In this document: piece after piece, positions 1 through 64,000 of the stretch
Numbering within the stretch: the first letter of the stretch is position 1
How the letters are laid out: every line of letters begins with the position of its first letter
Assembly (NCBI RefSeq): GCF_000143415.4
Contig: NW_003314360.1
Location: forward strand, 1-64,000
Source of the DNA: Selaginella moellendorffii
Lineage: Eukaryota; Plantae; Lycopodiophyta
Reading direction: 5' to 3'
Length of the DNA stretch: 64,000 nucleotides
Translations under genes and position numbers: made by a program
Notes under the pieces: model-generated
What the model was told of the DNA's origin: nothing
Seen by the model: the letters and a program-made list of their open reading frames with translations, nothing else
Databases searched by the model: none

Positions 1-3000
1 GTAGGTGATTCGCGGCTGCAGATTGATAGATGTACAGGTCAAGAGATTTTAGTTACAGGATCTCCGAAGCGAGGAGAGGAGAGCGCATCAGTTTCACAGC
101 CAACTGTGCAAAGAGTGAAGGATGAAGTTATTATTCTCTCCAGTGACGAAAATGAAGAAGATGAGCTTCCTGACATAGCTTCCCAGACAAGTAGGTGTGT
201 TCCTTCTGGACCAGTTTTTGAAGTGGTGGATAAGGCATTTCGGCAATCTCGATCATTACGGTTGGAATTGAAGGAGTTCCAGTACATGAGAGGTGAGGAG
301 CTTCCTTCTTCCTATAATGGGAATATATTCTTCGAGTTTCCACCAGCAAGTTCGTCAAGCAGGAAAAGGGGTATGGAAACACGTCTTGATCCACATAATT
401 GGTGCAGAGTAAAGACGACCCACTTCTCTCATTTCGATGGATCTGTGTCCATAGTCCATTGTGGTGGACAGCTTCAGTGTGTCGCTGAGAAATGCATTTC
501 TGATCATGGCAAGAATATGTGTTTCTTTGAAGGCTCAGCAATCAATCCCCCTAGGCGTGATGAAGTTGCTACAGGATTTAGATGTCGCAAATGCGGGGCA
601 ACACCTGTGTGTCAAGCATGTTGCGATGCGAAAATGTATTATTTTCTTCCACGGGATGGATGTTTAGGCAGAGCAGCAGTGCATATTGGATACCACCAAC
701 ACGCAATTGAGGAAGGAATCCGCCGTGATTCTTTTCGCAATTTGAAGACTGCTGTTACTACAGAGGCTAGGAAGAAAAGTGCAGCAACTCCAAAGTGTGT
801 TCAACAGTCTATACTAAAGGACTATGTGGTGGACATGTTGTTACAATCTGATAGCCAAAAAGAGTTCACGGAGAATAGCTTGAAGGACCTACTTCGAAAT
901 ATAGAACCTATGACAAATTTAAATAGGTATAAAATTAACACTTAACTCTACTTTATCACTAATAACACTCTTTTTTGATTGGATGGGATTTTGGAGCTAA
1001 AGAGAAAATGTCCCTATGAGTTTATTCATGGGAGCTTATTCGTTGGCCAAGTGACTTCGAACAATCAACGCCCTTTCATCTTTAAGATGTCTACCCTTGG
1101 TCCTGCTTCTGGTGTGGACCTTGTACAACGAATGGATATGGATGGAGATGGGGATTTAGCTAATTCCTAAATCCATTTTGACCATATGGAACGAGTTTTA
1201 GGCTGGTCAACAATGGGAGCTCATGTTTATGATCACAAGTAAGTGGCTTTTCATTTTTTAAGGATCTATACCAATTTACATTATAACCATTCCTTTTATA
1301 GGTTGCAGTGCAATTTGACTATAGCTATAGCCGAATTCAAAGTTCAAGATTTTCAAGCACAAACCATCTTTTGGACATGTATGTCCGAGGTTGTTGAACA
1401 GCGAACCGGGAAGAAACCCAACTTCCGTGGTTTCATGGCAGATGCAGCTGGTGCTAACTGGTTGGCTGTACGACAAGTATTCGGAGGTGATAAAAGTCAG
1501 CCATTACAAGGTAGAGAGAAGAGTTGTGAGTTTCATTGGGCAAAGAGCGTCAATGAACATTGCCGATGCATCAAGTCTACCTTCCATCACGAGTTCAAGC
1601 AGCTTTGTCGGAAATGGATGGATGCACCAACTAAAGAGGAGCACGAGGCAAAGGCAAATGAAATGCGCATATGGTGGCGTGAAGGAGACAAAGTGCCAAT
1701 TGAAAACCTTCCACAAATGGAATGCTGGCTTGCATGGTGGGAAGTTCGAATGTTTCAGTGGGGTCATTATACTCTCCATGTAAGATTTCTCTCATTTTCT
1801 TTCTTGTCACATTCAAATGTTGCATTTTTTGTAGGATCAACCACTTGATGATATTGCACTTACACCAACAATTAATCTCTCTGAGAGCAAACATTGGAGT
1901 TGGAGAGCTTCCGAAGCAGGGAAGGGAAAAGTGTCCCTCTATGAAGCTACACTCTCCGACCTCACTAGATCTCTTGAGCAATCATCAAAAGCTTTGGCTG
2001 CACAGGAAGCAAGGTTTGCTGGTACAGGTCCGAACTTAGACAGGCTTCAAGAGCGGGTTGGTAGAAGGACAACACCAGCAGCAGGGTCAATGTCCAAGAT
2101 GGTGGAGGAAGTTGTTGCTGGAACTCCTATGAAATCAAGTTATGAGCCACTTGGGGACATGAGAACAGCCCGTATGAAGCGTCGACAGACATTTGATGGG
2201 TCAAACATCACTCCTTCTAGCTCTCACCGTCCAGAGTTTGACTACCATTCTGTTCCACGACACCGGAAAAGAACTAAGGAACATGGAGTGGAGGAGGTGC
2301 CAGTTGTTACACAAGTAAGTCCAGTGCCAGAGGTTGAAAAGGTTATTTCTCGCGAGCCAGTTTCTCGTATCAACTGGGCAATTCGAAGAGTCAGTGCCAA
2401 GAGCAATGCACGTTGCTCTGGAATGATTGGGAGTCGAGGTCAGTGTCTCGCTTTTGTGCGCTCAGGTTCAAGTTCTTCAGCAGTGCCATGTTTCTGGGGC
2501 TGTCGAGATCTAGGAGTGAAGGGCCGCCAGTCAAGCTGGATCTACTGTTGTGGGACTGATGTTACTCATACAAGCAGGATCCACAGCTCAATTATTTTGA
2601 AGCCAAATTCTGTGCCAGAGGAGTGGCCAGTTGAGCGAAGCTGCAATCTTTTGAAAGAAGAGATTGAAAGTCTGGAGAGAGCAGGTTTCAAGCTAAAGAC
2701 TTCCTCAAATGTTGCTATTAGTACTGCTATGCCACCAATATCAACACTAGACCGGCATACACGACCAGCTAGGAATGGGAAGGCTATACAATACAGGTCT
2801 TCCATTTCGAAAGGTGCACAAGAGAAGATCAAGTTGGCAAAAGAGCTAAAGTGCACAATCACAAAGACAAACTACATCAGTGCTATGGCTAAGGAGTTTA
2901 TTATTGTGACTGAGTCATCAAAGGGTACGAGCTACACTGTTAAAATCTGCGAAAATCCATCCTGTACCTGTCCAGATTTTACACAGCGGGAGAACAGGGG

Positions 3001-3127
3001 AAAGGTATATTTAGCCTGCAAGCACATCTATTACATTTTTATGCAGGAACTAAACCAAGATCCTAAGATCGACCATCACATCCACCAGGCAAGCCTTACA
3101 GTTGCGGAGCTTGAGAAGTGTTTTTAG
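1..3127 (+). mobile_element. Mutator-like (MULE) DDE transposase gene with N-terminal GCM-like Cys/His domain and C-terminal SWIM zinc finger; disrupted, 5' end probably upstream of the window
   Basis: ORFs 106-945, 979-1170, 1243-1848 and 1931-3127 join via short GT-AG introns (1239-1301, 1780-1834). Catalytic-type motifs FDH, FMADAA, CEFH (CxxH) and NLSESKH; SWIM motif CTCPDF...CKH. In-frame TAA at 1168-1170. Confidence 0.75.
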
Positions 3128-3269
3128 ATTGCTTTTAGTGTTCGGATCTATATTTATATTTGTATTTTATTAGTCGAATTTACTTGGAAATATAGATTAA
3201 ATCAAAATTTGAAGAATGGAAAGATGTTGGTTCGGGACGAACCAATGTTTTTCTTGTGTTTGAGAAGCC

Positions 3270-3311
3270 GTGAGCTCAGCTCATGAGCTCAGCTCGTGAG
3301 CTCATGAGCTC
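3270..3311. repeat. Cluster of palindromic GAGCTC/TGAGCTCA motifs, possible subterminal/TIR region of the MULE
   Basis: gtgagctcagctcatgagctcagctcgtgagctcatgagctca about 140 bp after the transposase stop. Confidence 0.45.
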
Positions 3312-3887
3312 AAAACCTACCCGGGCTCCTGGCACGGCTGTCCCTCGTGGGTATTTTTGGTTAAGCAGATCGACTAGGCTATTTTCGGTACATTTGTCCG
3401 AGGCATAGGATCATCTACCCGGTAACCCGGTACCGACCATGACCAAAACAATTTCCCTAAACAATTCCTATGTCACCTCTTACGGTTTGGGTGTCCGGGG
3501 GGTACCTTTATCATGGAAGACGAGGATTAGTAATGCAATCTCCACTAGCTCTATCTCTCATTTTGTGAAAGTACGAAGCTAGGTTTCAAAACTGAACTGA
3601 GATTTGCACGACTGATGCTCACGAGCCAATGTACTCAGGTACATGCCCGGGCCGCACATCAGAAGTGACTTCCAACGATTAGAGCTAAGGAGCATGCTCA
3701 ACCTGATCGCTATCCGTTGACTCATGGATCTCGCCGTCTGGACCAGTTGCTGTCATCCCGTCTTTTTTCTAAGCGGATGATTAGAAGCTGGAACAGTCGA
3801 TATCACAAGCACTACCTGGGCAGAGTCAGTGAGAGCCCCTTGTGTCGCTGTGGTATTTAGTTCCAGCGCTCTGGCCGAGAGGTCCCA

Positions 3888-4348
3888 AGCAGAAATATAA
3901 TTGTGGTAAAAGATAAAAGAGTAGAGGGTCTTTGGAGGAACTAAATGTGATTCAAATCAAATGTTTATGGTTTGGTGGTAAGTTCTATTTCTATTATTAT
4001 TATTAACTATTAATTATAATTTAGAAACAATTATATAAATCAGTTCAACTTCACTCATTATACAATCAAAATTTTGTTGATCCTATGACTGGAGTTCATA
4101 CAAATTGTATTAAATCAACATGGAATGTAGTGAAAATATCCTTTCATTGCTATGGTATAGCAAAAGGATTATACTGCTCTTACTTTCAAGAATATATTTG
4201 GCAAAAAATATATATTGAAAGAAAGGAAACTGCATTTAATATCCTATGTAGTCATATTAAGCTATATAATCAGGATAATGCTGTTCTATTAGAAGAAATA
4301 GTATATTTTATTTTGTACTTTAAATACTTAAAAATAATTGAAAAATAA
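3888..4348 (+). mobile_element. Degenerate Merlin (IS1595/IS1016-like) DNA transposase remnant
   Basis: Fragments KYNCGKR..VFGG and QNFVDPMTGVHTNCIKSTW...SYFQEYIW match the Merlin/ISXO2 signatures KYnrG..WVFGG and FVDP.TG.HTN.IE..W...YL.E..WR; frameshifted and AT-rich. Confidence 0.65.
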
Positions 4349-4944
4349 TATGTGAGAACAATCTTTAATTTATAGTAATAAGGTTACATAAGCAATGAGG
4401 TGGCATGTAAATCCAAATAAGCAAATGGGGCCAAAGGGGGGTGTTGTATTGGGCATTCTACCTGTGGTTGAAAAGTGCAGGACCTTAGTCTGGGAGGCCT
4501 TTGGGCAGATTAGGTAGGAGATGTGGAGAGCATTTGGTGTGCAAGTAAGCTCAAAACTACAAGCACTTTGAGGGGGAGAACACTAGGATCTCAATGATTA
4601 TAGCAAATTAGTGGAGGCTCACGTTGGCAGCAGTTTGACTCAAAGAGACAATGTTGCAAGAACATGGTAAGAGAGACACACTCGAGGTGCGGTGAAGGTA
4701 ATTGATCCCATGAGTATGAAGGAGGAATCAAATGGAAGTGAAAACATCCAGATATGGGAAGGAGGCGAGGTGAGGAGACATCGACTTGGACATTCTGAGG
4801 AGGAGACAACCGTAACAATCCCTCTTGGAGGGTAGAGAACACCACAAGACATGTTTTTAGTGAGAGGCAAGATATGAGGGAATAACACCTTGAGGGTGTT
4901 CTTTTTTTTGTAATAGTCCCTAAAAGACCTTGAGAAATGTATGC

Positions 4945-5302
4945 ACTTGCATCCAACCAGAGAACAGTCCCACTTTTTTCAGCGTAACAATCCATGCCTT
5001 TGTCAGGAACAAAGCTCCAATTGAAAGCATGAATCAAGTTAAACAATAGCAATTGAGCAGTCTTCAATCCCAGTGACATCCCTAGACACATTCTTTGGCC
5101 CAGCCCAAAGTCCTGGCCTTTTATGTCAATCAAGTTTTCCCAAGGAACCTTTCCATCCTGAATCACAGTGCATCCTCCCTTACTGCTGGATCTCTTCCAA
5201 TTGTATAACAATTGACAAATGTGGAAGTTCCCTTGGGAATGTCATAGCCAGCAACCTTGCACGCTTCAGTTGACATGTGAATCAGCAGTGGAGCTGGACC
5301 TT
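4945..5302 (-). pseudogene. Cytochrome P450 pseudogene fragment (C-terminal exon), paralog of the P450 at 7716-9259
   Basis: PLLIHMSTEACKVAGYDIPKGTSTFVNCYTIGRD and DIKGQDFGLGQRMCLGMSLGLKTAQLLLFNLIHAFNWSFVP align to exon 2 of the intact P450; stop, frameshift and deletion of ELLPF. Confidence 0.85.
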
Positions 5303-6267
5303 GACGATTGCCCAAGGTACTCCAGTTTGTCAAAGCCTCTCTCTGCAACAAGGCATTCCTTTCCGACGATGGTGTCAATCTAAATTTATATTATAATTTA
5401 TAAACTTTCTTAAGTGTATTTTAAGTAATATGATTAATCTTGTGTTTATAAATTATGTATAAATAGCACACACCATTTCCAATGAAAGAGAAGTATCTAA
5501 GAGGTATATAAGATGTTGAGGTAAAGAGGTGGAAAGATGTAAAGAACAGAAGGAATTTACAAGAAAGAAAAAATATAAGTAATCAATATTCTTTGTCACA
5601 GTTACTCTTTCCAATAGGAAGGATGAATTGATGATCTATTGATATAAAAATTGGTTGCATTTAACAGTCCATGTGAGTGTCTTTGACTTGATATGTTCTT
5701 ATTTTCTTGCTAAACTATTCTGCTGGTCTGCTTAAAACTTAGTGGTCCAACTTTGATGATTTTATGCAATTATTGATCAAGATATTTTATGGAGCCGACA
5801 ATGTAAAAAAGCAACTTATATTGGTCTCATCCTTCTACCTGTTGCAATTTGATTGACATACCACCGAGCTAAAAATATTAAATATCCTGACTAGACTAAG
5901 AAGTTTTCTTGTCTTCCAGGACAGGACACCTGTTTATGGCATTATCTCCCAGGAAACAGCAAGCTTTGAAGGTTTCTTGGACGACCTAGGATTCTAAGCT
6001 TCTAGTCTTCTAAGCTCTGGATGAAATAAGACTGAGCATAGAATACTGCTGACTTCCATATGTGCACCGCGTGAGGAATGGCTTGGCTGGGCGAACAATG
6101 TATATGACAAAGTGCTAGGTGATCATCCGAATTGCGTAAAAAAATCATGGCTGCAGTAAGTTGCAAGGTTGCCATGCATTTTTCATTGATTTTCACTTCG
6201 TATGTAGCTAGTTTACAAAGTAAAGGCCACGCTACTAAGAGAAAAATAGCTGGAAGTACATCGATTT

Positions 6268-7362
6268 TCATATCAAGTTTGATAAATTTTGGATCTGGTT
6301 GAGTTTGTTTGAACTTGCCACCACGTTGCACCTTTTCGGGTCCGACACGATGATGGTGCGCTTTGGATCCAGAATCCAAGTCCCACGAAACGTGCCTCCA
6401 CCCAGTAGGGGGTTATCCATGCCATGGTAGCAGCTGCTCGCATAATGGAACACCAGATTCGCTGGGATTGTGCAGGAGAGAACATCCAGGAACTTCAGGA
6501 AATCTTTCTTCCCATTCCGGGACGCATTCGTGGCAAGGATATCACGGTAATAGATGAATTCGTCTTCCTTGTCCTGGATCATCCTGCACGTAGTGTTCAC
6601 GGCGTCCTGAAACGTCTGCACGCTCGGATCGGTGAGCAGCAGCACCGCCGGAAGATTGTTAAACTTCTTCTTGTAAAACTCCTTGGGAAACGAGAAGACG
6701 TCGTTCACCATCCACATATGATCGAGCATAGCGTTCTGAGCCCTGATGTAATCCAGGGACTCAACATCCTCATCGTCAAACGAAGCACCCATTGCGTAGA
6801 TGAGTGGCAGAATGAAGACGTTCTTCCTCCGGTAGAGCTCGTAGTCCTGCGTTAAGTCGTCACTCGAGATGCTTCTCGCCCAGCCCTCAACAGTGGAAAC
6901 CGTGCGCTTGAACAGCTCCGGCTTCAACAGAGACCTCAAATCCTCCATCAGATCGTGGCACGCTCGATAGGCAAGAATGTCCGGAACTTCCGCGAGCGAT
7001 GCGGTTCCATAGCAGAGGCTAAGAACAGTGTCGAGATACGATGTCGCGAGAGCTCCCGCAGCAACCTCGTTGTCATCAAACGGATCGTTCAGGAAGGCAG
7101 TGAGCCAGGCAAACTTGGCCGACGCCACCATGTTGGCTTTTGGAGCGTGAGGCGTGGAGAGGCACGTAAACATTGGAACTTTCCACTGGACCAGGCATTT
7201 CTTCTCCTCCGGACTGAAATCCCTCCTCATGCATTTGAATGCCCACTCGTTTGCTTCCTTGGTGATTGACATATACTCGGGATGCCTTTGGAAAGGTATC
7301 TCCGGCGTGAGAGCAAAGAGATGTTCTACCGCTGGTAGCTTCTGTAAACACGGACTTGCCAT
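6268..7362 (-). CDS. MTPSL: Microbial terpene synthase-like protein (class I, alpha-domain only), intronless, 364 aa
   Basis: Size and motif layout of bacterial/fungal-type terpene cyclases: Asp-rich motif LNDPFDD, pyrophosphate-sensor region YELYRR, NSE/DTE motif NDVFSFPKE and C-terminal HYASSCY at the RY position; no introns. Confidence 0.92.
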   Translation of the reverse strand: MASPCLQKLPAVEHLFALTPEIPFQRHPEYMSITKEANEWAFKCMRRDFSPEEKKCLVQWKVPMFTCLSTPHAPKANMVASAKFAWLTAFLNDPFDDNEVAAGALATSYLDTVLSLCYGTASLAEVPDILAYRACHDLMEDLRSLLKPELFKRTVSTVEGWARSISSDDLTQDYELYRRKNVFILPLIYAMGASFDDEDVESLDYIRAQNAMLDHMWMVNDVFSFPKEFYKKKFNNLPAVLLLTDPSVQTFQDAVNTTCRMIQDKEDEFIYYRDILATNASRNGKKDFLKFLDVLSCTIPANLVFHYASSCYHGMDNPLLGGGTFRGTWILDPKRTIIVSDPKRCNVVASSNKLNQIQNLSNLI

Positions 7363-7715
7363 TTCTTTAGAGATGGTTTCGAGATATTTTCTTCAATTTA
7401 TGCTGCTAGGTTTCACGTGATCATGCCCAAGAAGTTTCCTGCTTGGACTGACTTTGATTGTGTACAGAAAATAGAACCGGTAGTTGTCAAAGAAAAGGCG
7501 GTCAGTTATTCTCATCTAAACTGCAACGCTTTTTCTTTGGGAGTCTAATGAGTCCATTTATAATGACTTGAAAGATTGTTGTGTAGTCAATTCAAGTGTG
7601 GCACTCGTCAAAGTTGTGGCTGACTAGAATTCTCAACAACCAATCTCAACCAAGTTTGAAGAAGCAAGCATATAATTGCCAAGGGCTATTTGCTTCTCAA
7701 ATCTCAAATCTTCAT
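7363..7715. promoter_or_regulatory. Putative bidirectional promoter between MTPSL and P450
   Basis: 353 bp between divergent ATGs; TATAAT at 7671-7676 (+), TATAAA at 7557-7562 (-), G-box CACGTG 7414-7419, W-box AGTCAA 7585-7590 plus several TGAC cores. Confidence 0.55.
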
Positions 7716-9259
7716 ATGGGGACTCTCCTCTATGTCATAATCTTGCTTGCTTTTGTCTATGTCTTAAGGAAATATTTGCTGCGCCTTAAGCTGCCTCCAT
7801 CTCCATGGGGATTGCCCCTCCTTGGACACCTCCATCATCTCGCAGGAATTCCCTTCCTTTCATTGCATGCCCTGTCCAAGCAGTATGGACCAATTCTCTT
7901 CATGAAGCTGGGAACCGTGCCAGCGGTTGTCATCTCAAGCTCGGTTCTCGCCAAAGAGGTGTTGAGGTCGCAAGATCAGATGTTTGCTTCCAGGCCTTAC
8001 ATCCTCGTTGGAGACTATGGCTTGTACCACTTCCAGGGGATCGGACCTGTCCCTTACAATGATCACTGGAAGATGATGCGAAAGCTCTGCGCCACGGAGC
8101 TTTTCACTCCCAAGAGGATCGACTCGTTTCTCCCAATCAGGCTAGAGGAGATCACCGGCATGTTTTCGGCGCTTCGAGGTGCTGGAGCGCACAAAGCTGT
8201 GGACATGAGGAACATGTTGTCGATCTTCACCTTCAATGTCATGACCCGGATTCTCATGAACAAGAGATTCTTCGAGTACGGGGAGGATGAGGAACACATC
8301 GATGGCGAGGCCAAGCAGTTCAAAGACATTGTGTTCGAGACAGCAGACCAGGGACTCCAGTTTCATATCAGCGAGTTCATCCCGCACTGGCTCCGGTGGA
8401 TTGATTGGAAAGTCCCGGAACTGAAGAGGCTCCATGCGAAGAAGGATAAGTTTCTCCAGAACATCCTTGACCAGCACAAGGACATGGCATCGACAAAGGG
8501 ACACAAGGACTTCATGGACATCATGCTGCAAAATCTAGAGCACAGAGGAGCAGCCAGGGAGGATTTCATCAAGGCAGTAGTCCTTGTAAGTTTCCCCACA
8601 CAACTTGTTTTGGTCACCAATCTCAAAACCATTTTGATCTGCAGGAACTCACCATTGCGGGGACCGATACAAGCGCTTGCATTGTCGAATGGACCCTCCT
8701 GGAGCTCCTTCACAACCCCCGAGTCCTGAGTAAGCTCAAGGAAGAGCTCGATGCAGTGGTGGGATCAAGTAGTCACATGGTCGAGGAGCCCGATTTCCAG
8801 AACCTGGACTACCTCAACGCGGTGATCAAGGAAGCTTTTCGTCTCCATCCACCTCTGCCGCTCCTCATTCCTCACATGTCGACTCAGACTTGCACCATAG
8901 CCGGCTTTCACGTCCCAAAGAATGCCTTCACGTTTGTCAACGTATACTCAATCGGAAGAGAGCGAGGGGTATGGGAAAGGGCGGATGAGTTTTGGCCGGA
9001 GAGGTTTCTTGGTAAGTCCGTGGATGTTAGAGGCCAGGACTTTGAGTTGCTTCCATTCGGATCCGGGCGACGGGCTTGTGCGGGAATGCAGCTGGGCTTG
9101 AAGACTGTCCAGCTTTTGGTGTCCAATTTGGTCCATGCTTTTGACTGGAGCTTTGTTCCAGGCAAACCGAGTGAAGATTACCTCCTTCAAGAACGTCATG
9201 GCACTGTTAACTGGATCAAGACCCCATTACAAGTTTGTGTCGTTCCTAGGACCAGATAG
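7716..9259 (+). CDS. Cytochrome P450, CYP71 clan (A-type), 2 exons (7716-8585, 8645-9259), ~494 aa, intact
   Basis: N-terminal membrane anchor, PPSPWGLP hinge, phase-0 GT-AG intron 8586-8644 just before I-helix AGTDTS, KEAFR (ExxR), FWPERF and heme motif FGSGRRACAG. Confidence 0.95.
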
Positions 9260-9963
9260 CTCTCTTCTGTTTAACTGAAAATAAACCAATCTTTTGGTAC
9301 AATGGATTGAACTATCTCAGGGATGGAGATCTCGGGCTCAACTCGGGCAACAGGATCATCATGTCTGTTGGTACAGAGTGATGTTAATTGGGTGCTGGTA
9401 GTTCCCAATATTTTGCAGTGCTACTTCAAAACCCCTAAGTGATCCTCATTGCTTCTCTATGAAGCATGTAAACATGCTTCACAGACTAGGTATACCAGGC
9501 TCTCTTGAGCTGATCAAAGGGATGTTTCAAGAAGATTGTTATCACAGGCTAGAAACTTGGCTAGTAATCATTCTTCCCCATCTCAGGTATGGCATCAAGC
9601 TTACCATTAGAGCAAACATAAATTGCACTCATTACAGAATTTTTGATATACATTTTCTAGGTCAGTCAACATTGTTGGAAAATCCTTCTTGACTTTTTAC
9701 TACACATCCACCAAGTTCAAACCTTTGATGAAATATTACACCTTTAGCAACTCATTATAAGTGCTTATGAAACTAAGGTAAATATCACGAAATTTGCAAG
9801 TATATGCATTTAAAAACAAAGTCCTCTACCTAATCCTTCTCACTGTTCTGTAGGAGTCAAAGTAAAGCATTGTTTACTTGACCAGAAAAAAGAATGCAAA
9901 TCTCATTCACAGCCTACAACCATTGCAAGAAATTGAGAAATTGGGCTTTGATCCAGCACAGCC

Positions 9964-10308
9964 ATGGGTGTTTTCATCTACTTCAAAGGATGCTGAGGAG
10001 CTACAGGCTTTGGTTTAGGAAGCACTGCCAAAAAGGTTGCACAGAATTGACTAAATTATGTGAATTCATTATCCAACTCTTTGCAATTTCGCATGCAGGG
10101 GCTAGGTCGGGAACTGGGTTTGCGACTGCCAGAGTCTTGGCTAAGTATGGCACCCATGTTGTATTCCAGCCAGAAAATGCAAAGGCAGCAAAGTCTAAGA
10201 TTCAACAAGAAGGAAGCAATATGAAAGTAATACTCTTGGGGTTGGATCTGAGCTCTCTCATGTTGGTAAGGAAGTTTGTCAAAGAATTCAAGGCTTTAAA
10301 CCTTATCC
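9964..10308 (+). pseudogene. 5' fragment of a TIC32-like SDR, paralog of the SDR at 19499-20894
   Basis: MGVFIYFKGC*GATGFGLGSTAKKVA then GARSGTGFATARVLAKYGTHVV...LDLSSLMLVRKFVKEFKALNL, colinear with exons 1-2 of the intact SDR; premature stop, truncated at a Copia remnant. Confidence 0.85.
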
Positions 10309-10600
10309 TAAAGAAGAAAAAAGAAAGAATAGAGCTGGATCTCAAGGTAAATGTATCTAACATGATTAGAGCAACAGATCTATTATACTAGAGCTACTAG
10401 AGGTATTGCATGAGCTAATAAGGAGTGAGCACTGAAGCTAACTAGAGTTAATTGGAGATGGTGGATTCCATTATGTTCCAACACTCCCTTTTCTTGGTGT
10501 GCCACTGACAAGAATGACTCCTAAATTGTGGCAATGATTAGTGAATGTGGACTCTTGGTAAAGGCTTGGTGAGGATATCTGTCATCTATTCATGACTTGA
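10309..10600 (-). mobile_element. Ty1/copia 3' end remnant (RNase H C-terminus, PPT, start of 3' LTR)
   Basis: Minus-strand DILTKPLPR; purine tract AAGGGAG followed by TGTTGG at ~10483. Confidence 0.55.
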
Positions 10601-10611
10601 AAAAGAAATAA

Positions 10612-10735
10612 ATTATTATGATCTGGCGTGAAAAGACAAAAATTCAGTCTTCCTAGACTATGTTACACCTCCTTTTGAGGTTCTTCACCATTTAACCACC
10701 CCCAAACTACCTTAAAAACTCCATTGCACCACCAC
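10612..10735 (-). mobile_element. Partial LTR of the short-LTR Ty3/gypsy family also seen at 15002-15200 and 28336-28568
   Basis: Shared sequence tgaaaagacaaa...ttgaggttcttcacca...accacccc. Confidence 0.65.
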
Positions 10736-11089
10736 TTCTCACCAAGTTTGTCTAAAATATCATCCACACACAATATTAGCATATTATCCTTCACTATTTC
10801 TTGTTCAAGGCACAGTAGTTAATACATATCCGCATTGAAACATCCTTCTTCACAAGCAAAACTAAAGCACCAAATGAAGACTTACTTAGCTGAATAAATT
10901 TAAACTCAAGTAACTTTTTGACTTGTCGTTGAACTTCTTGCTCTTCTACATAACTCAACCGAAATGGATGCCAGTAAATTGGCTACATCCTTAACTCCCT
11001 CTTGGATATGGTGTGTTGCCTTCTTCTGCATTTCAGACTGCCACACAGCTTCTGGGGAGAAGCAGTGAACACGACAGTTTACTTGCGTA

Positions 11090-12720
11090 ACCGTTTGCCC
11101 ACCCGAAGCACAAGCTTGATCCCGCATCACGTTTGGACTGGGAAACGTCCACATTGAGGGCACATCCGGATCCTTGGGTGCAGTGCGTATGCCCGCATCC
11201 CTGATCCGAACAGGCGCAAGCTCGATCCACGCAGCACAAAGACCATCTTCATGGGCTAAGGCCTACCAGCTCTACAAAAGAAGCTTGTAGTGAGCCGCGA
11301 CGTGATTTTCAACGAGCAAGAGCTGTATCGAGACCTCAAAGGTACTTCAAGCATTCAACTGATCTTGTGGATCTTTCTTTGGTTCTGGATAAGGTGCTTC
11401 CTCTTTCGCTCCCAGCTCCAGAGAATTTTCCTCCAGGAGGAGCTAACAACCAAGGCCCACAAGATCCTGGCCGAGCAGTGCCCTTGGTGGCTGGAGGTGA
11501 TGGATCTCCTCCTCACACGCCACTTCTTGCACCTCCAGGAGCCTCTACTGCTTCCACCAGCAGTCCCACTTCTTCAGCTGAGCCCTCGCTTGTTGCCATC
11601 GTCGACGACATTTTTGAAGGCGATGAAATATTTCATCAAGCATCCACCCAGGCCGTTGACCCCGTGATGACTCCTCCACCTCCACAGGTCTTTGGTCCAT
11701 GACATAACCAAGCCTTCAGTCAAAGTGCTTGAGGCCATTGCCCAGGAACCACGATGGAAAGGACAATGCAAGGCCTTCCTGAGCCTCAAGGATATATGGC
11801 CGCTCTTGCCAGTCCTGATGGTCAAAGCAAGAGGTGATGCAAGATGAGTATTCTTCTTTGCTGACACTTGACTCTCATGCCATTGCCATCAAAAGAAGGA
11901 AAGTCGTGAGCTCCAAGTGGCTCTTTAAAGAAGAGCAAGGAAGTACAAGGTGGATGGGAGTGTGGAGCGATTCAAAGTCAGATTTGTCACTCCTGGCTTC
12001 TCGCAAATTCAGGGAGTTGACTATTCTGAGACTTGCGGTCGGGTAGTTAACCTAACCACCATCCGCTTGCTTTTGGTTTTAGCAGCCGAGCTTGATCTTG
12101 AGCTCTATCAACTCAATGTGCGCACATCATTCCTCAATTGTGATCTTGAGGAGGAGGTGTATGTGGCACAGCCTTAAGGTTTTGTCCTTCCAGGCCAAGA
12201 ACACCTCATGTGCCAGCTGCATAAAGCTCTCTATGGGCTGAAACAAAGCCCCAGGTCTTGGTATAACAAGATTAATGGTTTTCTAATTACTCTTGGCTTC
12301 ATATGCAGCTCAGCCGATGGTAATCTCTACATCTACTTTGAAGGTGAAGGATTTCTCTTCCTAGTGCTTTATGTGGATGATATCGCTTCTAACCAAGTCC
12401 AGCTTATTCACAAGATTAAGACATATCTCTCTGCAAAATTCGAGATGGTGGACCTTGGTGAGCTGCATTACTGCCTTGGAATCCAAGTACGACACAACAA
12501 GAGACATGAGATTCTAGAGCTCTCTCAAGAAAAATACATCCTGGATGTACTTCAGAGGTACTCTATGCTCGATGCTAATCTTGTGGCCACTCCTATGCCC
12601 GCAGGCCTTAAGCTTTCTAAAGCTTCTACATCCGAGACATATCGCACTGCCGGAAAAGCGCCAGAACTCTCTACCGTTCGATGGTCGGCAGCTTGATATA
12701 TCTCGTGATTTGAACAAGGC
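11090..12720 (+). mobile_element. Degenerate Ty1/copia pol fragment (post-integrase and reverse transcriptase)
   Basis: SRDVIFNE, ERFKVRFV..GFSQIQGVDY, LHKALYGLKQSPRSW and LYVDD motifs; stops and frameshifts. Confidence 0.9.
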
Positions 12721-14149
12721 CGGATTTGGGGGTGAATTATCAACTAGATTCATCTCAACTGGGCAAGCAAAGACTGGCAAATGCTACAACCTATTCTTCA
12801 CTGGATTGTGATAGGAGAAGAGTATGGCACACTAACACTAGGCACATTAATAGTTTTAATCATTCATGCCCAAGCAAAAAAAGAGGTAAAGGACTCATCC
12901 CAAGATCAACTTAAGTCCTGGAGCATGGCCATTGCAATGCTCTGTGATCAGATCATGGTGTGCATCCTCCACCATCATTACTGTCACTGCCAGCATCAAA
13001 TCCTTGAAGTTGGGCAATTCAGTGTTCAAAATAGTGAACTTGGGTTGCAAACTTTTATGACAATATGGTGGACAAATGCTTCCAAAAAATTGTTATATAG
13101 ACAAGGGAAAAAACAATTCACCAAATTTTTAAAGGGCTTAAATGGCTAAGCCCAGATGGAAAATCTTCTTTTACCATTTACAATAGACAAACCTTATGTG
13201 CACAGCATCCAACTTGAATATATACAACCTATCCAAATAAAATAGTCTTGCAATGAATATTGGTATGTTTTTTACAAGCCATGAATAATAGAGATCATGA
13301 AAAGTTAGGATCCTATTTGGAGAAAAAAGTCCCTTTAATTCAATAACATGGTTATCAACCATCATAAGATTTAGTAGCTTATAGGGACAATATTTCAAAT
13401 TATTAATGATAATCATTAATATAGAGCTTGGATAAAGTGTATTAACATTTATTTTTGTGATGAACCTATCTACCATATTAACATTCCAATTAGCCATGTC
13501 TATATAAGGGTACCAATGTCAACAAATTTATCTTGGCTTACCAAAAGATTAATGCATAATTTTACTAAAATTTCACCTCTACCTCTACTTTAACTTGCTT
13601 TGTTATGGTTGAATGCAGACTTGAGTAATTTTTTGTCCAAAAGCAAAACTTTATTTATGACATTAAGCAATTTTGTTTTTGGGAGACTTGAGTAAGGATG
13701 ACATTTGACAATATTATGGTGATGATCTCACAACACTTATTTAGTACTCATGCACTCGGAATGACAGTATGATATAATTTAACAATTTAATCAATTTTAT
13801 GTGTGCAATGTGGTGCAAAGTATGTCTTTCCTTCACTTTATAAGGGCTTATTTTTATTGGTTTAGTTTATAGCCTTTAGTGAAGGTAAAGCAAAATGTAT
13901 ATAAACTTGTGCATCCGGAAAGAGTCAGAAAGATGTTTTAGCTAAGCTTTTATAAATTGAGCATAATGTAAAGTCTTCAAAGTTGAAAAAAATATATATA
14001 TTATAAATAATTGCAGACCAAAAGAGTGACTAGAGACTATAGCCGAAATTTTTACTCACGAATGTAAGTTTCTTATCATAGGCTTCATTTTTCTCAATTA
14101 TACATATATTACTTTTGTAGTGAATAAAACTTAAAATGATGTAGATTCA

Positions 14150-14995
14150 AGAGGCTCTCTTTGCATGGAGCACAACTAGATGATATTGATCAGGCTCTAT
14201 GTCAACAACACACTAATCATTATGGAGAACATGGTTATTTCACTTGCTGTTAAGGAGTAGTTGTCTTCAAGATTTACTATGGTCAATATTGGACCAATCA
14301 AGTAATGCCTTGGCAGCCAAATTTGTCATTGCAATGATGTCATGGACCTGTCTTAAGCTCATTATGTTTTTGATCTTTTGAATTATTTTCAAATGTAAAA
14401 CACAAAGCTAATACTAACACCAACAACTTCTAGCTACATCCTTGTAGCTCAACACATCAGAGGACCACCATGCTATGATGACTGGTGTTCCATACCAATA
14501 AGCCATTGGCAGCCTACTATACTTAATAGTGTGCACACATCAAGATATCACATTCTTTGTGAGAATTGTCTCCTAGTTCATAGAGAATCCAAGTTGGGAA
14601 CACTAGGTTGCTGTGAAAGGATTTTCCACTACCTTATTAATATTGTCAACTATGGCTTTGTTTATGAAGTTCTAGAGGTAGAGTTCGATTGGAGCAGATA
14701 TGTTGATGCTAACTTTGCTGGAGATCTAGATTTTTGCAAATCCACATTAGATTATTGTTTTAACTTGGGCTTTGCATTGATCATATGGTCCAATAAGAAA
14801 CAGCACATCACCATACTAAAGTAGAGTGTGTGGTGCTGATAGCAATGACACAGGATGCTCTTTGGCTACACAAAAATCTCTTGTGAGAGATTATACCAAT
14901 CTTCTGTGACAATGAGAGTGTTATTGCTCTCACAAAGGACATATGACATCACGGAAAGACAAAACTAGATAACATATTTGTAAGGGAACTTTTAA
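14150..14995 (+). mobile_element. Highly degenerate Ty1/copia RT/RNase H fragment
   Basis: YVDANFAGDLD..KST..Y.F...I.W.NKKQ and IFCDNESVIAL. Confidence 0.75.
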
Positions 14996-15001
14996 TGTTT
15001 A

Positions 15002-17115
15002 TATTAGGCTTCAGCTTTGACCATGTGGTCAATGTTGGTCAAAGGAGGCTCAAGGGTATATTAAGGCATGTTAGGGTAAGGAACTAACAATGGAACTTTT
15101 GAGGTAGCTCAGGGGTGGTTGGGTGGTGAGGAACCTCAAAAGGAGGTGTAGTGTAGTCTATGAAGACTAGATTTTTGTCTTTTCGTGCCAGATCATAACA
15201 TTGGTATCAGAGGGAAGTTGGTTACGATGGCCAACCAAGCTGAACGCTGGAATCCTATTGTTAATGGTGGTGACGGAGCTATAAAGGTTTGGACCATTCA
15301 AGATGTTGTTCATGAGCTGTAAGCCCTTAACTGAAATCAACAAGAGATGCAAGATGAGATGCATGGCATGATGGATACCATGTGTGAGTGTGTTGAATCA
15401 CTCGAGGCTGAACGTGGTAGCGTTCCAAGTAAGCCTTCTTTGGTAGATCAACTCAAGATTCCAACTTTTTCCAGTGATGGTGGTGTGAACGAGTGTCTCG
15501 CTTGGCTAGCCAATGTGAAAAAGTTCTTGGCTGCTAGAGGAACTCTAGATGCAAAGGTTTTAGTGGCTATTCCAATGGTTTTGTGTGATGCAGGTATTTG
15601 GTGGTGGAATTGGCTTAAAAATCCTATGTTGCGGATAAAAAACCACCAAATGAGTTTGAGGTTGCTTTTCATCTATGTTTTGCCCCTTATTATGACATGA
15701 AGAATGCTCATATAGAACTTCAACATTTTCAGCAAGGAAAAATGACGCCCGAGAACTATATTAAGAAGTTTATTCACTTGATTAGTCATGTTTCCACAAA
15801 GGATCTAGATCAAAGCAAGTCCTACTTCATTAATGGCCTTCATAGTGAGAGTATGTGGCAACACTTATATCATTCTTAGTCTACAAAGAATTTGGAGGAG
15901 CTCTTTGATACAGCTCATCAACTTTACAATGACAAGCACAAATCTTGCAAGCATTCGAGGAGTTCTTCTGTCAAGAATCGTCATGATGATTATCATGGAC
16001 ACAAGGATGGAAACAAGCATCACAAGCTAAAGTTTTTGGTGGTTACTTTGGATGCAAAGGGGTCAAAGAAGCAGAAGTTCTTTGTGAAGAATTATAAACA
16101 GGGTTGTCATTATTGTGGTGAGCTCAGACATTACAAGGCTGATTATCCACAGTTGAAAAACAAGCAACAGAGCAAGAAGAATGGTCAATCTTCTACTGAC
16201 GGTAAGTTAGATATTAAAAAGTTGCAAACTTTGCAATATAAAGATAATGGGGATGATCATTTTAGTCGAAGGAAGAGGCTTTCGATCATTGCTCATCAAC
16301 TCAATTGTGTTTGGAACAGGATGGAGCCCGAGGACACTCGTGAATCAATTTTAATGCTGAGTGGCTGTCAAGTGTGGATTTTACTAGATAGCAGGAGCGA
16401 TGACAACTTTGTTTCGACAAAGTTTGTTGCAGAGCATGGCTTGGTGACACAAAGAGTTCTTCCATATACAGTGGAAGGTGTAGCTACCTTTGCTCAGCAT
16501 TTCAATGCTTGTGTAGTGGGGCTGGAAATGTTGGTTGGCAAAACCACACTTCTGGAGACTTTTTATCTTGCGGATATTATTATCAATAAAAATATATTAA
16601 GTTTAATAAAAGTTTGTATATGTTTTTATCAATTTTTACCACTTTCAAAATATTTCTACCACTATTTATAACATTCTTGATATTTGTTGTAAAAGTTAGA
16701 ACAATTGACATATTGGAAAGCTCTTTATAAAGACAACCACTAATTAAGATAGAAATTTTATAGAGTCAAATATCCAAAGCTTTTTTTGGGGATTTTTGGG
16801 ATGCCATGGTTGGTGAAGGTGGATCTGGAGGTAAAGTGGAGTATTAAACGTGTCTTGCTGGAGTACAGTGGTGTTAAAGATGTGTGGTTTGGAGAGGGAA
16901 TTTAACCTCCAGTTATTATGCTCTCTACTACATCTTTAGAGTGGGTTTGTCATAATGGAAAACCACTTTCGAATTACTTATTATTTGTTCGTGACTTGGG
17001 GGACCAAGGCACGTGTGGGTGAGAAGCAACAATATGGAATATACTTGACGAGTTTATTGATGTTTTTCCATCCTCATGGGTTGCCTCCATTATGAGGTGT
17101 GGAACATGGGATTAC
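15002..17115 (+). mobile_element. Degenerate Ty3/gypsy element: 5' LTR (15002-15200), tRNA-iMet PBS, gag and protease; truncated at a Copia element
   Basis: LTR ends ...ATAACA followed by TTGGTATCAGAG (15201-15212); gag PTFSS..WL, zinc knuckle CHYCGELRH, protease LLDSRSDDNFV resuming as IFGMPWL after a ~210 bp AT-rich insert (~16580-16790). Confidence 0.85.
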
Positions 17116-18922
17116 ATTCGTTTGGTTAAACCTCTCAACCACACCATTCTGCTGTGGTGTATAAACAACTATGTACTGATGAGAAATTCCTGCCTCAGCT
17201 AGGAATTGGAGAAATCCTTGTGCAATGTATTCTCCTCCTCCATCTGTGCGTAGCACATGGATTTTTCTTCCTGTAAAATTTTCTGCCCAGCTTTTGAAAA
17301 TTTTAAAGTTTTCAAAAACTTCGGATTTGTTTCCTACCAAACACACCACTGTGTATCGTGAGTGATCATCTATGAATGAAACAAAATACCTCTTTCCACT
17401 TAGGAAATTTACAGGAAGATAGCAAACATCTCTGTGAATAAAATCAAGCACTACTGTGGCCTGGTTTTCCAAGGGTCGGGGAGGAAAAGGATGGCGTGCA
17501 TGTTTGCCAAATTGGCAAGTATTGCAAAGTCCCAGATGTCCAGATGGAAATGCGATGCCATCAGCTAGCTTGCTGTGAGCAAGGTTCTGGAGATCCTTCT
17601 CATTTACATGCCCGAGACGAGCATGCCAAAGATGAATTGTCTCTTGGCCTTGAAGTGCTAGCATGTATGTCCCTGGATAAACAAGCTCTGCGTTGAGGCG
17701 ATAGAGTGTATCGTACCTCACTCCAGTTGCCACAGTGGTGCCATCTGCTCCAAAAACAGTACATCCTTCTGCAAAGAATGTGATTGAGAACCCTTGATCG
17801 GAGGCGACGCCAACCGAAAGGACAGTCTGGCCTGCACCGGGCACATAGTGCATGTTATGGATTTCCTTGAGAGATCCATTGGGCAACTTCACTTGCACCA
17901 TGCCACGGCCTTCAACGTCGAGAAGCCGCTTGTCTCCAACAAAGACTTGGTTTGGGGAAAGCAATTCGTGGAAAGTGTGGAATGCTGTACGAAGAGGAGT
18001 CATGTGGTAAGAAGCACCACTGTCCAACCAGAGGACGTCTAAACCAGACACCGGTGACGAGGCCACGGCCATCATCAGCAACGAGTCTGTTTGAGTTAGC
18101 ATCCGTTGGGTGTTTGCTTTCTTAGCTCGACATTCTTGCTCTATGTGCCCCATCTTCCCGCAGTAGGTACACGGCCCCTTCTTTTTCTTGTTTCCATTTG
18201 TGGTGGAGCCAGGTGTTGGTGTCGCAGGAGCACTGGCAAATCCGCGAGAATTCCCACGCTTCTTGGCATTTCCATTTCCTGACTTCTTGCTGATGAACAA
18301 AGCCTGATCACGAGCAGAATCTGAGGAGGTCGTGCCTGCTTTTCGCTCCAGAAGCTTGCGCTCTTCTTCCAAGAGATTGGAATAGATCGTCTAGGGTCTT
18401 TCCTGGAACGAAGGAGAACATGGAGGAAGACGGTTGGAGTTCAGAAGAAACCGAATAGAGAAGGAAAGCTTTGGCATAATCGTCCGAGACAGGCGCGCCA
18501 GCCTCCTTAAGCTCTTGCATCATCCCCTTAAGCTTGCCAATGTACGATGCCATCGTGTCTGTTGGCTGCATCCGGAGAGAAAGGAACTTCTGGGTTAAGG
18601 ACGATCATGGCATTTGCTGCTTTCGCAGCAAACACCTGCACCAAGGACTACCAATTCTCGTGAGCGGTCTTCGAGAGATCCAGCAGATGGATGAACTCGT
18701 CGCCGAGTCCTAAGCCAAGCGGGCTCTTCTATTCTTGGCTTTCCACACTGGCTGGAGAGCGGGCTCAGCTGGTTCAGCTTCGGTGCCGTCCACGATTGTC
18801 CAGCAATCGTTTGCCATCAAGATGAGCTGGACCTTTGTTCTCCAGGTTGCGAAGTTTTCTCCTGTGAATTTGTGTAGTAGTTTCTCCCAGCTTGGGGTTA
18901 CAGCAGCGGAAGAAGATGCCAT
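17116..18922 (-). mobile_element. Ty1/copia gag-protease-integrase, frameshifted and 3'-truncated
   Basis: KFTGENFATW gag start, CTYCGKMGHIEQEC knuckle, WLDSGASYH protease, LWHARLGH..CNTC, integrase core FIDDHSR / RTDGGGEY / PQQNGVVER. Confidence 0.92.
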
Positions 18923-19213
18923 CTAAAGTTAGCGCTAGAAACAGAAATTTTATTGACGGGAGTGAGACGCGGGGAAAGTGCACACGCGCCTACACTGTGG
19001 GCAAAGCTGCTCGTGGCGTTTCGGAGAAGCATTTAGAACGAGATACCGCTGGGACTGTTATTTGGAACTCCGCTCCAAGTCATGGTCACTCCCGAAGAGG
19101 TACTATTAGGCTGATTGATAAACATAAGTACGGAGATTCCAGCATTGATCCAAAGGTATAATAAGCATGCCTGATGAGTGAGGCGCAACAGAAATACGTC
19201 TCTACCGTCGTCG

Positions 19214-19313
19214 NNNNNNNNNNNNNNNNNNNNNNNNNNNNNNNNNNNNNNNNNNNNNNNNNNNNNNNNNNNNNNNNNNNNNNNNNNNNNNNNNNNNNNN
19301 NNNNNNNNNNNNN
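19214..19313. other. Assembly gap (100 N, true size unknown)
   Basis: Run of exactly 100 N. Confidence 1.
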
Positions 19314-19498
19314 TCATTGCCACGCTTTTCCTGGGCCGTTCACTTTACTGGTTTGCCGTCAAAATGGTCCAAACTCAAGAGTAAACTGATGTAGAAGGAA
19401 GTTTAGCTTTTCTTTTGAAAAATGTTTCAAATTGAAAATAAAAGCTCCTCATTCAAAAATAAACGCAGGCCAAAACTTTGAAAGAAAATTAATGTAAC

Positions 19499-20894
19499 TC
19501 AAGGATGAGACTTGATAAACTCCTCACTAAAAGTCCACAGCTCTGCAGCCAACTTCATGTCCTTGGCATGAGGGGTGCAATCCGCTTCGTTGCAATCCAA
19601 GTAGTACTTTCCACTCACGCCCTCCATGCAAGGATGGACCGCAAGAAGCATGGTTGTAGCAGCGCCCTGAAAGAAATCACAGCTTTAATCCAGAAACGTA
19701 GGCTATGATATGTTTGTACCTGCGGGATGGATTTGCAAAGTGGGCTCGCGAGGAAGAGAAGCAGCTCTGCACAGCAGCACAAGTTGATCAATCTCAATTC
19801 TTTTCAGATACTGTTTCATGAACTTACTAGCTGAAGTCTGATTGAAATCTCTTCCAAGTTTCGTCTTGATAGTTCCAGGATGAAGTGAATTTACAGTCAC
19901 GTTGGCACCCTTCTCCTGAAATGGAAGATCATCAAAATTATGTCTGGGAAAACTCGAGCACAAAAACTTTGAATCTATGGGCACCTTCAAGCGGCTTGCT
20001 AACTCCCTGGTATGCAGTATGTTGGCCAGTTTGGATCTTCCGTAGCTAGTAATCCATTGGAAGCTGCACGACGAGAGTTAAAGAAAGTTCATTGGAAGAT
20101 TGCAAGGAAAACCGAAATGCTTCCTCCTAATTGTCAATGAAAAAACTGACCTGTTCTTATCATTCAGCTTGTCAAACTCAATCCCGCCTTTTGGAACATA
20201 TCTGTGACCTTCAGACGCCACCATGACAATCCGACCTTGCACTCCAGTTTGAGATGCAGTCTGGATCATCTTGTCCAACAGCAGCTCAGTGAGCAAAAAC
20301 GGACCTGGATCATCATCCAAAGAGTGAAGGTTTTTCTAACAGACAAAACTTGAACACCATACCCATATGGTTTGTCGCGAAATCGAGCTCCAAGCCATCC
20401 GGTGAGAGCTGGAAGTTATTGGCCGTCATCCCAGCATTGTTTCTGCATTGATCCATGCATTTTGATCAGAAACACTAACAGGAGTGACTCACATGAGGAT
20501 GTGGAGCGGGAGATTTAGAGCCTTGAAGTCGTCGACAAATTTCCTGACCGACTTGAGGGAGCTCAGATCCAGCTCAAGGACAGTGACCCTTGCATTAGGG
20601 AATTCGCGTTGGATCTTGGACTTGGCTGCTTCAGCGTTCTGTAGCTTCCTGGCTGGGATAACAACGTGCGCACCGTGCTTGGCGAGAACTCTGGCAGTCT
20701 CAAACCCAATTCCGGAGGTAGCCCCTGTAGCTTGATGATAAGAAATCGAAGCAAACTATCGATGGAATTGGCATACCTGTGACGATTACCACTTTGGATT
20801 CCAGAGAAATCCCCTTTGCAACTTTCTCGGCTGTAGCTCCCGATCCAAAGCCTGTAGCGCCGCGGTATCCTGTGAAGTAGCTTATCACGCCCAT
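19499..20894 (-). CDS. TIC32-like/retinol dehydrogenase-type classical short-chain dehydrogenase/reductase, 8 exons, 321 aa, intact
   Basis: Exons 20777-20894, 20493-20724, 20363-20442, 20151-20304, 19985-20063, 19828-19915, 19720-19766, 19499-19666 (966 nt, all GT-AG introns). Motifs [20 protein letters not shown], catalytic YGRSK, LHPG and QGAATT. Confidence 0.93.
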
Positions 20895-21386
20895 GATTCC
20901 TGGATTGCTTGCAAAGACTTGTGACTTTGATCCCGAGACGGCTGCTTAAATACATTCCTGGCCAGCTTGACCGACGCGCAAATGTGACATCCACGAAAGC
21001 GCTTAGAGAAGATTCTGAAACATTCGGTCAATTTGGAATGGCGGTTGATTACAAGGTATTATCAATCAATAACCATGACGATTCATTGCTCAAACAACAC
21101 GTCGACTGACGTACATAATGTCCATGCATGACCTTTGTTCACCGCGCAAACGCCACTTTGATATCTCAGCGTGTGAAAAGTCGCCTGGGCGCCATTGCTC
21201 GAATTTTCAGCCCTCTAAAGAACATGTCAATGTCAAACCCAGCGAGCGAATGAAAACCGCGGCTTCCAACTGATATATAAATGGTTGCTTGCTGTGCCGA
21301 AGTCATTGACAAAGCTACATCTCGAGATCGATCAGCAAAAGAAAGCACAGCTCTCTTTCTCTCAGCCCTGTAAAGGTTCTTCAAGG
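20895..21386. promoter_or_regulatory. Putative bidirectional promoter between SDR and FAD oxidase
   Basis: 492 bp between divergent ATGs; TATATAAA at 21274-21281 (+), TATTTAA at 20946-20952 (-), W-boxes TTGACC 20967-20972 and GGTCAA 21026-21031. Confidence 0.55.
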
Positions 21387-23063
21387 ATGATAGCGATACT
21401 ATCGATATTCTTGGTCGTTCTATTTGCTCCCGGCCATGTCCACTCCAAGTGTATAGCGGGCGAGCTGTGCTGGCCAGACGCACAGACCTGGGCATCCTTC
21501 AATCGCTCCGTGGGAGGGAGAATGATCAGCGTGGCCCCTCCAGCATCGCCATGCCATGATCCAAACTACGACGAGCGAGCCTGCAACGCCGTGAGGAGCG
21601 GCGGGAACAGTCCGTTCTGGAGGACTGATCAACCGGGTGCGCTGCAACGGACGAGCTGGGAATCGTTTGGGGAGCAGCGCTGCCTGATCTCCTCCAACAG
21701 GACCGCCGCTTGCTTCCAGGGCGCGGTCCCGGTCTACGCGGTCAACGTTACTCGGGCGGTCCACGTCCAAGAGGCCGTCAAGTTTGCGTCCCGGCACGAC
21801 TTGCGCATCGTGATACGAAACACGGGGCATGACTTCCTCGGGCGGAGCACGGCGGTGGGAGCTCTCAGCATTTGGGTGCACCACCTCCAGAAGATCCAGT
21901 TCCACGAGAGCTTCAAATGCAGCCGTGGTAGCGACCGTGGCTACTCGGCAGTGACGGTGGGAGCTGGAATTCAGTGGGAGGAGCTCTATCGGCAAGCGTA
22001 TCAACGAAAGATGATCCTGGCTGGCGGGGGATGTTCCTCGGTTGGAGCAGCTGGCGGATACCCTCAAGGTGGCGGCCAAAGTTTCCTTTCCCCGCTAATC
22101 GGCTTGAGCGCCGATAACGTTCTCGAGTACGAGGTGGTGACCGCGGATGGTAGGCTTGTCAAAGCAAATGCATGCCAAAACACGGACTTGTTCTGGGCTC
22201 TCCGGGGTGGCGGAGGAGGAACATTCGGAGTTGTGCTCTCGGTGACGCACAGGACTTTTCCAGCTCTTGACAGCCTCGTCTTCGCTCCTCACAACTTCAA
22301 CGCCCCCGATACCACCACCTTTCAGGGGCTGCTCACTCTGTTTACAAGGTTGAATCCCTCTCTGTCCGATGCCGGCTGGTCTGGCTACTTTTTCTCGACG
22401 AGCCAGAGCCTGACGCTAACGTTCCTGCTGCCCAACCGGAACGTCTCGTATGCTTCCACCACCTTGGCCCCGCTGCTATCGTACGCGCGGGAGAACAACA
22501 TCCGGATCGACGGGAGCTTGGAGACGTATGCCTCGTACTGGGACTGGCACTTGCAGTTTCAGTGTGGAGGGCAGGAATCGTGCTTGGGCCTCAACAACTT
22601 GGGAGTCTCGGATGTCTTCGCAACGAGGCTGATCCCGAGATCGCTCTTCAACCACGAACAAGACCTCCTCCCAAAGGCCATGATGCACATCATGACCGAG
22701 CTGCAAGTTCCAGCTACGTATGCGATCCTGGGGGGCGGAAAAGTGCGAGAACCCCAAGACAGCGCTGTGAATCCGGCGTATCGCGACGGACTGTGGCTGC
22801 TCGTATCGCCCCTGACTTGGCGGGACAATGCGACGGTGGCGGAGATGAGGGCTGCTGCGAATCTAGTGTCGCAGGCGAACAAGCTCTTCATCGATCTCAC
22901 GCCGGGCTCCGGGACTTACGTGAACGAGGCCGATTACAACGAGCCCAATTGGCAGCAATCCTTCTTTGGGAAGAACTATCCTCGCCTGTACCACATCAAG
23001 CGCAGGGTCGATCCTACCAATCTCTTTACGTGCCATCACTGCGTGGGTAGCGAATTCAACTGA
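21387..23063 (+). CDS. Secreted FAD-linked oxidoreductase (VAO/BBE superfamily, FAD_binding_4 + BBE domains), fungal-type, intronless, 558 aa
   Basis: Signal peptide MIAILSIFLVVLFAPGHVHS; RNTGHDFLGRS (histidyl-FAD), GGGCSSVGAAGG, LFWALRGGGGGTFGVV, YVNEAD and FFGKNYPRL..IK...DP.NLF.C..CVGSE. Confidence 0.93.
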   Translation: MIAILSIFLVVLFAPGHVHSKCIAGELCWPDAQTWASFNRSVGGRMISVAPPASPCHDPNYDERACNAVRSGGNSPFWRTDQPGALQRTSWESFGEQRCLISSNRTAACFQGAVPVYAVNVTRAVHVQEAVKFASRHDLRIVIRNTGHDFLGRSTAVGALSIWVHHLQKIQFHESFKCSRGSDRGYSAVTVGAGIQWEELYRQAYQRKMILAGGGCSSVGAAGGYPQGGGQSFLSPLIGLSADNVLEYEVVTADGRLVKANACQNTDLFWALRGGGGGTFGVVLSVTHRTFPALDSLVFAPHNFNAPDTTTFQGLLTLFTRLNPSLSDAGWSGYFFSTSQSLTLTFLLPNRNVSYASTTLAPLLSYARENNIRIDGSLETYASYWDWHLQFQCGGQESCLGLNNLGVSDVFATRLIPRSLFNHEQDLLPKAMMHIMTELQVPATYAILGGGKVREPQDSAVNPAYRDGLWLLVSPLTWRDNATVAEMRAAANLVSQANKLFIDLTPGSGTYVNEADYNEPNWQQSFFGKNYPRLYHIKRRVDPTNLFTCHHCVGSEFN

Positions 23064-23156
23064 GAATCCAGTGAAAAACATAGCGATTCCATACAAATGT
23101 TGAAATGTTACAGTAGCGATTCATTGATTCAAAAATGAAAAGCTAGGGTTCTTGAG

Positions 23157-24697
23157 ATGGGGCTCCTTGGTTTCGTTCTTGGGCTCTGGATTGCCATTCT
23201 AGCAGCTGCCAAGACGGTGAAGCGAGACGGTGAGTCGATCCTCTCCAGCTGCATTTTCGTCTTGCCAATTCCAGTCAAGGCATTGAACGAGCTCAAGGCA
23301 GCTGGAGGATGGAAGGTTATGTACGCTTGGAATGGGGAGGATCCCTGTGGGGATGGAGACGCGGCATTGTGGCCGGGAATCACTTGTTCCTCCCCAAATG
23401 ACGATGGCTATCGAGTGGTCACGGAATTGTGAGTTTTAATCGTCACTTTCTTCTTTCTTTCCAGGGAGCTCTTTCAAGTGTCGATCATTGGAACGTTCCC
23501 GATCGGTGTCACAAATTTGCTGGATCTCAGGAAACTGTGGGTTGGTCTGTGTTGATTTTCGTTTACTGAGTTCTTGCGTTCTTCTCTGGAAGGGACTTGC
23601 ATGGCAACAAACTCACCGGACCGATTCCTCCTCAAATAGGACGGTTGGAGAAGCTTGTAACCCTGTAATGTTATTGCTAGCGGTCTGGCCGAAAAATTCT
23701 CGACTTATTTTGCTTTTTTCTTTGCAGGAACTTGAGATGGAGCAAGCTGCCTGTTGAGATTGGGCAGCTGAAGAAACTACAAAACTTGTGAGTAGAGTTT
23801 CGCTTCTGTTCTAAGTTCTTTTTTTCATCGTGTCTGTCTGTCAGGTTTTTAAGTTTTAACAGCCTTAGAGGACCTATACCGAAGGACCTCACGTATCTGC
23901 AGGAGCTTCGATACGTGCATCTTCACGAGAACAAGCTTATCGGCCGGATCCCTCCGGAGTTTGGAGAACTTCCTTATCTCTGACAATTATAAGCTTCAGT
24001 TTTATCCATACAGACATATTTTCTTATATTATTCTCTCGCAGGGATGTCAGCAACAATCATCTTATGGGAACCATCAGAGAACTGCTAAGAAGCGAACAG
24101 AATCGTGCTCAAGAGGCATTTCCATCTCTACGAAATTTGTAAGCTTTTCTTCTTTTGTGCTTAGATTCTTAAGCTCGACGTCCCCGCAGGTACCTAAACA
24201 ACAATTACCTCACCGGAGGAATACCAGCAGAACTTTCGTACTTGTGCAATCTAGAAGTTCGATGCTAGAGTTGTCCTTGCCTGCTGATTCCCTCCGTGGT
24301 TATGCAGGTACTTGTCTAACAACAAACTTACAGGTCCGGTACCGGACGCACTCGCAAGCATCCCGAAGCTAACCTACCTGACGCCTCCATCAATTTTTCT
24401 CATGCAAAAGCTCTTTTTTCTCGTAGATACCTGGATCACAATGCTTTGAATGGCCGACTATCGTCAGCCTTCTACAGCCATCCGAGCCTGAAAGAGATGT
24501 ACGTTGGCTCTTTGGCTTGATCATCTATGTAGTAGTATCCAAGCGTTTCTTTTTCCAGGTATATTGAAGGGAGCCAATTCAGCTCTTCCGCCAAACCAGT
24601 TGGTATACACAGGACAAGGCATCATCGTCCCACATGCTACAGTTACTATCGTATACTAGCAACAATGGAAGTATCCGACGCTGACTTCATTTTTTAG
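23157..24697 (+). pseudogene. Secreted plant-type leucine-rich-repeat protein gene (At5g61240-like), probably pseudogenised
   Basis: Signal peptide, KTVKRD/VKALNE..W.G.DPC..W.GITC LRRNT, multiple LxxLxLxxNxLxGxIP repeats and C-terminal EVSDADF; in-frame TGA at 23981-23983 and eroded donor sites (e.g. ATAAG after 23988). Confidence 0.8.
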
Positions 24698-24917
24698 AAG
24701 GCAAGAGTTTTATTCATACAATGTCTCGTCCATGATTAAGCTAGAAGAAATATTTTCAAGCAAAGGAAGCGCGCTTACTCTCAGGAGGCTACTCGCTAAA
24801 TTAGTGTAAGGTGGATGACTTTACCTAAGCAAGAATGTCAAGGAATTCATTTTTTTTAAATGAAATTTTTTTAAGTTTTCTAAATTTTCTAAATTTTCAA
24901 AGCTAAAAGCATTGAAC

Positions 24918-27668
24918 ATGGATCATTTTTGTGTTTCCTGACCATCTAGAAAAAATACAGTAGGACTCATGTGGCTGCTCTCAATGTAGCCTCTTGTAGA
25001 GAAAAGACTGCCTCCTTGACACAGAATGTGCTCTGCTTTGGCCGTGAGCCCATTGCTCACATAAAATTTGATCATGTGGTTTCACCAGGTTTTGCTCAAA
25101 TCATGTGCAACAGATATGGCAGAGGAAATCTTAGGAGTTTGATACTTTGATGGCATGCCACAAGGAGACACAAGCCTTTGTAAGTTGGATGTTCTTCATT
25201 ATTAATGGAAATCACCGGTGGCTAGCATTTTGGAGGTGTATTCAAGAGAAGTTCCAGGATGATGATGAGCAATATATTGGTGTTCCAATGACACTTGTGG
25301 AGCTAGAGGATCAAAACCAAGTTATAAGGCTCAACTTGGCATATCACAAGATTAACATATAAGAATCCCTTATTAGTAACTTTTATTCTCACAACTATGT
25401 TATAGGCTTAATCAGTTTGCTTTCCAAGTACATACCTTGGTCCATGATATCAAGCACCTTCGATATGTTGGTATACTTTCTCTCGAGGAAATCTAGATGC
25501 TATATAGTCGTGAGATTATGAAAGTAGTTCAAGCAAAGCTTATAGCACATAAAGGCCAGGAGTTGCTTACTTGGTATCAGGTGCCAATGGATTTTTTGGT
25601 TGCGGTCTAGGCAAAAGTATCCTTTTCTTGCATGAACTTGTGTTTTTTACTCACAAGTTTTCCTTTTAGCCAATTGTCAAGGTGAAGCAAAACTTATATT
25701 TGAAGATTATGCAAGTGACGGATGAGGTGCAAAAGAACCTTGAACTGCGACAAATTAAGCAGCACATTTTGAACTTGAAGAAATCAAAGGTGAAAAAGCT
25801 ACTTATGATTGCAGACATCCGACGCGATAAAGATTGGTTGGATTGCATAGTAGAGATATGCTCTCATGGCAGTAAGCTAGTCCTTTTTATCTTTCTCATT
25901 CCACTTTAAAATCCTTGTCCTTGCAGGAAATGGTAAATCACCTGAAGAATTGATTTATAATATCGCAAAAAGCAAGCTCTCCTTCAATGAACAAACCTTT
26001 GCTTGGAGCTCCTCAACACTTGGCATCATAACAATGGTAAGATGTTGGAGAGCAAACTTGAGAATGTTATGAAGGAGAAACTTTATATCACTTAGAGTAT
26101 TGTGGCTGCTAAGGAGTTACTTCAAGCATGGGATACGAAGTTCCTTATTAGTGCCTACACCGGCATAACACTTCCAGAATATGTCCGAGCTTCCCTTCAA
26201 GAGCTTGGGGATGGATGGCTACTTGATGGCAGCTCAAGCTCCATGGATTTCAAGAACCAGCTGGGCCAACCATTTTTCTTGTGCCACATGGCATATAGGT
26301 ATATTGTAAGAAATTGACTTGCTTATTTAATCATGGCTCTTTTATAGGTATTTAAATCATTGCCCAAATGCTTTAGTGTACATAGCAAGTGTTTTTCTCA
26401 AGCTCTTAATTGGTGGGAAGAAGCTTGGCATGTATGAGCCAAAGTTCCATTGTCCCACTGTGCAGGAGCGAGAACTTTGTCCATGGTACTTGGAGTTGTG
26501 GAGGCAAATGCCATTGTCACCTTTTGAGCTTGATCTCCATCTCGAGTGTCATCTAAGTTTGATGAGTAAAACTTCCTAGCAATAACTTATGTTTCTACTT
26601 TATTGTAGAGGCACTTTTGGAGGGAGTGGAGATGCCTCAGGACAGGGATGAGATTCATATTGAGTAGACCGAAAAGGAACAAGTGGAGAATCCAACTGAA
26701 AACTCTCTTGCCCCATTTCATCTTACAACAGTTGCTCATTCCCTAGATTTTACTGCCGTTGCTCATCCAGCCCTGAAGCCGATGAGTAAAACCATTTCCA
26801 ATGACCTTGCTTATTGTAATTTTGTTGTAGATTTCGAAGAAACCAGCTAGCACTTTATACACTGATGTACAAATGCATTCTTTCCATCCCTTACCACTGC
26901 TATAGAGGATGACCTCCAAGAGTTATTTTCATCGGCTTCACATAAACAGGTATGAAAAAAAACATGTATTAACTTTAATATTTCCTGGTTTTGAACACTA
27001 TTCAGGTTCGCCCTCTTTCTCCTACGGGAAGTGTTGACAACGTGGAAATAGTTATTGGGGATTACTTTCAGCTTTCCAAAAACATGAGCCAAGAGTCTTC
27101 TATGTTCCATCGATGGATGCGAGGATTGGGAATGAACAATACTTTCAGCATCAACCTCACATTCTTCGACTTGCCTGATGGGTTACCACCTTTACAAGGT
27201 GACACTCCATCCTGGAACATCCTTCGACCAGACCATATTTCTCAAGCAGTGGATGTGGCATCCAAGGTGTTGCAATACGAGGGCATTATGCTAGTCATTC
27301 TTCCCTGTTCTTTATTTTGGGGAGGTCTTCTTGCAATGATGGCGGAGAATGATGACTCTAGATTGGTTGAGTTTCCATCAGGCTGCCTACTCTCAAACAT
27401 CCCGGTCGAAACAAAAGGAGCTGGTGGCCGAATCCAAAAGGTTTGCATTTCCTTATTTTTCATATCTTAAATTGATTGCCTCTTTTCATTGTAGGTTTTA
27501 GCATGGAACTACCATGCTCTCTGCCGCTACTCTTGCCGTCATAGTATTACATGAACAATAGGTTTTGGTTCAATGGTGCTAGCGGCTAAAGAGATTGGGC
27601 GTGCAGTTTTTGCACTAGAGAAGGAGAGTGCATTTGAAGGTGTTCTTGGGACATTTCATAAGAGGTGA
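24918..27668 (+). pseudogene. Decayed multi-exon gene: ParB/Srx-like domain plus beta-class N6-adenine/N4-cytosine DNA methyltransferase-like domain
   Basis: FFIINGNHRWLA (25192-25227); IVIGDYF...SINLTFFDLPDG (motif IV-like, DLPD at 27168-27179)...SKVLQYEGIMLV; after intron 27441-27494, GFGSMVLAAKEIGRAVFALEKE (motif I-like, 27561-27626). Multiple stops and short GT-AG introns. Confidence 0.6.
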
Positions 27669-28099
27669 TAATAAAGTATAAATTTCTTATTATAATAATT
27701 CCATCATGGTTGTGTATATTAGGTGGATCAATGATGTGGGCTATATTTTGCCATGTTATGCAGAAGCAATGGCACAAGCTCATATAGAACAAGAGCCCAT
27801 AGTTAGAGAGCATAATACTATACAAACTCCTCCTTTTATGGATGTGGATGCTGAGGAAGACTAAGTTTAGTTTTTTTTTAATCAAATTTTTTAGTGGTAA
27901 TATAGAGTTTCTTCTTTGACTTATGATATTTTTTTTCTTATTGGACTTATATTATTTAGCTTTTTCTTGGACTGAAAATATGTCTTAAGTGTTTAATAGA
28001 ATTGTTAGTTCATCCCGAACCAATCATTTGAATATCAACTTTTGTATTTGGTGGACTATATTGACTTTCAACCCAAAAACTACCCAGCCCCCTAAGAAA

Positions 28100-28568
28100 G
28101 GCTTCCTTGGAGTGCTACTATGTCCAGCCTCAAGTGCCTCAACATACTCATGCATGGTATCCATCATGCCATGCATCTCATCTTGCATATCTTGCTAATT
28201 TTGGTTAAGGGCTCATAGCTCATGAACAACATCTTGAATGGTCCAAACCTCTGCAACTCCATCGGCACCATCATCGACAATAAGATTCTAGTATTTAGCT
28301 TGGTTGACCATCACAACTAACTCTTCTGATACCAATGTTACCATTCAGCATGAAAAGACAAAGATCTAATCTTCCTAAACTACACTACACCTTCTCTTGA
28401 GGTTCTTCACCACCCAACCACCCCTGAGCTACCTCAAAAGCTCCACCACGCTGCTGCTCCACTGTGAGCCCTAAGGTAGGTTAAGTTCCTTACCCTAAGA
28501 TGCCTTCATATACCCTTGAACTTCCATTTGACTGACGTTGACCACGTGGTCAAAGCTGGCACTTAACA
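28100..28568 (-). mobile_element. Ty3/gypsy 5' LTR (28336-28568), PBS and gag start; same family as 15002-17115
   Basis: Reverse-complement similarity to 15002-15420; TCTGATACCA PBS at 28325-28334; TG...CA termini. Confidence 0.8.
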
Positions 28569-29825
28569 TCTTTGAACCTAACAAAGTGTAAGTCTGAAGG
28601 TTAGTTGCTAGGCTTTGATGTCTCATAGGATGGGATCAAGCCCTAGATAACCAAGGCTCAAGAGATTATGGATCAGTGCCCACCAACCAACTTGAAGTAG
28701 CTTTGCGAGTTCCTTGGGCAAACAGGTTTCTTTTGCCATTTCCTCTACAACTATGCTGCATGTTCACAGCCTCTGATAGCTCTACTACAACACAACATTC
28801 CATTTTTATGGGGTGAGAGCTAGCTGTCAGCGACTAATTTTTCCATTCTACTTTAGTCACTTAACCACACCTCCAACCACTTGGAGGAGTCTCATTCACA
28901 ACCTCCATAAGTCCAACTCAGGACTTGGGGCTTGCTAGCCCTGAGAATGGCATCCATGCCACCCAACCTTAGCACTTGGTCCAAGTGCTCCATGTGTCCG
29001 ATCCCATGATCGACACCCCAAGGTACCACCGACATATCGGCCCGTTACGCTAAGGCCATGCCCATTTACCTTGGTCACACTGGCGGTCCAACACCACCTA
29101 TATTCCAATCCCGTCTCTCAAAGACTGCGTCATCCGTCCATGAGTGATCATCCCAGATCCACTCCTTAACATCCTTAGGATGCCTACAGACATGGGGAAT
29201 AGCCTTCCCCGATATCTCTGTTCCGGTCCCCACCAAGTCCCTTTTCGACCATGGCCGTGTTCGCCAACACTGCCACTGGATCGAGGCCCACAGGCCCGAC
29301 CATTACGTCCCACGGTCCTCTGGGACTTCCTCACCACACGACTGTGTCCTTGGTCACTACCCCAGAGGACTGCTCCTCTTCCTTTCCACAGTCTGGGCCT
29401 TTGGGACAACATTTCGGAACACCATGGCCTTACGCGAGCCACCTGGGTACTCTCCTCGCCTTTCGCCTTTAGGTGCTCTAGCCATGGGCTTAGAGCGAGG
29501 TTCCGTTGAGCCACGACAGGTGTCCAAGTAGGTAGTGCCACCCACACTTGGACTGGGAGCATCGGCCAGTCGATCTCCCGGGGGAACTAGAGCCGGCTCT
29601 TGAACACTTCACCAAGCTACCCCGCTTGTCGGTCCGTGTTCACTCTAGTCTTGGACTTCCCAGTGGGCAGCTCATCACCCAACACTGGGTCCGGCCTTCC
29701 TGGGCCAAACTGGCCTTTCCTGGCCAAGCTGGCTCCACTGCAGTCCTCCCCCTACTATACTTTTGGAGCTCACCAAACCCCCCAGGGTCTGGGAGACGAA
29801 CGCTTTGGGCTTTCACCCTCTCAGG

Positions 29826-30362
29826 CTTCGAACTCGGACTCGGACTCGGGCTCGGACTCGGACTCGGACTCGGACTCGGATTCGAACTCGGCCTCGGACT
29901 CGGCCTCGGCCTCAGTCTCGGTCTCGGTCCCGATCTCGGTCTCGGTCTCGGTCCCGGTCTTGGTCTTGGTCCCGGTCTCGACTTTGGACTCCATCTCGGG
30001 TCCATCTCGGACTCCATCTCGGACTCCACCTCGGACTCCATCTCGGGTCCTTCTCGGACTCCATCTCGGACTCCATCTCGGGTCCATCTCGGGTCCATCT
30101 CGGACTCCATCTCGGACTCCACTTCGGACTCCATATCGGACTCCACTTCGGGTCCATCTCGGACTCCACTTTGGGTCCATCTCGGACTCCAACTCGGGTC
30201 CGCCTCGGACTCCATCTCGGACTCCATCTCGGGTCCATCTCGGACTCCATCTCGGACTCCACTTCGGACTCCATATCGGACTCCACTTCGGGTCCATCTC
30301 GGACTCCACTTCGGGTCCATCTCGGACTCCAACTCGGGTCCGCCTCGGACTCCATCTCAGAC
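29826..30362. repeat. LTR-internal satellite: 6-bp CTCGGA/CTCGGT units grading into 12-bp GGACTCCATCTC / 11-bp GGGTCCATCTC units
   Basis: Direct reading; homologous arrays at 35723-36282, 50430-51690, 59258-59654 and 61148-61633. Confidence 0.95.
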
Positions 30363-30705
30363 ACTTCCATGTGTCATGTGTTGGTCCTTTTTGGGTCCCT
30401 TTTTGAAGCCTCGCTTATTGCTCTCTTTGTGCTTGTTCCTCGAGCACTTCGTTGGGAGTTCCACTCCCGCTCTCGACCTTTCAAGTCAGAGCTTTTAGTC
30501 CAAACGTGTTACGCTCGTTTGGTTTTCGCTTCGGCCACTACCACGTGGCACCCTTCCAGCTCCACTTTGGGGCCTAGGGATTTTGTGTCTCACAACTCCA
30601 CCACCCATAGACGAAGTTCGATGTCCTCATCGAACGGTGAACCATTTTATAAAGTAACACCCGCATGTGTTACCATTTCCATCCTTGGCGCGTAGTCAAT
30701 ATTTG

Positions 30706-30830
30706 TCAATGGTTTGACATTGAAGGCTCACCATGCCTTCTCCACATTCGTCAATGGTTGGACATTAAAGGCTCACCATGCCTTTTGCATATTCCTCAAT
30801 GGTTTGACACCAAAGGCTCACCATGCCTTG
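30706..30830. repeat. 45-bp tandem repeat (about 2.8 copies) near the PPT of the non-autonomous element
   Basis: TCAATGGTTTGACA...AAGGCTCACCATGCCTT starting at 30706, 30751 and 30796. Confidence 0.9.
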
Positions 30831-33800
30831 CCTATCCTCTAAGGAGGGTAGTCTCTCCAACTTAGAGACTAATTGGACCACATATAGTGGTTCTCTCCTT
30901 TTATTGGTTTAGTTCTAGCTAAACCTCTTAGCGACCCTTCTCTAAGTCAATCCCACTACTCCTTCTCGAGTAGTCTTAATTTCCATCTATTGAACGTTTG
31001 CACCTTGGAACTTTTACTCTTTTGACTTTTGGAAGTCAATTTCCTAAGTGTCTCCAACACCTTGCATTGCATAGATTGTGTAACTCCACTTCCCCATCCT
31101 AGGAAGTTCATTACTTGAGGGCACCATCATCCTCTCTTCTATTTTGTGCCACCTTGGGCACTAAGTTCCATTTATCATACTTTGTGCTAGGGCTGTCCAT
31201 GGCCCTATCATTTGGCTACCTTACCGCTCCCTCCCTTGGAGCTTCCACTTTCGCCAAATCGGAGCAATTCGGAATCCATCCTTGGAAACACACTTCCTTT
31301 CCCGCAATTTGTTAGCGTCCAACACATTAGTGTTCTTTGCCTAACTTTGTCACTTGGATTCCTTCCAAGGGATTCCACGGCCCTATCTTGGCCACTCATC
31401 TTTTGCTCCTATCCGTTGATTGTTGCACCAAGTAACATCGAATCTCTACCTCCCTCCTTGAGGTATTCTTTTGATTCCATAGCAAAGGCTCTGCTTTGCC
31501 AAGACTAGGGTGTTCACCCCTAGTAAGTCTCTTTTAGCATCTTCTGCTGTGGGCTCTATCCACGGCCCAATTTTGTGACCCTCCCATGGGTCTCTTTAGA
31601 GACTACTTTCCTTGGACACACTATGCCATCGCAATGACATAGCTCATTTCCCTAAGGTGCTTTTCCCACTTGGTCACCTTGACCAAGCCACACCATCATC
31701 AATAGTTCAAATCAACACTTTGAACTAGGAACCTTATTCCTTAACCCAAACAAGGACCTTGTCCTTATTTAGCCACAAGATCACCTAGTGATCTCACCTC
31801 GGCACCTTAACAGGTTTGCCAATAGGTACTAGGTCTTCCAGACCTTTAATTTGTTAACTACGACCCCGGGGGCATCCCCCACACTTGGCAGTGCGCCCAA
31901 GCCAGCCCTTCCGGCCAAGGGTCCATAGCAACTGAGATTAGGTGTCCCCATCTCACTCACCACGTCCTTGGTGCCATTTGCACCAAAGCGTTCAAGTTAG
32001 ATATGCCGAGCTTTCATACTAAGCAATCTAACCGTGCATCACGACTCCAAGGCATCCCTCGCTTGGCGGTGTGCCCAAACCAGTCTCCCCATTGAGAGTC
32101 CATGACCACCGAAATATGAGTGTCCTCATATTCCAAACCATCACCACGCCCTAGTGATTTGGGACTCGAACCCAAGCACTAGAGGGTCGGGACTCGAACC
32201 CAACCTCCGTATACGGATGGCATCACCCAGGATGTCTGGCGTGACTCCGCACGCCGGTGCACCAACTTTTACTCAAAGCGCGCTACAGATCACAGCTTAG
32301 GAACCTAGTTCCTCTGCACTGCCAAATCCTCTCACTTGACAAGCCTGTGATCATGCATGGACTCCTCCATGCTCGGCCCCATGGGCCACCCCTTTGAATT
32401 TGGCTCCTTCAACTAGGGTATTCGTTCCCCCCGACTTGCCAATCTCACTTAGCAAGTCATCCGGCCACTGTAATATGGTTCATACACAAGCGTGAAAGCC
32501 CTTGATCCTCGACTTTCGTTCAAAGCCTTCTCTTTGAACACTCGGGAACTACTTCCCTAACCTTGATAGCCTTGCCTCATGGCAAGCTTCAAGACCACGC
32601 TTCTGCTGCGCCACTCTGATTTCGCGCGTTCCTTGAACCATTTACGCTTGGCCTTTCTAGGTACTAAGCTACCCAGAATCCTCTTTGGGAACCTTGAAGG
32701 AACTCTGTCCCTTAGCTTGCTAAGGCCCCCCTTTTTGCAAGCTTTCCAATTACCATATAGCCTAACATGGACAATCCCATATTTTAGACTCTCCATGGCA
32801 TCATGGTTGCTAGCGGCAACACCCTCGAGCCCCCACTTGATTCTCCACTCCCAGCTGGCATAACCAACCTTGGTTATGCCCTTCGATTCCTATGGTTCGG
32901 TTCTATCCTCTTACTTCTTGCTTTTGGCTTCACACCTTTCCTTCGGTCATTCTCCTCCAGACCCGGAGGATAGCTTTGCACTTTCTATCATGCCTTAGCA
33001 AGTATTCTTAGGGATGAACCTACCCGATAGCCTAGGGAGTGGTTCCTCAATCCAGGTATGCTCACCCTATAATCCCACACACCGGGATTACGTTGTTGCT
33101 TACGGGCCTTTGCATGCCCATCGCTAGCCTTGCCAAAATTCTATTTTTTGGCTTTGTCCAATTCGAGTAGACAGTCTTCTCCTGTCTCCGCCACCTTGGA
33201 CATTTGGATAGCACCTACTATCCAACATTTGCTAGGGACTTAGTCCCTTGGGCCTTATCTATTGCCCTCGCGACATCAAACACCACCTTCTGGTGTTCTA
33301 GAGTGTTCGGGTGTCCTAATGATGGCTTTCTTGACAATGAGTATTTCCTTTTATGACATTGACTTACTATATCGCAACACAAGCAACTTATCCCCCGTAA
33401 GGGTATATCCGACTTCCCTACGCTATTAAGAAGTCTTGGGTAGCTACCTTCTACCCATTTAACCAGTTATTTTGCACCTCTTGCTCAGTTGCCTCATAGT
33501 TGTCAAGTCCTACAACTCATTGCTTGGTGCTTTCACACCTCCATCATTATCTGGGTCACCACACTCCAATTGCATGCTCTGCAGCTTAGGCTATGCCATT
33601 CCCATTTCCATTGGGATTCCTTTGGCAAGGGGTTCTCATGAACCCACCAACATAGCCTCAAGGTATCACACCTTGGCACATTTGGTGTCTCCACACCATC
33701 GGCTCTACGAGCCTACCTCTATGACACTTCCCCGTAGTGTCTAAGTCTTTGCCAAGACCAACCATCCGTTAGCACCGCACCATAAAGGTCACACACAACT

Positions 33801-35722
33801 TTGTGTCAAAGTTGTTTTCTTCTGGGAACACCTTTCCCATAACTTTAGCATGGCACATTTTACCATCGATGAGATACCCTCTATTCTCATCCTTGGATCC
33901 TATGATCCCCCCCCCCATCCTTCGTGGGGTACAACACACCTCAGTCCAAATGCTTCCATCAGTCCTTTTAGGACCATTCCTTGACTCTACTTGAGTCTCC
34001 AGCAGTTTTGGACTTGGTTAATCCACAGACCCATAAGGTCCTACTTGTGAGGCACTAGCTCACTGGAATACACTTCTTGCATTCCTGTCCTACTCAAAAG
34101 GACTATTTTCACGAGTGTTACTCCGACACTTGATTTTGTTCTCTGGGGGCAACCTTTGCCCCTTAGGACTACTTGTCCATGTGATGAGAATACCAACTCA
34201 TCCACTTAATACACCCCCAACTCCTTGGGTTGTTCCAGCATTTATTAGAGGTAGCCCCGGCTACCATTTCGAGGATTCGTATCCTCATCCATACTTGACC
34301 TCTCATGGTCATCCATTCCGGTCTCACCTTCATGAGCACCAGCCTCAACCACGTGAGGATAAACTTGTGACTCCTTTATTGTTTTTGGAGTCTCTATCTT
34401 TCCCGTGATCCCAACTATAGTTGTTTACCACAACTATGTTAGCCCGTCTGCTGCGTCAAACGCTCATCTGGATCACATCCTCATTTCTCTGAGGAAACCT
34501 TATACTGTTCCCAAGATCCCAAAGTCGTTCCATTATTGGCCCTTTTCTATCCACCACTTTGTCTACAAGTTCCCACATGAACTGTAATGGAGAGCCATGT
34601 CTTCCCGACTTGCTACTCCTCAAGGATAGGCCCACTCCTCAGACCTTCCGATGCCAACAACAGTGGTGATATACTTGAGCACCAATAAAAGTCGGACTAA
34701 GGAACAGCTCCGATACCAAGTTGTCAGCGACTAATTTTTCCATTCTACTTTAGTCACTTAACCACACCTCCAACCACTTGGAGGAGTCTCATTCACAACC
34801 TCCATAAGTCCAACTCAGGACTTGGGGCTTGCTAGCCCTGAGAATGGCATCCATGCCACCCAACCTTAGCACTTGGTCCAAGTGCTCCACGTGTCCGATC
34901 CCATGATCGACACCCCAAGGTACCACCGACGTATCGGCCCGTTACGCTAAGGCCATGCCCATTTACCTTGGTCACACTGGTGGTCCAACACCACCTATAT
35001 TCCAATCCCGTCTCTCAAAGACTGGGTCATCCGTCCATGAGTGATCATCCCAGATCCACTCCTTAACATCCTTAGGATGCCTACAGACATGGGGAATAGC
35101 CTTCCCAGATATCTCTGTTCCGGTCCCCACCAAGTCCCTTTTCGACCATGGCCGTGTTCGCCAACACTGCCACTGGATCGAGGCCCACAGGCCCGACCAT
35201 TACATCCCACGGTCCTCTGGGACTTCCTCACCACACGACTGTGTCCTTGGTCACTACCCCAGAGGACTGCTCCTCTTCCTTTCCACAGTCTGGGCCTTTG
35301 GGACAACATTTCGGAACACCGTGGCCTTACGCGAGCCACCTGGGTACTCTCCTCGCCTTTCGCCTTTAGGTGCTCTAGCCATGGGCTTAGAGCGAGGTTC
35401 CGTTGAGCCACGACAGGTGTCCAAGTAGGTAGTGCCACCCACACTTGGACTGGGAGCATCGGCCAGTCGATCTCCCGGGGGAACTAGAGCCGGCTCTTGA
35501 ACACTTCACCAAGCTACCCCGCTTGTCGGTCCGTGTTCACTCTAGTCTTGGACTTCCCAATGGGCAGCTCATCACCCAACACTGGGTCTGGCCTTCCTGG
35601 GCCAAACTGGCCTTTCCTGGCCAAGCTGGCTCCACTGCAGTCCTCCCCCTACTATACTTTTGGAGCTCACCAAACCCCCCAGGGTCTGGGAGACGAACGC
35701 TTTGGGCTTTCACCCTCTCAGG

Positions 35723-36282
35723 CTTCGAACTCGGACTCGGACTCGGGCTCGGACTCGGACTCGGACTCGGACTCGGATTCGAACTCGGCCTCGGACTCGG
35801 CCTCGGCCTCGGTCTCGGTCTCGGTCCTGATCTCGGTCTCGGTCTCGGTCCCGGTCTCGGTCTTGGTCCCGGTCTCGACTTCGGACTCCATCTCGGGTCC
35901 ATCTCGGACTCCATCTCGGACTCCACCTCGGACTCCATCTCGGGTCCTTCTCGGACTCCATCTCGGACTCCATCTCGGGTCCATCTCGGGTCCATCTCGG
36001 ACTCCATCTCGGACTCCACTTCGGACTCCATATCGGACTCCACTTCGGGTCCATCTCGGACTCCACTTTGGGTCCATCTCGGACTCCAACTCGGGTCCGC
36101 CTCGGACTCCATCTCGGACTCCATCTCGGGTCCATCTCGGACTCCATCTCGGACTCCACTTCGGACTCCATATCGGACTCCACTTCGGGTCCATCTCGGA
36201 CTCCACTTCGGGTCCATCTCGGACTCCACTTCGGGTCCATCTCGGACTCCAACTCGGGTCCGCCTCGGACTCCATCTCGGAC
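35723..36282. repeat. LTR-internal 11/12-bp satellite (5' LTR copy, one 23-bp unit longer than the 3' LTR copy)
   Basis: Direct reading; LTR lengths 1793 vs 1770 bp. Confidence 0.93.
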
Positions 36283-38483
36283 ACTTCCATGTGTCATGTG
36301 TTGGTCCTTTTTGGGTCCCTTTTTGAAGCCTCGCTTATTGCTCTCTTTGTGCTTGTTCCTCGAGCACTTCGTTGGGAGTTCCACTCCCGCTCTCGACCTT
36401 TCAAGTCGGAGCTTTTAGTCCAAACGTGTTACGCTCGTTTAGTTTTCGCTTCGGCCACTACCACGTGGCACCCTTCCAGCTCCACTTTGGGGCCTAGGGA
36501 TTTTGTGTCTCACACTAGCAACAGCCTTTGAATCATTGAAGTAGTCACTCTACGCGGCCCCGGTACTCCAACCACTAGAACGACAACTTCCTTCCGAAAT
36601 TTACATCATGACTAGCATAGAGGCTTTTGGAGTATGCCTTTGCCAACATTTAGAGCCTAACAAGCCACCACATGCAATATATTATGCCTCACATTCGTTC
36701 AAGGAGACTGAGAAGAAGTACGTGGATGTGGAAAAAGAAGTAATGGCTATTGTTTACACCTTGGAGCAATTTTGTCACTTTCTCACTGGAGCCCATATCC
36801 ATTTCCATGTCTATTTTAATGTGTTGACCTTTTTTTATAGCAACCGGTTCACAATCCTTATACTTTATCTTGGATTGTGATTATCCAAGAGTTCTAGCCA
36901 ACTTTTCACATGCGGCGGAAGCGTGTGATGGATCCGAGCGAGTTCTTGGTTGCTGAAGCTACCTCCTTCGTGGTCCCAGCAGTGTTATAGGACATTGCAG
37001 TGTACCTAGATTCAAGCAAGTTCTTAGCAGATTCCTCACCAGTGCAACAAAAGGCATTGGAGATCTAAGCACGAGTGTTTTGCCTTCTTGACGGACACCT
37101 TCACAAGAGGACTTCTTAGGATGTTTTGTTGCAGTGTGTGGGTGAACATGGGGTTCTTGAGCTCCTTCGTGCTTTCCACTCTTATGTGGGGCATTTCTCG
37201 GGACAGGTCACAACACTACTCCTCTAGCGCCATAGCTACTTTTGGCCTCAGATTCACCAAGACAGCTTGGATTATGCAAAGGAATGTGAGCAATGCCAAC
37301 AATGTTCCATGTCTTCCTTTCCAACTTGTCACTTCTCTGGGTCCCTTTTTCTAGTGGGGACTTGACTCGTTGGCCCGATCAACCCATTGAGCTCAAAAGG
37401 ATAACGATACATCATCATGGTGATGGACTATTTCATGAAATGGGTTGAGGCCATCCCTCTGCGACAAGTAGATCAATAATCTATAGTGAAATTTGTCTAC
37501 AAGTACATCGTTTGCCAATTGGAGTTCCTGCAATTTTGATTTCTGATTATGGTAGCGGCTTCCTTGGACAAGTAATGTAGCATCTTCTCCAGCAGCTGCA
37601 GGTCAAGCACATGAAGAGCAACAGCTACTATCCTGAGTGCAATAGCAATGTAGAGTCCAGCAACAAGATATTAAAAACAATCATCTCAAAGCTTGTGGAG
37701 GATCACCCAAGGCGTTGGCACGAGCATTTGGTTATGGCATTGTGGGCCTTTCAGACGTCCATCTCTGTGACCCCATTCTCTCTTGTCTATGGGACAGAGG
37801 CCGTGCATCCAGTAGAGATCCAAGTGCCATCTGTCAAGAATCCCCCAATTCTTGCCACATTCCTAACTCTCGCCGGATTCCTGACCTGCAGACCACATTC
37901 CTGATTCTCGAGACACTTCCCTATTCCTGACTCTCGAGACATTCTTGACTCTTGAGACACTTCCCTATTCCTGACTCTCAAGACACTTCCCGATTCCTGA
38001 GTCTCGAGCCACATTCCTGATATTGATGTGGCGCCTCCTCGACCTCAACTATATTTAGGCCGTCCTCAATCCAAGAGTGGTGGAGCTTCATCAACCTATA
38101 ATATATATAGGTTAGCCTTGTTCCATTTCTCCACAATCTGAATCAACACCAGTCTAAGGCTTCTTCTTTGTTTTCACTAGCTTTTTCTCTTTGTCTTTAG
38201 CATTTTCCAATCTTGATCTTGTTGGGGGTCTTGACAGTTTGATTCAGATTGTGGTTTTTGCTTTTCTTTTAGCTCTCTTTGATTATTTGATTGCCTTTGT
38301 CTTTTTCCCCCTTTCTTTTCTTTCTTCTTGCCAATGGAGTCTCCAAGCCATCCTAATTTTTTTGCCGAAGTCCTTGCAAAAATCCAGTCTTAGAATACCG
38401 AGTTGAAAGTGACCCTTCTTCGCATGCAGTAGGAGCTTGCTTCACTTTCGGCTCAAGGATCCAGCAAAGTTCCTGAACCGAAG

Positions 38484-39305
38484 GTGAGTTTTCTGGCGAA
38501 ATTTTCAGGCAAGCGTTCGGAGCTTCGTGGATTTTTGAACCAAATGGAGCTGATCTTTGCACTTCAACATTGGCGGTACCCCACTCCCAAGTCTCAAATC
38601 GGCACGATTGGGACGTTGCTCGAGGGTGCAGCTTTGTCATGGTTTTCTCCTCTTCTGGAGAAGAGCATGAAAGGGGTCGTGGTTCCGGAGCTGATGGATC
38701 TTCAATTGTTCAAAGAGAAGCTCGAAGTATGTTTTGGCGAGACGGATCGGGTTCGGGCTGCTACCACAAAGATGAGACGTCTCTCTCAGGGGTCTCGTCC
38801 TGCCTCGATCTACGCTGCAGAGTTCCAACTCCTTGCCTTGGACACTCAGTGGGATGAGCGGGCCCTGATTGACCAATTTTGTTTCGGCCTCAACAACGGT
38901 GTCAAGGATTTGTTGCTCACCATGGAGGATCCCAAGGACCTGTTGGACGCCATCAACAAAGCTGTTCGATGTGACAATCGTCTCTTTGAACATCGTCAGG
39001 AAAGTCGCCGCGCCGCTGTTTTTCTGTCCCAGACTCAGGAATCCCAGCTTGAGTCTTCGGGGCATAGTCCTGAACCTACTGCTCCGGTCCCAATGGATAT
39101 TTTTGGTACTCCCCGACTCATTAGAGGGAAGTTGAGTCCTGCTGAGAAGCAACGTCGAATATCTCATAATCTTTGCCTCTACTGTGCTGATCCTAATCAC
39201 AAAGCAGCTGTGTGTCCCAAGAAGCCTCCCCGATTGCTCGAGTTCACTCTGCCTCAAAGTCCACCTCTGTTGCAGTCGGGAAACGACCCTGTCCAAACAG
39301 AGTAG
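38484..39305 (+). CDS. gag: Chromovirus gag (retrotransposon gag + CCHC knuckle); true start probably at 38334, interrupted by stops
   Basis: KFSG..SELRGFL, LLEGAALSWF, L.QG..AS.YA.EF, W.E.AL...F..GL, CCHC knuckle. Confidence 0.8.
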   Translation: MSFLAKFSGKRSELRGFLNQMELIFALQHWRYPTPKSQIGTIGTLLEGAALSWFSPLLEKSMKGVVVPELMDLQLFKEKLEVCFGETDRVRAATTKMRRLSQGSRPASIYAAEFQLLALDTQWDERALIDQFCFGLNNGVKDLLLTMEDPKDLLDAINKAVRCDNRLFEHRQESRRAAVFLSQTQESQLESSGHSPEPTAPVPMDIFGTPRLIRGKLSPAEKQRRISHNLCLYCADPNHKAAVCPKKPPRLLEFTLPQSPPLLQSGNDPVQTE

Positions 39306-39955
39306 GAGCTGTCTGTTTGGACTCCCTGAATAAAAATCACTTTTCTTCCTTATCAAGCTCCTCACCACCTTTCATCAAAGCCACCACCAATTCCCGCAAC
39401 TTCTGCGTCCCATGTCTCCTTTCTTTCACTGGACAATCAGGACTCAAGGCTTTGGCGCTACTGGACTCGGGTGCAACTTCCTGCTTCATGGACACGGACT
39501 TTGCTGCCCGACATCACGTTCCTCTTTCTCCTACCATACGGGATATGAGGGTTGAAGGCATCGGCGGGTATTTTGTGTCTCCATCTTCTGGACTTAGGGA
39601 AACGTTGCCCATTCAAGTACACATTGGGTCCACCGTCACCGATATCGCCTTCAACATCATCAACAGCAAGTCCTCCTCTGTGGTGCTCGGTCTTCCTTGG
39701 TTCCAACTACATCAGCCTCAAATTTGTTGGAAGGACTTACAACTCATCTCTCCCACATCACCATCTCCCACGGCTTCCCCTGCTGTTCATCAAGTCTGAA
39801 TCAGGAAAAGTTCCCTAAACTCAAATCGGGGTTCTGTTCCTGACTCTACGAAGTTTTCACCCTCTTCTTTTTTCTCTCTTCCATCTTACACTGGACAGTA
39901 TCCTCGTCTCATCATTCCATTTAGTCGTACACCTCCTCCTATCTCCACAATCACT

Positions 39956-41530
39956 ATGCAAGAACTCCTTCATGAAGAACCTATTTTCCTTTTTGCTTTG
40001 CATGTTTTTCCTGTCAGTCTTCCTGAGAAGTATCATGATTTTGGGGATGTGTTTGACAAGAAAAAAGCTAGTGTACTGCCTGCTCATCGGCCTTATGACT
40101 GTCCCATTGATTTACAGGAAGGAGCGTCGCCTCCGTGGGGGCCTATCTACAGGTTATCCCCGTCCGAGCTTAAGGCCCTCAAAGAGTACGTGGATGAGAA
40201 CCTTGCCTCAGGGTTCATTCAGCATTCGCAGTCCCCGGCTGGAGTGCCTGTCTTCTTTATCAAGAAGAAGGATGGGAGTTTGCGGCTAGTCATCGATTAC
40301 CGAGGTTTGAACAAGGTGACTGTTCGGAACCGTTATCCGCTGCCCCTGATCTCGGACCTGTTGGAACGCCTCGGCGGTGCCCACTTCTTCACCAAGTTTG
40401 ACCTCCGTGGCGCATACAACCTGATCCGGATCCGGCCTGGTGATGAATGGAAGACTGCGTTCCGAACCCGCTATGGCCACTTCGAGTACACTGTCATGCC
40501 ATTTGGCTTGACAAATGCTCCAGCAGTTTTCCAACACATGGCGAACAACGTCTTTCGGGAGTTTCTTGATCAGATGGTGATCGTCTACCTCGATGACATC
40601 CTCATCTACTCAAGAACTCAGGAGGAGCACGACGAACATGTACGCAAGGTGTTGACGAAGCTGCGAGAACACGGTCTATACGCGAAGCTTGAGAAATGTT
40701 CCTTCGATCAGCAGTCTGTGGAGTTCCTTGGGTACATTGTCACTCCTGAGGGTATCACGATGGATCCTATCAAAGTCAAGACTATTCTCGAGTGGGAGCC
40801 TCCACAATCAATGTCGGACGTTCAGGTTTTCCTTGGCTTCGCCAACTTCTACCGCAAATTCATTGATCACTACTCTGACATTGTCCTTCCTCTCACGCAT
40901 CTCACTCGCAAGGATGTTCCCTTTTCTTGGTCTACTGCTGCCCAGCACGCCTTCGACACTCTCAAGGCAGCCTTCAGTTCTGCTCCCGTTTTGATCCATG
41001 CTGATTCCTCACAACCTTTCTTCATCGAGGCTGACGCCTCCGACTTTGCCATCGGTGCTGTGTTGTCTCAACTCGGAGCGAATCAAGAACTTCATCCGGT
41101 CGCTTTCCATTCTCGGAAATTCCAGCCTGCAGAGATCAATTACGAAATCCATGACAAGGAGCTCCTTGCCATCGTGGATTCCTTTGGAGAGTGGCGCCAT
41201 TTCTTGGAGGGGGCGGGCCATCAAACAACAGTCTGGACGGATCACAAAAATCTCGAGTACTTTGCCACTTCTCGAGTTTTAAGCCGTCGTCAAGCAAGGT
41301 GGGCACAATTCTTGAGTCGGTTTGACTTTGTTATCAAGTACAGACCTGGAAAGCTTCAAGGCCTTCCTGATGCTCTTTCAAGGCGCTCCTATCTCAGTCT
41401 CAGGCCTGGTAATCCTGCCTTCGATCAACAGGATCAAATTATCCTCGGTCCTGATTGGCTTCAAGTTATGGCAATTTCCCTGGCCCCTCAGGACTCCTCC
41501 TTGATGGATGCCATCAGAAACGATCTTTAA
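39956..41530 (+). CDS. pol: Chromovirus pol segment (reverse transcriptase and RNase H)
   Basis: LRLVIDYRGLN, KFDLRGAY, MPFGLTNAP, YLDD, ADASDFAIGAVL, DKELLA, TDHKNL. Confidence 0.85.
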   Translation: MQELLHEEPIFLFALHVFPVSLPEKYHDFGDVFDKKKASVLPAHRPYDCPIDLQEGASPPWGPIYRLSPSELKALKEYVDENLASGFIQHSQSPAGVPVFFIKKKDGSLRLVIDYRGLNKVTVRNRYPLPLISDLLERLGGAHFFTKFDLRGAYNLIRIRPGDEWKTAFRTRYGHFEYTVMPFGLTNAPAVFQHMANNVFREFLDQMVIVYLDDILIYSRTQEEHDEHVRKVLTKLREHGLYAKLEKCSFDQQSVEFLGYIVTPEGITMDPIKVKTILEWEPPQSMSDVQVFLGFANFYRKFIDHYSDIVLPLTHLTRKDVPFSWSTAAQHAFDTLKAAFSSAPVLIHADSSQPFFIEADASDFAIGAVLSQLGANQELHPVAFHSRKFQPAEINYEIHDKELLAIVDSFGEWRHFLEGAGHQTTVWTDHKNLEYFATSRVLSRRQARWAQFLSRFDFVIKYRPGKLQGLPDALSRRSYLSLRPGNPAFDQQDQIILGPDWLQVMAISLAPQDSSLMDAIRNDL

Positions 41531-44500
41531 TCCGATGATCTTGCCAGCGACATTTTCCCCCATCTTTAGGCTGGACACCCTGTCACTCCCGATTGCCGGC
41601 GATTTGACGAGTTCGAGTTCTTAGATGGCTTATTATACCGTGGGGAGCAGCTTTACGTTCCTGAAGGTGATGCTCGAAGGTTGGTCCTAATGGCGTGCCA
41701 CGATAGCCCGACTGCTGGTCACTTCGGCATTGCGAAAACCTATGAGCTAGTTGCACGGGACTTTTGGTGGCCTCACATGGACGACTACATCAAAGCTTTT
41801 GTTACCTCCTGTGACACTTGCGCCCGGAATAAGGTACCTCGCCACCTTCCTTCAGGTTTGCTTCGTTCCCTTCTGGTCCCTTCAGGTCCTTGGGAATCCA
41901 TCTCCATGGATTTCTTGAGTGATCTTCCGAGTTCTGGAGGCTTCAACAGCATTTTAGTCATGGTGGATCGCTTCACAAAGATGGCGCACTTCTTGCCATG
42001 TACCAAGGAGTTTTCGGGTGAGGACATGGCAAAACTGGTATTCAGGGAAATTTTCCGACTTCATGGGATTCCTACAGATGTGGTTTCGGATCGGGGGACC
42101 TTAGTTCATCTCTCATTTCTGGTAATGGTTTTTGCAGCTGCTTGGAGTGAAGGCCAACCTCTCTTCGGCATACCATCCTCAAACTGATGGGCAGTCCGAG
42201 CGAACGATTCAGATGTTGGAACAATTCTTGAGGTGCTTCATCAACTATCATCAGGATAACTGGTTCGATATCCTTCCCCTTGCTGAGTTCTCCTATAACA
42301 ACTCTGTTCACTCCTCTCTTCGAATTTCCCCCTTCTTTGCAAACTCTGGCTGAAATCCCCGATTCAATCTCTCACTTCCTTCTCCATCCGAATCCTCTCA
42401 TTCAAATCCCCGCTCTGAGGCATTTGTCTCCAACCTCCAAGAAATCCACAACTCCATCTCCTTCCACCTCTATCGTGCTCAGGAATCTCACAAAACATTT
42501 GCCAATGTCCATCGTCAGGATTGTCCCCCTTACAATATCGGGGATAAAGTTTGGCTCCTCAGGCGAAATATCTCCACCACCAGGCCCTGTCCAAAACTTG
42601 ATTTCAAACGCCTCGGTCCTTTCCCTATCACTGCCATCATTAATCCTGTCACTTATCGCCTTGCACTTCCCTCCTCATATCAAATTCACCCTGTTTTTCA
42701 TTCCTCTCTCCTTGAGCCTTATATTCCCAGTCCTATTCCCAATCGGGTCATTCCTCCACCTCCACCAGTGCAGCTCGAGGATGGGTCTGAGTACAAGGTT
42801 TAGGACATCCTTGATTCCAAGATTTCACGGTCTAAACTCTACTATTTGGTCGACTGGAAGGGTTACGGGCCTGAAGAACGCACTTGGGAACCTGCGGACA
42901 ACCTGATTCATTCTCCTGACCTTGTTCAGGACTTCCATCGCCGCTATCCTAGTCGTCCCAGTCCTCATTCTTTTTCTCCATCTCCCATCCCTCGCCGCTC
43001 ATCTCATCCTCCTCGTCGTTCTCATTCACATTCTCGTTCCACTCGTTCTTGAGGAGGGGGTGCTGTCAGGAATCCCCCAATTCTTGCCACATTCTTGACT
43101 CTCGCCAGATTCCTGACCTGCAGACCACATTCCTGATTCTCGAGACACTTCCCTATTCCTGACTCTCGAGACACTTCTCTATTCCTGACTCTCAAGACAC
43201 TTCCCGATTCCTGAGTCTCGAGCCACATTCCTGATATTGATGTGGCGCCTCCTCGACCTCAGCTATATTTAGGCCGTCCTCGATCCAAGAGTGGTGGAGC
43301 TTCATCAACCTATAGTATACATAGGTTAGCCTTGTTCCATTTCTCCACAATCTGAATCAACACTAGTCTAAGGTTTCTTCTTTGTTTTCACTAGCTTTTT
43401 TTCTTTGTCTTTAGCATTTTCCAGTCTTGATCTTGTTGGGGGTCTTGACACTATCACTCTCACTTTTGCTTTGATACACAATAGCAATGCAACTTAGCAA
43501 TGAGGACAAACTTCATGTGTGTGACTTGGAGGTTCTTGCCTTAGAAGAACAGCAATGAGCTATGATTGAACATCTCCTTTGAGACAAACAGAAGATCAAG
43601 TCAGTCATTAATCACCAGCGATCTACTGAACCATTCGAGGATGGCGATCTTGTTCTACTGAAGGAGTTCACGCCACCTTTGAAGTTCTCTCCTCACTGGA
43701 CAAGCCCTTACTTTGTCCAGCAACACATTAGAGGTGGAGCATACGTGCTAGTAGATGCAAATAAATGTGAGCTCCCACACACGCTTCATCCGGTGAGGTG
43801 TTCCTCTTCTCTTCTTTTTCTTTTGCTTCCTTTCTTTCACTTTACTTTCATGGCCTCTTTTCTTACTTTCAGAGGGTGTTTCTCCACTAGAACATAGCTC
43901 TTGCCTTGGATTTCATGCTCAAGTTGTGTATGGAAGTTCCTCACTTGGCTTAGTCTATATTCCAAGTTCTTTGGCCCTTCCCTTACCATTACTCTACCCC
44001 ATACATTCCCCACACCCATTCCATATCATCTACATTCACAGATCCATCACCAATCACTCCCAGTAGTGTTGCCCACACTTACCTCTAAATGCTTGTCTTG
44101 CATCTTTCATTCTTTCATTATCATCCACATCTCTATTTGAGGTCATATTTACACCATACCATGGACATATATACATGCACCAGCAGAAGACACCACCTCA
44201 TTTAGACGTGCTGTTTTTGAGATATCATTATGACTATTTGTCGATGACGTGCTAGCTTTTCTGGAGTGACCTTCTTCTAACCAGGTGAACTTGTTCACTC
44301 AAGGCACCTAGGTGGATCTTTAGGCATAGAAGCTGAAGCCACTTTCTCCTGCTCTAGCACTCAGTGGACACATGTCACCTCTCTTTACTGGCAATCTAGC
44401 GACTATGCCATCCTTTTTAGTTGTGGTTTTCTTCAATCTGACACATTAGACCATAGGCCTAACACTTTAAGAAATGGCCACCTTCTCAGAGTGCCACCAC

Positions 44501-45805
44501 CATCTCGGTACTCTTTACCTCTCTTTTATTCTCGATTTTAGCCAATCCTTGGAGCATACTGAAGTCATCATGTGACTGTATTTGCATATTACACTTTTCT
44601 GAGCTAAAATCCAGGTAGGGTTAAGTTCTTTGGGTACTCACTTTTTTTCCTCTATTTTTCTTCTTTTTTAACACTTTTATGCACTTTTTCTTTTACATTA
44701 GGGTCTAGTTACTGGGCTTTCCTCCCTATCTTCAAATTTTGCACTTACCTCTTTTCTTTCTTTTTCCACATTGCTTTTTAAAGTTTCTACTATTTCACAT
44801 AGTTACCAGCACTTGGCATCAGTAGCAGAGGTACACTCTACACTCTTCAGAGGGTTCTGGCATATCTGAAGTCAGCGTGATCCACCATAGTTGCATGTTA
44901 GGGCATGGCCACTTAGAAAGTATGTATGAGAGAGAGGGAATATTATGATTATGATCCTTAGAATATTCCCCATCTTCTTTGTATAAAACCCTTGCCCCAT
45001 AAGGGCAAAATAGGAGGGGGGAACATTTATGAAGAGCTTTGGAACATTGCTAAGGAAACAACTTTAGAAAAAAGTTCACAGTATTCACAATTTGTGAGAA
45101 ATGCACCAACTTAAATGAGTTAGAAGCAACCTCTTTCTCTAACGCAAATGTGCTATCAACTCAAATAACTTTCAGCCATCGTTGATACTAAAGGCTCTCT
45201 CATCAAACAATTGCTCATTTTCCAGTTGGCTTAAGGGGAGAGAGATAAGGTGTGCTACATGTGGTATCGGAGCAAGAAATGACCAACGGAGTTAACCACC
45301 CTTGCTACTCTAGGTATTACCTAGCTTATAAAAGTGTGATATACCCCTACCCACAGGGATATAGAGAGAAAAGCCAGAGGCCCAACCCTCACGAGCAAAG
45401 AAACCAAACCCGTTGGTAAGGTTTAGATAGATTATTATAAATAAATAGTTAAAATTATTTACACGGTCACGCCCTTTTAATAAAATAAGGAATATCAAGA
45501 GAGAGGCAGGTGATATGACAGTCAATAGTAACTACCCCATGACTAAAGATTTCACTATGTACACGTAGTGTCAAAGATAGTTTATCTATACTGGCCCAAA
45601 CAGAAAGATCAAGAGATAAGCTCTATTTCGTTAAAGTGGGATTTATTCAGTAAAATGGGACTAGGTACAAATTTTCAAGTATTTGAAAATGACGTGAAAT
45701 TATATGTTTTTTATCTAGGGGCTAGACATATCTGGGTCATGGTGACTAGCGCGGTGACTTTATGTCCAGACTGAGTCCATCTGGTTGTATAATAAATCTC
45801 ATTGT

Positions 45806-47212
45806 CAAGGTGAACAAGCCGAATCTGAAGCTAAAGAAGAGCGATGGCATGCGCGCACACACTATTTGTTTGTTCATTGAGCGTGTGGTGAGCTTTCCAA
45901 GATGAACGTCATTCCTATTAGCCAGACATATAACTTAATGGTGAGAACATTTAGATATTATTCAATGTTATCTTTTTCTAACGAATCTAATTGTGAAGGT
46001 GTAGCAAGAGGCATTGCTAGTCTAGAGAAGTCATTTAACTCATTTGACCCTTGAAATTTTCATGAAACAAAATAATATTCATATTATTAAGGAATTTCTC
46101 TAGTACCTTTTTTTTACGACATAGAGGCTTGCATTTCTTTCAAAGGTGATTTAGTAAAAGGCCTGAGGGCACATGCCATTCTATTTCTCAGACCGGTATT
46201 AAGATATACTAGTGCAAAGGGAAAAAGGTATTTGGTGATCAAGTAAATGGCATGAGGGCACACGCCATTATAAGCCTAAGCGCTAGTGGACACCTCCTTT
46301 TTGGTACTCTCAGCGGTACTATCATCCTTCTCCGGGTCAGTTGTTTTGCTTTGGATTGTTGTCTCTGACGTTACTGGGGCGTTCTCGATAGTTGTTAATG
46401 TTGCGGTTTGTTCAGAAAAATGATCACATGGAGTATAGTACGGGGAGTTTGGAAGACTTATATATTCTACATCTTCACCTATCTCCTTCTCCGTCTCCTT
46501 TTCTGCCTCACTTACAGATTTTGTGCTTGCCATGAGAACGCTCTTCACCCTAAAATATGGAGTTCGTTGTGTTATAAAAGGAAACCAACACACACGCTGC
46601 AAGGGAATGATGGTACATAAAGCACGTAAGCCCACAATATGGGTTTATGTGCCATTAATATGGGCCACACGCCATATTATTAGATTTATGCACGTGTGAT
46701 TGGTAAATGCATATGTCACATCATCTTTGTTTTACCTCACACACTATATCAGGCCTAATGAACCATATCACATGTGCGCACATGCTATATATATGGAGAA
46801 GTATTATGCAAGGATAGAAAAATTCAATGCATGATTGTGGAGAGCAATGGCATGAAGCCACATGCTAAATAACATTTTAGAGAAAGAATTAAAATAAAAA
46901 CATGCAAACAGTACTGAGTGGACCAAGACTTAGAAGTGCACAATTGAATGAGGTATTTCTAATAAATATTTCACTCACCTCATATAGGAATGGCTACCAC
47001 TCTTAAATGGCGTATCGCCTCATGCCATCACCTCGCAATTTGTTATAACAATCCGATGAATTCATATTCGGCTTGTTCATCTTGAACTTTAAGTAAGATT
47101 TGCTAGAACAACTAAGAATTTATACTTGTTCTTTGTATCATCTCACCTAGGAATGGCGTAAGGCCACATGCCATCACGCCTCCTCTGATTCAGATTCGGA
47201 TTGTTCACCTTG
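45806..47212. repeat. 24-bp inverted repeat pair enclosing 1.4 kb (possible non-autonomous TIR element or transposon end)
   Basis: CAAGGTGAACAAGCCGAATCTGAA (45806-45829) vs TTCAGATTCGGATTGTTCACCTTG (47189-47212), 23/24 match; a further degenerate copy at 47061-47084; no TSD found. Confidence 0.55.
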
Positions 47213-47246
47213 AAATAAAATACATTAGAAACTTAGTAAAGGAATA

Positions 47247-50200
47247 TTAATGAATCTCACCTTGAACCTGGGTTATGAATGCTCTTGCTGCATCTCTTGC
47301 ATGGTCTGGCAAGGTGATGGTGGCACTCTGCTTCCGCATCCAACCATGCACAACATTATCCACCGATATGCTCATGCTGGGATCCCTTGGATTCAGCACC
47401 CATCTCTTTTCTAGGCAATCCTTCGTATATCCGGAACTTGGCTTGAACCACTCCACAGTTACATTGAAGGAGTTAGTTTCCGCGTCCTCCTCTGCATCAG
47501 TGATGCAGCGCCCCACCCATATCATTTGTTTTTTATTACTGGGTCTGACAAGCACGACCATTCCTTTGCAGACCTGTACTGGATTGAATGCTGAATCCGG
47601 CTTCTTGTTCCTCGGCCCACAATAGTGATCCTCAACATCGTTATCTGTCACTGCATTTCCAAAGGACATTGTTCCGCTACTATCTGGTGCTCTGGGTTCT
47701 GGCCGAAAGGACTCTTCCAATTCTTCATATACAACTGGCCCATTTTGGATAGCAGATATAATCTTCTCCCAGTATTCGAGCAAAGGCTTGCACCTCTGAA
47801 AATAGGATTCTCCACCAAACACCAACGCCCTCTTCCAAAAGGCAATATGCTGTCTAATCCCGGCCACTATACTTTCCTGGTCTTTGAGTCCATCCGGGTG
47901 CATCGGCTGTGGGGAACCCTGAGGAATCATAGGTTCCCCAGTTATGGGATCTCTCTTGAAGAGTTCAATGCCGTCCACTAGCAGCCACACTGTGTCCCAT
48001 TCTCTCATCTTGTACCTCATCACTGGAGCACCGTCACACATGCTGAAATGAAACTAAAGAGGCTTGGAGTGGCCAATCAGCGTTTCGGATCCGTCCCTGA
48101 TGTAGCCTCTTACAAACCCCTTAAAGTCTGGAACCTCTGTCAGAAGTGCAGCTTCAACAGTGCCTTTGATGCAATTTTGGAATTCATCGTAGAGTTGTGG
48201 GAGGGTGAGGACATTGGATCGCCGGAGGGACACTGCCAGGTGACTGAACATGGCATCGACGTCTTCATGAGTGTGCCCAACTATGAGAAAGCCAAGTGTA
48301 ACCGTTTCAAATATGCCTTTGGCAACAAGCATCGCCAAGTATGCGAAGACGTACATGTTTTTGTTCTCACTGCCAGCATTGTCTGTTTGGAGCAGAAGAT
48401 GGGGTGGAAGGCCACATCGGCCGCAAGAACTTCCTTGAGATTCTGCTTCGTTTGGATGAGGCTGTGCATTCACCGGGCGACCAGCCTCGTCGGAATGGCA
48501 TGAGGCCTCACGTGATAACCCTACAATCTGACGGCCAACATATTCACTGGGATGGCATGGGGCCCCACGCGATACTGCAAGCCTTTGCTCCTCCTCAAGC
48601 TGAACCCTGTATGGGGTTCGATCGACAAGGGCCTTATGCAAGGGTTGGCCGTTCAGCTCAGTCTGCGCACTTTGCAGAGACCTTAAGTGTTTTGCTAGGG
48701 ACGCAATCATCATGTTTGCACCCCCGCCACCCCATAGAGGTACAAAGAAGTTCCCATAGTTCTGGGCACCATGCCCATGAGCGATTATGCCAAACAGAGA
48801 CACAGGCAGCTGCATGGATGAAGAGATTGCCTTGGGGGCAGGATTGAGTCGAGGTAAGCACGTCTTTTTCTGGTCCATTTTGTCGTGGATGATGCAGAGG
48901 TAAGAGTCAGGTCTCTCCATGGAGAGAATCCTGTTATGATAATATGCAGTCCTGCAGCTTCTCTGCTCAATGTTGTGGTCGAGCCGCCTTCTAACCAACG
49001 TCTCTCGCTCTTGAGCGCTGCAAGAATTCTTCGACAAAGCCATTTTGATAGCAGTGCACTCGTCACACTTTGAAAAGCTGGAGTACTTTCCTATACTCAC
49101 ATCCTGAACCTGTTGCTCCACAATCTACTAAATCTAGATTGGCTCAGCTTCCTGTAGCCATTACTCTGGAGTTCCCGATTCACATCTTCCAATATGGCCC
49201 CCTTGGTATACATGGAAGGGAGAACTCGTTAGGTGTCTCGTGTTCCATCTTCCAAGAGGCGGGTTTTATGTGGTTGCTGCTCGCTACATGTCTCGACAAA
49301 CCTCTTGAAGATTGCCTCTCCATATACAACATGACCCCTGGTTTTGTGCGTACTGTCGTTCCCATGGACTGCCTGTTGAACCCTGTAAGCGACTAAATTT
49401 TCCATTCTACTTTAGTCACTTAACCACACCTCCGACCACTTGGAGGTGTCTCATTCACAACCTCCATAAGTCCAATCCAGGACTTGGGACTTGCTAGCCC
49501 CAAGAATGGCATCCATGCCACTCAACATTTGCACTTGGTCCAAGTGCTCCACGTGTCCGATCCCATGACCGACACTCAAAGGTACCACTGACATAGCAGC
49601 CCGTTACGCTAAGGCCATGCCCAATCACCTTTGCCACACTAGTAGTCCAATACCACTTGCATCACAGTCTTGGCTCTCCAAGACTAGGCAAACCATCCGT
49701 GAGTGGTCATCTCAGATCCACTCCTTAGCATCCTTAGGATGCCCACCGACAAGGGGAATAGCCTTCCCCAATATCCCTCTGTCAGTCCCCACTAAGTCCC
49801 TTTCTGCCCTTGGCCGTGTTTGCCAACACTGCCACTGGATCGAGACCCACAGGCCCAACCACTAAGTCCCACGGTCCTCTGGGACTTCCTCACCACACGA
49901 CTGTGTCCTTGGTCGCTACCCTAGAGGACTGCTCCTCTTCCTTTCCACAGTCTAGGCCTTTGGGACAACATTTCGGAACACTGTGGCCTTACGCGAGCCA
50001 CCTGGGTACTCTCCTCGCCTTCTGCCCTTGGGTGCTCTAGCCATGGGCTTAGAGCGAAGTTCCGTTGAGCCACGCCTGGTATCCAAGTAGGTAGTGCCAC
50101 CCACACTTGGACTGGGAGCATCGGCCAGTCGATCTCCCGGGGGAACTAGAGCCGGCTCTTGAACACTTCACCAAGCTACCCAGCTTGTCGGTCCGTATTC

Positions 50201-52856
50201 ACTCTAGTCTTGGACTTCCCAGTGGTCAGTTCATCACCCAACACTGGGTATGGCCTTCTTGGGCCTTCCTGGTCCTTCCTGGGCCAAACTGGCCCTTCCT
50301 AGCCAAACTGGCTCCATTGGGCTCCAACCCCCACACTCTCCCTACTATACTTTTGGAACCTCTCGCAGCCCCCCCCCCCCCCCTGGGGGACGATCACTTT
50401 GGGCTTTCACCCAACTGCCTGTATTAGTATTCGGACTCGGACTCGGGCTCGAACTCGGACTCGGACTCGGTCTCGGTCTTGGCTTCGGACTCGGTCTCGG
50501 TCTCGGTCTCGGGTCCATCTCGGACTCCATCTCGGACTCCATCTCGGGTCCATCTCGGACTCCATCTCAGGTCCATCTCGGACTCCATCTCGGGTCCATC
50601 TCGGACTCCATCTCGGACTCCATCTCGGGTCCATCTCGGACTCCATCTCAGGTCCATCTCGGACTCCACTTTGGGTCCATCTCGGACTCCATCTCGGACT
50701 CCATCTCGGACTCCATATCGGACTCCGTCTCGGTCCATCTCGGACTCCATCTCGGGTCCATCTCGGACTCCATCTCGGATCCATCTCGGGTCCACCTCGG
50801 ACAACATCTCAGACTCCATCTCGGGTCCATCTCGGACTCCATCTCAGACTCCATCTCGGGTCCATCTCGGACTCCATCTCGGACTCCATCTCGGGTCCCT
50901 CTCGGACTCCATCTCGGACTCCATCTCGGGTCCATCTCGGGTCCCATCTCGGGTCCATCTCGGGTCCATCTTAGACTCCATCTCAGACTCCATCTCGGAC
51001 TCCATCTCAGACTCCATCTCGGACTCCATCTCGGGTCCATCTCGGACTCCATCTCGGACTCCATCTCGGGTCCATCTCGGACTCCATCTCGGACTCCATC
51101 TCGGACTCCATATCGGACTCCGTCTCGGTCCATCTCGGACTCCATCTCGGGTCCATCTCGGTCTCCATCTCGGACTCCAACTCGGGTCCATCTTGGACTC
51201 CATCTCGAACTCCATCTTGGACTCCATCTCGAACTCCATCTTGGACTCCATCTCGGGTCCATCTCGGACTCCATCTCGGGTCCATCTCGGACTCCATCTC
51301 GGACTCCATCTCGGGTCCATCTTGGACTCCATCTCGGACTCCATCTCGGGTCCATCTCGGGTCCCATCTCGGGTCCATCTCGGGTCCATCTCAGACTCCA
51401 TCTCAGACTCCATCTCGGACTCCATCTCAGACTCCATCTCGGACTCCATCTCGGGTCCATCTCAGACTCCATCTCGGACTCCATCTCGGGTCCATCTCGG
51501 ACTCCATCTCGGACTCCATCTCGGACTCCATATCGGACTCCGTCTCGGTCCATCTCGGACTCCATCTCAGACTCCACCTCGGACTCGATCTCGGGTCCAT
51601 CTCGGGTCCACCTCGGACTCCACTTCGGACTCCAACTCGGACTCCACTTCGGACTCCACCTCGGACTCCATCTCGGGTCCTTCTCGGACACTACCATGTG
51701 TCATGTCTTGGTCCTTTTGGGTCCCTTTTTGGAGCCTTGCTTATTGCTCGTTTCGTGCTCATTCCTCGAGCCGTTCGTTAGGAGTTCCACTCCCGCTCTC
51801 GACCTTTCAAGGTGGAGCTTTTGGCCCAAACGTGTTACACTCGTTTGGCTTTCGCTTCGGCCACTACCACGTGGCACCCTTCCGGCTCCACTTTGGGGCC
51901 TAGGGATTTTGTGTCTCACAAACCCTTTGTTCCTCGAACTCAGTTTTGATTCTATAGAATGTGGTTTGAGGGACTCCATAAATGATTCTCCATGCCTTCA
52001 TGCAGACCAAACCCCTTTGGAAGACTATGCCCCCCACCTGATGTTCTGAAGCATCAACAGATGACTGTAATGCCTCATACACAAAATTGCGAGCTGCCTT
52101 CCAGGACAATGTCTTGTATCTTGCTCTCTCCTCTTCAATAGCATCCCAATCAGCATGTTGACAGCACCTCCTCTTGCAACAAGCAACTGTCGAGACCATT
52201 CGAACCTCCATCGCCATTTTCTGCCTTTTCGGTTCGTTGCTCAGATCCCTTTGGCTGCACTTTAGGAAGGTGTACTTTCTTTTCCCATGAAGAGATGTTC
52301 TGTCATCAGTTGTAGTGGTGTTTGATTGTGAATCCTTCACATTCTTAAACACTAAGTGCCTCAATTTCCACCGCACAATGCTTCCAATAGTCAGACTGTT
52401 TTCTTCTGTGTCAACAACCTCTAAAATCGCAACTCCAATATCATCCCAGCCCAATTCTTGATTAGCAACCGCATCTCTTGGATCGACAACTGTGGCTAAA
52501 CCCTCAGCTACCACCTCCCCCTCGGGGTTGTTTAGAAACACCTTCGTCTGAATCCATGTAGCACGGTTCTTAAGATCCACGGAGGGAACATGCATTGCAC
52601 TTGCGCTGTCCCCAACATCTGCTTTCTTCTGAAGATTTTTCAAGGCAACAACAACATTTACCCCGACGACCATCTCTCCTCATTCAATAGCGACCACATT
52701 CCCATCGAAGATAGTCTCTACTGATACAGCAGCATTGCCTTCCCCAAGCCTTTGACAGTGTATAACAAAGTTCCAATCCATAGACACAAGGGTCCCTTTT
52801 GCAACTCTCTTCCCACCATTCAAAATGTAAACCTTTTCCCCAACCCTGAAGGCCAT
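47247..52856 (-). mobile_element. Sola-like (DUF7869-type) DNA transposase pseudogene interrupted by a solo LTR
   Basis: One reconstructed frame from ATG 52856: two Tnp1/En-Spm-like beta repeats, CCKRRC..VC, [solo LTR], FSKCDEC, IIHDKMDQ, LQTDNAGSENKN, FLIVGHTHEDVDAMFS, then in-frame TAG 48054-48056 and a C-terminal WVGRC...VEWF domain. Confidence 0.7.
49384..51920 (-). mobile_element. Solo LTR (2537 bp) of the satellite-bearing family, with expanded ~1.26 kb satellite
   Basis: TGTAAGCG...TCTCACA, homologous to 28825-30594; perfect TSD AACCC; removing it rejoins the transposase frame (EEQRV|QQAVHGN). Confidence 0.95.
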
Positions 52857-53220
52857 TCTGAAAGTGTAGAAAAGAAGTTAACACCATACAAAAAATGATT
52901 GGAGAATGGCCTAAATCATAACATACCAAACAACCTCAATAGCATGAGGCCACATGCCATTATTCAAACATGCTATTAACACCCACGTGAAATTTCGCAT
53001 TCACAAAATTGGCATGAGGCCTTATGCCATCTTGATATACACACAGCTGCAGGCAAGTAAAAACATACATGACAATACACTAGCCATGAAATTGCAAGGG
53101 CCCAAGATGGCATGTGGCCTCATGCCATTTCTAAATGTGGTCCTAAGCCATTCCATGGTGAACATACCAGGAAGCACAAGTGCCGAATATCAAGAGGAAG
53201 CGGTAGCCACACCAAAGACA

Positions 53221-53292
53221 GTGCCGCTCGCAACACCGCAACTGCTTGTAGCGCCGCTCGCAACACCGCAACTGCTCGTAGCGCCACTCGCA
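53221..53292. repeat. 30-bp tandem repeat (about 2.4 copies) upstream of the Sola-like transposase
   Basis: GCCGCTCGCAACACCGCAACTGCT(T/C)GTAGC repeated. Confidence 0.8.
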
Positions 53293-54151
53293 CAAATTGC
53301 CACTCGCATAAACTGCCGCTCGCAATGGCGCTCGCAATGCCGCAACCGCTCGTAGATGCATATACCACAGCTCACAACGCCGCTTACACAAGCAGCGCTC
53401 ACTGCGCTCAGCAGAACCAAGAACACGGCGCACAAAAATGATAGACCTAGGAATGAGTTCAAGAATTCAAAAATAACACACGCTTGAACGTCATATCAAA
53501 TCCTCTGACAAACCAGATCTTATGACTCCTCTGACAAATTTCAAACTGAGTAGCTTCTAGACTTTGGTGTCGGAGGTTGAACTTTGTCACATCATGTCCT
53601 TGCCTCGATCCAGCTGTGCCATGTCAATGATTCGAACTTTGCCATGCCATGTCAGCGATCCGCGCCAAGATTATTCGCTGTGTAAAGGAATAATTATGCT
53701 GTGTGTGTACGTCCATTTATGGCAATATAAGGCCACACGCCATTCAAAGAATAATGCTAGTCGAGCATTTTTTGGTGCATTTTTGGGTTCAAAATTGCAT
53801 GAGCCCACACGCTATAAAGTTTACCTGTACCAAAAATAGAAACAGCTTTATTTACTTGGGAATTTAAGTGGTTGAGTCATTTTTAAACTTACAAACACAT
53901 GCCCTACTTACATTCCTTTGGTTGCTTAAAATTCAAAAATATTATAAACCTTTCTTTTTGCATTTTCAATGTTTTCAATTATGGTTTTTGATTTTCGCAA
54001 GACCAGCCTAGTAATCTATTTGCATCCCGTCATGTTTATAGCTAGCTTTCGTTTGTCCCTTTCGCTAGCCTGAGATACATCTACTCGGCATCTGCCTCTT
54101 ACAGCATTTGCCCAGAAAGGGCATCTTTCTTCACGCAGCATTTGCCACATA

Positions 54152-54177
54152 TTTAGGGTTTAGGGTTTAGGGTTTAG
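54152..54177 (+). repeat. Short interstitial plant telomeric repeat (TTTAGGG)3 + TTTAG
   Basis: Direct reading. Confidence 0.9.
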
Positions 54178-54849
54178 CAATTCAGTAGCTTGATAAACAT
54201 GCAAATACAGAACTTGATGCAAAATCCTTTGATATGTCACAATGCCCCTAGGACCATAAACACATTTCAATAGAGAGGGTCCTTTCATTTCATAACTCCT
54301 TACGTAGATCTTGGTGAAACCAGAGTTAGTGAATTATTAAATGATATCCCAATCATGATCTTTCTTTTGGATTTCGCGTGCATGCAGTCCGAGGAATGAT
54401 GACGTTGCGGATTTCTTTTGGATTTTGCGTGTTTGCATGCGCACGGCAATCCAGAAATTAATGGTGGCGCCCAAGTCCGAGGAATGATGACGTGGCGGGA
54501 TTACCAACCGTTGTGACATTTCGCGCGTGTGAGGTTAGGTTTTGCATTTTGCTTCGTACTCGCGCTCGCGCTCGCATCACACTCGCACTCGTAATCATTA
54601 CAGGTTACAGGTCCCAGTTACTGGTTACTAGTTACTGGCTACTCCAGTGGTTACTCAAGCAGCTAATCCGGTGCTTACTCTATGGGTTGATAGTTATGTG
54701 TGCTTGAGGCCTACATCTCCATTTTCACCCTTATTCCTTTTCATCACAGGCATTTCGGGCAACTTTGAGCAACTTGAGCACTAGCCTACAGTCTTCTTGC
54801 TCCTGTCAACCCAGTTGCCTTGATCGGGCATTTGTAGTGTTTAGGGTAT

Positions 54850-57800
54850 TTGATGTCGGTCCAAACTAGACGTGCAACAAATTGGCACTCTTTTACCATA
54901 CCTCCAGGCCCTAAGGTATGGAGTAAACTTTCTCACATCCAAATGCAGTTTAGGTACGACACTGCACCTTCTCAGGCCGAGTCCTCTTCATCCTTGATAG
55001 AATCTAGTGACTTCGATCTATGAGCTATGGTGCAGCCACCTTTAGCTCGACCTCAGCTCCATGTTCTGCAGAAGGGGAGTGATCTGCCAACCTTCTCAGG
55101 TGTTGGAATAGTCTCTCCAACATTGCATATTAGTCACTTTGATTACTATTGTACCACAAACATGATCGTCAACGATGATTGTATGTGCCGTGACTTCTTG
55201 CAGTCTCTTGAAGGCAAAGCAGCAACTTGGGCAAATTCTCTCCTCCTAGAGGACCAGAAAGACTTCTAGACACTACTTGCTTCTTTCAAACAATGTTTTG
55301 TTGAAGAATGTTTCGTTCAGCTACTGGTTGACCTCTTTTCATTCTGGCAGGGTGCTCACGAGTCTGTTCCTGACTACATCACCCAGTTTTGAGCATACTG
55401 GAAGCAATGTTGGGATTTTAGAGTAGTCCAAGATGAACAATAGGGGATCACGGCATTCACAACGGGTCTGCATGGGAACTTGTAGCAGAAACTTCTCAAA
55501 AAGACATTCAAGTCTTGTTGTGAGGTATTTTTGTTTGCCACGAAGCTGGAAAGAGAACTTCTTGTCGACTTAGGGATCACTAGAGTTGATTTCAACTAAA
55601 CCATCACCCCGTCAAAGTCACCTTGTGCAGCTATTCACCTGTCCACACCAAAGCCCATCGCTATCAAAAACTAAGAACTTCACGAACAAGATGCGGCAAT
55701 TGAAAGAGATCATTCTTTAGTAGCAATCACACCATGACAAACTGCTCCAGTAGCTGGTGGAGTCTAGAAAAGAGGCCGCTACAGCTCGGGAATGTAGATT
55801 TAAGTCCCATTGGTGCACTCACTGCAAGACAAACACACACAACACACAGCACTGCTTCAAGCTTCACCTAGAGCTTCGGCCTCCATCTTCTCAACGTGTC
55901 CAACAACATCCCTTCGCTAATAATTCCACATCATCTCTGGGTTCAAGGACATATCAGGAGCAGTTGGAGTGAAAAACAATTGAGGCAGCCCCTTCGTCAA
56001 GCAAAGGCAAGGCACCAGCCTTATTGGTCAACACAATTTTGGTAGCCAAGGAACTCTATAGGCAATAGCAGCAAACCGTAGCCATTCGAGCCCAAGTGAA
56101 GAAGAAGGTAGCTGCTCAGCTTGCCATAGATCCCTTGGCGTCGGTTGAGAGTGAATCTTTGTGGGCACCAGATCTAGTGACACAAAGGGTGGTTTGTAAG
56201 CTCCCCTTCAAGTCACTACTCTCTTCTCCTCCTGAGATCTCACCAACATCTATTCCTATTCTAGAGCCAGTTCTTCAATAGCTAGTTGACACTCCTATCA
56301 CCTTTTCGCTACAAGATATGTTGTGTCTTGTCCCGGGATTCGGCCAGCGTTTAGAGGAGTTTGCACGGTCAGGAACACTAGAGAGCACTCTCAAGAGGAC
56401 TCTTCAAGAGGTGCACATTGTCGACATGACAAGATATGGTGGAGATCCTGGTCCATTCTTTTTCCTGGTGCAGATTGGTAGTTCCTCTTGTAGGATGGAT
56501 GCTTTGGTTGACTCTGGTTCTGGAAGCAACATTATCTCTCTCAAAGTTACCCTTTCAATACAGCTACAGATTATTGAGAGCTCCCCCATCGTGCTCAAGA
56601 CCATCACCGACCACACTGTTCCTCTAGCGGGCATTTGCTGTGGTGTCAAGGTCTTTGTGCAAGGTGTTATTTTTGAGGTGGATTTCCTCATGGTTGACTA
56701 CCAACATCTTGGAATGTCCTCTTTGAAGGACTCTATCATCCTTGGCTGCTCATGGCAAGTCACAGCCCATTGCACCATTGACAGTGCACAAGGCAAGATG
56801 GAAATTAGTGATGGAACCCATAGCGCCACCTTTCTCAACAACCACAACAGAGCTCTTTCTTAGCAAGCCCATCAAGCTCAGACTAAGATGGCCTTCACAC
56901 CACACTTCCCTCTTGAGCTCATAGAGGTTTTTCCTGAGTTGGCGGTGGAGTCAACTATCTATATGATGGATGCTTCTCATGCAATGCAATTGACATGGTT
57001 GAAGTTGAGTCAGATAGCTCGAGACATCTCTCAGCTTCACTCTCTTTATTTGAGAGTAAGGCCGAGCCCTCTTTATTTGATGGTGGGGCTTATAGGGTAT
57101 GGGCTCCCATATCCAGCTTTTCGGAGTGTTTCTTGATAGAGGAAGGGCTTCTTGATTCATTTATTGCATGGGACCAACTCTCTCTTATGGAGCTTGATGA
57201 CACAATCACTTCAGACCAAGTCCATCTTTCATAGGACACAGCCAAACTCAATCCTCCTCAGCAACTATCTGAGGTGTCACACAGCCAGCATGTTCCTACT
57301 AAAATTACAATAGCTGACAACTCCGAGTGTATTTTGTCATGCCATTTTCTGGATACAAAGGATGACATCTGGACCCACAACAAGTAGAAAGAATCAAGCC
57401 AATCGGACGTGCCACATGCAAGTTATAGCTCTTTGAGTTCAAAATTTCCTACCATGGAGCCCCCAGTACTCCAACCACTACAACGACAACTTCCTTTCGA
57501 CATTTACATCACAACAGGTACAGAGGCTTTTAGAGTATGCCTTTGCCAACGTTCACAGCCTGGCAAGCCAGCACATGCAATGTACTATGCCTCACATTCA
57601 TTCAAGGAGACTAAGAAGAAGTACGTGAATGCGGGAAAAGAAGTAGTGGCTGTTGTTTATACCTTGGAGTGATTTCATCACTTTCTCACTAGAGCCTGTA
57701 TCCATTTCCATATCTATTTTAATGTGCTAACCTTTTTTTTACAGCGACCAGTTCACAATCCTCGTACTTTATTTTGGATTTTGACCATCCAAGAGTTCCA

Positions 57801-60180
57801 ACCAACGTTTCACATGCAGCAGAAGTGTGTGATGGATCTGAGGCGCTGGCACGAGCACTTGGTTATGGCGTTGTGGGCCTTTCAGATGTCCTTCAAGACA
57901 TCCATCTCCACAACCAGATTCTCCCTTGTCTATGGGACAGAGACCATGCTTCTAGTGGAGATCCAAGTGCCATCACTCTCACTTTCACTTCGATACGCAG
58001 CAGCGATGCAATTTAGTGATGAGGACAAGCTTCATGTACGTGACTTGAAGGTTCTTGCCTTGGAAGAATAGCGACAATCCATAACTGAATGCTCCACCAT
58101 ATCACTCCATCTTTCATCATTTCTACACTTACCACCCTTGGGCAATGCATCCCCTCTTCTACCTCTCTTTCTTTCTAAAATTCAGCAAATCCTTGGAGCA
58201 TACCTGAAGCCATCATGAGGCTGCATTTGCATATTACACTTCCCTGAGCTGAAATCTAGTTACAGGTTAAGTGTAAGCGACTAATTTTTCCATTTTACTT
58301 TAGTCACTTAACCGCACCTTTGACCACTTGGAGGAGTCTCATTCACAACCTCCATAAGTCCCAGTTAGGACTTGGGGCTTGCTAGCCCCGAGAATGGCAT
58401 CCATACCACTCCACCTTTGCACTTGGTCCAAGTGCTCCACGTGTCCGATCCCATGACCGGCACTCCAAGGTACCACCAACATACCAGCCCGTTACGCTAG
58501 GCCATGCCCTTTCACCTTAGTCACATCGGTGGTCCAACACCACCTACATTGTTCTCCAAAACTGGGCCATCTATCCATGAGTGGTCATCCCAGATCCACT
58601 CCTTAGCATCCTTAGGATGCCCGCAGACATGGGGAATAGCCTTCCCTAATATCCCCTTTCAGTCCTCACAAAGTCCCTTTCTGTCTATGGCCGTGTTCGC
58701 CAACACTGCCACTAGATCAAGGCCCGCAAGCCCAACCTCTAAGTCCCTCTATCCTTTGGGACTTCCTCACCATGTGACCGTATCCTTGGTCACTGCACTA
58801 GAGGACTGCTCCTCTTCCCTTTCACCGTTTGGGACTTTGGGACAACATTTCGGAACATCGTGGCCTTACGCAAGCCTCATGGGTACTCCCCCCACCTCTC
58901 GCCTTTTGGTGCTCTAGGCATGGGCTTAGAGCGAGGTTCCATTGAGCCACACCAGGTATCCAAATAGGTAGTACCACCCACGCTTGGACTGGGAGCATCG
59001 GCCAGTTGATCTCCCGAGGGAACTAGAGCTGGCTCTTGAACACTTCACCAAGCTACCCCATTTGTCGGCCTGTGTTCACTCTAGTCATGGACTTCCCAGT
59101 GGGCAGCTCATCACCCAACACTGGGTACAACCTTCCTGGGCCAAAGTGGCCTTTCCTGGCCAAACTGGCTCCACTGCAGTCCTCCCCCTACTATACTTTT
59201 GGAGCTCACCAAACCCCCCAGGGTCTGGGAGACGAACGCTTTGGGCTTTCACCCTCTCAGACTCGAACTCGGACTCGGACTCGGGCTTGGGCTCGGTCTC
59301 GGCCTCGGCCTTGGTCTCGGTCTTGGTCCCGGTCTCAGACTCCATCTTGGGTCCATCTCGGACTCCATGTCGGACTCCATCTCGGGTCCATCTCGGGTCC
59401 ACCTCAGACTCCATCTCGGACTCCATCTCGGGTCCATCTCGGAATCCATCTCGGGTCCGTCTCGGACTCAATCTCGGATCCATCTCGGACTCCATCTCGG
59501 GTCCACCTCGGACTCCACCTCGGACTCCATCTCGGGGTCCTTCTCGGACTCCACTTCGGACTCCATCTCGGGGTCCTTCTCAGACTCCACTTCGGACTCC
59601 AACTCAGGTCCATCTCAGACTCCACTTCGGACTCCAACTCGGGTCCATCTCGGACACTTCCATGTGTCATATGTTGGTCTTTTTGGGTCCCTTTTTGGAG
59701 CCTCGCTTATTGCTCGCTTCGTGCTCGTTCCTCGAGCACTTTGTTGGGAGTTCCACTCCCGCTCTCGACCTTTTAAGTTGGGGCTTTTAGTCCAAACGTG
59801 TTATGCTCGTTTGGTTTTCGCTTTGGCCACCACCACATGGCACCCTTCCGGCTCCACTTTGGGGCCTAGAGATTTTGTGTCTCACATTAAGTTCTTTGGG
59901 TACTCATTTTTTTTTCCTCTATTTTTCTCCTCTTTTCACACTTTCTTCTACACTTTTCTTTAACTTCAGAGTCTAATTTGACTATAGGGTTTCCCACCAG
60001 GTTTTCTGACTTGTCTTCAAACGGGTTCTCACACATTTGGAGCCAGTGCGATCCACTGTGGTCGCATGTTAGGGTGTGGTCATGGAGAGAGTGTGAGAGA
60101 GAGAGGGAATGTTCTGGTCCTTAGAATATTCCCTATCTTCCTTGTATAAAACCCTTGCCCCTCAAGGGCAAGGGGGGAAT
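54850..60180 (+). mobile_element. Degenerate, internally deleted non-chromovirus Ty3/gypsy (gag, protease, partial RNase H/integrase, PPT, LTR start)
   Basis: PTFSG..FLQSLEGKAATW, WCTHCKTNTHNTQHC, ALVDSGSGSNII and RWHEHLVMALWAF; 57460-60180 paralogous to 36560-45025; PPT GAGAGAGAGAGGGAA then TGTT at 60110. Confidence 0.8.
58272..59886 (-). mobile_element. Solo LTR (1615 bp) of the satellite-bearing family
   Basis: TGTAAGCG...TCTCACA; perfect TSD TTAAG; empty site visible in the paralog at 44621-44625. Confidence 0.95.
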
Positions 60181-60915
60181 TTTGTGGTGAGTATTGAAAC
60201 ATTTCTCATGTTTGAGCGAGCGTTAGAGGAGGTCCCCCAACAATGGTAGCAATGTCTCCAAGATTAATGCCTATGCTTAGTGGCAAACTCTACAACTCTT
60301 TGTTCTGCGTTTATGATGTGAAGCTTCTCAACTACTTTGTTTGGTAAAAGCTCAATTAGCATATGGGGTGATTTGTGCATTCCAAACGTATGCAAAAATT
60401 GAGCTATAACTTTTATTAGAGTAGTTGTGTAATTTTACTTATGTAGAAAATATTCATTAGGTGGAAATTTTTTCCTGTGAAGAGATACATACACTTATGG
60501 ATCATGTATCACAAAGGGTGGTTCATGCCTTGCAAAGGGTGTTTCACACTTAGAGTAGTAAATATTTCCCTTAGCAATAGTGTCGCTCAACTAATTTGAA
60601 GAACAAATTTTCACATTTATTCACTTGCATATTTGCTCTTTGTCTAAGCTTTACTTTAGGGGATATAGAGTGCATTTTATGTGATTGCCTTTGATTCCTC
60701 CTTATAGGGTTAGATGTGATGTGAGTGCTCTCAAAATCTATAGAAGAGTGACACCTTTCACACTTAGCAGTGTTTATAATTTCTTTATATATAATATATG
60801 AGTCTTAATTAATTCACCTAAGTGTACTAGGTGTAGAGTGGTTTGAATGATTAGAGTGGTTTATGATAATTGCTTCCGAATTTTCAACTTCTGAGTTTTG
60901 TTCAAGTCTCATAGG

Positions 60916-62592
60916 TGTGGGGTATAAAATCCCTAGGCCCCAAAGTAGAGCCAGAAGAGTGATATGTAGTAGTGGCTGAAACGAAAACCAAATGAGCGTA
61001 ACACGTTTAGACTAAAAGCTCCAACTTGAAAGGTCGAAAGCGGGAGTGGAACTCCCAACGAAGTGCTCGAGGAACAAGCATGAAGTGAGAGATAAGTGAG
61101 TCTCTAGAAAAGGGACACAAGAGGACCGACACATGACAAGTGGAAGTGTCTGAGATGGACCCGAGATGGAGTCCGAGATGGACCCAAGATGGAGTCTGAG
61201 ATGGACCGAGACAGAGTCTAAGATGGAGTCCGAGATGGAGTCCGAGATGGACCCGAGATGGAGTCCAAGATGGAGTTCGAGATGGAGTCCAAGATGGAGT
61301 TCGAGATGGAGTCCAAGATGGACCCGAGTTGGAGTCCGAGATGGAGTCCGAGATGGACCGAGATAGAGTCCGAGATGGACCCGAGATGGAATCCGAGATG
61401 GAGTCCAAGAAGGACCCGAGATGGAGTCTGAGGTCGAGACCGAGACTAGGACCAAGACCGAGACCGAGACCGAGACCGAGACCAAGACCAAGACCGGGAC
61501 CGAGACCGAGACCGAGACTGAGGCCGAGGCTGAGACCGAGCCCGAGCCGGAGCCAGAGCCCCAGCCGGAGTCCGAGTCCGAGTCTGAGTCCGAGTCTAAG
61601 TCCGAGTCCGAGTCCGAGTCCGAGTTCGAGTCTGAGAGGGTGAAAGCCCAAAGCGTTCGTCTCCCAGACCCTGGGGGTTTGGTGAGCTCCAAAAGTATAA
61701 TGAGGGGGAGGACTGCAGAAAGGCTGTACCCAGCGTTGGGTGATGAGTTGCCCACTGGGAAGTCCAAGACTAGAGTGATCACAAACCGACAAGCGGGGTA
61801 GCTTGGTGAAGTGTTCAAGAGCTGGCTCTAGTTCCCCCGGGAGATCGACTAGCTGATGCTCCCAGTCCAAGTGTGGGTGGCACTACCTACTTGGATACCT
61901 GGTGTGGCTCAACGGAACCTCGCTCTAAGCCCATAGCTAGAGCATCCAAAGGCAGTAGGCGAGGAGAGTACCCACGAGGCCCGCATAGGGCCACGGTGTT
62001 CCGAAATGTTGCCCCAAAGTCCCAGACTGTGGAAAGGAAGAGGAGTAGCCCTCTGGCGTGGTGACAAAGGAGACAGTCACATAGTGAGGAAGTCCCAGAG
62101 GACAGTTGGACTTAGTGGTTGGGCCAATGGGCCTTGATCAAGTGATAGTGTTGGCGAACACGGCCATGGACAGGAAGGGACCTGGTGGGGACCAAAAAGG
62201 AGACATGGGGGAAGGCTATTCCCCATGTCTGCAGGCATCCTGAGGATGCTATGGAGTGGATTTGGGATAGCCACTCATGGATGGATGGCCTAGTCTTTGA
62301 GAGACGGGATTGTAATGCAGATGATGTTCGACCACCGATGTGACCAAGGTGAATGGGCATGGCCTAGCATGACAGGCGGGTATGTCTGTGGTACCTTGGG
62401 GTGTTGGTCTTGGGATCGGACACGTTTTGCACTTGGACCAAGTGCAAAAGCTGAGTGGCGTGGATGCCATTCTCGGGGCTAGCAAGCCCCAAGCTCTGAA
62501 TGGGACTTATGGAGGTTGTGAATGAGGCTCTTCCAAGTGGTCAGAAGTGTGGTTAAGTGACTAAAGTAGAATGGAAAAATTAGTCGCTTACA
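60916..62592 (+). mobile_element. Solo LTR (1677 bp) of the satellite-bearing family, opposite orientation, more diverged
   Basis: TGTGG...CGCTTACA, reverse complement of the other LTRs; perfect TSD ATAGG. Confidence 0.93.
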
Positions 62593-63764
62593 ATAGGCTC
62601 TTGAAATATGCATAGGAGACTTGAACTCGGGATAAATCTACTCTCAAACTCTATCTGAGTAGTTGTCTAAGCTAAAGAACCTTGGATAAAAATCTTGAGA
62701 TAACACAATATTTTAATTGTGGTTCTACCTTTGTCAAAGCCTCATAAGATTTGAGTGAATAATTCTTCAATTTATTTTTCATTAAGGCTGGATCTAGGTC
62801 TCTTTAAGCTAAAGACAAGAGTTACAAGTGCCCAATTTTCTTGCTTGTGTATGCCGAGAAAAATTGTGACACGCTGCTAAAAATGTGTCCTCTAAAAACA
62901 CAAATGAGAACTTGCTTAGAAAGAAAAAATTCTAGAGTAGTTAATTGTGTTTTTCACATCAAACAAACTCCATTCCTTCTTCTTTTGGATTTTTGTCAAA
63001 AAATTGCTGGTGAAATAATTTGAACTTGAGTTTTTTGGCAATGTATGCCAAATTCCAATTTCAAACTTATTCCATGCTCTGTGGCTTAAGTGACGATTGA
63101 AAAACTAATTTTCTTGCATTGTCTGGGCACTAAACCATTGCAATCACAAAAAAAGTTCCTTCGTTTAGTGTTATTTGGGTTCAAAGCCTTTACAATCATT
63201 GAAGAGATATGTTTGTGATTCCTAGTGTTAGACATGTTTGGAATTCACTAGCAATTTTTTCTGAGCTATTTTTCAAACCATAGAGTGACAGCTTATTCCA
63301 CCGTAGTCGCCAAAAGTGAGTAAGGCATTTTTTGCCTGTACTCGTGTTCTTACCCTTACCTAAAAAATAGTGACAAAAAAACAAAAACAAAAATGTAGAG
63401 AAGAGAAGAAGAAAAGAAGAATAGAAAAGAGCTCAACCTCGAACCCCAAAGGTGTGAGTAAGGATAAATATATGTCATTCTCTTAACTCTACTTTGCACA
63501 AATAGTCATAAGTGGGAGAAAAAAGGTTAATTCAATGTAAATGCATACAACAGTGAGTGGGGTTTGTTTTCTAATACGTTTAAGTGTTACTTATATACTA
63601 TATGATTTTATAACCATTCCTAACTGCTTTATGGTTGTCTATAATGAGCATTGTCTAAGTTGGGTTTTTCTTCTTTGAATATCTAAACTTAGGCATAACT
63701 CCATTTTGCTTAAGTTTTTTTGTTTTGTTCTGCTTGGGAAGATACATAAGATAAAACATTTACC

Positions 63765-64000
63765 TCTTCATCAGCAATAGGAATGTTAGTGTCAAGTTCT
63801 GGCTTGTCAAGAAGAAATACCTAGACCAGTCTGCATCGGACAAAGAAGGATTCAACCTCATGAACAGAGTAAGCAGCCCCTGAAAGGTGGTGATATCAAG
63901 GGTGCTGAATTTGTGAGGAGCAAAGATGTCAAAAGCTGGAAATGTCCTGTGTTTTGCCAAGAGCACAACTCCAAATTTTCCTCTGCTGTCACCCTGGAGA
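63765..64000 (-). pseudogene. Degenerate copy of the FAD-linked oxidase (internal fragment, continues beyond the window)
   Basis: FGVVLLAKHRTFPAFDIFAPHKFSTLDITTFQGLLTLFMRLNPSLSDADWSRYFFLTSQNLTLTFLL closely matches the product of 22200-22435; truncated at the 3' side. Confidence 0.9.

Follow-up and report, generated by a model that had tools for sequence, protein, structure and literature searches.

The first 64 kb of Selaginella moellendorffii scaffold GL377664.1 (GL377664.1:1-64000; hereafter the window) contains a real and structurally plausible candidate biosynthetic gene cluster, which very probably is one of several diverging copies of a duplicated block. On balance, we favour a reading in which the block copies decay differently, the microbial-type terpene synthase (MTPSL) of the window is impaired and the parts of a pathway, if there is one, act in trans. 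The candidate cluster is composed of an MTPSL, a P450, a short-chain dehydrogenase (SDR) and an FAD oxidase, located within 6268-23063 (less than 17 kb) and arranged as two head-to-head pairs. A plant biosynthetic gene cluster is characterized by physical linkage of at least two, usually at least three, non-homologous biosynthetic genes, including one for a scaffold-forming enzyme, and the four genes are linked in this way. The linkage of the four families is corroborated by the paralogous loci L007 and L005+L004. Other hallmarks of such clusters are coordinated expression and enzymes that catalyse steps of a single pathway. The Selaginella candidate is positional, and the sequences and RNA contigs analysed yielded no sign that the four enzymes act together.

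The gene arrangement agrees in large part with the initial annotation, which had described two head-to-head pairs in a transposon-rich block with decayed duplicates nearby. The start codons of the divergent MTPSL and P450 genes are separated by a 353-bp spacer (7363-7715), and those of the SDR and oxidase genes by a 492-bp spacer (20895-21386). Copia fragments lie between the pairs, and retrotransposons are abundant in the right half of the window. Three decayed duplicates are present. The C-terminal remnant of a second P450 (4954-5297, minus strand; Pfam p450) is located downstream of the MTPSL and matches the window P450 at residues 360-481 (tblastn, 55-57% identity). An N-terminal SDR fragment (9964-10310, plus strand; weak adh_short match) shows 65-67% identity to SDR residues 1-113 by tblastn. 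The third duplicate, a piece of an oxidase paralogue (63775-63999, minus strand; 71% tblastn identity over 77 aa), is truncated where the window stops. No RNA contig from four runs was found for the P450 remnant region (4900-6170) or for the SDR fragment. Two further claims hold less well. The four enzymes had been described as the only intact host genes in 64 kb, but the public annotation places a gene for a 343-aa LRR protein with LRR Pfam hits (23157-24697, plus strand), which belongs to the duplicated block, and another gene (26034-27864) beyond it, close to the oxidase; therefore the four are not the sole intact genes. All four had also been called intact, and their reading frames are (4/4). 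Catalytic motifs are found in the four ORFs except for the Asp-rich motif of the MTPSL, a gene that is intact in frame only.

The intronless MTPSL gene (SELMODRAFT_428151/XP_024519167.1; 6268-7362, minus strand) encodes 364 aa. The PF19086 domain (E 4e-12) covers residues 84-267, corresponding to a class I fold with a single alpha-domain that lacks the plant beta/gamma domains, and among solved structures the protein is closest to microbial terpene synthases. In the RefSeq model XP_024519167.1, the MTPSL is spliced to the P450 remnant. The NSE/DTE motif (NDVFSFPKE) is present and invariant among paralogues. At residues 92-96, however, the window protein reads NDPFD, whereas all paralogues, including the expressed sibling SELMODRAFT_421420, carry DDPFD; the first Asp of the metal-binding motif DDxxD (or DDxxxD) is thus replaced by Asn (D92N). 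In addition, the alignment with paralogues, compared also with P0130 and P0001, reveals two 4-residue deletions near the N-terminus. The substitution and both deletions are unique to the window copy. NDxxD stands beside DDxxD among class I terpene synthase sequences of Andrographis, in members that lack activity data (PMC12114178), and therefore D92N need not abolish activity.

RNA contigs from the four runs, which belong to four studies, were compared for the MTPSL and the P450. Contigs of the window P450 occur in 4/4 runs and those of the window MTPSL in 0/4, a count that cannot prove absence since contigs demonstrate presence only; the MTPSL may therefore be transcribed at a low level, or under elicitation or in tissues that the four runs do not represent. 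The sole MTPSL contig (run X2, 1/4 runs) is 100% identical to SELMODRAFT_421420, which is located on another scaffold. Taken from its sequence and these contigs, the window MTPSL copy looks impaired and silent.

The P450 gene (plus strand) is composed of two exons (7716-8585 and 8645-9259) encoding 494 aa, identified by the Pfam p450 domain and the annotated product. Its 59-nt GT..AG intron (8586-8644) is removed in the contigs of all four runs. The protein possesses an N-terminal anchor with a Pro-rich hinge (MGTLLYVIILLAF...PPSP), the ExxR motif EAFR, PERF and the heme-binding motif PFGSGRRACAG. Its best solved structures are isoflavone synthase (CYP93C), ferruginol and sugiol synthases (CYP76AH) and C4H (CYP73A), with E values of 1e-38 to 1e-48, and we assign it at the level of the CYP71 clan, with no formal CYP name. 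A dN/dS of 0.045 against a transcribed variant shows that the window P450 is under strong constraint.

The 353-bp spacer between the P450 and the MTPSL has a TATA-like box about 40 bp ahead of the P450 ATG, and no RNA contigs from the four runs were found for 7289-7713. Blastn end points against L002, L004, L006 and L007 place duplication breakpoints inside the spacer, at about 7491-7549. Each of the two genes therefore brings its own proximal upstream DNA, and no shared promoter unit is conserved.

The SDR gene (19499-20894, minus strand) contains eight exons (20894-20775, 20722-20495, 20444-20361, 20302-20153, 20065-19985, 19915-19829, 19767-19720 and 19666-19499), established from frame translations, and the spliced coding sequence translates cleanly into 321 aa with an annotated adh_short product. 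The classical SDR motif set (TGxxxGxG, NNAG, Ser...YxxxK) is complete, with the cofactor motif TGxxxGIG, NNAG and YGRSK. Single exons match PRK06197, PRK05854, PRK06196 and LPOR best, together with POR structures, at scores below whole-protein cut-offs because only single exons were used as queries. The C-terminal GAATT...GKYY motif is one that we take to be TIC32-like. These features are consistent with a TIC32-like member of the PRK06197/POR-like group. Compared with its L005 copy, the SDR is 99.4% identical, with a dN/dS of 0.30.

Head-to-head with the SDR, an arrangement retained in L005 and L007, lies the intronless gene of an MtVAO615-like FAD-linked oxidase of the VAO/BBE superfamily (21387-23063, plus strand; 558 aa, exactly the annotated product). 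The protein contains an FAD_binding_4 domain (PF01565, E 1e-20) and a C-terminal BBE domain (PF08031, E 6e-14), and its signal-peptide-like N-terminus predicts a secreted-type enzyme. The fungal MtVAO615 matches residues 16-556 at E 2.6e-88, whereas plant BBE-like proteins match the FAD domain only, at about 1e-23. The NTGHD and GGCSSVG motifs align with NTGHD and GTCPTVG of MtVAO615; their His and Cys are presumably the sites of covalent flavin attachment, as known for the family. Fungi are the nearest non-Selaginella relatives in the homologue list, and in the tree the plant members fall within fungal lineages. The dN/dS is 0.31 against the L005 copy. Judged from their sequences, the SDR and the oxidase are both intact and under purifying selection.

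The four class assignments of the initial annotation are thus borne out: a terpene synthase of microbial type, a plant P450 of the CYP71 clan, an SDR consistent with TIC32-like enzymes (at exon level, below whole-protein cut-offs) and an oxidase of fungal type. Less well supported is its idea of a microbial-type oxidase gene paired here with a plant gene: the oxidase family is old, expanded in Selaginella and also present in ferns and a moss, and the gene is not a new partner at this locus.

The two pairs are separated by transposon debris (10999-19211), recognized by Pfam RVT_2, rve and gag matches and by blastn against L005. It includes a copia RT piece (about 10999-12727, plus strand) and a copia gag-integrase piece (about 17074-18922, minus strand), and no LTR pair was found for it. 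Relative to the contiguous copia of L005, part of this debris (about 10999-17565) is inverted and carries extra DNA. A 100-N assembly gap (19214-19313) falls outside coding sequence, with the copia gag region on one side and the stop codon at the 3' end of the SDR gene on the other. This gap between the pairs, the rearranged copia DNA and the position of the window at a scaffold end of a two-haplotype draft assembly would suit an artefact, in which the pairs were wrongly joined across the gap or through collapsed repeats and are not true neighbours. Such a misassembly is very improbable: on either side of the gap the sequence is collinear with L005, where 13 nt stand in place of the 100 N, and the order and orientation oxidase-SDR ... 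MTPSL are the same in the independently assembled L007 (0 N) and L005+L004.

Read in the reverse of the window orientation, the block is composed of the LRR gene, the oxidase head-to-head with the SDR, the P450 head-to-head with the MTPSL, and the second P450 downstream. The region at 4.9-24.7 kb is very probably one copy of this block of ~20 kb, which has a single origin, was duplicated and is present in at least three diverging copies in S. moellendorffii. L007 contains the LRR gene, the oxidase (558 aa), the SDR, an MTPSL (372 aa) and a P450 remnant; its alignment extends to window position 24289, and the LRR gene is called there too. L005+L004 contains the oxidase (558 aa), the SDR, several P450s, an MTPSL relic, a second MTPSL and a second oxidase. 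The two pairs have identical order and orientation in both, and L006 and L002 are partial copies. The copies on GL377616.1 may be paralogues or represent the other haplotype. Coding sequences differ little among the copies (dS 0.013-0.057), with a dN/dS of 0.27-0.41 for the MTPSL, SDR and oxidase, and of 0.045 for the P450. Around the closest older paralogues of the MTPSL (84% identity) and of the oxidase (50% identity), the neighbouring genes are unrelated, and therefore the association arose once. Segmental duplication and unequal recombination within this transposon-rich DNA then multiplied it, and the copies are decaying differently. A different member is lost in each copy; in the one with the expressed SELMODRAFT_421420, the head-to-head P450 is reduced to fragments.

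This history bears on the proposal of the initial annotation that MTPSL, P450, SDR and oxidase form one cluster. The enzyme classes are right and the families stay together in three block copies, but the P450 is transcribed in runs that yield no window MTPSL, the metal motif of the latter is derived, and the genes came together once and were multiplied by duplication, with each copy short of a different member. It is quite unlikely that the window copy is itself a working four-gene cluster, in which its own MTPSL makes the scaffold, the other three enzymes tailor it and two divergent promoters provide co-regulation. Four intact ORFs in two head-to-head pairs within 17 kb, the recurrence of the same families in three block copies, the intact NSE motif, the Andrographis NDxxD sequences and an MTPSL dN/dS that is not fully relaxed all speak for such a cluster. 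Set against them are the unequal detection of P450 and MTPSL in RNA, D92N and the two deletions confined to the window copy, the breakpoints that split the 353-bp spacer, and the decay of the partner P450 where the MTPSL is expressed.

A weightier alternative, though still unlikely in our view, is that the genes share no pathway. A P450 tandem array, the SDR-oxidase pair and the LRR gene would simply be neighbours in a duplication-prone, transposon-rich region, into which a mobile intronless MTPSL was copied, and block duplication would make the association look recurrent. The single origin fits this explanation, as does P450 expression that is not tied to MTPSL expression. Moreover, the head-to-head P450 partners of MTPSL copies are 40-60% identical to each other versus 84-97% for the MTPSLs, which suggests that younger MTPSL copies were set in an older P450 array, and the predicted signal peptide places the oxidase in a different compartment. 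On the other side, four enzyme families typical of terpenoid tailoring lie a few genes from a terpene synthase, which gives the locus the look of known plant terpenoid clusters, and three duplications have left the SDR-oxidase pair and an MTPSL linked and intact, with purifying selection acting on them.

In the favoured reading of a duplicated, differently decaying block, a pathway could proceed as follows. A cytosolic MTPSL would convert farnesyl diphosphate to a sesquiterpene, which the ER-anchored P450 would hydroxylate. The SDR would oxidise or reduce the new alcohol or carbonyl group, and another alcohol oxidation would be carried out in the secretory pathway by the oxidase with its signal peptide. 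The functional components would now be spread across block copies, acting in trans. That two or more of the block's families, the MTPSL and P450 among them, share a pathway is possible but doubtful, and that all four do is improbable. Similarly improbable is the fullest version, a lycophyte-specific sesquiterpenoid pathway in which a fungal-like MTPSL and an MtVAO615-type oxidase were recruited beside a plant CYP71-clan P450 and SDR; here a multi-copy cluster family would undergo birth and death, with working genes (the window P450, the SELMODRAFT_421420 MTPSL) split between block copies or haplotypes and acting in trans.

In seed-plant terpenoid clusters such as the rice momilactone cluster, a classical plant terpene synthase lies within tens of kb of a CYP71-clan P450 and an SDR, and the genes are co-induced and biochemically linked. 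The Selaginella block likewise combines a scaffold-forming terpene synthase with these two tailoring families within tens of kb, but differs in having an MTPSL as its synthase, a fungal-type FAD oxidase as an extra member and several decaying copies. Fungal sesquiterpenoid clusters such as that of aristolochene/PR-toxin contain a terpene cyclase, P450s, an SDR and an FAD-linked oxidase. The same four classes occur in Selaginella, with a synthase and an oxidase of fungal-like families, whereas its P450 and SDR are plant-type with spliceosomal introns and its oxidase is one of an old and expanded family in plants; the genes give no indication that a whole fungal cluster was transferred. The initial annotation knew of no characterised MTPSL-centred cluster, yet one has been described in Marchantia polymorpha. 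In the MpMTPSL2-MpCPT5 mini-cluster, flagged as a biosynthetic gene cluster, an MTPSL lies head-to-head with a cis-prenyltransferase across a short spacer, and a bidirectional promoter, co-expression, knockouts and H3K27me3 control are all demonstrated (bioRxiv 10.64898/2026.07.16.738752). In both non-seed plants, an MTPSL and a biosynthetic gene that is not its homologue diverge from a short spacer. The Marchantia partner supplies substrate, whereas the Selaginella partners are tailoring-type enzymes by sequence, and MTPSL and P450 are not co-detected in RNA. As cited in that preprint, a terpene synthase-P450 pair of Dictyostelium discoideum with a bidirectional promoter converts discoidol to discodiene. 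It resembles our pair in the divergent arrangement of a microbial-type single-domain terpene synthase and a P450, but is amoebozoan and, in that citation, functionally proven, whereas the Selaginella pairing is positional.

Should the block encode a pathway, it would represent the first known plant terpenoid cluster with clustered tailoring enzymes that decorate an MTPSL product, and two families of fungal-like ancestry would be wired to native plant enzymes. The differently decayed copies would then provide a natural series for the formation, duplication and death of plant gene clusters. If it does not, the block would be a caution that segmental duplication in S. moellendorffii can make an accidental neighbourhood resemble a conserved cluster.

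A RefSeq protein of Selaginella moellendorffii matches the window MTPSL at 100% identity. The MTPSL- and oxidase-centred loci match GL377664.1:1-17362 and 11387-33063 one-to-one (assembly GCA_000143415.2), so the window represents the first 64 kb of the 658-kb scaffold GL377664.1. The four genes of interest form two divergent pairs, with start codons separated by 353 bp (MTPSL-P450) and 492 bp (SDR-oxidase). MTPSL (6268-7362, minus strand) is an intronless reading frame of 364 aa with a Terpene_syn_C_2 domain. Its partner P450 (plus strand, exons 7716-8585 and 8645-9259) encodes 494 aa with the heme-binding, ExxR and PERF motifs; among solved structures it is closest to CYP93C, CYP76AH and CYP73A, plant enzymes of the CYP71 clan. 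The P450 intron was placed from the frame change in the I-helix and then confirmed by RNA. In the second pair, the SDR (19499-20894, minus strand) has eight exons encoding 321 aa with TGxxxGIG, NNAG and YGRSK motifs, and matches best, exon by exon, the PRK06197/POR-like SDR group. Conserved exon blocks and the length of the annotated product (321 aa) fixed this model; an exhaustive listing of possible GT-AG intron chains yielded many equally stop-free solutions and did not discriminate between them. The oxidase (21387-23063, plus strand) is an intronless reading frame of 558 aa whose N-terminus is hydrophobic and signal-like; its domains are FAD_binding_4 and BBE.

The physical layout described in the initial annotation is largely right. 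Decayed duplicates are present, namely a P450 remnant (4954-5297), an SDR fragment (9964-10310) and an oxidase piece (63775-63999) that runs into the window end and is cut there, and retrotransposons are abundant both in the DNA separating the two pairs and in the right half of the window. The statement that these are the only four host genes is wrong, as the public annotation adds an LRR gene (23157-24697) and another gene at 26034-27864. The annotated product of the latter has 331 aa, without Pfam hits.

An assembly gap (N run, 19214-19313) interrupts no reading frame: it falls in the stretch from a copia gag region to the stop codon of the SDR. The flanks of the gap align to the paralogous locus L005 with order and orientation kept, and only 13 nt lie between them there. 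In addition, the order and orientation of the oxidase-SDR pair and MTPSL recur in two further copies that were assembled independently, and L007, one of these, contains no N. Owing to this collinearity and the repeated arrangement, a mis-join of the two pairs across the gap is unlikely. The copia element is contiguous in L005 (4471-7981); in the window (10999-17565) its RT part is inverted and lies ~4.8 kb from the gag-integrase part, with other DNA in between, which may represent a real inversion, a nested insertion or a local assembly error. No LTR pair was found between the gene pairs, and the copia insertion is therefore not datable. The transposon debris between the pairs also holds a 111-nt inverted repeat (10616-10726 and 15088-15198; 84% complementary), whose arms lie 4.4 kb apart.

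Full or partial copies of the block occur at several further loci. L007 (GL377616.1:1.18-1.20 Mb) contains the LRR gene, an oxidase (558 aa, 98% identical), the SDR, the expressed MTPSL SELMODRAFT_421420 located 5.2 kb beyond the SDR, and a downstream P450 remnant, while its head-to-head P450 is present only as fragments. This locus may be a paralogue of the window or its counterpart on the other haplotype. In at least two block copies (window 23157-24697 and L007:1-1124), the LRR gene, itself part of the duplicated unit, follows immediately downstream of the oxidase. Loci L005 and L004 (1.385-1.430 Mb) together hold a head-to-head pair of a 558-aa oxidase and an SDR, several P450s, two MTPSLs and a second oxidase. 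The L005 SDR coding sequence is 99.4% identical to that of the window; one of the MTPSLs is truncated, frameshifted and flanked by P450s, and the further one, 93% identical, is disrupted near residue 279. The oxidase beside the L004 MTPSL (L004:14602-16255) is 96% identical to the window oxidase in its C-terminal half and 64.5% in its N-terminal half, a mosaic that suggests recombination or gene conversion between paralogues. In L006 the oxidase is frameshifted and is accompanied by fragments of P450 and SDR genes. L002, on the same scaffold as the window and 150 kb along it, carries two MTPSLs beside P450s that have decayed.

Between copies, synonymous divergence ranges over 0.013-0.057, with dN/dS of ~0.3 for oxidase, SDR and MTPSL. 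A unit of P450 (minus), MTPSL (plus) and P450 (plus) is found in four places. The MTPSL-P450 region is a mosaic produced by recombination, not a divergent-promoter unit that has been conserved, because duplication end points (~7491-7549) fall in the middle of the MTPSL-P450 spacer and the MTPSLs are far more alike (84-97% identical) than their P450 partners (40-60%).

The next-closest MTPSL (84% identical, intronless; L008, GL377620.1:13185-34288) neighbours genes for RuBisCO activase, PPR, IFT and NIPA. Its position alone among housekeeping genes fits a dispersal of MTPSLs as single copies. Likewise, the next-closest oxidase (50% identical) is surrounded by PPR and lectin-kinase genes. Since these relatives have unrelated neighbours, the association had a single origin, and the recurrence of the block represents one event rather than several.

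The best matches of the oxidase outside Selaginella are fungal (Calcarisporiella, 48%; Basidiobolus; Mortierella, ~41%), followed by ferns, a moss and bdelloid rotifers, and its best solved relative is the fungal MtVAO615, matched over the whole length. In a tree of 33 sequences, the Selaginella paralogues are united in a single clade (support 99/97) and the plant sequences group weakly (66/75), inside a group of Mucoromycota, Basidiomycota and rotifers, with ascomycetes and chytrids outside. Matches and tree position thus agree with the initial description of the oxidase as fungal-type. A transfer, if one took place, was ancient, preceding the large Selaginella expansion, and not a recent co-arrival with MTPSL. 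Transfer of the whole cluster from a fungus is rejected, since P450 and SDR are of plant type and carry spliceosomal introns, and since the oxidase family has a long history in plants. The close rotifer relatives (Adineta, Rotaria, Didymodactylos) form one clade in the tree, probably reflecting another inter-kingdom transfer of the family.

The window MTPSL differs from its relatives at sites close to the N-terminus and in the metal-binding motif. It lacks two 4-residue N-terminus-proximal stretches found in every paralogue, and its motif reads FLNDPFDD, whereas all close paralogues have FLDDPFDD. In class I terpene synthases, the first Asp of the motif coordinates the Mg ions that ionise the diphosphate, and its loss usually lowers activity. 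The Asp-to-Asn change is a warning rather than proof of inactivity, because NDxxD is also listed alongside DDxxD among Andrographis class I TPS sequences, for members without activity data (PMC12114178). In the RefSeq model XP_024519167.1 (407 aa; 5163-7362, minus strand), MTPSL is joined to the P450 remnant that lies downstream, so that the C-terminus of the model is chimeric; the reading frame on its own stops at 6268.

Contigs from four runs of four studies were compared with window 4900-10400. P450 contigs are present in all four, with exactly 8586-8644 (GT..AG) spliced out, which establishes the runs as RNA and confirms the P450 gene model. No contig in the four runs covers the MTPSL-P450 spacer, the SDR fragment or 4900-6170, and the RefSeq splice from MTPSL to the P450 remnant is therefore unsupported. 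An MTPSL contig occurs in run X2 only, with 22 mismatches to the window over 1117 positions. Its translation is identical to SELMODRAFT_421420 (GL377616.1) at 339/339 residues, with Asp at position 92, and given this 100% identity a reading of the contig as an allele of the window gene is rejected. Transcripts of the window MTPSL are thus found in none of the four transcriptomes and those of the neighbouring P450 in all four, a pattern contrary to that expected from a shared bidirectional promoter, although contigs cannot prove absence. Run X5 contains a second transcribed P450 variant (window 7860-9302) with 14 differences, two of them non-synonymous, and a different 5' end; the dN/dS of 0.045 between it and the window gene indicates strong constraint. 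The variant is absent from all loci examined, being either an unassembled allele or another copy. Its loose 5' end occurs nowhere in the window and so points to no upstream exon here.

Plant terpenoid clusters that combine TPS, CYP and SDR are well established. In Marchantia, a cluster centred on an MTPSL has been characterised (MpMTPSL2-MpCPT5; bioRxiv 10.64898/2026.07.16.738752), and that preprint cites a divergent terpene synthase-P450 pair in Dictyostelium. Our literature search found no paper on an MTPSL clustered with P450, SDR and FAD oxidase, none describing this locus or block, and none containing its gene identifiers. Given these precedents, the composition is new only as a variant, in the form of a candidate cluster. 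The proposal that its genes share a terpenoid pathway is unproven, and is weakened for the window copy. The window P450 and the 421420 synthase together make the best pair for judging the pathway by heterologous expression.

Follow-up and report, generated by a model that had tools for sequence, protein, structure and literature searches.

Two abutting promoter pieces between a divergent MTPSL gene and a CYP797H gene of Selaginella moellendorffii

Transcribed away from each other in the spikemoss Selaginella moellendorffii are an MTPSL gene, for a microbial-type terpene synthase, and a P450 gene, which we analysed within a window of 64,000 nucleotides that forms the first 64 kb of scaffold GL377664.1 (GCA_000143415.2). 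Seven related loci of the same assembly (L002-L008) were compared with it by blastn, tblastn and alignment. The MTPSL start codon is the complement of 7360-7362 and that of the P450 lies at 7716-7718, leaving a spacer of 353 bp (7363-7715) with 38% GC. Measured between ATGs, this is well inside the 1 kb between divergent starts that defines a candidate bidirectional promoter. The descriptive part of an earlier note on this DNA agrees with what we find: divergent start codons 353 bp apart (7362/7716), an MTPSL (PF19086) beside a P450 (of the CYP71-clan subfamily CYP797H), a G-box, a W-box, TGAC cores and a TATA-like box facing each gene, all at the places it gave, and a pair that lies on one contig and does not depend on the gap, the sole N run of the window being at 19214-19313 (100 N). 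The features are collected in Table 1.

Table 1. Features of the divergent MTPSL/P450 locus, in window coordinates
Feature	Position	Strand	Description	Method
CYP797H remnant	4954..5381	minus	SELMODRAFT_115634 type; frameshifted C-terminal part, ~aa 360-481; 3' of MTPSL, same strand	tblastn, Pfam, blastx
MTPSL ORF	6268-7362	minus	single exon, 364 aa + stop, intact; JGI model SELMODRAFT_428151	
MTPSL RY-pair site	6430-6432 (Cys codon)	minus	CY at aa 311-312	
MTPSL NSE/DTE motif		minus	NDVFSFPKE at aa 220	
MTPSL Asp-rich site	7087-7089 (codon)	minus	NDPFDD at aa 92	
MTPSL-side proximal block	7363..7526	minus	~164 bp; G-box and TATA-like box	blastn, alignment
TATA-like CATAAAT	7396-7402	minus	faces MTPSL, 34-40 bp before MTPSL ATG; TATAAAT in paralogs	
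G-box CACGTG	7414-7419			
Block junction	7520..7527		few bases overlap, no filler	alignments
CYP-side proximal block	7520..7715	plus	~195 bp; W-box, several TGAC cores, TATAAT 7559-7564, ATATAAT 7670-7676	
Further TATAAT	7559-7564			
W-box TTGACT	7585-7590	minus	single copy	
TATA-like ATATAAT	7670-7676		faces CYP, 40-46 bp before CYP ATG	
CYP exon 1	7716..8585	plus	aa 1-290; membrane anchor and PPSP hinge	
CYP intron	8586..8644	plus	59 bp, GT-AG; identical at CYP797H4 locus	
CYP exon 2	8645..9259	plus	aa 291-494 + stop (9257-9259); AGTDT, ExxR, PERF, haem loop FGSGRRACAG	

The P450 gene has two exons and encodes an intact protein of 494 residues, whose joined sequence is identical to SELMODRAFT_130230 / XP_002989591.1 (P0128). 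Both exons match PF00067 in Pfam, and the motifs of the P450 fold are in place, with FGSGRRACAG at residue 428, PERF at 408, EAFR at 353 and AGTDT at 295. With names taken from UniProt, the protein is 97.6% identical to CYP797H4 (P0007), 55.7% to CYP797H2 and 54.9% to CYP797H6, the range being about 55-59% once SELMODRAFT_115634 is included. P450 nomenclature assigns a protein to a subfamily at an identity of at least 55% to named members, and the 97.6% to CYP797H4 places this one in CYP797H. In a database search run exon by exon, its closest relatives outside Selaginella were CYP81, CYP736, CYP71 and CYP75, at ~35% identity, and it therefore belongs to the CYP71 clan. Relative to CYP797H4, dS is ~0.05, and omega rises from 0.06 for exon 1 to 0.44 for exon 2; the higher value is due to a patch at residues 386-402 that is canonical in the window P450 and altered in the CYP797H4 of L005. 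Within this patch of CYP797H4 exon 2 (L005:10930-11541), nine densely packed amino acids differ from the window P450, and the usual IGR(D/E) before PERF, which the window P450 retains, has been lost. A compensated frameshift or a conversion tract may account for the patch. The window P450 is itself under purifying selection, with nothing broken in it. In the papers that could be searched, there was no mention of CYP797 in the P450 sense, nor of the accession numbers of either gene.

The MTPSL protein matches PF19086 (Terpene_syn_C_2), the metal-binding domain of microbial-type terpene synthases, in Pfam over residues 84-267 (E 4e-12). Its profile also finds 9lpb (E 9e-16) and VenA 7y9g, two synthases of bacterial type with solved structures. 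By Pfam and profile, it has what is expected of an MTPSL, namely an alpha domain of microbial type in a protein of ~350-400 residues without beta or gamma domains. Public gene models differ at the 3' end (4954-5381 minus and 6002-6379 minus): RefSeq XP_024519167.1 (P0001) splices the MTPSL onto a CYP pseudogene fragment, giving a chimera of 407 residues, and JGI SELMODRAFT_428151 (P0137) adds another small 3' exon to reach 371 residues. The paralogs favour the unspliced single-exon ORF of 364 residues. In the supplement of PMC7826640 we found none of five SELMODRAFT numbers belonging to the window MTPSL and its closest paralogs, and no EFJ09305.

Selection on the MTPSL can be judged against its paralogs, where omega is 0.27-0.30. 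In class I synthases, the DDxxD and RY residues bind Mg2+ and diphosphate. The role of DDxxD in metal binding is also stated in PMC7826640. The NSE/DTE motif of the window MTPSL is in order, its NDVFSFPKE aligning with NDLFSFRAE of 9lpb. The DDxxD motif reads NDPFDD; in every paralog it is DDP(F/I)D, and 9lpb and 7y9g retain the first Asp. The RY pair reads CY where all paralogs, 9lpb and 7y9g have RY. Eight N-terminal residues of the paralogs are absent as well. Relative to the two sisters nearest to it, the window branch has five synonymous and four non-synonymous changes of its own (D92N, K140E, A298T and R311C), and two of these four lie in catalytic motifs: D92N replaces the first Asp of DDPFD, and R311C the Arg of RY. 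By a rough estimate, if four random substitutions fell on 364 residues, two would hit ~10 key residues in roughly 0.5% of cases. Prosser and colleagues are said to have described in 2004 a natural NDxxD variant of a plant germacrene D synthase that is active, so D92N alone is no proof of inactivity. Since N92 and C311 are both confined to the window MTPSL among its paralogs, the enzyme may yield little or no product, and its activity is probably reduced or altered. Apart from these two residues, it is well conserved.

Beyond the pair, the window is rich in fragments. On the 3' side of the P450, an ORF at 9894-10391 on the plus strand has a weak N-terminal SDR match (E 2e-5, below the Pfam cut-off) and is probably an SDR fragment of a repeated unit. 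The P450 and the SDR/FAD-oxidase genes are separated by Copia-type retrotransposon pieces at 10800-13150 and 17074-18372, which contain RVT_2 as well as Pol beta-barrel, GAG-pre-integrase and integrase domains. The MTPSL, the P450, the SDR fragment and a BBE-type FAD oxidase fall within 17 kb, with retroelement pieces and the assembly gap in between. In a plant biosynthetic gene cluster, neighbouring non-homologous genes of this kind would also serve one pathway and be co-regulated. On the other side of the pair, an ORF of 398 residues at 1931-3127 on the plus strand has no Pfam match and a Cys/His-rich stretch at its C-terminus. The DNA over most of this ORF is 85-93% identical at L004 (window ~65-3291) and, over shorter lengths, at L002 and L008, and because it recurs there we regard the ORF as part of a repeated block.

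Motif content gives the spacer little distinction. It holds seven TGAC cores in addition to the elements of Table 1. Against a null of 5000 first-order Markov simulations, and with about eight motifs tried, P was ~0.03 for the G-box, ~0.04 for TGAC (7 observed vs 3.3 expected), ~0.06 for TATA-like hexamers and ~0.47 for the W-box. The G-box and TGAC values are nominal, and no spacer motif is significant after correction for roughly eight motifs; the counts are near chance. A search of 5000-10000 against Rfam gave no match. At the fetched loci, divergent pairs of called genes lie 240-560 bp apart, so a divergent gap of 353 bp is ordinary in the compact S. moellendorffii genome.

These results bear on the reading that the spacer works as a bidirectional promoter and keeps both genes co-regulated for a pathway of two steps, the CYP797H enzyme oxidising a terpene supplied by the MTPSL next to it. 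In favour of this, neither ORF is broken, purifying selection on the P450 is strong, and some SmMTPSLs are elicitor-inducible, as the earlier note had stated: a response to alamethicin and MeJA is documented for SmMTPSL23, -33 and -37 (PMC7826640). Set against these points are the near-chance motif counts, a spacing typical of the genome, and the D92N and R311C changes in the catalytic motifs of the MTPSL.

The origin of the spacer weighs further against that reading. The alignments show that the 353 bp consist of two adjoining proximal promoter pieces, and that each piece has been inherited along with the gene it precedes. The MTPSL-side block has 90-94% identity with the DNA that precedes MTPSL paralogs at L002, L003, L004 and L007; homology with these four loci runs upstream through the MTPSL gene and stops at window positions 7491-7526. 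The CYP-side block recurs in conserved form ahead of CYP797H4 (L005) and ahead of H4-type 5' fragments at L004 and L008, and here homology with H4-type CYPs starts at 7520-7549 and continues into the P450. Because the homologies end at the junction, the G-box and its TATA box can be assigned to the MTPSL block; the CYP block contains the W-box, the remaining TATA boxes and most of the TGAC cores. At L005 and L008 the H4 block is preceded by the 3' end of a further P450 with the same orientation, and at L002, L004 and L007 the MTPSL block adjoins the 5' end of an H2-like P450. Among the sampled loci, the MTPSL block and the H4 block touch only in the window. The earlier note had taken the spacer for one shared promoter, a view that is weakened by two independently duplicated blocks meeting at ~7520-7527 and by a typical spacing. 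Its further claim, that the pair is tightly co-regulated, is unsupported by the sequence evidence and weakened by the mosaic spacer; real co-regulation may still exist.

A junction of this kind could in principle be a chimeric join at 7520-7527, introduced when the Sanger assembly confused repeat copies that are nearly identical. The region does belong to a family of copies that are 93-96% identical, and its left and right halves resemble different loci. We nevertheless consider such an artefact extremely unlikely, as there is no gap near the junction (the one N run is some way off, beyond the P450), no repeat common to both blocks at the junction that might have misled the assembler, and a difference of ~5% between both halves and every other copy, so that neither half is a misplaced copy.

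Two other accounts of the junction were tried and rejected. A stretch of ~10 bp at 7529-7538 might have been filler templated by an inverted repeat, but it aligns with the CYP block of L008. A single inversion relative to the CYP797H4 locus is at odds with the DNA at 4567-4952, beyond the CYP remnant, which follows L007 and not L005. The inverted repeat itself has arms of 13 nt at 7488-7500 and 7527-7539, 12/13 complementary, and spans the junction; it is probably due to chance, since its right arm is part of the CYP block.

Within the MTPSL block, the ACGT/G-box and the TATA box lie within 60 bp of the MTPSL ATG. A 29-nt ACGTG...TATAAAT module that covers them is also present upstream of the MTPSL paralog of 81% identity at L006, with a local score of 28, where 300 shuffles averaged 18 and reached 30 at most. 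This lends modest support to the module as a putative core promoter of the MTPSL clade. Upstream of the same paralog (L006:9815-9965), there are two copies of a ~19-nt repeat, GGGCAGC(A/T)TGACGTGAAA, one of which adjoins TATAAAT. These repeats suggest an ACGT-core element as a typical part of promoters in this MTPSL clade.

The arrangement of the window is not a solitary one. Across the seven sampled loci we found five further copies of the same layout, in which an MTPSL, with a P450 remnant behind it on the same strand, stands head-to-head with a CYP797H gene. At L002, L004 and L007, the MTPSL faces an H2-like P450 bearing stops and frameshifts, across a gap of ~150 bp as worked out at L002 and L007; the MTPSL is intact at L002 and L007 and frameshifted at L004. 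L003 holds a broken MTPSL and a vestige of a P450 start. At L008, an intact CYP797H2 adjoins an MTPSL that lacks residues 1-81. There (L008:9081-10001), the CYP797H2 ATG and the truncated MTPSL body, which begins at residue 82, are separated by ~105 bp only, so the CYP797H2 promoter would have to be very short or lie within the dead MTPSL. The remaining two loci are built otherwise: at L005, CYP797H4 is preceded on its own strand by a P450 pseudogene and by an MTPSL of which the last 99 codons are left, with no MTPSL 5' end beside CYP797H4, and at L006 the paralog of 81% identity has a PPR gene on one side and an IFT gene on the other, without a P450 nearby. Copies on GL377616.1 may be paralogs or diverged haplotypes.

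The link between this MTPSL clade and CYP797H is thus real and repeated, and the view of terpene synthase and P450 as a recurring unit, which the earlier note brought from other plants, holds for this clade at the sampled loci. As to its proposal that other MTPSL paralogs might also be head-to-head with this CYP family, five other copies are, but each has a broken partner, and L006 has no such pair. Among the sampled copies, both ORFs are intact only in the window, and the window pair could on this ground be maintained by selection. The recurrent head-to-head layout is a point in favour of a co-regulated pathway, as are the precedents of a bidirectional MTPSL promoter in Marchantia and a TPS-P450 pair in Dictyostelium (bioRxiv 10.64898/2026.07.16.738752). 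Since the spacer was joined recently from two blocks with separate histories, and since 5/5 of the other sampled units are without one working partner, we think it unlikely that a working bidirectional promoter drives a two-step pathway here. The proposal that this P450 is the best candidate oxidiser of the MTPSL product has likewise lost ground, in view of D92N and R311C and of the partners lost from the other units.

The same decay could mean that nothing functional connects the two genes: their adjacency would be a by-product of segmental duplication and rearrangement, the MTPSL an early pseudogene or silent, and the P450 a member of an unrelated pathway. Of the nine sampled MTPSL copies of the subfamily, five are broken; CYP remnants lie beside nearly every copy; retroelement fragments occur 1.5-9 kb downstream of the P450; and 2/4 private MTPSL substitutions affect catalytic residues. 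Yet the MTPSL ORF is complete, its five synonymous and four non-synonymous private changes indicate no general relaxation of constraint, and the presence of an MTPSL beside CYP797H at six loci is hard to ascribe to chance alone. On balance, such neutral wreckage seems quite improbable to us. At the other extreme, this could be a lycophyte-specific, independently evolved TPS-P450 module built on a horizontally acquired synthase, in which selection re-made a working pair by bringing a live H4-type P450 into the slot of a dead H2-type one; N92 and C311 would then mark an altered chemistry and not a dying enzyme. We regard this proposal as a long shot.

The explanation that we favour, and hold to be somewhat better than an even bet, is that of a real divergent pair in a young, decaying array of MTPSL/CYP797H units, with a mosaic spacer in which each gene has its own core promoter. 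An H4-type CYP stands in the slot held by H2-type CYPs in the sister units, so this pairing was made by a rearrangement, at ~5% nucleotide divergence or less, the order of events being reconstructed by parsimony from seven loci. Each gene would be driven mainly by its own core promoter, and any co-expression would presumably arise from proximity or a shared chromatin domain and not from a co-evolved bidirectional element. The in-vivo substrate of the P450, if it is a terpene, may equally come from the intact sister MTPSLs SELMODRAFT_421420 and SELMODRAFT_428159.

If the pair is functional, it would extend TPS-P450 pairing to microbial-type synthases in a lycophyte, and would provide a small two-gene module for Selaginella terpenoid oxidation as well as a first clue to what CYP797 enzymes do. 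In a compact and duplication-rich genome, adjacency is weak evidence for co-regulation, and the synthase nearest to a P450 may not be the active one. The recurring MTPSL/CYP797H unit, together with the repeated loss of one partner, is the more informative pattern.

Terpene synthases near P450s of the CYP71 clan, multiplied by duplication, are a feature that the window shares with angiosperm genomes. TPS-CYP gene pairs in angiosperm terpenoid clusters were reportedly described by Boutanaev and colleagues in 2015. Such pairs are also covered in a review (PMC6779861). The angiosperm pairs differ in that they join classical plant TPSs to CYP71, CYP76, CYP99 and CYP705, whereas the window joins a single-domain synthase of microbial type to CYP797H. 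The closest demonstrated parallels are the MpCPT5-MpMTPSL2 pair of Marchantia and the TPS-P450 pair of Dictyostelium discoideum (discoidol/discodiene). In Marchantia, as in the window, an MTPSL of a non-seed plant stands head-to-head with a candidate pathway partner across a short spacer; the partner there is a cis-prenyltransferase and the spacer measures 1,556 bp, in contrast to a P450 and a mosaic spacer of 353 bp here. Co-expression, two-way reporter activity and knock-out phenotypes have been demonstrated for MpCPT5-MpMTPSL2 (bioRxiv 10.64898/2026.07.16.738752). The Dictyostelium pair, which that source cites, likewise consists of a microbial-type TPS and a P450 that diverge from a short spacer. 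It differs in belonging to an amoeba, and in that its P450 was shown to convert the TPS product (bioRxiv 10.64898/2026.07.16.738752).

What the first reader, a model, noticed from the sequence alone, without database searches (positions are those of the whole stretch)
21387..23063. Intronless fungal-type FAD oxidase: probable second horizontally acquired gene
Seen: no introns and GC-rich, between multi-intron plant genes. The N-terminal C..GE.CWP...W..FN.SVGGR...P.A.PCH, NTGHDFLGRS..GALSIW.HHL and terminal F.C..CVGSE features resemble fungal secondary-metabolite FAD-linked oxidases (isoamyl alcohol oxidase/ZEB1-like) rather than angiosperm BBE-like proteins (RSGGHDYEGLS type). His at 21828 and Cys at 22032 suggest bi-covalent FAD. 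The signal peptide implies an apoplastic or vacuolar step, possibly producing H2O2.
Basis: partly seen in the sequence, partly recalled or inferred. Interest (0 to 1): 0.72.

Follow-up and report, generated by a model that had tools for sequence, protein, structure and literature searches.

The report
Fungal-type flavin oxidase gene in Selaginella
An intact, intron-free gene in the spikemoss Selaginella encodes a secreted flavin oxidase of a kind otherwise typical of fungi; it belongs to a many-copy family shared with ferns that most likely entered early vascular plants from a fungus, which is interesting but is one more example of a known kind of event.

Summary
Window 21387-23063(+) is one uninterrupted 558-codon ORF for a FAD_binding_4 + BBE flavoprotein.

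- **Host:** Selaginella moellendorffii; 98% identical to SELMODRAFT_115290.
- **Family:** The best solved relative is the fungal secreted oxidase MtVAO615 (E 2.6e-88, full length). Plant BBE-likes match only the FAD domain (E 1e-16 to 1e-23).
- **Phylogeny:** The gene sits in a Selaginella clade (100/99) that joins fern genes (97/92). That clade nests among fungal and bdelloid-rotifer sequences.
- **Mosses:** Moss homologues form a separate clade with chytrids and tardigrades (100/100). An AU test rejects a single plant clade (p 3e-6). No seed-plant or algal protein appears in three top-120 lists.
- **Real plant genes:** Paralogs lie on Mb-scale scaffolds among PPR, receptor-kinase and AP2 genes.
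- **Transcription:** RNA reads show unspliced, + strand transcription at low level, between spliced SDR and LRR genes.
- **Composition:** GC3 is ordinary for Selaginella coding sequence.

The transfer is therefore old (shared by lycophytes and ferns), not a recent event at this locus. The donor is unresolved and the substrate is unknown. Linkage to the neighbouring terpene synthase, P450 and SDR genes is suggestive only. This scan had already reported paralogs of the family on other DNA of this genome, with the same reading.

The parts
21387..23063 (+). Complete intronless CDS (558 aa plus stop) of a secreted MtVAO615-type FAD-linked oxidase
   Evidence: ORF. Pfam FAD_binding_4 and BBE. 98% identical to SELMODRAFT_115290. 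No splice joints in RNA reads.
21274..21282 (+). TATATAAAT, a TATA-box-like element about 105 nt upstream of the ATG (inferred promoter element)
   Evidence: Read directly from the sequence. RNA coverage begins in the bin 21284-21397. Its function is inferred, not tested.
21387..21446 (+). Predicted signal peptide (residues 1-20)
   Evidence: Hydrophobic N-terminus, mean Kyte-Doolittle 3.2. Similarity to the mature, secreted MtVAO615 starts at residue 16. Inferred; no predictor was run.
21738..22166 (+). FAD_binding_4 domain (residues 118-260)
   Evidence: Pfam PF01565, E 1.1e-20.
21828..21830 (+). His148, predicted 8-alpha-N1-histidyl FAD attachment site
   Evidence: Aligns with His157 of MtVAO615. 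Invariant in 87 of 87 family members.
22032..22034 (+). Cys216, predicted 6-S-cysteinyl FAD attachment site (second covalent link)
   Evidence: Aligns with Cys222 of MtVAO615. Cys in only 15 of 87 family members and in 6 of 13 Selaginella sequences.
22041..22043 (+). Val219, small 'gatekeeper' residue that permits reaction with O2
   Evidence: Aligns with Val225 of MtVAO615. Val in 81 and Ile in 6 of 87.
22077..22079 (+). Gln231 in GGGQS, where 83 of 87 relatives have His (His237 of the MtVAO615 pocket)
   Evidence: Shared only with the local copies P0001, P0002 and P0003.
22914..23039 (+). BBE C-terminal domain (residues 510-551), including Glu514 (22926-22928)
   Evidence: Pfam PF08031, E 5.1e-14. 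Glu514 aligns with Glu519 of MtVAO615, which replaces the catalytic Tyr of other VAO-type oxidases. Invariant in 87 of 87.
19499..20940 (-). Upstream neighbour: multi-exon short-chain dehydrogenase (SDR) gene, transcribed divergently, with its start about 450 nt from the oxidase ATG
   Evidence: High RNA depth, an intron at 20724-20775 and molecule ends at 20910. The collinear reference loci carry adh_short gene models in the same place. Single exons gave no Pfam hit. The limits given are approximate.
23157..24660 (+). Downstream neighbour: multi-exon LRR-type plant gene that starts 45-95 nt after the oxidase stop codon
   Evidence: Five GT..AG introns of 36-63 nt are seen in RNA. The first exon has an LRR N-terminal-like sequence. 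The collinear reference model carries LRR hits. The 3' limit is approximate.
63775..63999 (-). Fragment of a second paralog that runs off the window end
   Evidence: tblastn: 71% identity to residues 272-348.
6268..7362 (-). Microbial-type terpene synthase (MTPSL) ORF, 14 kb upstream (context)
   Evidence: Pfam Terpene_syn_C_2, E 4e-12.
7596..9259 (+). Cytochrome P450 gene in two exons (context)
   Evidence: Pfam p450 hits on both ORFs.

Best explanation
**What it is.** This is a functional nuclear gene of Selaginella for a secreted, N-glycosylated flavoprotein oxidase of the fungal MtVAO615/MtVAO713 subclass of the VAO/BBE-like superfamily.

**How it works (inferred from the solved fungal homologue).**
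- FAD is tethered covalently through His148 (8-alpha link) and, in this copy, also Cys216 (6-S link).
- A substrate C-H next to an alcohol or similar group transfers a hydride to the flavin, with the invariant Glu514 acting in place of the usual catalytic Tyr.
- The reduced flavin is re-oxidised by O2 past the small gatekeeper Val219, giving H2O2.
- The substrate is unknown, as it is for MtVAO615 itself.
- The pocket differs from MtVAO615: Gln231 replaces His, and Tyr449 and Asp451 are not conserved.

**Origin.**
- The gene belongs to a family that expanded in Selaginella and is shared with ferns.
- The family most likely entered an early vascular-plant lineage by horizontal transfer from a fungus, possibly of the zygomycete grade, and is absent from seed plants.
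- Mosses hold a separately acquired relative.

**Shown here:** ORF integrity, family membership, key residues, plant genomic context, unspliced transcription, tree topology, and rejection of plant monophyly.

**Inferred:** secretion, oxidase chemistry, direction and age of the transfer, and the donor.
For: **Gene and family**
- Intact ORF with Pfam FAD_binding_4 and BBE.
- Full-length match to MtVAO615, E 2.6e-88, and to MtVAO713, E 4.8e-71. Plant BBE-likes score at most 85 bits, over the FAD domain only.
- MtVAO615 is a secreted, glycosylated oxidase with bicovalent His157/Cys222 FAD, Glu519 in place of the catalytic Tyr, and gatekeeper Val225 (PMC6017366).
- The window protein has His148, Cys216, Val219 and Glu514 at those positions. 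His and Glu are invariant in 87 of 87 relatives.
- It has five N-glycosylation sequons, 13 Cys and a hydrophobic N-terminus.

**Host and integration**
- 98% identical to a S. moellendorffii protein on a 1.44-Mb scaffold.
- Paralogs lie among PPR, PUF, lectin receptor-kinase, AP2 and PORR genes.
- The flanking genes are spliced with small plant-type introns.
- dN/dS is 0.31 against the 98.6%-identical copy.

**Transcription**
- Low-depth, strand-consistent RNA reads with no joints lie across the CDS. Contigs from two further runs match the window letters with 0-1 differences.

**Origin**
- Three searches list only Selaginella, ferns and mosses among plants. All other named hits are fungi, bdelloid rotifers and tardigrades.
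- Careful ML tree: Selaginella core 100/99, Selaginella plus ferns 97/92, moss plus chytrid plus tardigrade 100/100. The 87-row tree agrees.
- The AU test rejects one plant clade (delta lnL 143, p 3.3e-6).
- The fern gene sits on a 181-Mb chromosome.
- The moss gene has gained intron sequence.
Against: - The trees are unrooted.
- The sister group of the lycophyte-fern clade (Calcarisporiella / Basidiobolus / Mortierellomycota) has only 62/66 support, so the donor, and strictly the direction, are not proven.
- Absence from seed plants, algae, liverworts and hornworts rests on top-120 lists from a word-seeded search, not on an exhaustive taxon-by-taxon survey.
- No enzymatic data exist for any close relative; MtVAO615 has no known substrate.
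- Gln231 replaces a His conserved in 83 of 87 relatives, which could change or weaken activity.
- Most RNA reads in the deeper run carry the letters of the near-identical copy P0001. Expression of this exact copy is therefore low and rests on few reads, plus contigs whose RNA nature is only a guess.
- The positional counterpart in the reference assembly is broken by an insertion, so this copy may be dispensable.
- Secretion was not tested with a predictor.
Confidence: 0.72

Rival explanations
1. The oxidase is a tailoring enzyme of a terpenoid biosynthetic gene cluster. It would act on products of the neighbouring microbial-type terpene synthase, P450 and SDR, for example by oxidising a terpene alcohol to a ketone or aldehyde in the apoplast or vacuole. 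This is a functional reading, compatible with the origin given above.
For: - An MTPSL, a two-exon P450 and an SDR-like ORF lie 11-15 kb upstream, and a second SDR lies 450 nt upstream.
- In the reference scaffold, the 160-kb region holds at least four oxidase copies interleaved with P450, SDR and MTPSL genes. One copy lies 1.3 kb from an MTPSL.
- The local oxidase copies share a private pocket change, His to Gln at 231, plus Cys216.
- Related fungal enzymes act on bulky secondary alcohols of secondary metabolism.
Against: - Three other paralog loci have no terpene synthase within 10 kb.
- The local repeats are segmental duplicates of one region, so they count as one observation.
- Retrotransposon pieces separate the genes.
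- In the two RNA runs the adjacent SDR is covered 100-300x and the oxidase 1-10x, so there is no sign of co-regulation.
- Three of the four reference copies are disrupted.
- No chemistry has been tested.
Confidence: 0.2
2. The transfer is recent and specific to Selaginella, possibly a joint arrival with the MTPSL as part of a fungal cluster.
For: - The gene has no introns, and the nearest non-plant hits are fungal at 48% identity.
- It lies close to an MTPSL.
- Selaginella MTPSLs also group with fern MTPSLs and fungal synthases (PMC7826640).
Against: - Selaginella paralogs are 45-56% identical and dispersed over many scaffolds.
- Ferns fall inside the same clade (97/92), with one Selaginella paralog closer to ferns than to the rest (98/92). 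Duplication therefore preceded the lycophyte-fern split, or a later plant-to-plant transfer must be invoked.
- Codon composition is fully host-like.
- The nearest fungal gene has no terpene synthase beside it.
Confidence: 0.06
3. The gene descends vertically from an ancient eukaryotic gene, with two old paralogs, and was lost in algae, most bryophytes, seed plants and most other eukaryotes.
For: The trees cannot be rooted, and the deep branches within the large clade are poorly supported.
Against: - This needs many independent losses.
- Plants are split into two clades, each nested among fungal lineages. The AU test rejects plant monophyly.
- The only animal holders are bdelloid rotifers and tardigrades.
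- The family is present in all major fungal phyla sampled.
Confidence: 0.07
4. The gene is a divergent member of the vertically inherited plant BBE-like clade, or a fungal contaminant in the assembly.
For: It shares the Pfam architecture with plant BBE-likes.
Against: - Plant BBE-like structures match only residues of about 112-296, at E 1e-16 to 1e-23, against a full-length 2.6e-88 for the fungal enzyme.
- Glu stands in place of the catalytic Tyr.
- Contamination is excluded by Mb-scale plant scaffolds, spliced plant neighbours within 100-450 nt, presence in two assemblies with allelic or paralogous variation, and RNA reads from plant libraries.
Confidence: 0.01

Closest known systems
MtVAO615 (XP_003663615; PDB 6f72/6f73) of Myceliophthora thermophila: secreted bicovalent VAO-type flavoprotein oxidase, 'clade II' of Ferrari et al. 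2018 (PMC6017366)
   Same: The alignment is collinear over residues 16-556 (E 2.6e-88). Shared features are the His and Cys FAD tethers, Glu in place of the catalytic Tyr, the Val gatekeeper, the N-terminal Cys/Trp-rich stretch, the C-terminal CxxCVGSE tail, the N-terminal secretion signal and multiple N-glycosylation sequons.
   Different: The host is a plant. Pocket residues differ: Phe150 for Tyr159, Gln231 for His237, Leu448 for Tyr449, and Cys450 and Asp451 are deleted, which also removes the Cys450-Cys476 disulfide. Neither protein has a known substrate.
MtVAO713 (PDB 6f74) and its relatives: the Hypomyces subiculosus alcohol oxidase and ecdysteroid-22-oxidase; also fungal proteins annotated 'isoamyl alcohol oxidase MreA-like'
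   Same: They belong to the same subclass, with the same Glu and gatekeeper (E 4.8e-71). Fungal hits P0115 and P0174 carry the isoamyl alcohol oxidase name at 37-38% identity. The characterised members oxidise bulky secondary alcohols.
   Different: MtVAO713 has Ser at the Cys position and so a monocovalent FAD. The window protein has Cys. Identity is lower than to MtVAO615. ZEB1 itself was not compared, because no sequence was available from the tools.
Plant BBE-like enzymes (EcBBE, AtBBE-like 15, PpBBE1, Phl p 4, THCA synthase)
   Same: They share the superfamily, the Pfam architecture, covalent FAD and a secretory-pathway location.
   Different: Only the FAD domain aligns, at 62-85 bits. 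The substrate domain shows no detectable similarity by phmmer, and the catalytic Tyr is replaced by Glu. The window protein is not a member of that clade.
Other fungus-to-plant transfers confined to non-seed plants: MTPSL terpene synthases, GH88, fungal fruit-body lectins (PMC12448838, PMC12890914, PMC7826640)
   Same: They show the same phyletic pattern: present in lycophytes, ferns and/or bryophytes, absent from seed plants, and nearest relatives in fungi. They have also expanded in the recipient.
   Different: The enzyme family is different. No paper in the held library names this oxidase family as a transfer. Here the plants received the family at least twice.

Membership tests
VAO/PCMH flavoprotein superfamily, BBE-like group | FAD_binding_4 (PCMH-type) domain followed by a C-terminal BBE domain | tested here: met
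   PF01565, E 1.1e-20 (74 bits against a cut-off of 26). PF08031, E 5.1e-14 (52 bits against a cut-off of 21).
VAO/PCMH flavoprotein superfamily, BBE-like group | His of the GHD motif for the 8-alpha-histidyl FAD linkage | tested here: met
   His148 aligns with His157 of MtVAO615. Invariant in 87 of 87.
MtVAO615/713 subclass (clade II of PMC6017366) | Full-length collinear similarity, including the N- and C-terminal extensions | tested here: met
   Residues 16-556 align with 21-561 of 6f72, 300 bits.
MtVAO615/713 subclass (clade II of PMC6017366) | Glu at the position of the catalytic Tyr of other VAO-type oxidases (Glu519 / Glu543) | tested here: met
   Glu514 is aligned to it and is invariant in 87 of 87 relatives.
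MtVAO615/713 subclass (clade II of PMC6017366) | Small gatekeeper residue that allows O2 reactivity (Val225 / Pro234) | tested here: met
   Val219.
MtVAO615/713 subclass (clade II of PMC6017366) | Second covalent link through Cys (bicovalent members only) | tested here: met
   Cys216 aligns with Cys222. Only 15 of 87 relatives have Cys; the ferns and the nearest fungal sequences have Ser or Ala. The chemistry of the link cannot be tested here.
MtVAO615/713 subclass (clade II of PMC6017366) | The MtVAO615 substrate-pocket residues (Tyr159, His237, Tyr449, Asp451) | tested here: not met
   The window protein has Phe150, Gln231 and Leu448, and the Cys450-Asp451 pair is deleted. A different substrate is expected. 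These residues define the MtVAO615 pocket, not the subclass.
MtVAO615/713 subclass (clade II of PMC6017366) | Secretion and oxidase activity (H2O2 formation) | not testable with these tools
   There is only a hydrophobic N-terminus, sequons and many Cys.
Vertically inherited plant BBE-like clade | Closest relatives are plant BBE-likes over both domains, with the catalytic Tyr conserved | tested here: not met
   Plant structures match at E 1e-16 to 1e-23, over the FAD domain only. Glu replaces the Tyr. No tree with plant BBE-like sequences could be built, because the tools supplied none.
Horizontally acquired gene (fungus to plant) | Physically integrated in the host chromosome among host genes, and not a contaminant | tested here: met
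Horizontally acquired gene (fungus to plant) | Recipient sequences nested within donor diversity, and recipient kingdom not monophyletic | tested here: met
   Trees. The AU test gives p 3.3e-6. Caveats: the trees are unrooted, and the immediate sister has only 62/66 support.
Horizontally acquired gene (fungus to plant) | Patchy distribution in the recipient kingdom (absent from algae and seed plants) | tested here: inconclusive
   None appears in three top-120 lists down to E of about 1e-83. The lists are capped and the search is word-seeded. It was not a taxon-by-taxon survey.
Plant biosynthetic gene cluster (terpenoid) | At least three enzyme classes of one pathway in close linkage | tested here: inconclusive
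   Linkage of MTPSL, P450, SDR and the oxidase is seen here and in the reference scaffold. All instances belong to one segmentally duplicated region.
Plant biosynthetic gene cluster (terpenoid) | Co-expression and a shared pathway | tested here: inconclusive
   In two RNA runs the SDR neighbour is 10-100 times more covered than the oxidase. No condition series was available, and no chemistry.

The most novel reading that the evidence does not exclude
The oxidase and the microbial-type terpene synthase have the same lycophyte-plus-fern, fungus-like phyletic pattern. They would have arrived from the same kind of fungal donor, possibly together. In Selaginella they would now work with a plant P450 and SDRs as a hybrid, partly foreign-derived terpenoid gene cluster. 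The local oxidase subfamily (Cys216, Gln231) would be specialised for that pathway.
Probability: 0.12. Interest if true: 0.75.

Novelty: new member of a known kind. Interest (0 to 1): 0.48.

Why it matters
It adds a whole enzyme family, secreted covalent flavin oxidases, to the short list of genes that non-seed plants appear to have taken from fungi. The others include microbial-type terpene synthases, GH88 and fruit-body lectins.

The family entered plants at least twice, and also entered bdelloid rotifers and tardigrades. That points to a gene that moves easily among organisms sharing soil and moss habitats.

The family has expanded to well over a dozen copies in Selaginella, so it probably contributes to lycophyte-specific extracellular oxidative chemistry or H2O2 production. 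No member of the MtVAO615 branch has a known substrate. The plant copies, some beside terpene genes, therefore offer a new route to finding one.

The gene is already in public annotation, and this scan has reported paralogs. The value here is in the phylogenetic framing and the locus context, not in the discovery of a new kind of system.

Tried and rejected
- **AU test, 87 rows:** It did not finish in three runs. It was repeated on a 46-row subset chosen to keep every group. Rows left out were near-duplicates and extra members of the same groups, plus the long-branched partial Selaginella sequence P0024.
- **SDR exons:** Exon-by-exon Pfam scans of four upstream SDR exons gave no hit, because they are too short. 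The joined, spliced models of the SDR and LRR neighbours were deliberately not built or searched. Their identity rests on the collinear reference gene models and on direct reading.
- **Not on record:** P0005 and P0076 are not on record for context look-up.
- **Paper not held:** Richards et al. 2009 (Plant Cell) is not in the library. Ma et al. 2022 was not searched for by title and did not surface in the topic searches, so it was not consulted. I cannot exclude that either lists this family.
- **Yue et al. 2012:** The 'FAD-linked oxidase' listed there is attributed to CFB bacteria, and I take it to be a different gene.
- **GC content:** Rejected as a transfer signal.
- **Contamination and plant BBE-like membership:** Both rejected.
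- **Not run:** The family was settled by a full-length match to a solved structure, and those results carry no taxon names.
Full report
**Observation**

Window 21387-23063(+) is a single uninterrupted ORF of 558 codons plus a stop. The two residues it singled out fall exactly at its coordinates: His148 at 21828 and Cys216 at 22032.

Pfam finds FAD_binding_4 (residues 118-260, E 1.1e-20) and the BBE domain (residues 510-551, E 5.1e-14).

The region is more GC-rich than its flanks. GC3 of the gene (0.71) lies inside the range of ten other Selaginella coding sequences or exons measured here (0.55-0.76). Composition is therefore ordinary for a coding sequence of this genome and says nothing about origin.

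**Identity of the genome and reality of the gene**

- The protein is 98% identical to SELMODRAFT_115290 of Selaginella moellendorffii, which lies on a 1.44-Mb scaffold.
- Window 7537-24617 is collinear with part of reference scaffold GL377616.1 (locus L010). The order there is P450, retroelement pieces, SDR, oxidase, LRR gene.
- In that reference copy the oxidase is split by a 3.2-kb insertion. In the window it is intact.
- A nearby inverted duplicate in the reference (L005, P0001) is intact. It differs from the window CDS at 24 of 1677 bases, with 12 amino-acid changes and no indel, giving dN/dS 0.31.
- Three more distant paralogs (P0006, P0007, P0013) are also intronless. They sit among typical plant genes: PPR, PUF, L-lectin receptor kinase, AP2 and PORR.

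Contamination is excluded.

**Transcription**

Two raw RNA-seq runs and two sets of contigs were laid on 20600-24000.

- The CDS is covered at low depth (about 1-10x with 12% of each run read).
- The reads lie on the same mate orientation as the downstream plus-strand spliced gene.
- No splice joint falls inside the CDS.
- The flanking genes are strongly covered and spliced. The upstream minus-strand gene has an intron at 20724-20775 and molecule ends at 20910. The downstream plus-strand gene starts at about 23108-23157 and has GT..AG introns of 36-63 nt.

There is an important caveat. In run X23, 16 of 17 variant positions carry the letters of the 98.6%-identical copy P0001, so most of those reads come from that copy. 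Reads with the window's own letters are the few in X24 and roughly 10-30% of those in X23. Contigs of X1 and X2 match the window with 0-1 differences, but their RNA nature is only a guess. The window copy is therefore transcribed weakly at best in these samples.

The neighbours were identified without joining exons:

- Single SDR exons gave no Pfam hit.
- The collinear reference gene models carry adh_short upstream and LRR hits downstream.
- The first exon of the downstream gene reads like an LRR N-terminal cap.

The joined spliced models were not built or searched.

**What the protein is**

By far the best solved relatives are two secreted oxidases of the fungus Myceliophthora thermophila. 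MtVAO615 scores E 2.6e-88, with residues 16-556 aligned to 21-561. MtVAO713 scores E 4.8e-71. Plant BBE-like structures (Phl p 4, AtBBE-like 15, PpBBE1, EcBBE, THCA synthase) match only the FAD domain, at E 1e-16 to 1e-23.

The paper on these fungal enzymes (PMC6017366) shows the following:

- MtVAO615 is secreted and glycosylated.
- It has Glu519 where other VAO-type oxidases have the catalytic Tyr.
- It has the small gatekeeper Val225, which fits rapid reaction with O2.
- It has no known substrate.

The window protein has His148, Cys216, Val219 and Glu514 at these positions. In an alignment of 87 relatives:

| Position | Conservation among 87 relatives |
|---|---|
| His148 | invariant |
| Glu514 | invariant |
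| Val219 | Val in 81, Ile in 6 |
| Cys216 | Cys in only 15 (6 of 13 Selaginella sequences; none of the ferns; none of the eight Calcarisporiella sequences, the nearest fungal hits) |

Bicovalent FAD is thus plausible for this copy but is not a family trait.

The pocket differs from MtVAO615. Phe150 stands for Tyr159, Leu448 for Tyr449, and Cys450 and Asp451 are deleted. Most notably, Gln231 sits in GGGQS where 83 of 87 relatives have His. This Gln is shared only by the local copies P0001, P0002 and P0003.

A hydrophobic N-terminus, five sequons and 13 cysteines fit a secretory-pathway protein.

**Mechanism (inferred by homology)**

The enzyme would be a covalent flavoprotein. It would take a hydride from an alcohol or similar group of an unknown, probably secondary-metabolite, substrate, and pass the electrons to O2 to give H2O2.

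**Origin**

Three word-seeded searches of 5.8 billion proteins were run, with the window protein, a moss member and a fern member as queries. Among plants they list only:

- Selaginella, with well over a dozen paralogs at 45-56% identity on many scaffolds;
- ferns (Adiantum, Ceratopteris);
- mosses (Ceratodon, Physcomitrium).

Every other named hit is a fungus from all major phyla, a bdelloid rotifer or a tardigrade. No seed plant or alga appears down to about E 1e-83.

A careful ML tree of 46 sequences (LG+C20+F+G4 PMSF) gives these supports, as ultrafast bootstrap / SH-aLRT:

| Clade | Support |
|---|---|
| Selaginella core, including the window gene | 100/99 |
| Selaginella core plus ferns | 97/92 |
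| Selaginella paralog P0052 with the ferns | 98/92 |
| Mosses with Spizellomycetales chytrids and tardigrades | 100/100 |

The 87-sequence quick tree agrees. Forcing all plant sequences into one clade costs 143 log-likelihood units and is rejected by the AU test (p 3.3e-6).

The lycophyte-fern clade lies next to Calcarisporiella, Basidiobolus and Mortierellomycota, and then the rotifers. That placement has only 62/66 and 65/77 support, and the trees are unrooted. The donor is therefore unresolved, and the direction rests on parsimony: the family is universal in fungi and sporadic and polyphyletic in plants.

Other points on age and residence:

- The nearest fungal gene is itself intronless.
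- The Adiantum gene is intronless on a 181-Mb chromosome.
- The Physcomitrium gene spans more than its coding length, so it has gained intron sequence.

Together this indicates an old acquisition by an early vascular-plant lineage, or by lycophytes with later spread to ferns. It was followed by expansion in Selaginella and absence from seed plants, with an independent acquisition in mosses.

**Locus context and possible function**

Upstream in the window lie:

- a microbial-type terpene synthase (6268-7362, minus strand);
- a two-exon P450 (7596-9259);
- an SDR-like ORF (9894-10391);
- copia fragments;
- a second, expressed SDR that diverges from the oxidase promoter.

In the reference scaffold the 160 kb around this place holds at least four oxidase copies, three of them disrupted. 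They are mixed with P450, SDR and MTPSL genes, and one degenerate copy lies 1.3 kb from an MTPSL.

This is suggestive of a metabolic cluster. Several points weaken the case:

- All instances are segmental duplicates of one region.
- Three other paralog loci have no terpene synthase nearby.
- The fungal relative has none either.
- The two RNA runs show no co-regulation with the adjacent SDR.

I rate a terpenoid-tailoring role at about 0.2. Selaginella MTPSLs are reported to group with fern MTPSLs and fungal synthases (PMC7826640). That is the same pattern as this oxidase, and it keeps a common origin open as the most novel reading.

**Comparison with what is known, and novelty**

- The protein is a member of the MtVAO615/713 subclass by every sequence criterion that defines the subclass. 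It is not a member of the plant BBE-like clade.
- Fungus-to-plant transfer confined to non-seed plants is a known kind of event, seen for MTPSL, GH88 and fruit-body lectins (PMC12448838, PMC12890914).
- I found no paper in the held library that names this oxidase family as such a transfer. Two large surveys were not consulted: Richards et al. 2009 is not held, and Ma et al. 2022 was not searched for by title.
- The gene is in public annotation under a name borrowed from a fungal protein.
- This scan has already reported paralogs on other DNA of the same genome, with the same conclusion.
- What I add is the separate moss clade with a formal test, the residue-level comparison, the copy-resolved RNA evidence, and the locus history.

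**Verdict**

This is a new member of a known kind, of moderate interest.

Noticed in passing
window 63775-63999 (-): A fragment of a second oxidase paralog (71% identity to residues 272-348) runs off the window end. It is in inverted orientation about 41 kb from the main gene.
   Followed up: partly
L010:10001-14758 (reference GL377616.1), collinear with window 21387-23126: The positional counterpart of this gene in the reference assembly is split by a 3.2-kb insertion and lacks about 190 bp (window 22388-22581). The intact window copy is closest in sequence (98.6%) to an inverted duplicate about 20 kb away (L005). This could reflect presence/absence or haplotype polymorphism, or gene conversion between the inverted copies.
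   Followed up: partly
L006:10001-15793 (reference GL377616.1): A frameshifted, N-terminally truncated oxidase copy lies 1.3 kb from a microbial-type terpene synthase. Its flanks match window 23-3291 and 6208-7491 at 92%.
   Followed up: partly
window 22077-22079 (codon 231): The local oxidase subfamily (window, P0001, P0002, P0003) has GGGQS where 83 of 87 relatives have GGGHS. This His lines the MtVAO615 pocket. The consequence of the change is unknown.
   Followed up: partly
Proteins P0101, P0121, P0124, P0131 (mosses); P0135-P0151 (tardigrades); P0136, P0139 (chytrids): The moss members form a 100/100 clade with Spizellomycetales chytrids and tardigrades, and bdelloid rotifers hold a further clade. 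The family seems to have moved repeatedly among organisms of soil and moss-cushion habitats.
   Followed up: partly
window about 19210-19320: A run of N (an assembly gap) lies in the 3' part of the upstream SDR gene region. It shows as X runs in the ORF translations.
   Followed up: no
window 23108-23845 (+): The downstream LRR-type gene starts only 45-95 nt after the oxidase stop codon. It has very small introns (36, 45, 56, 57 and 63 nt). It uses two acceptors one base apart (23593 and 23594) in comparable numbers of reads. A loose 5' end at 23175 hints at an upstream leader exon.
   Followed up: no
window 21398-21625: A few RNA reads lie in the opposite mate orientation (1-3x) over the 5' part of the oxidase CDS. 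They may be antisense transcripts from the divergent SDR promoter region.
   Followed up: no
window 12208-12696 (+), 17074-18372 (-), 39956-41530 (+): Ty1/copia reverse-transcriptase and integrase pieces lie between the P450/SDR genes and the oxidase. A Ty3-type RT-RNase H ORF lies further downstream.
   Followed up: no
Protein P0052 (Selaginella, 717 aa): This gene model joins the oxidase to a PF03083 (SWEET/MtN3) domain, which is probably a merged annotation. It is the Selaginella paralog that groups with the fern genes.
   Followed up: no
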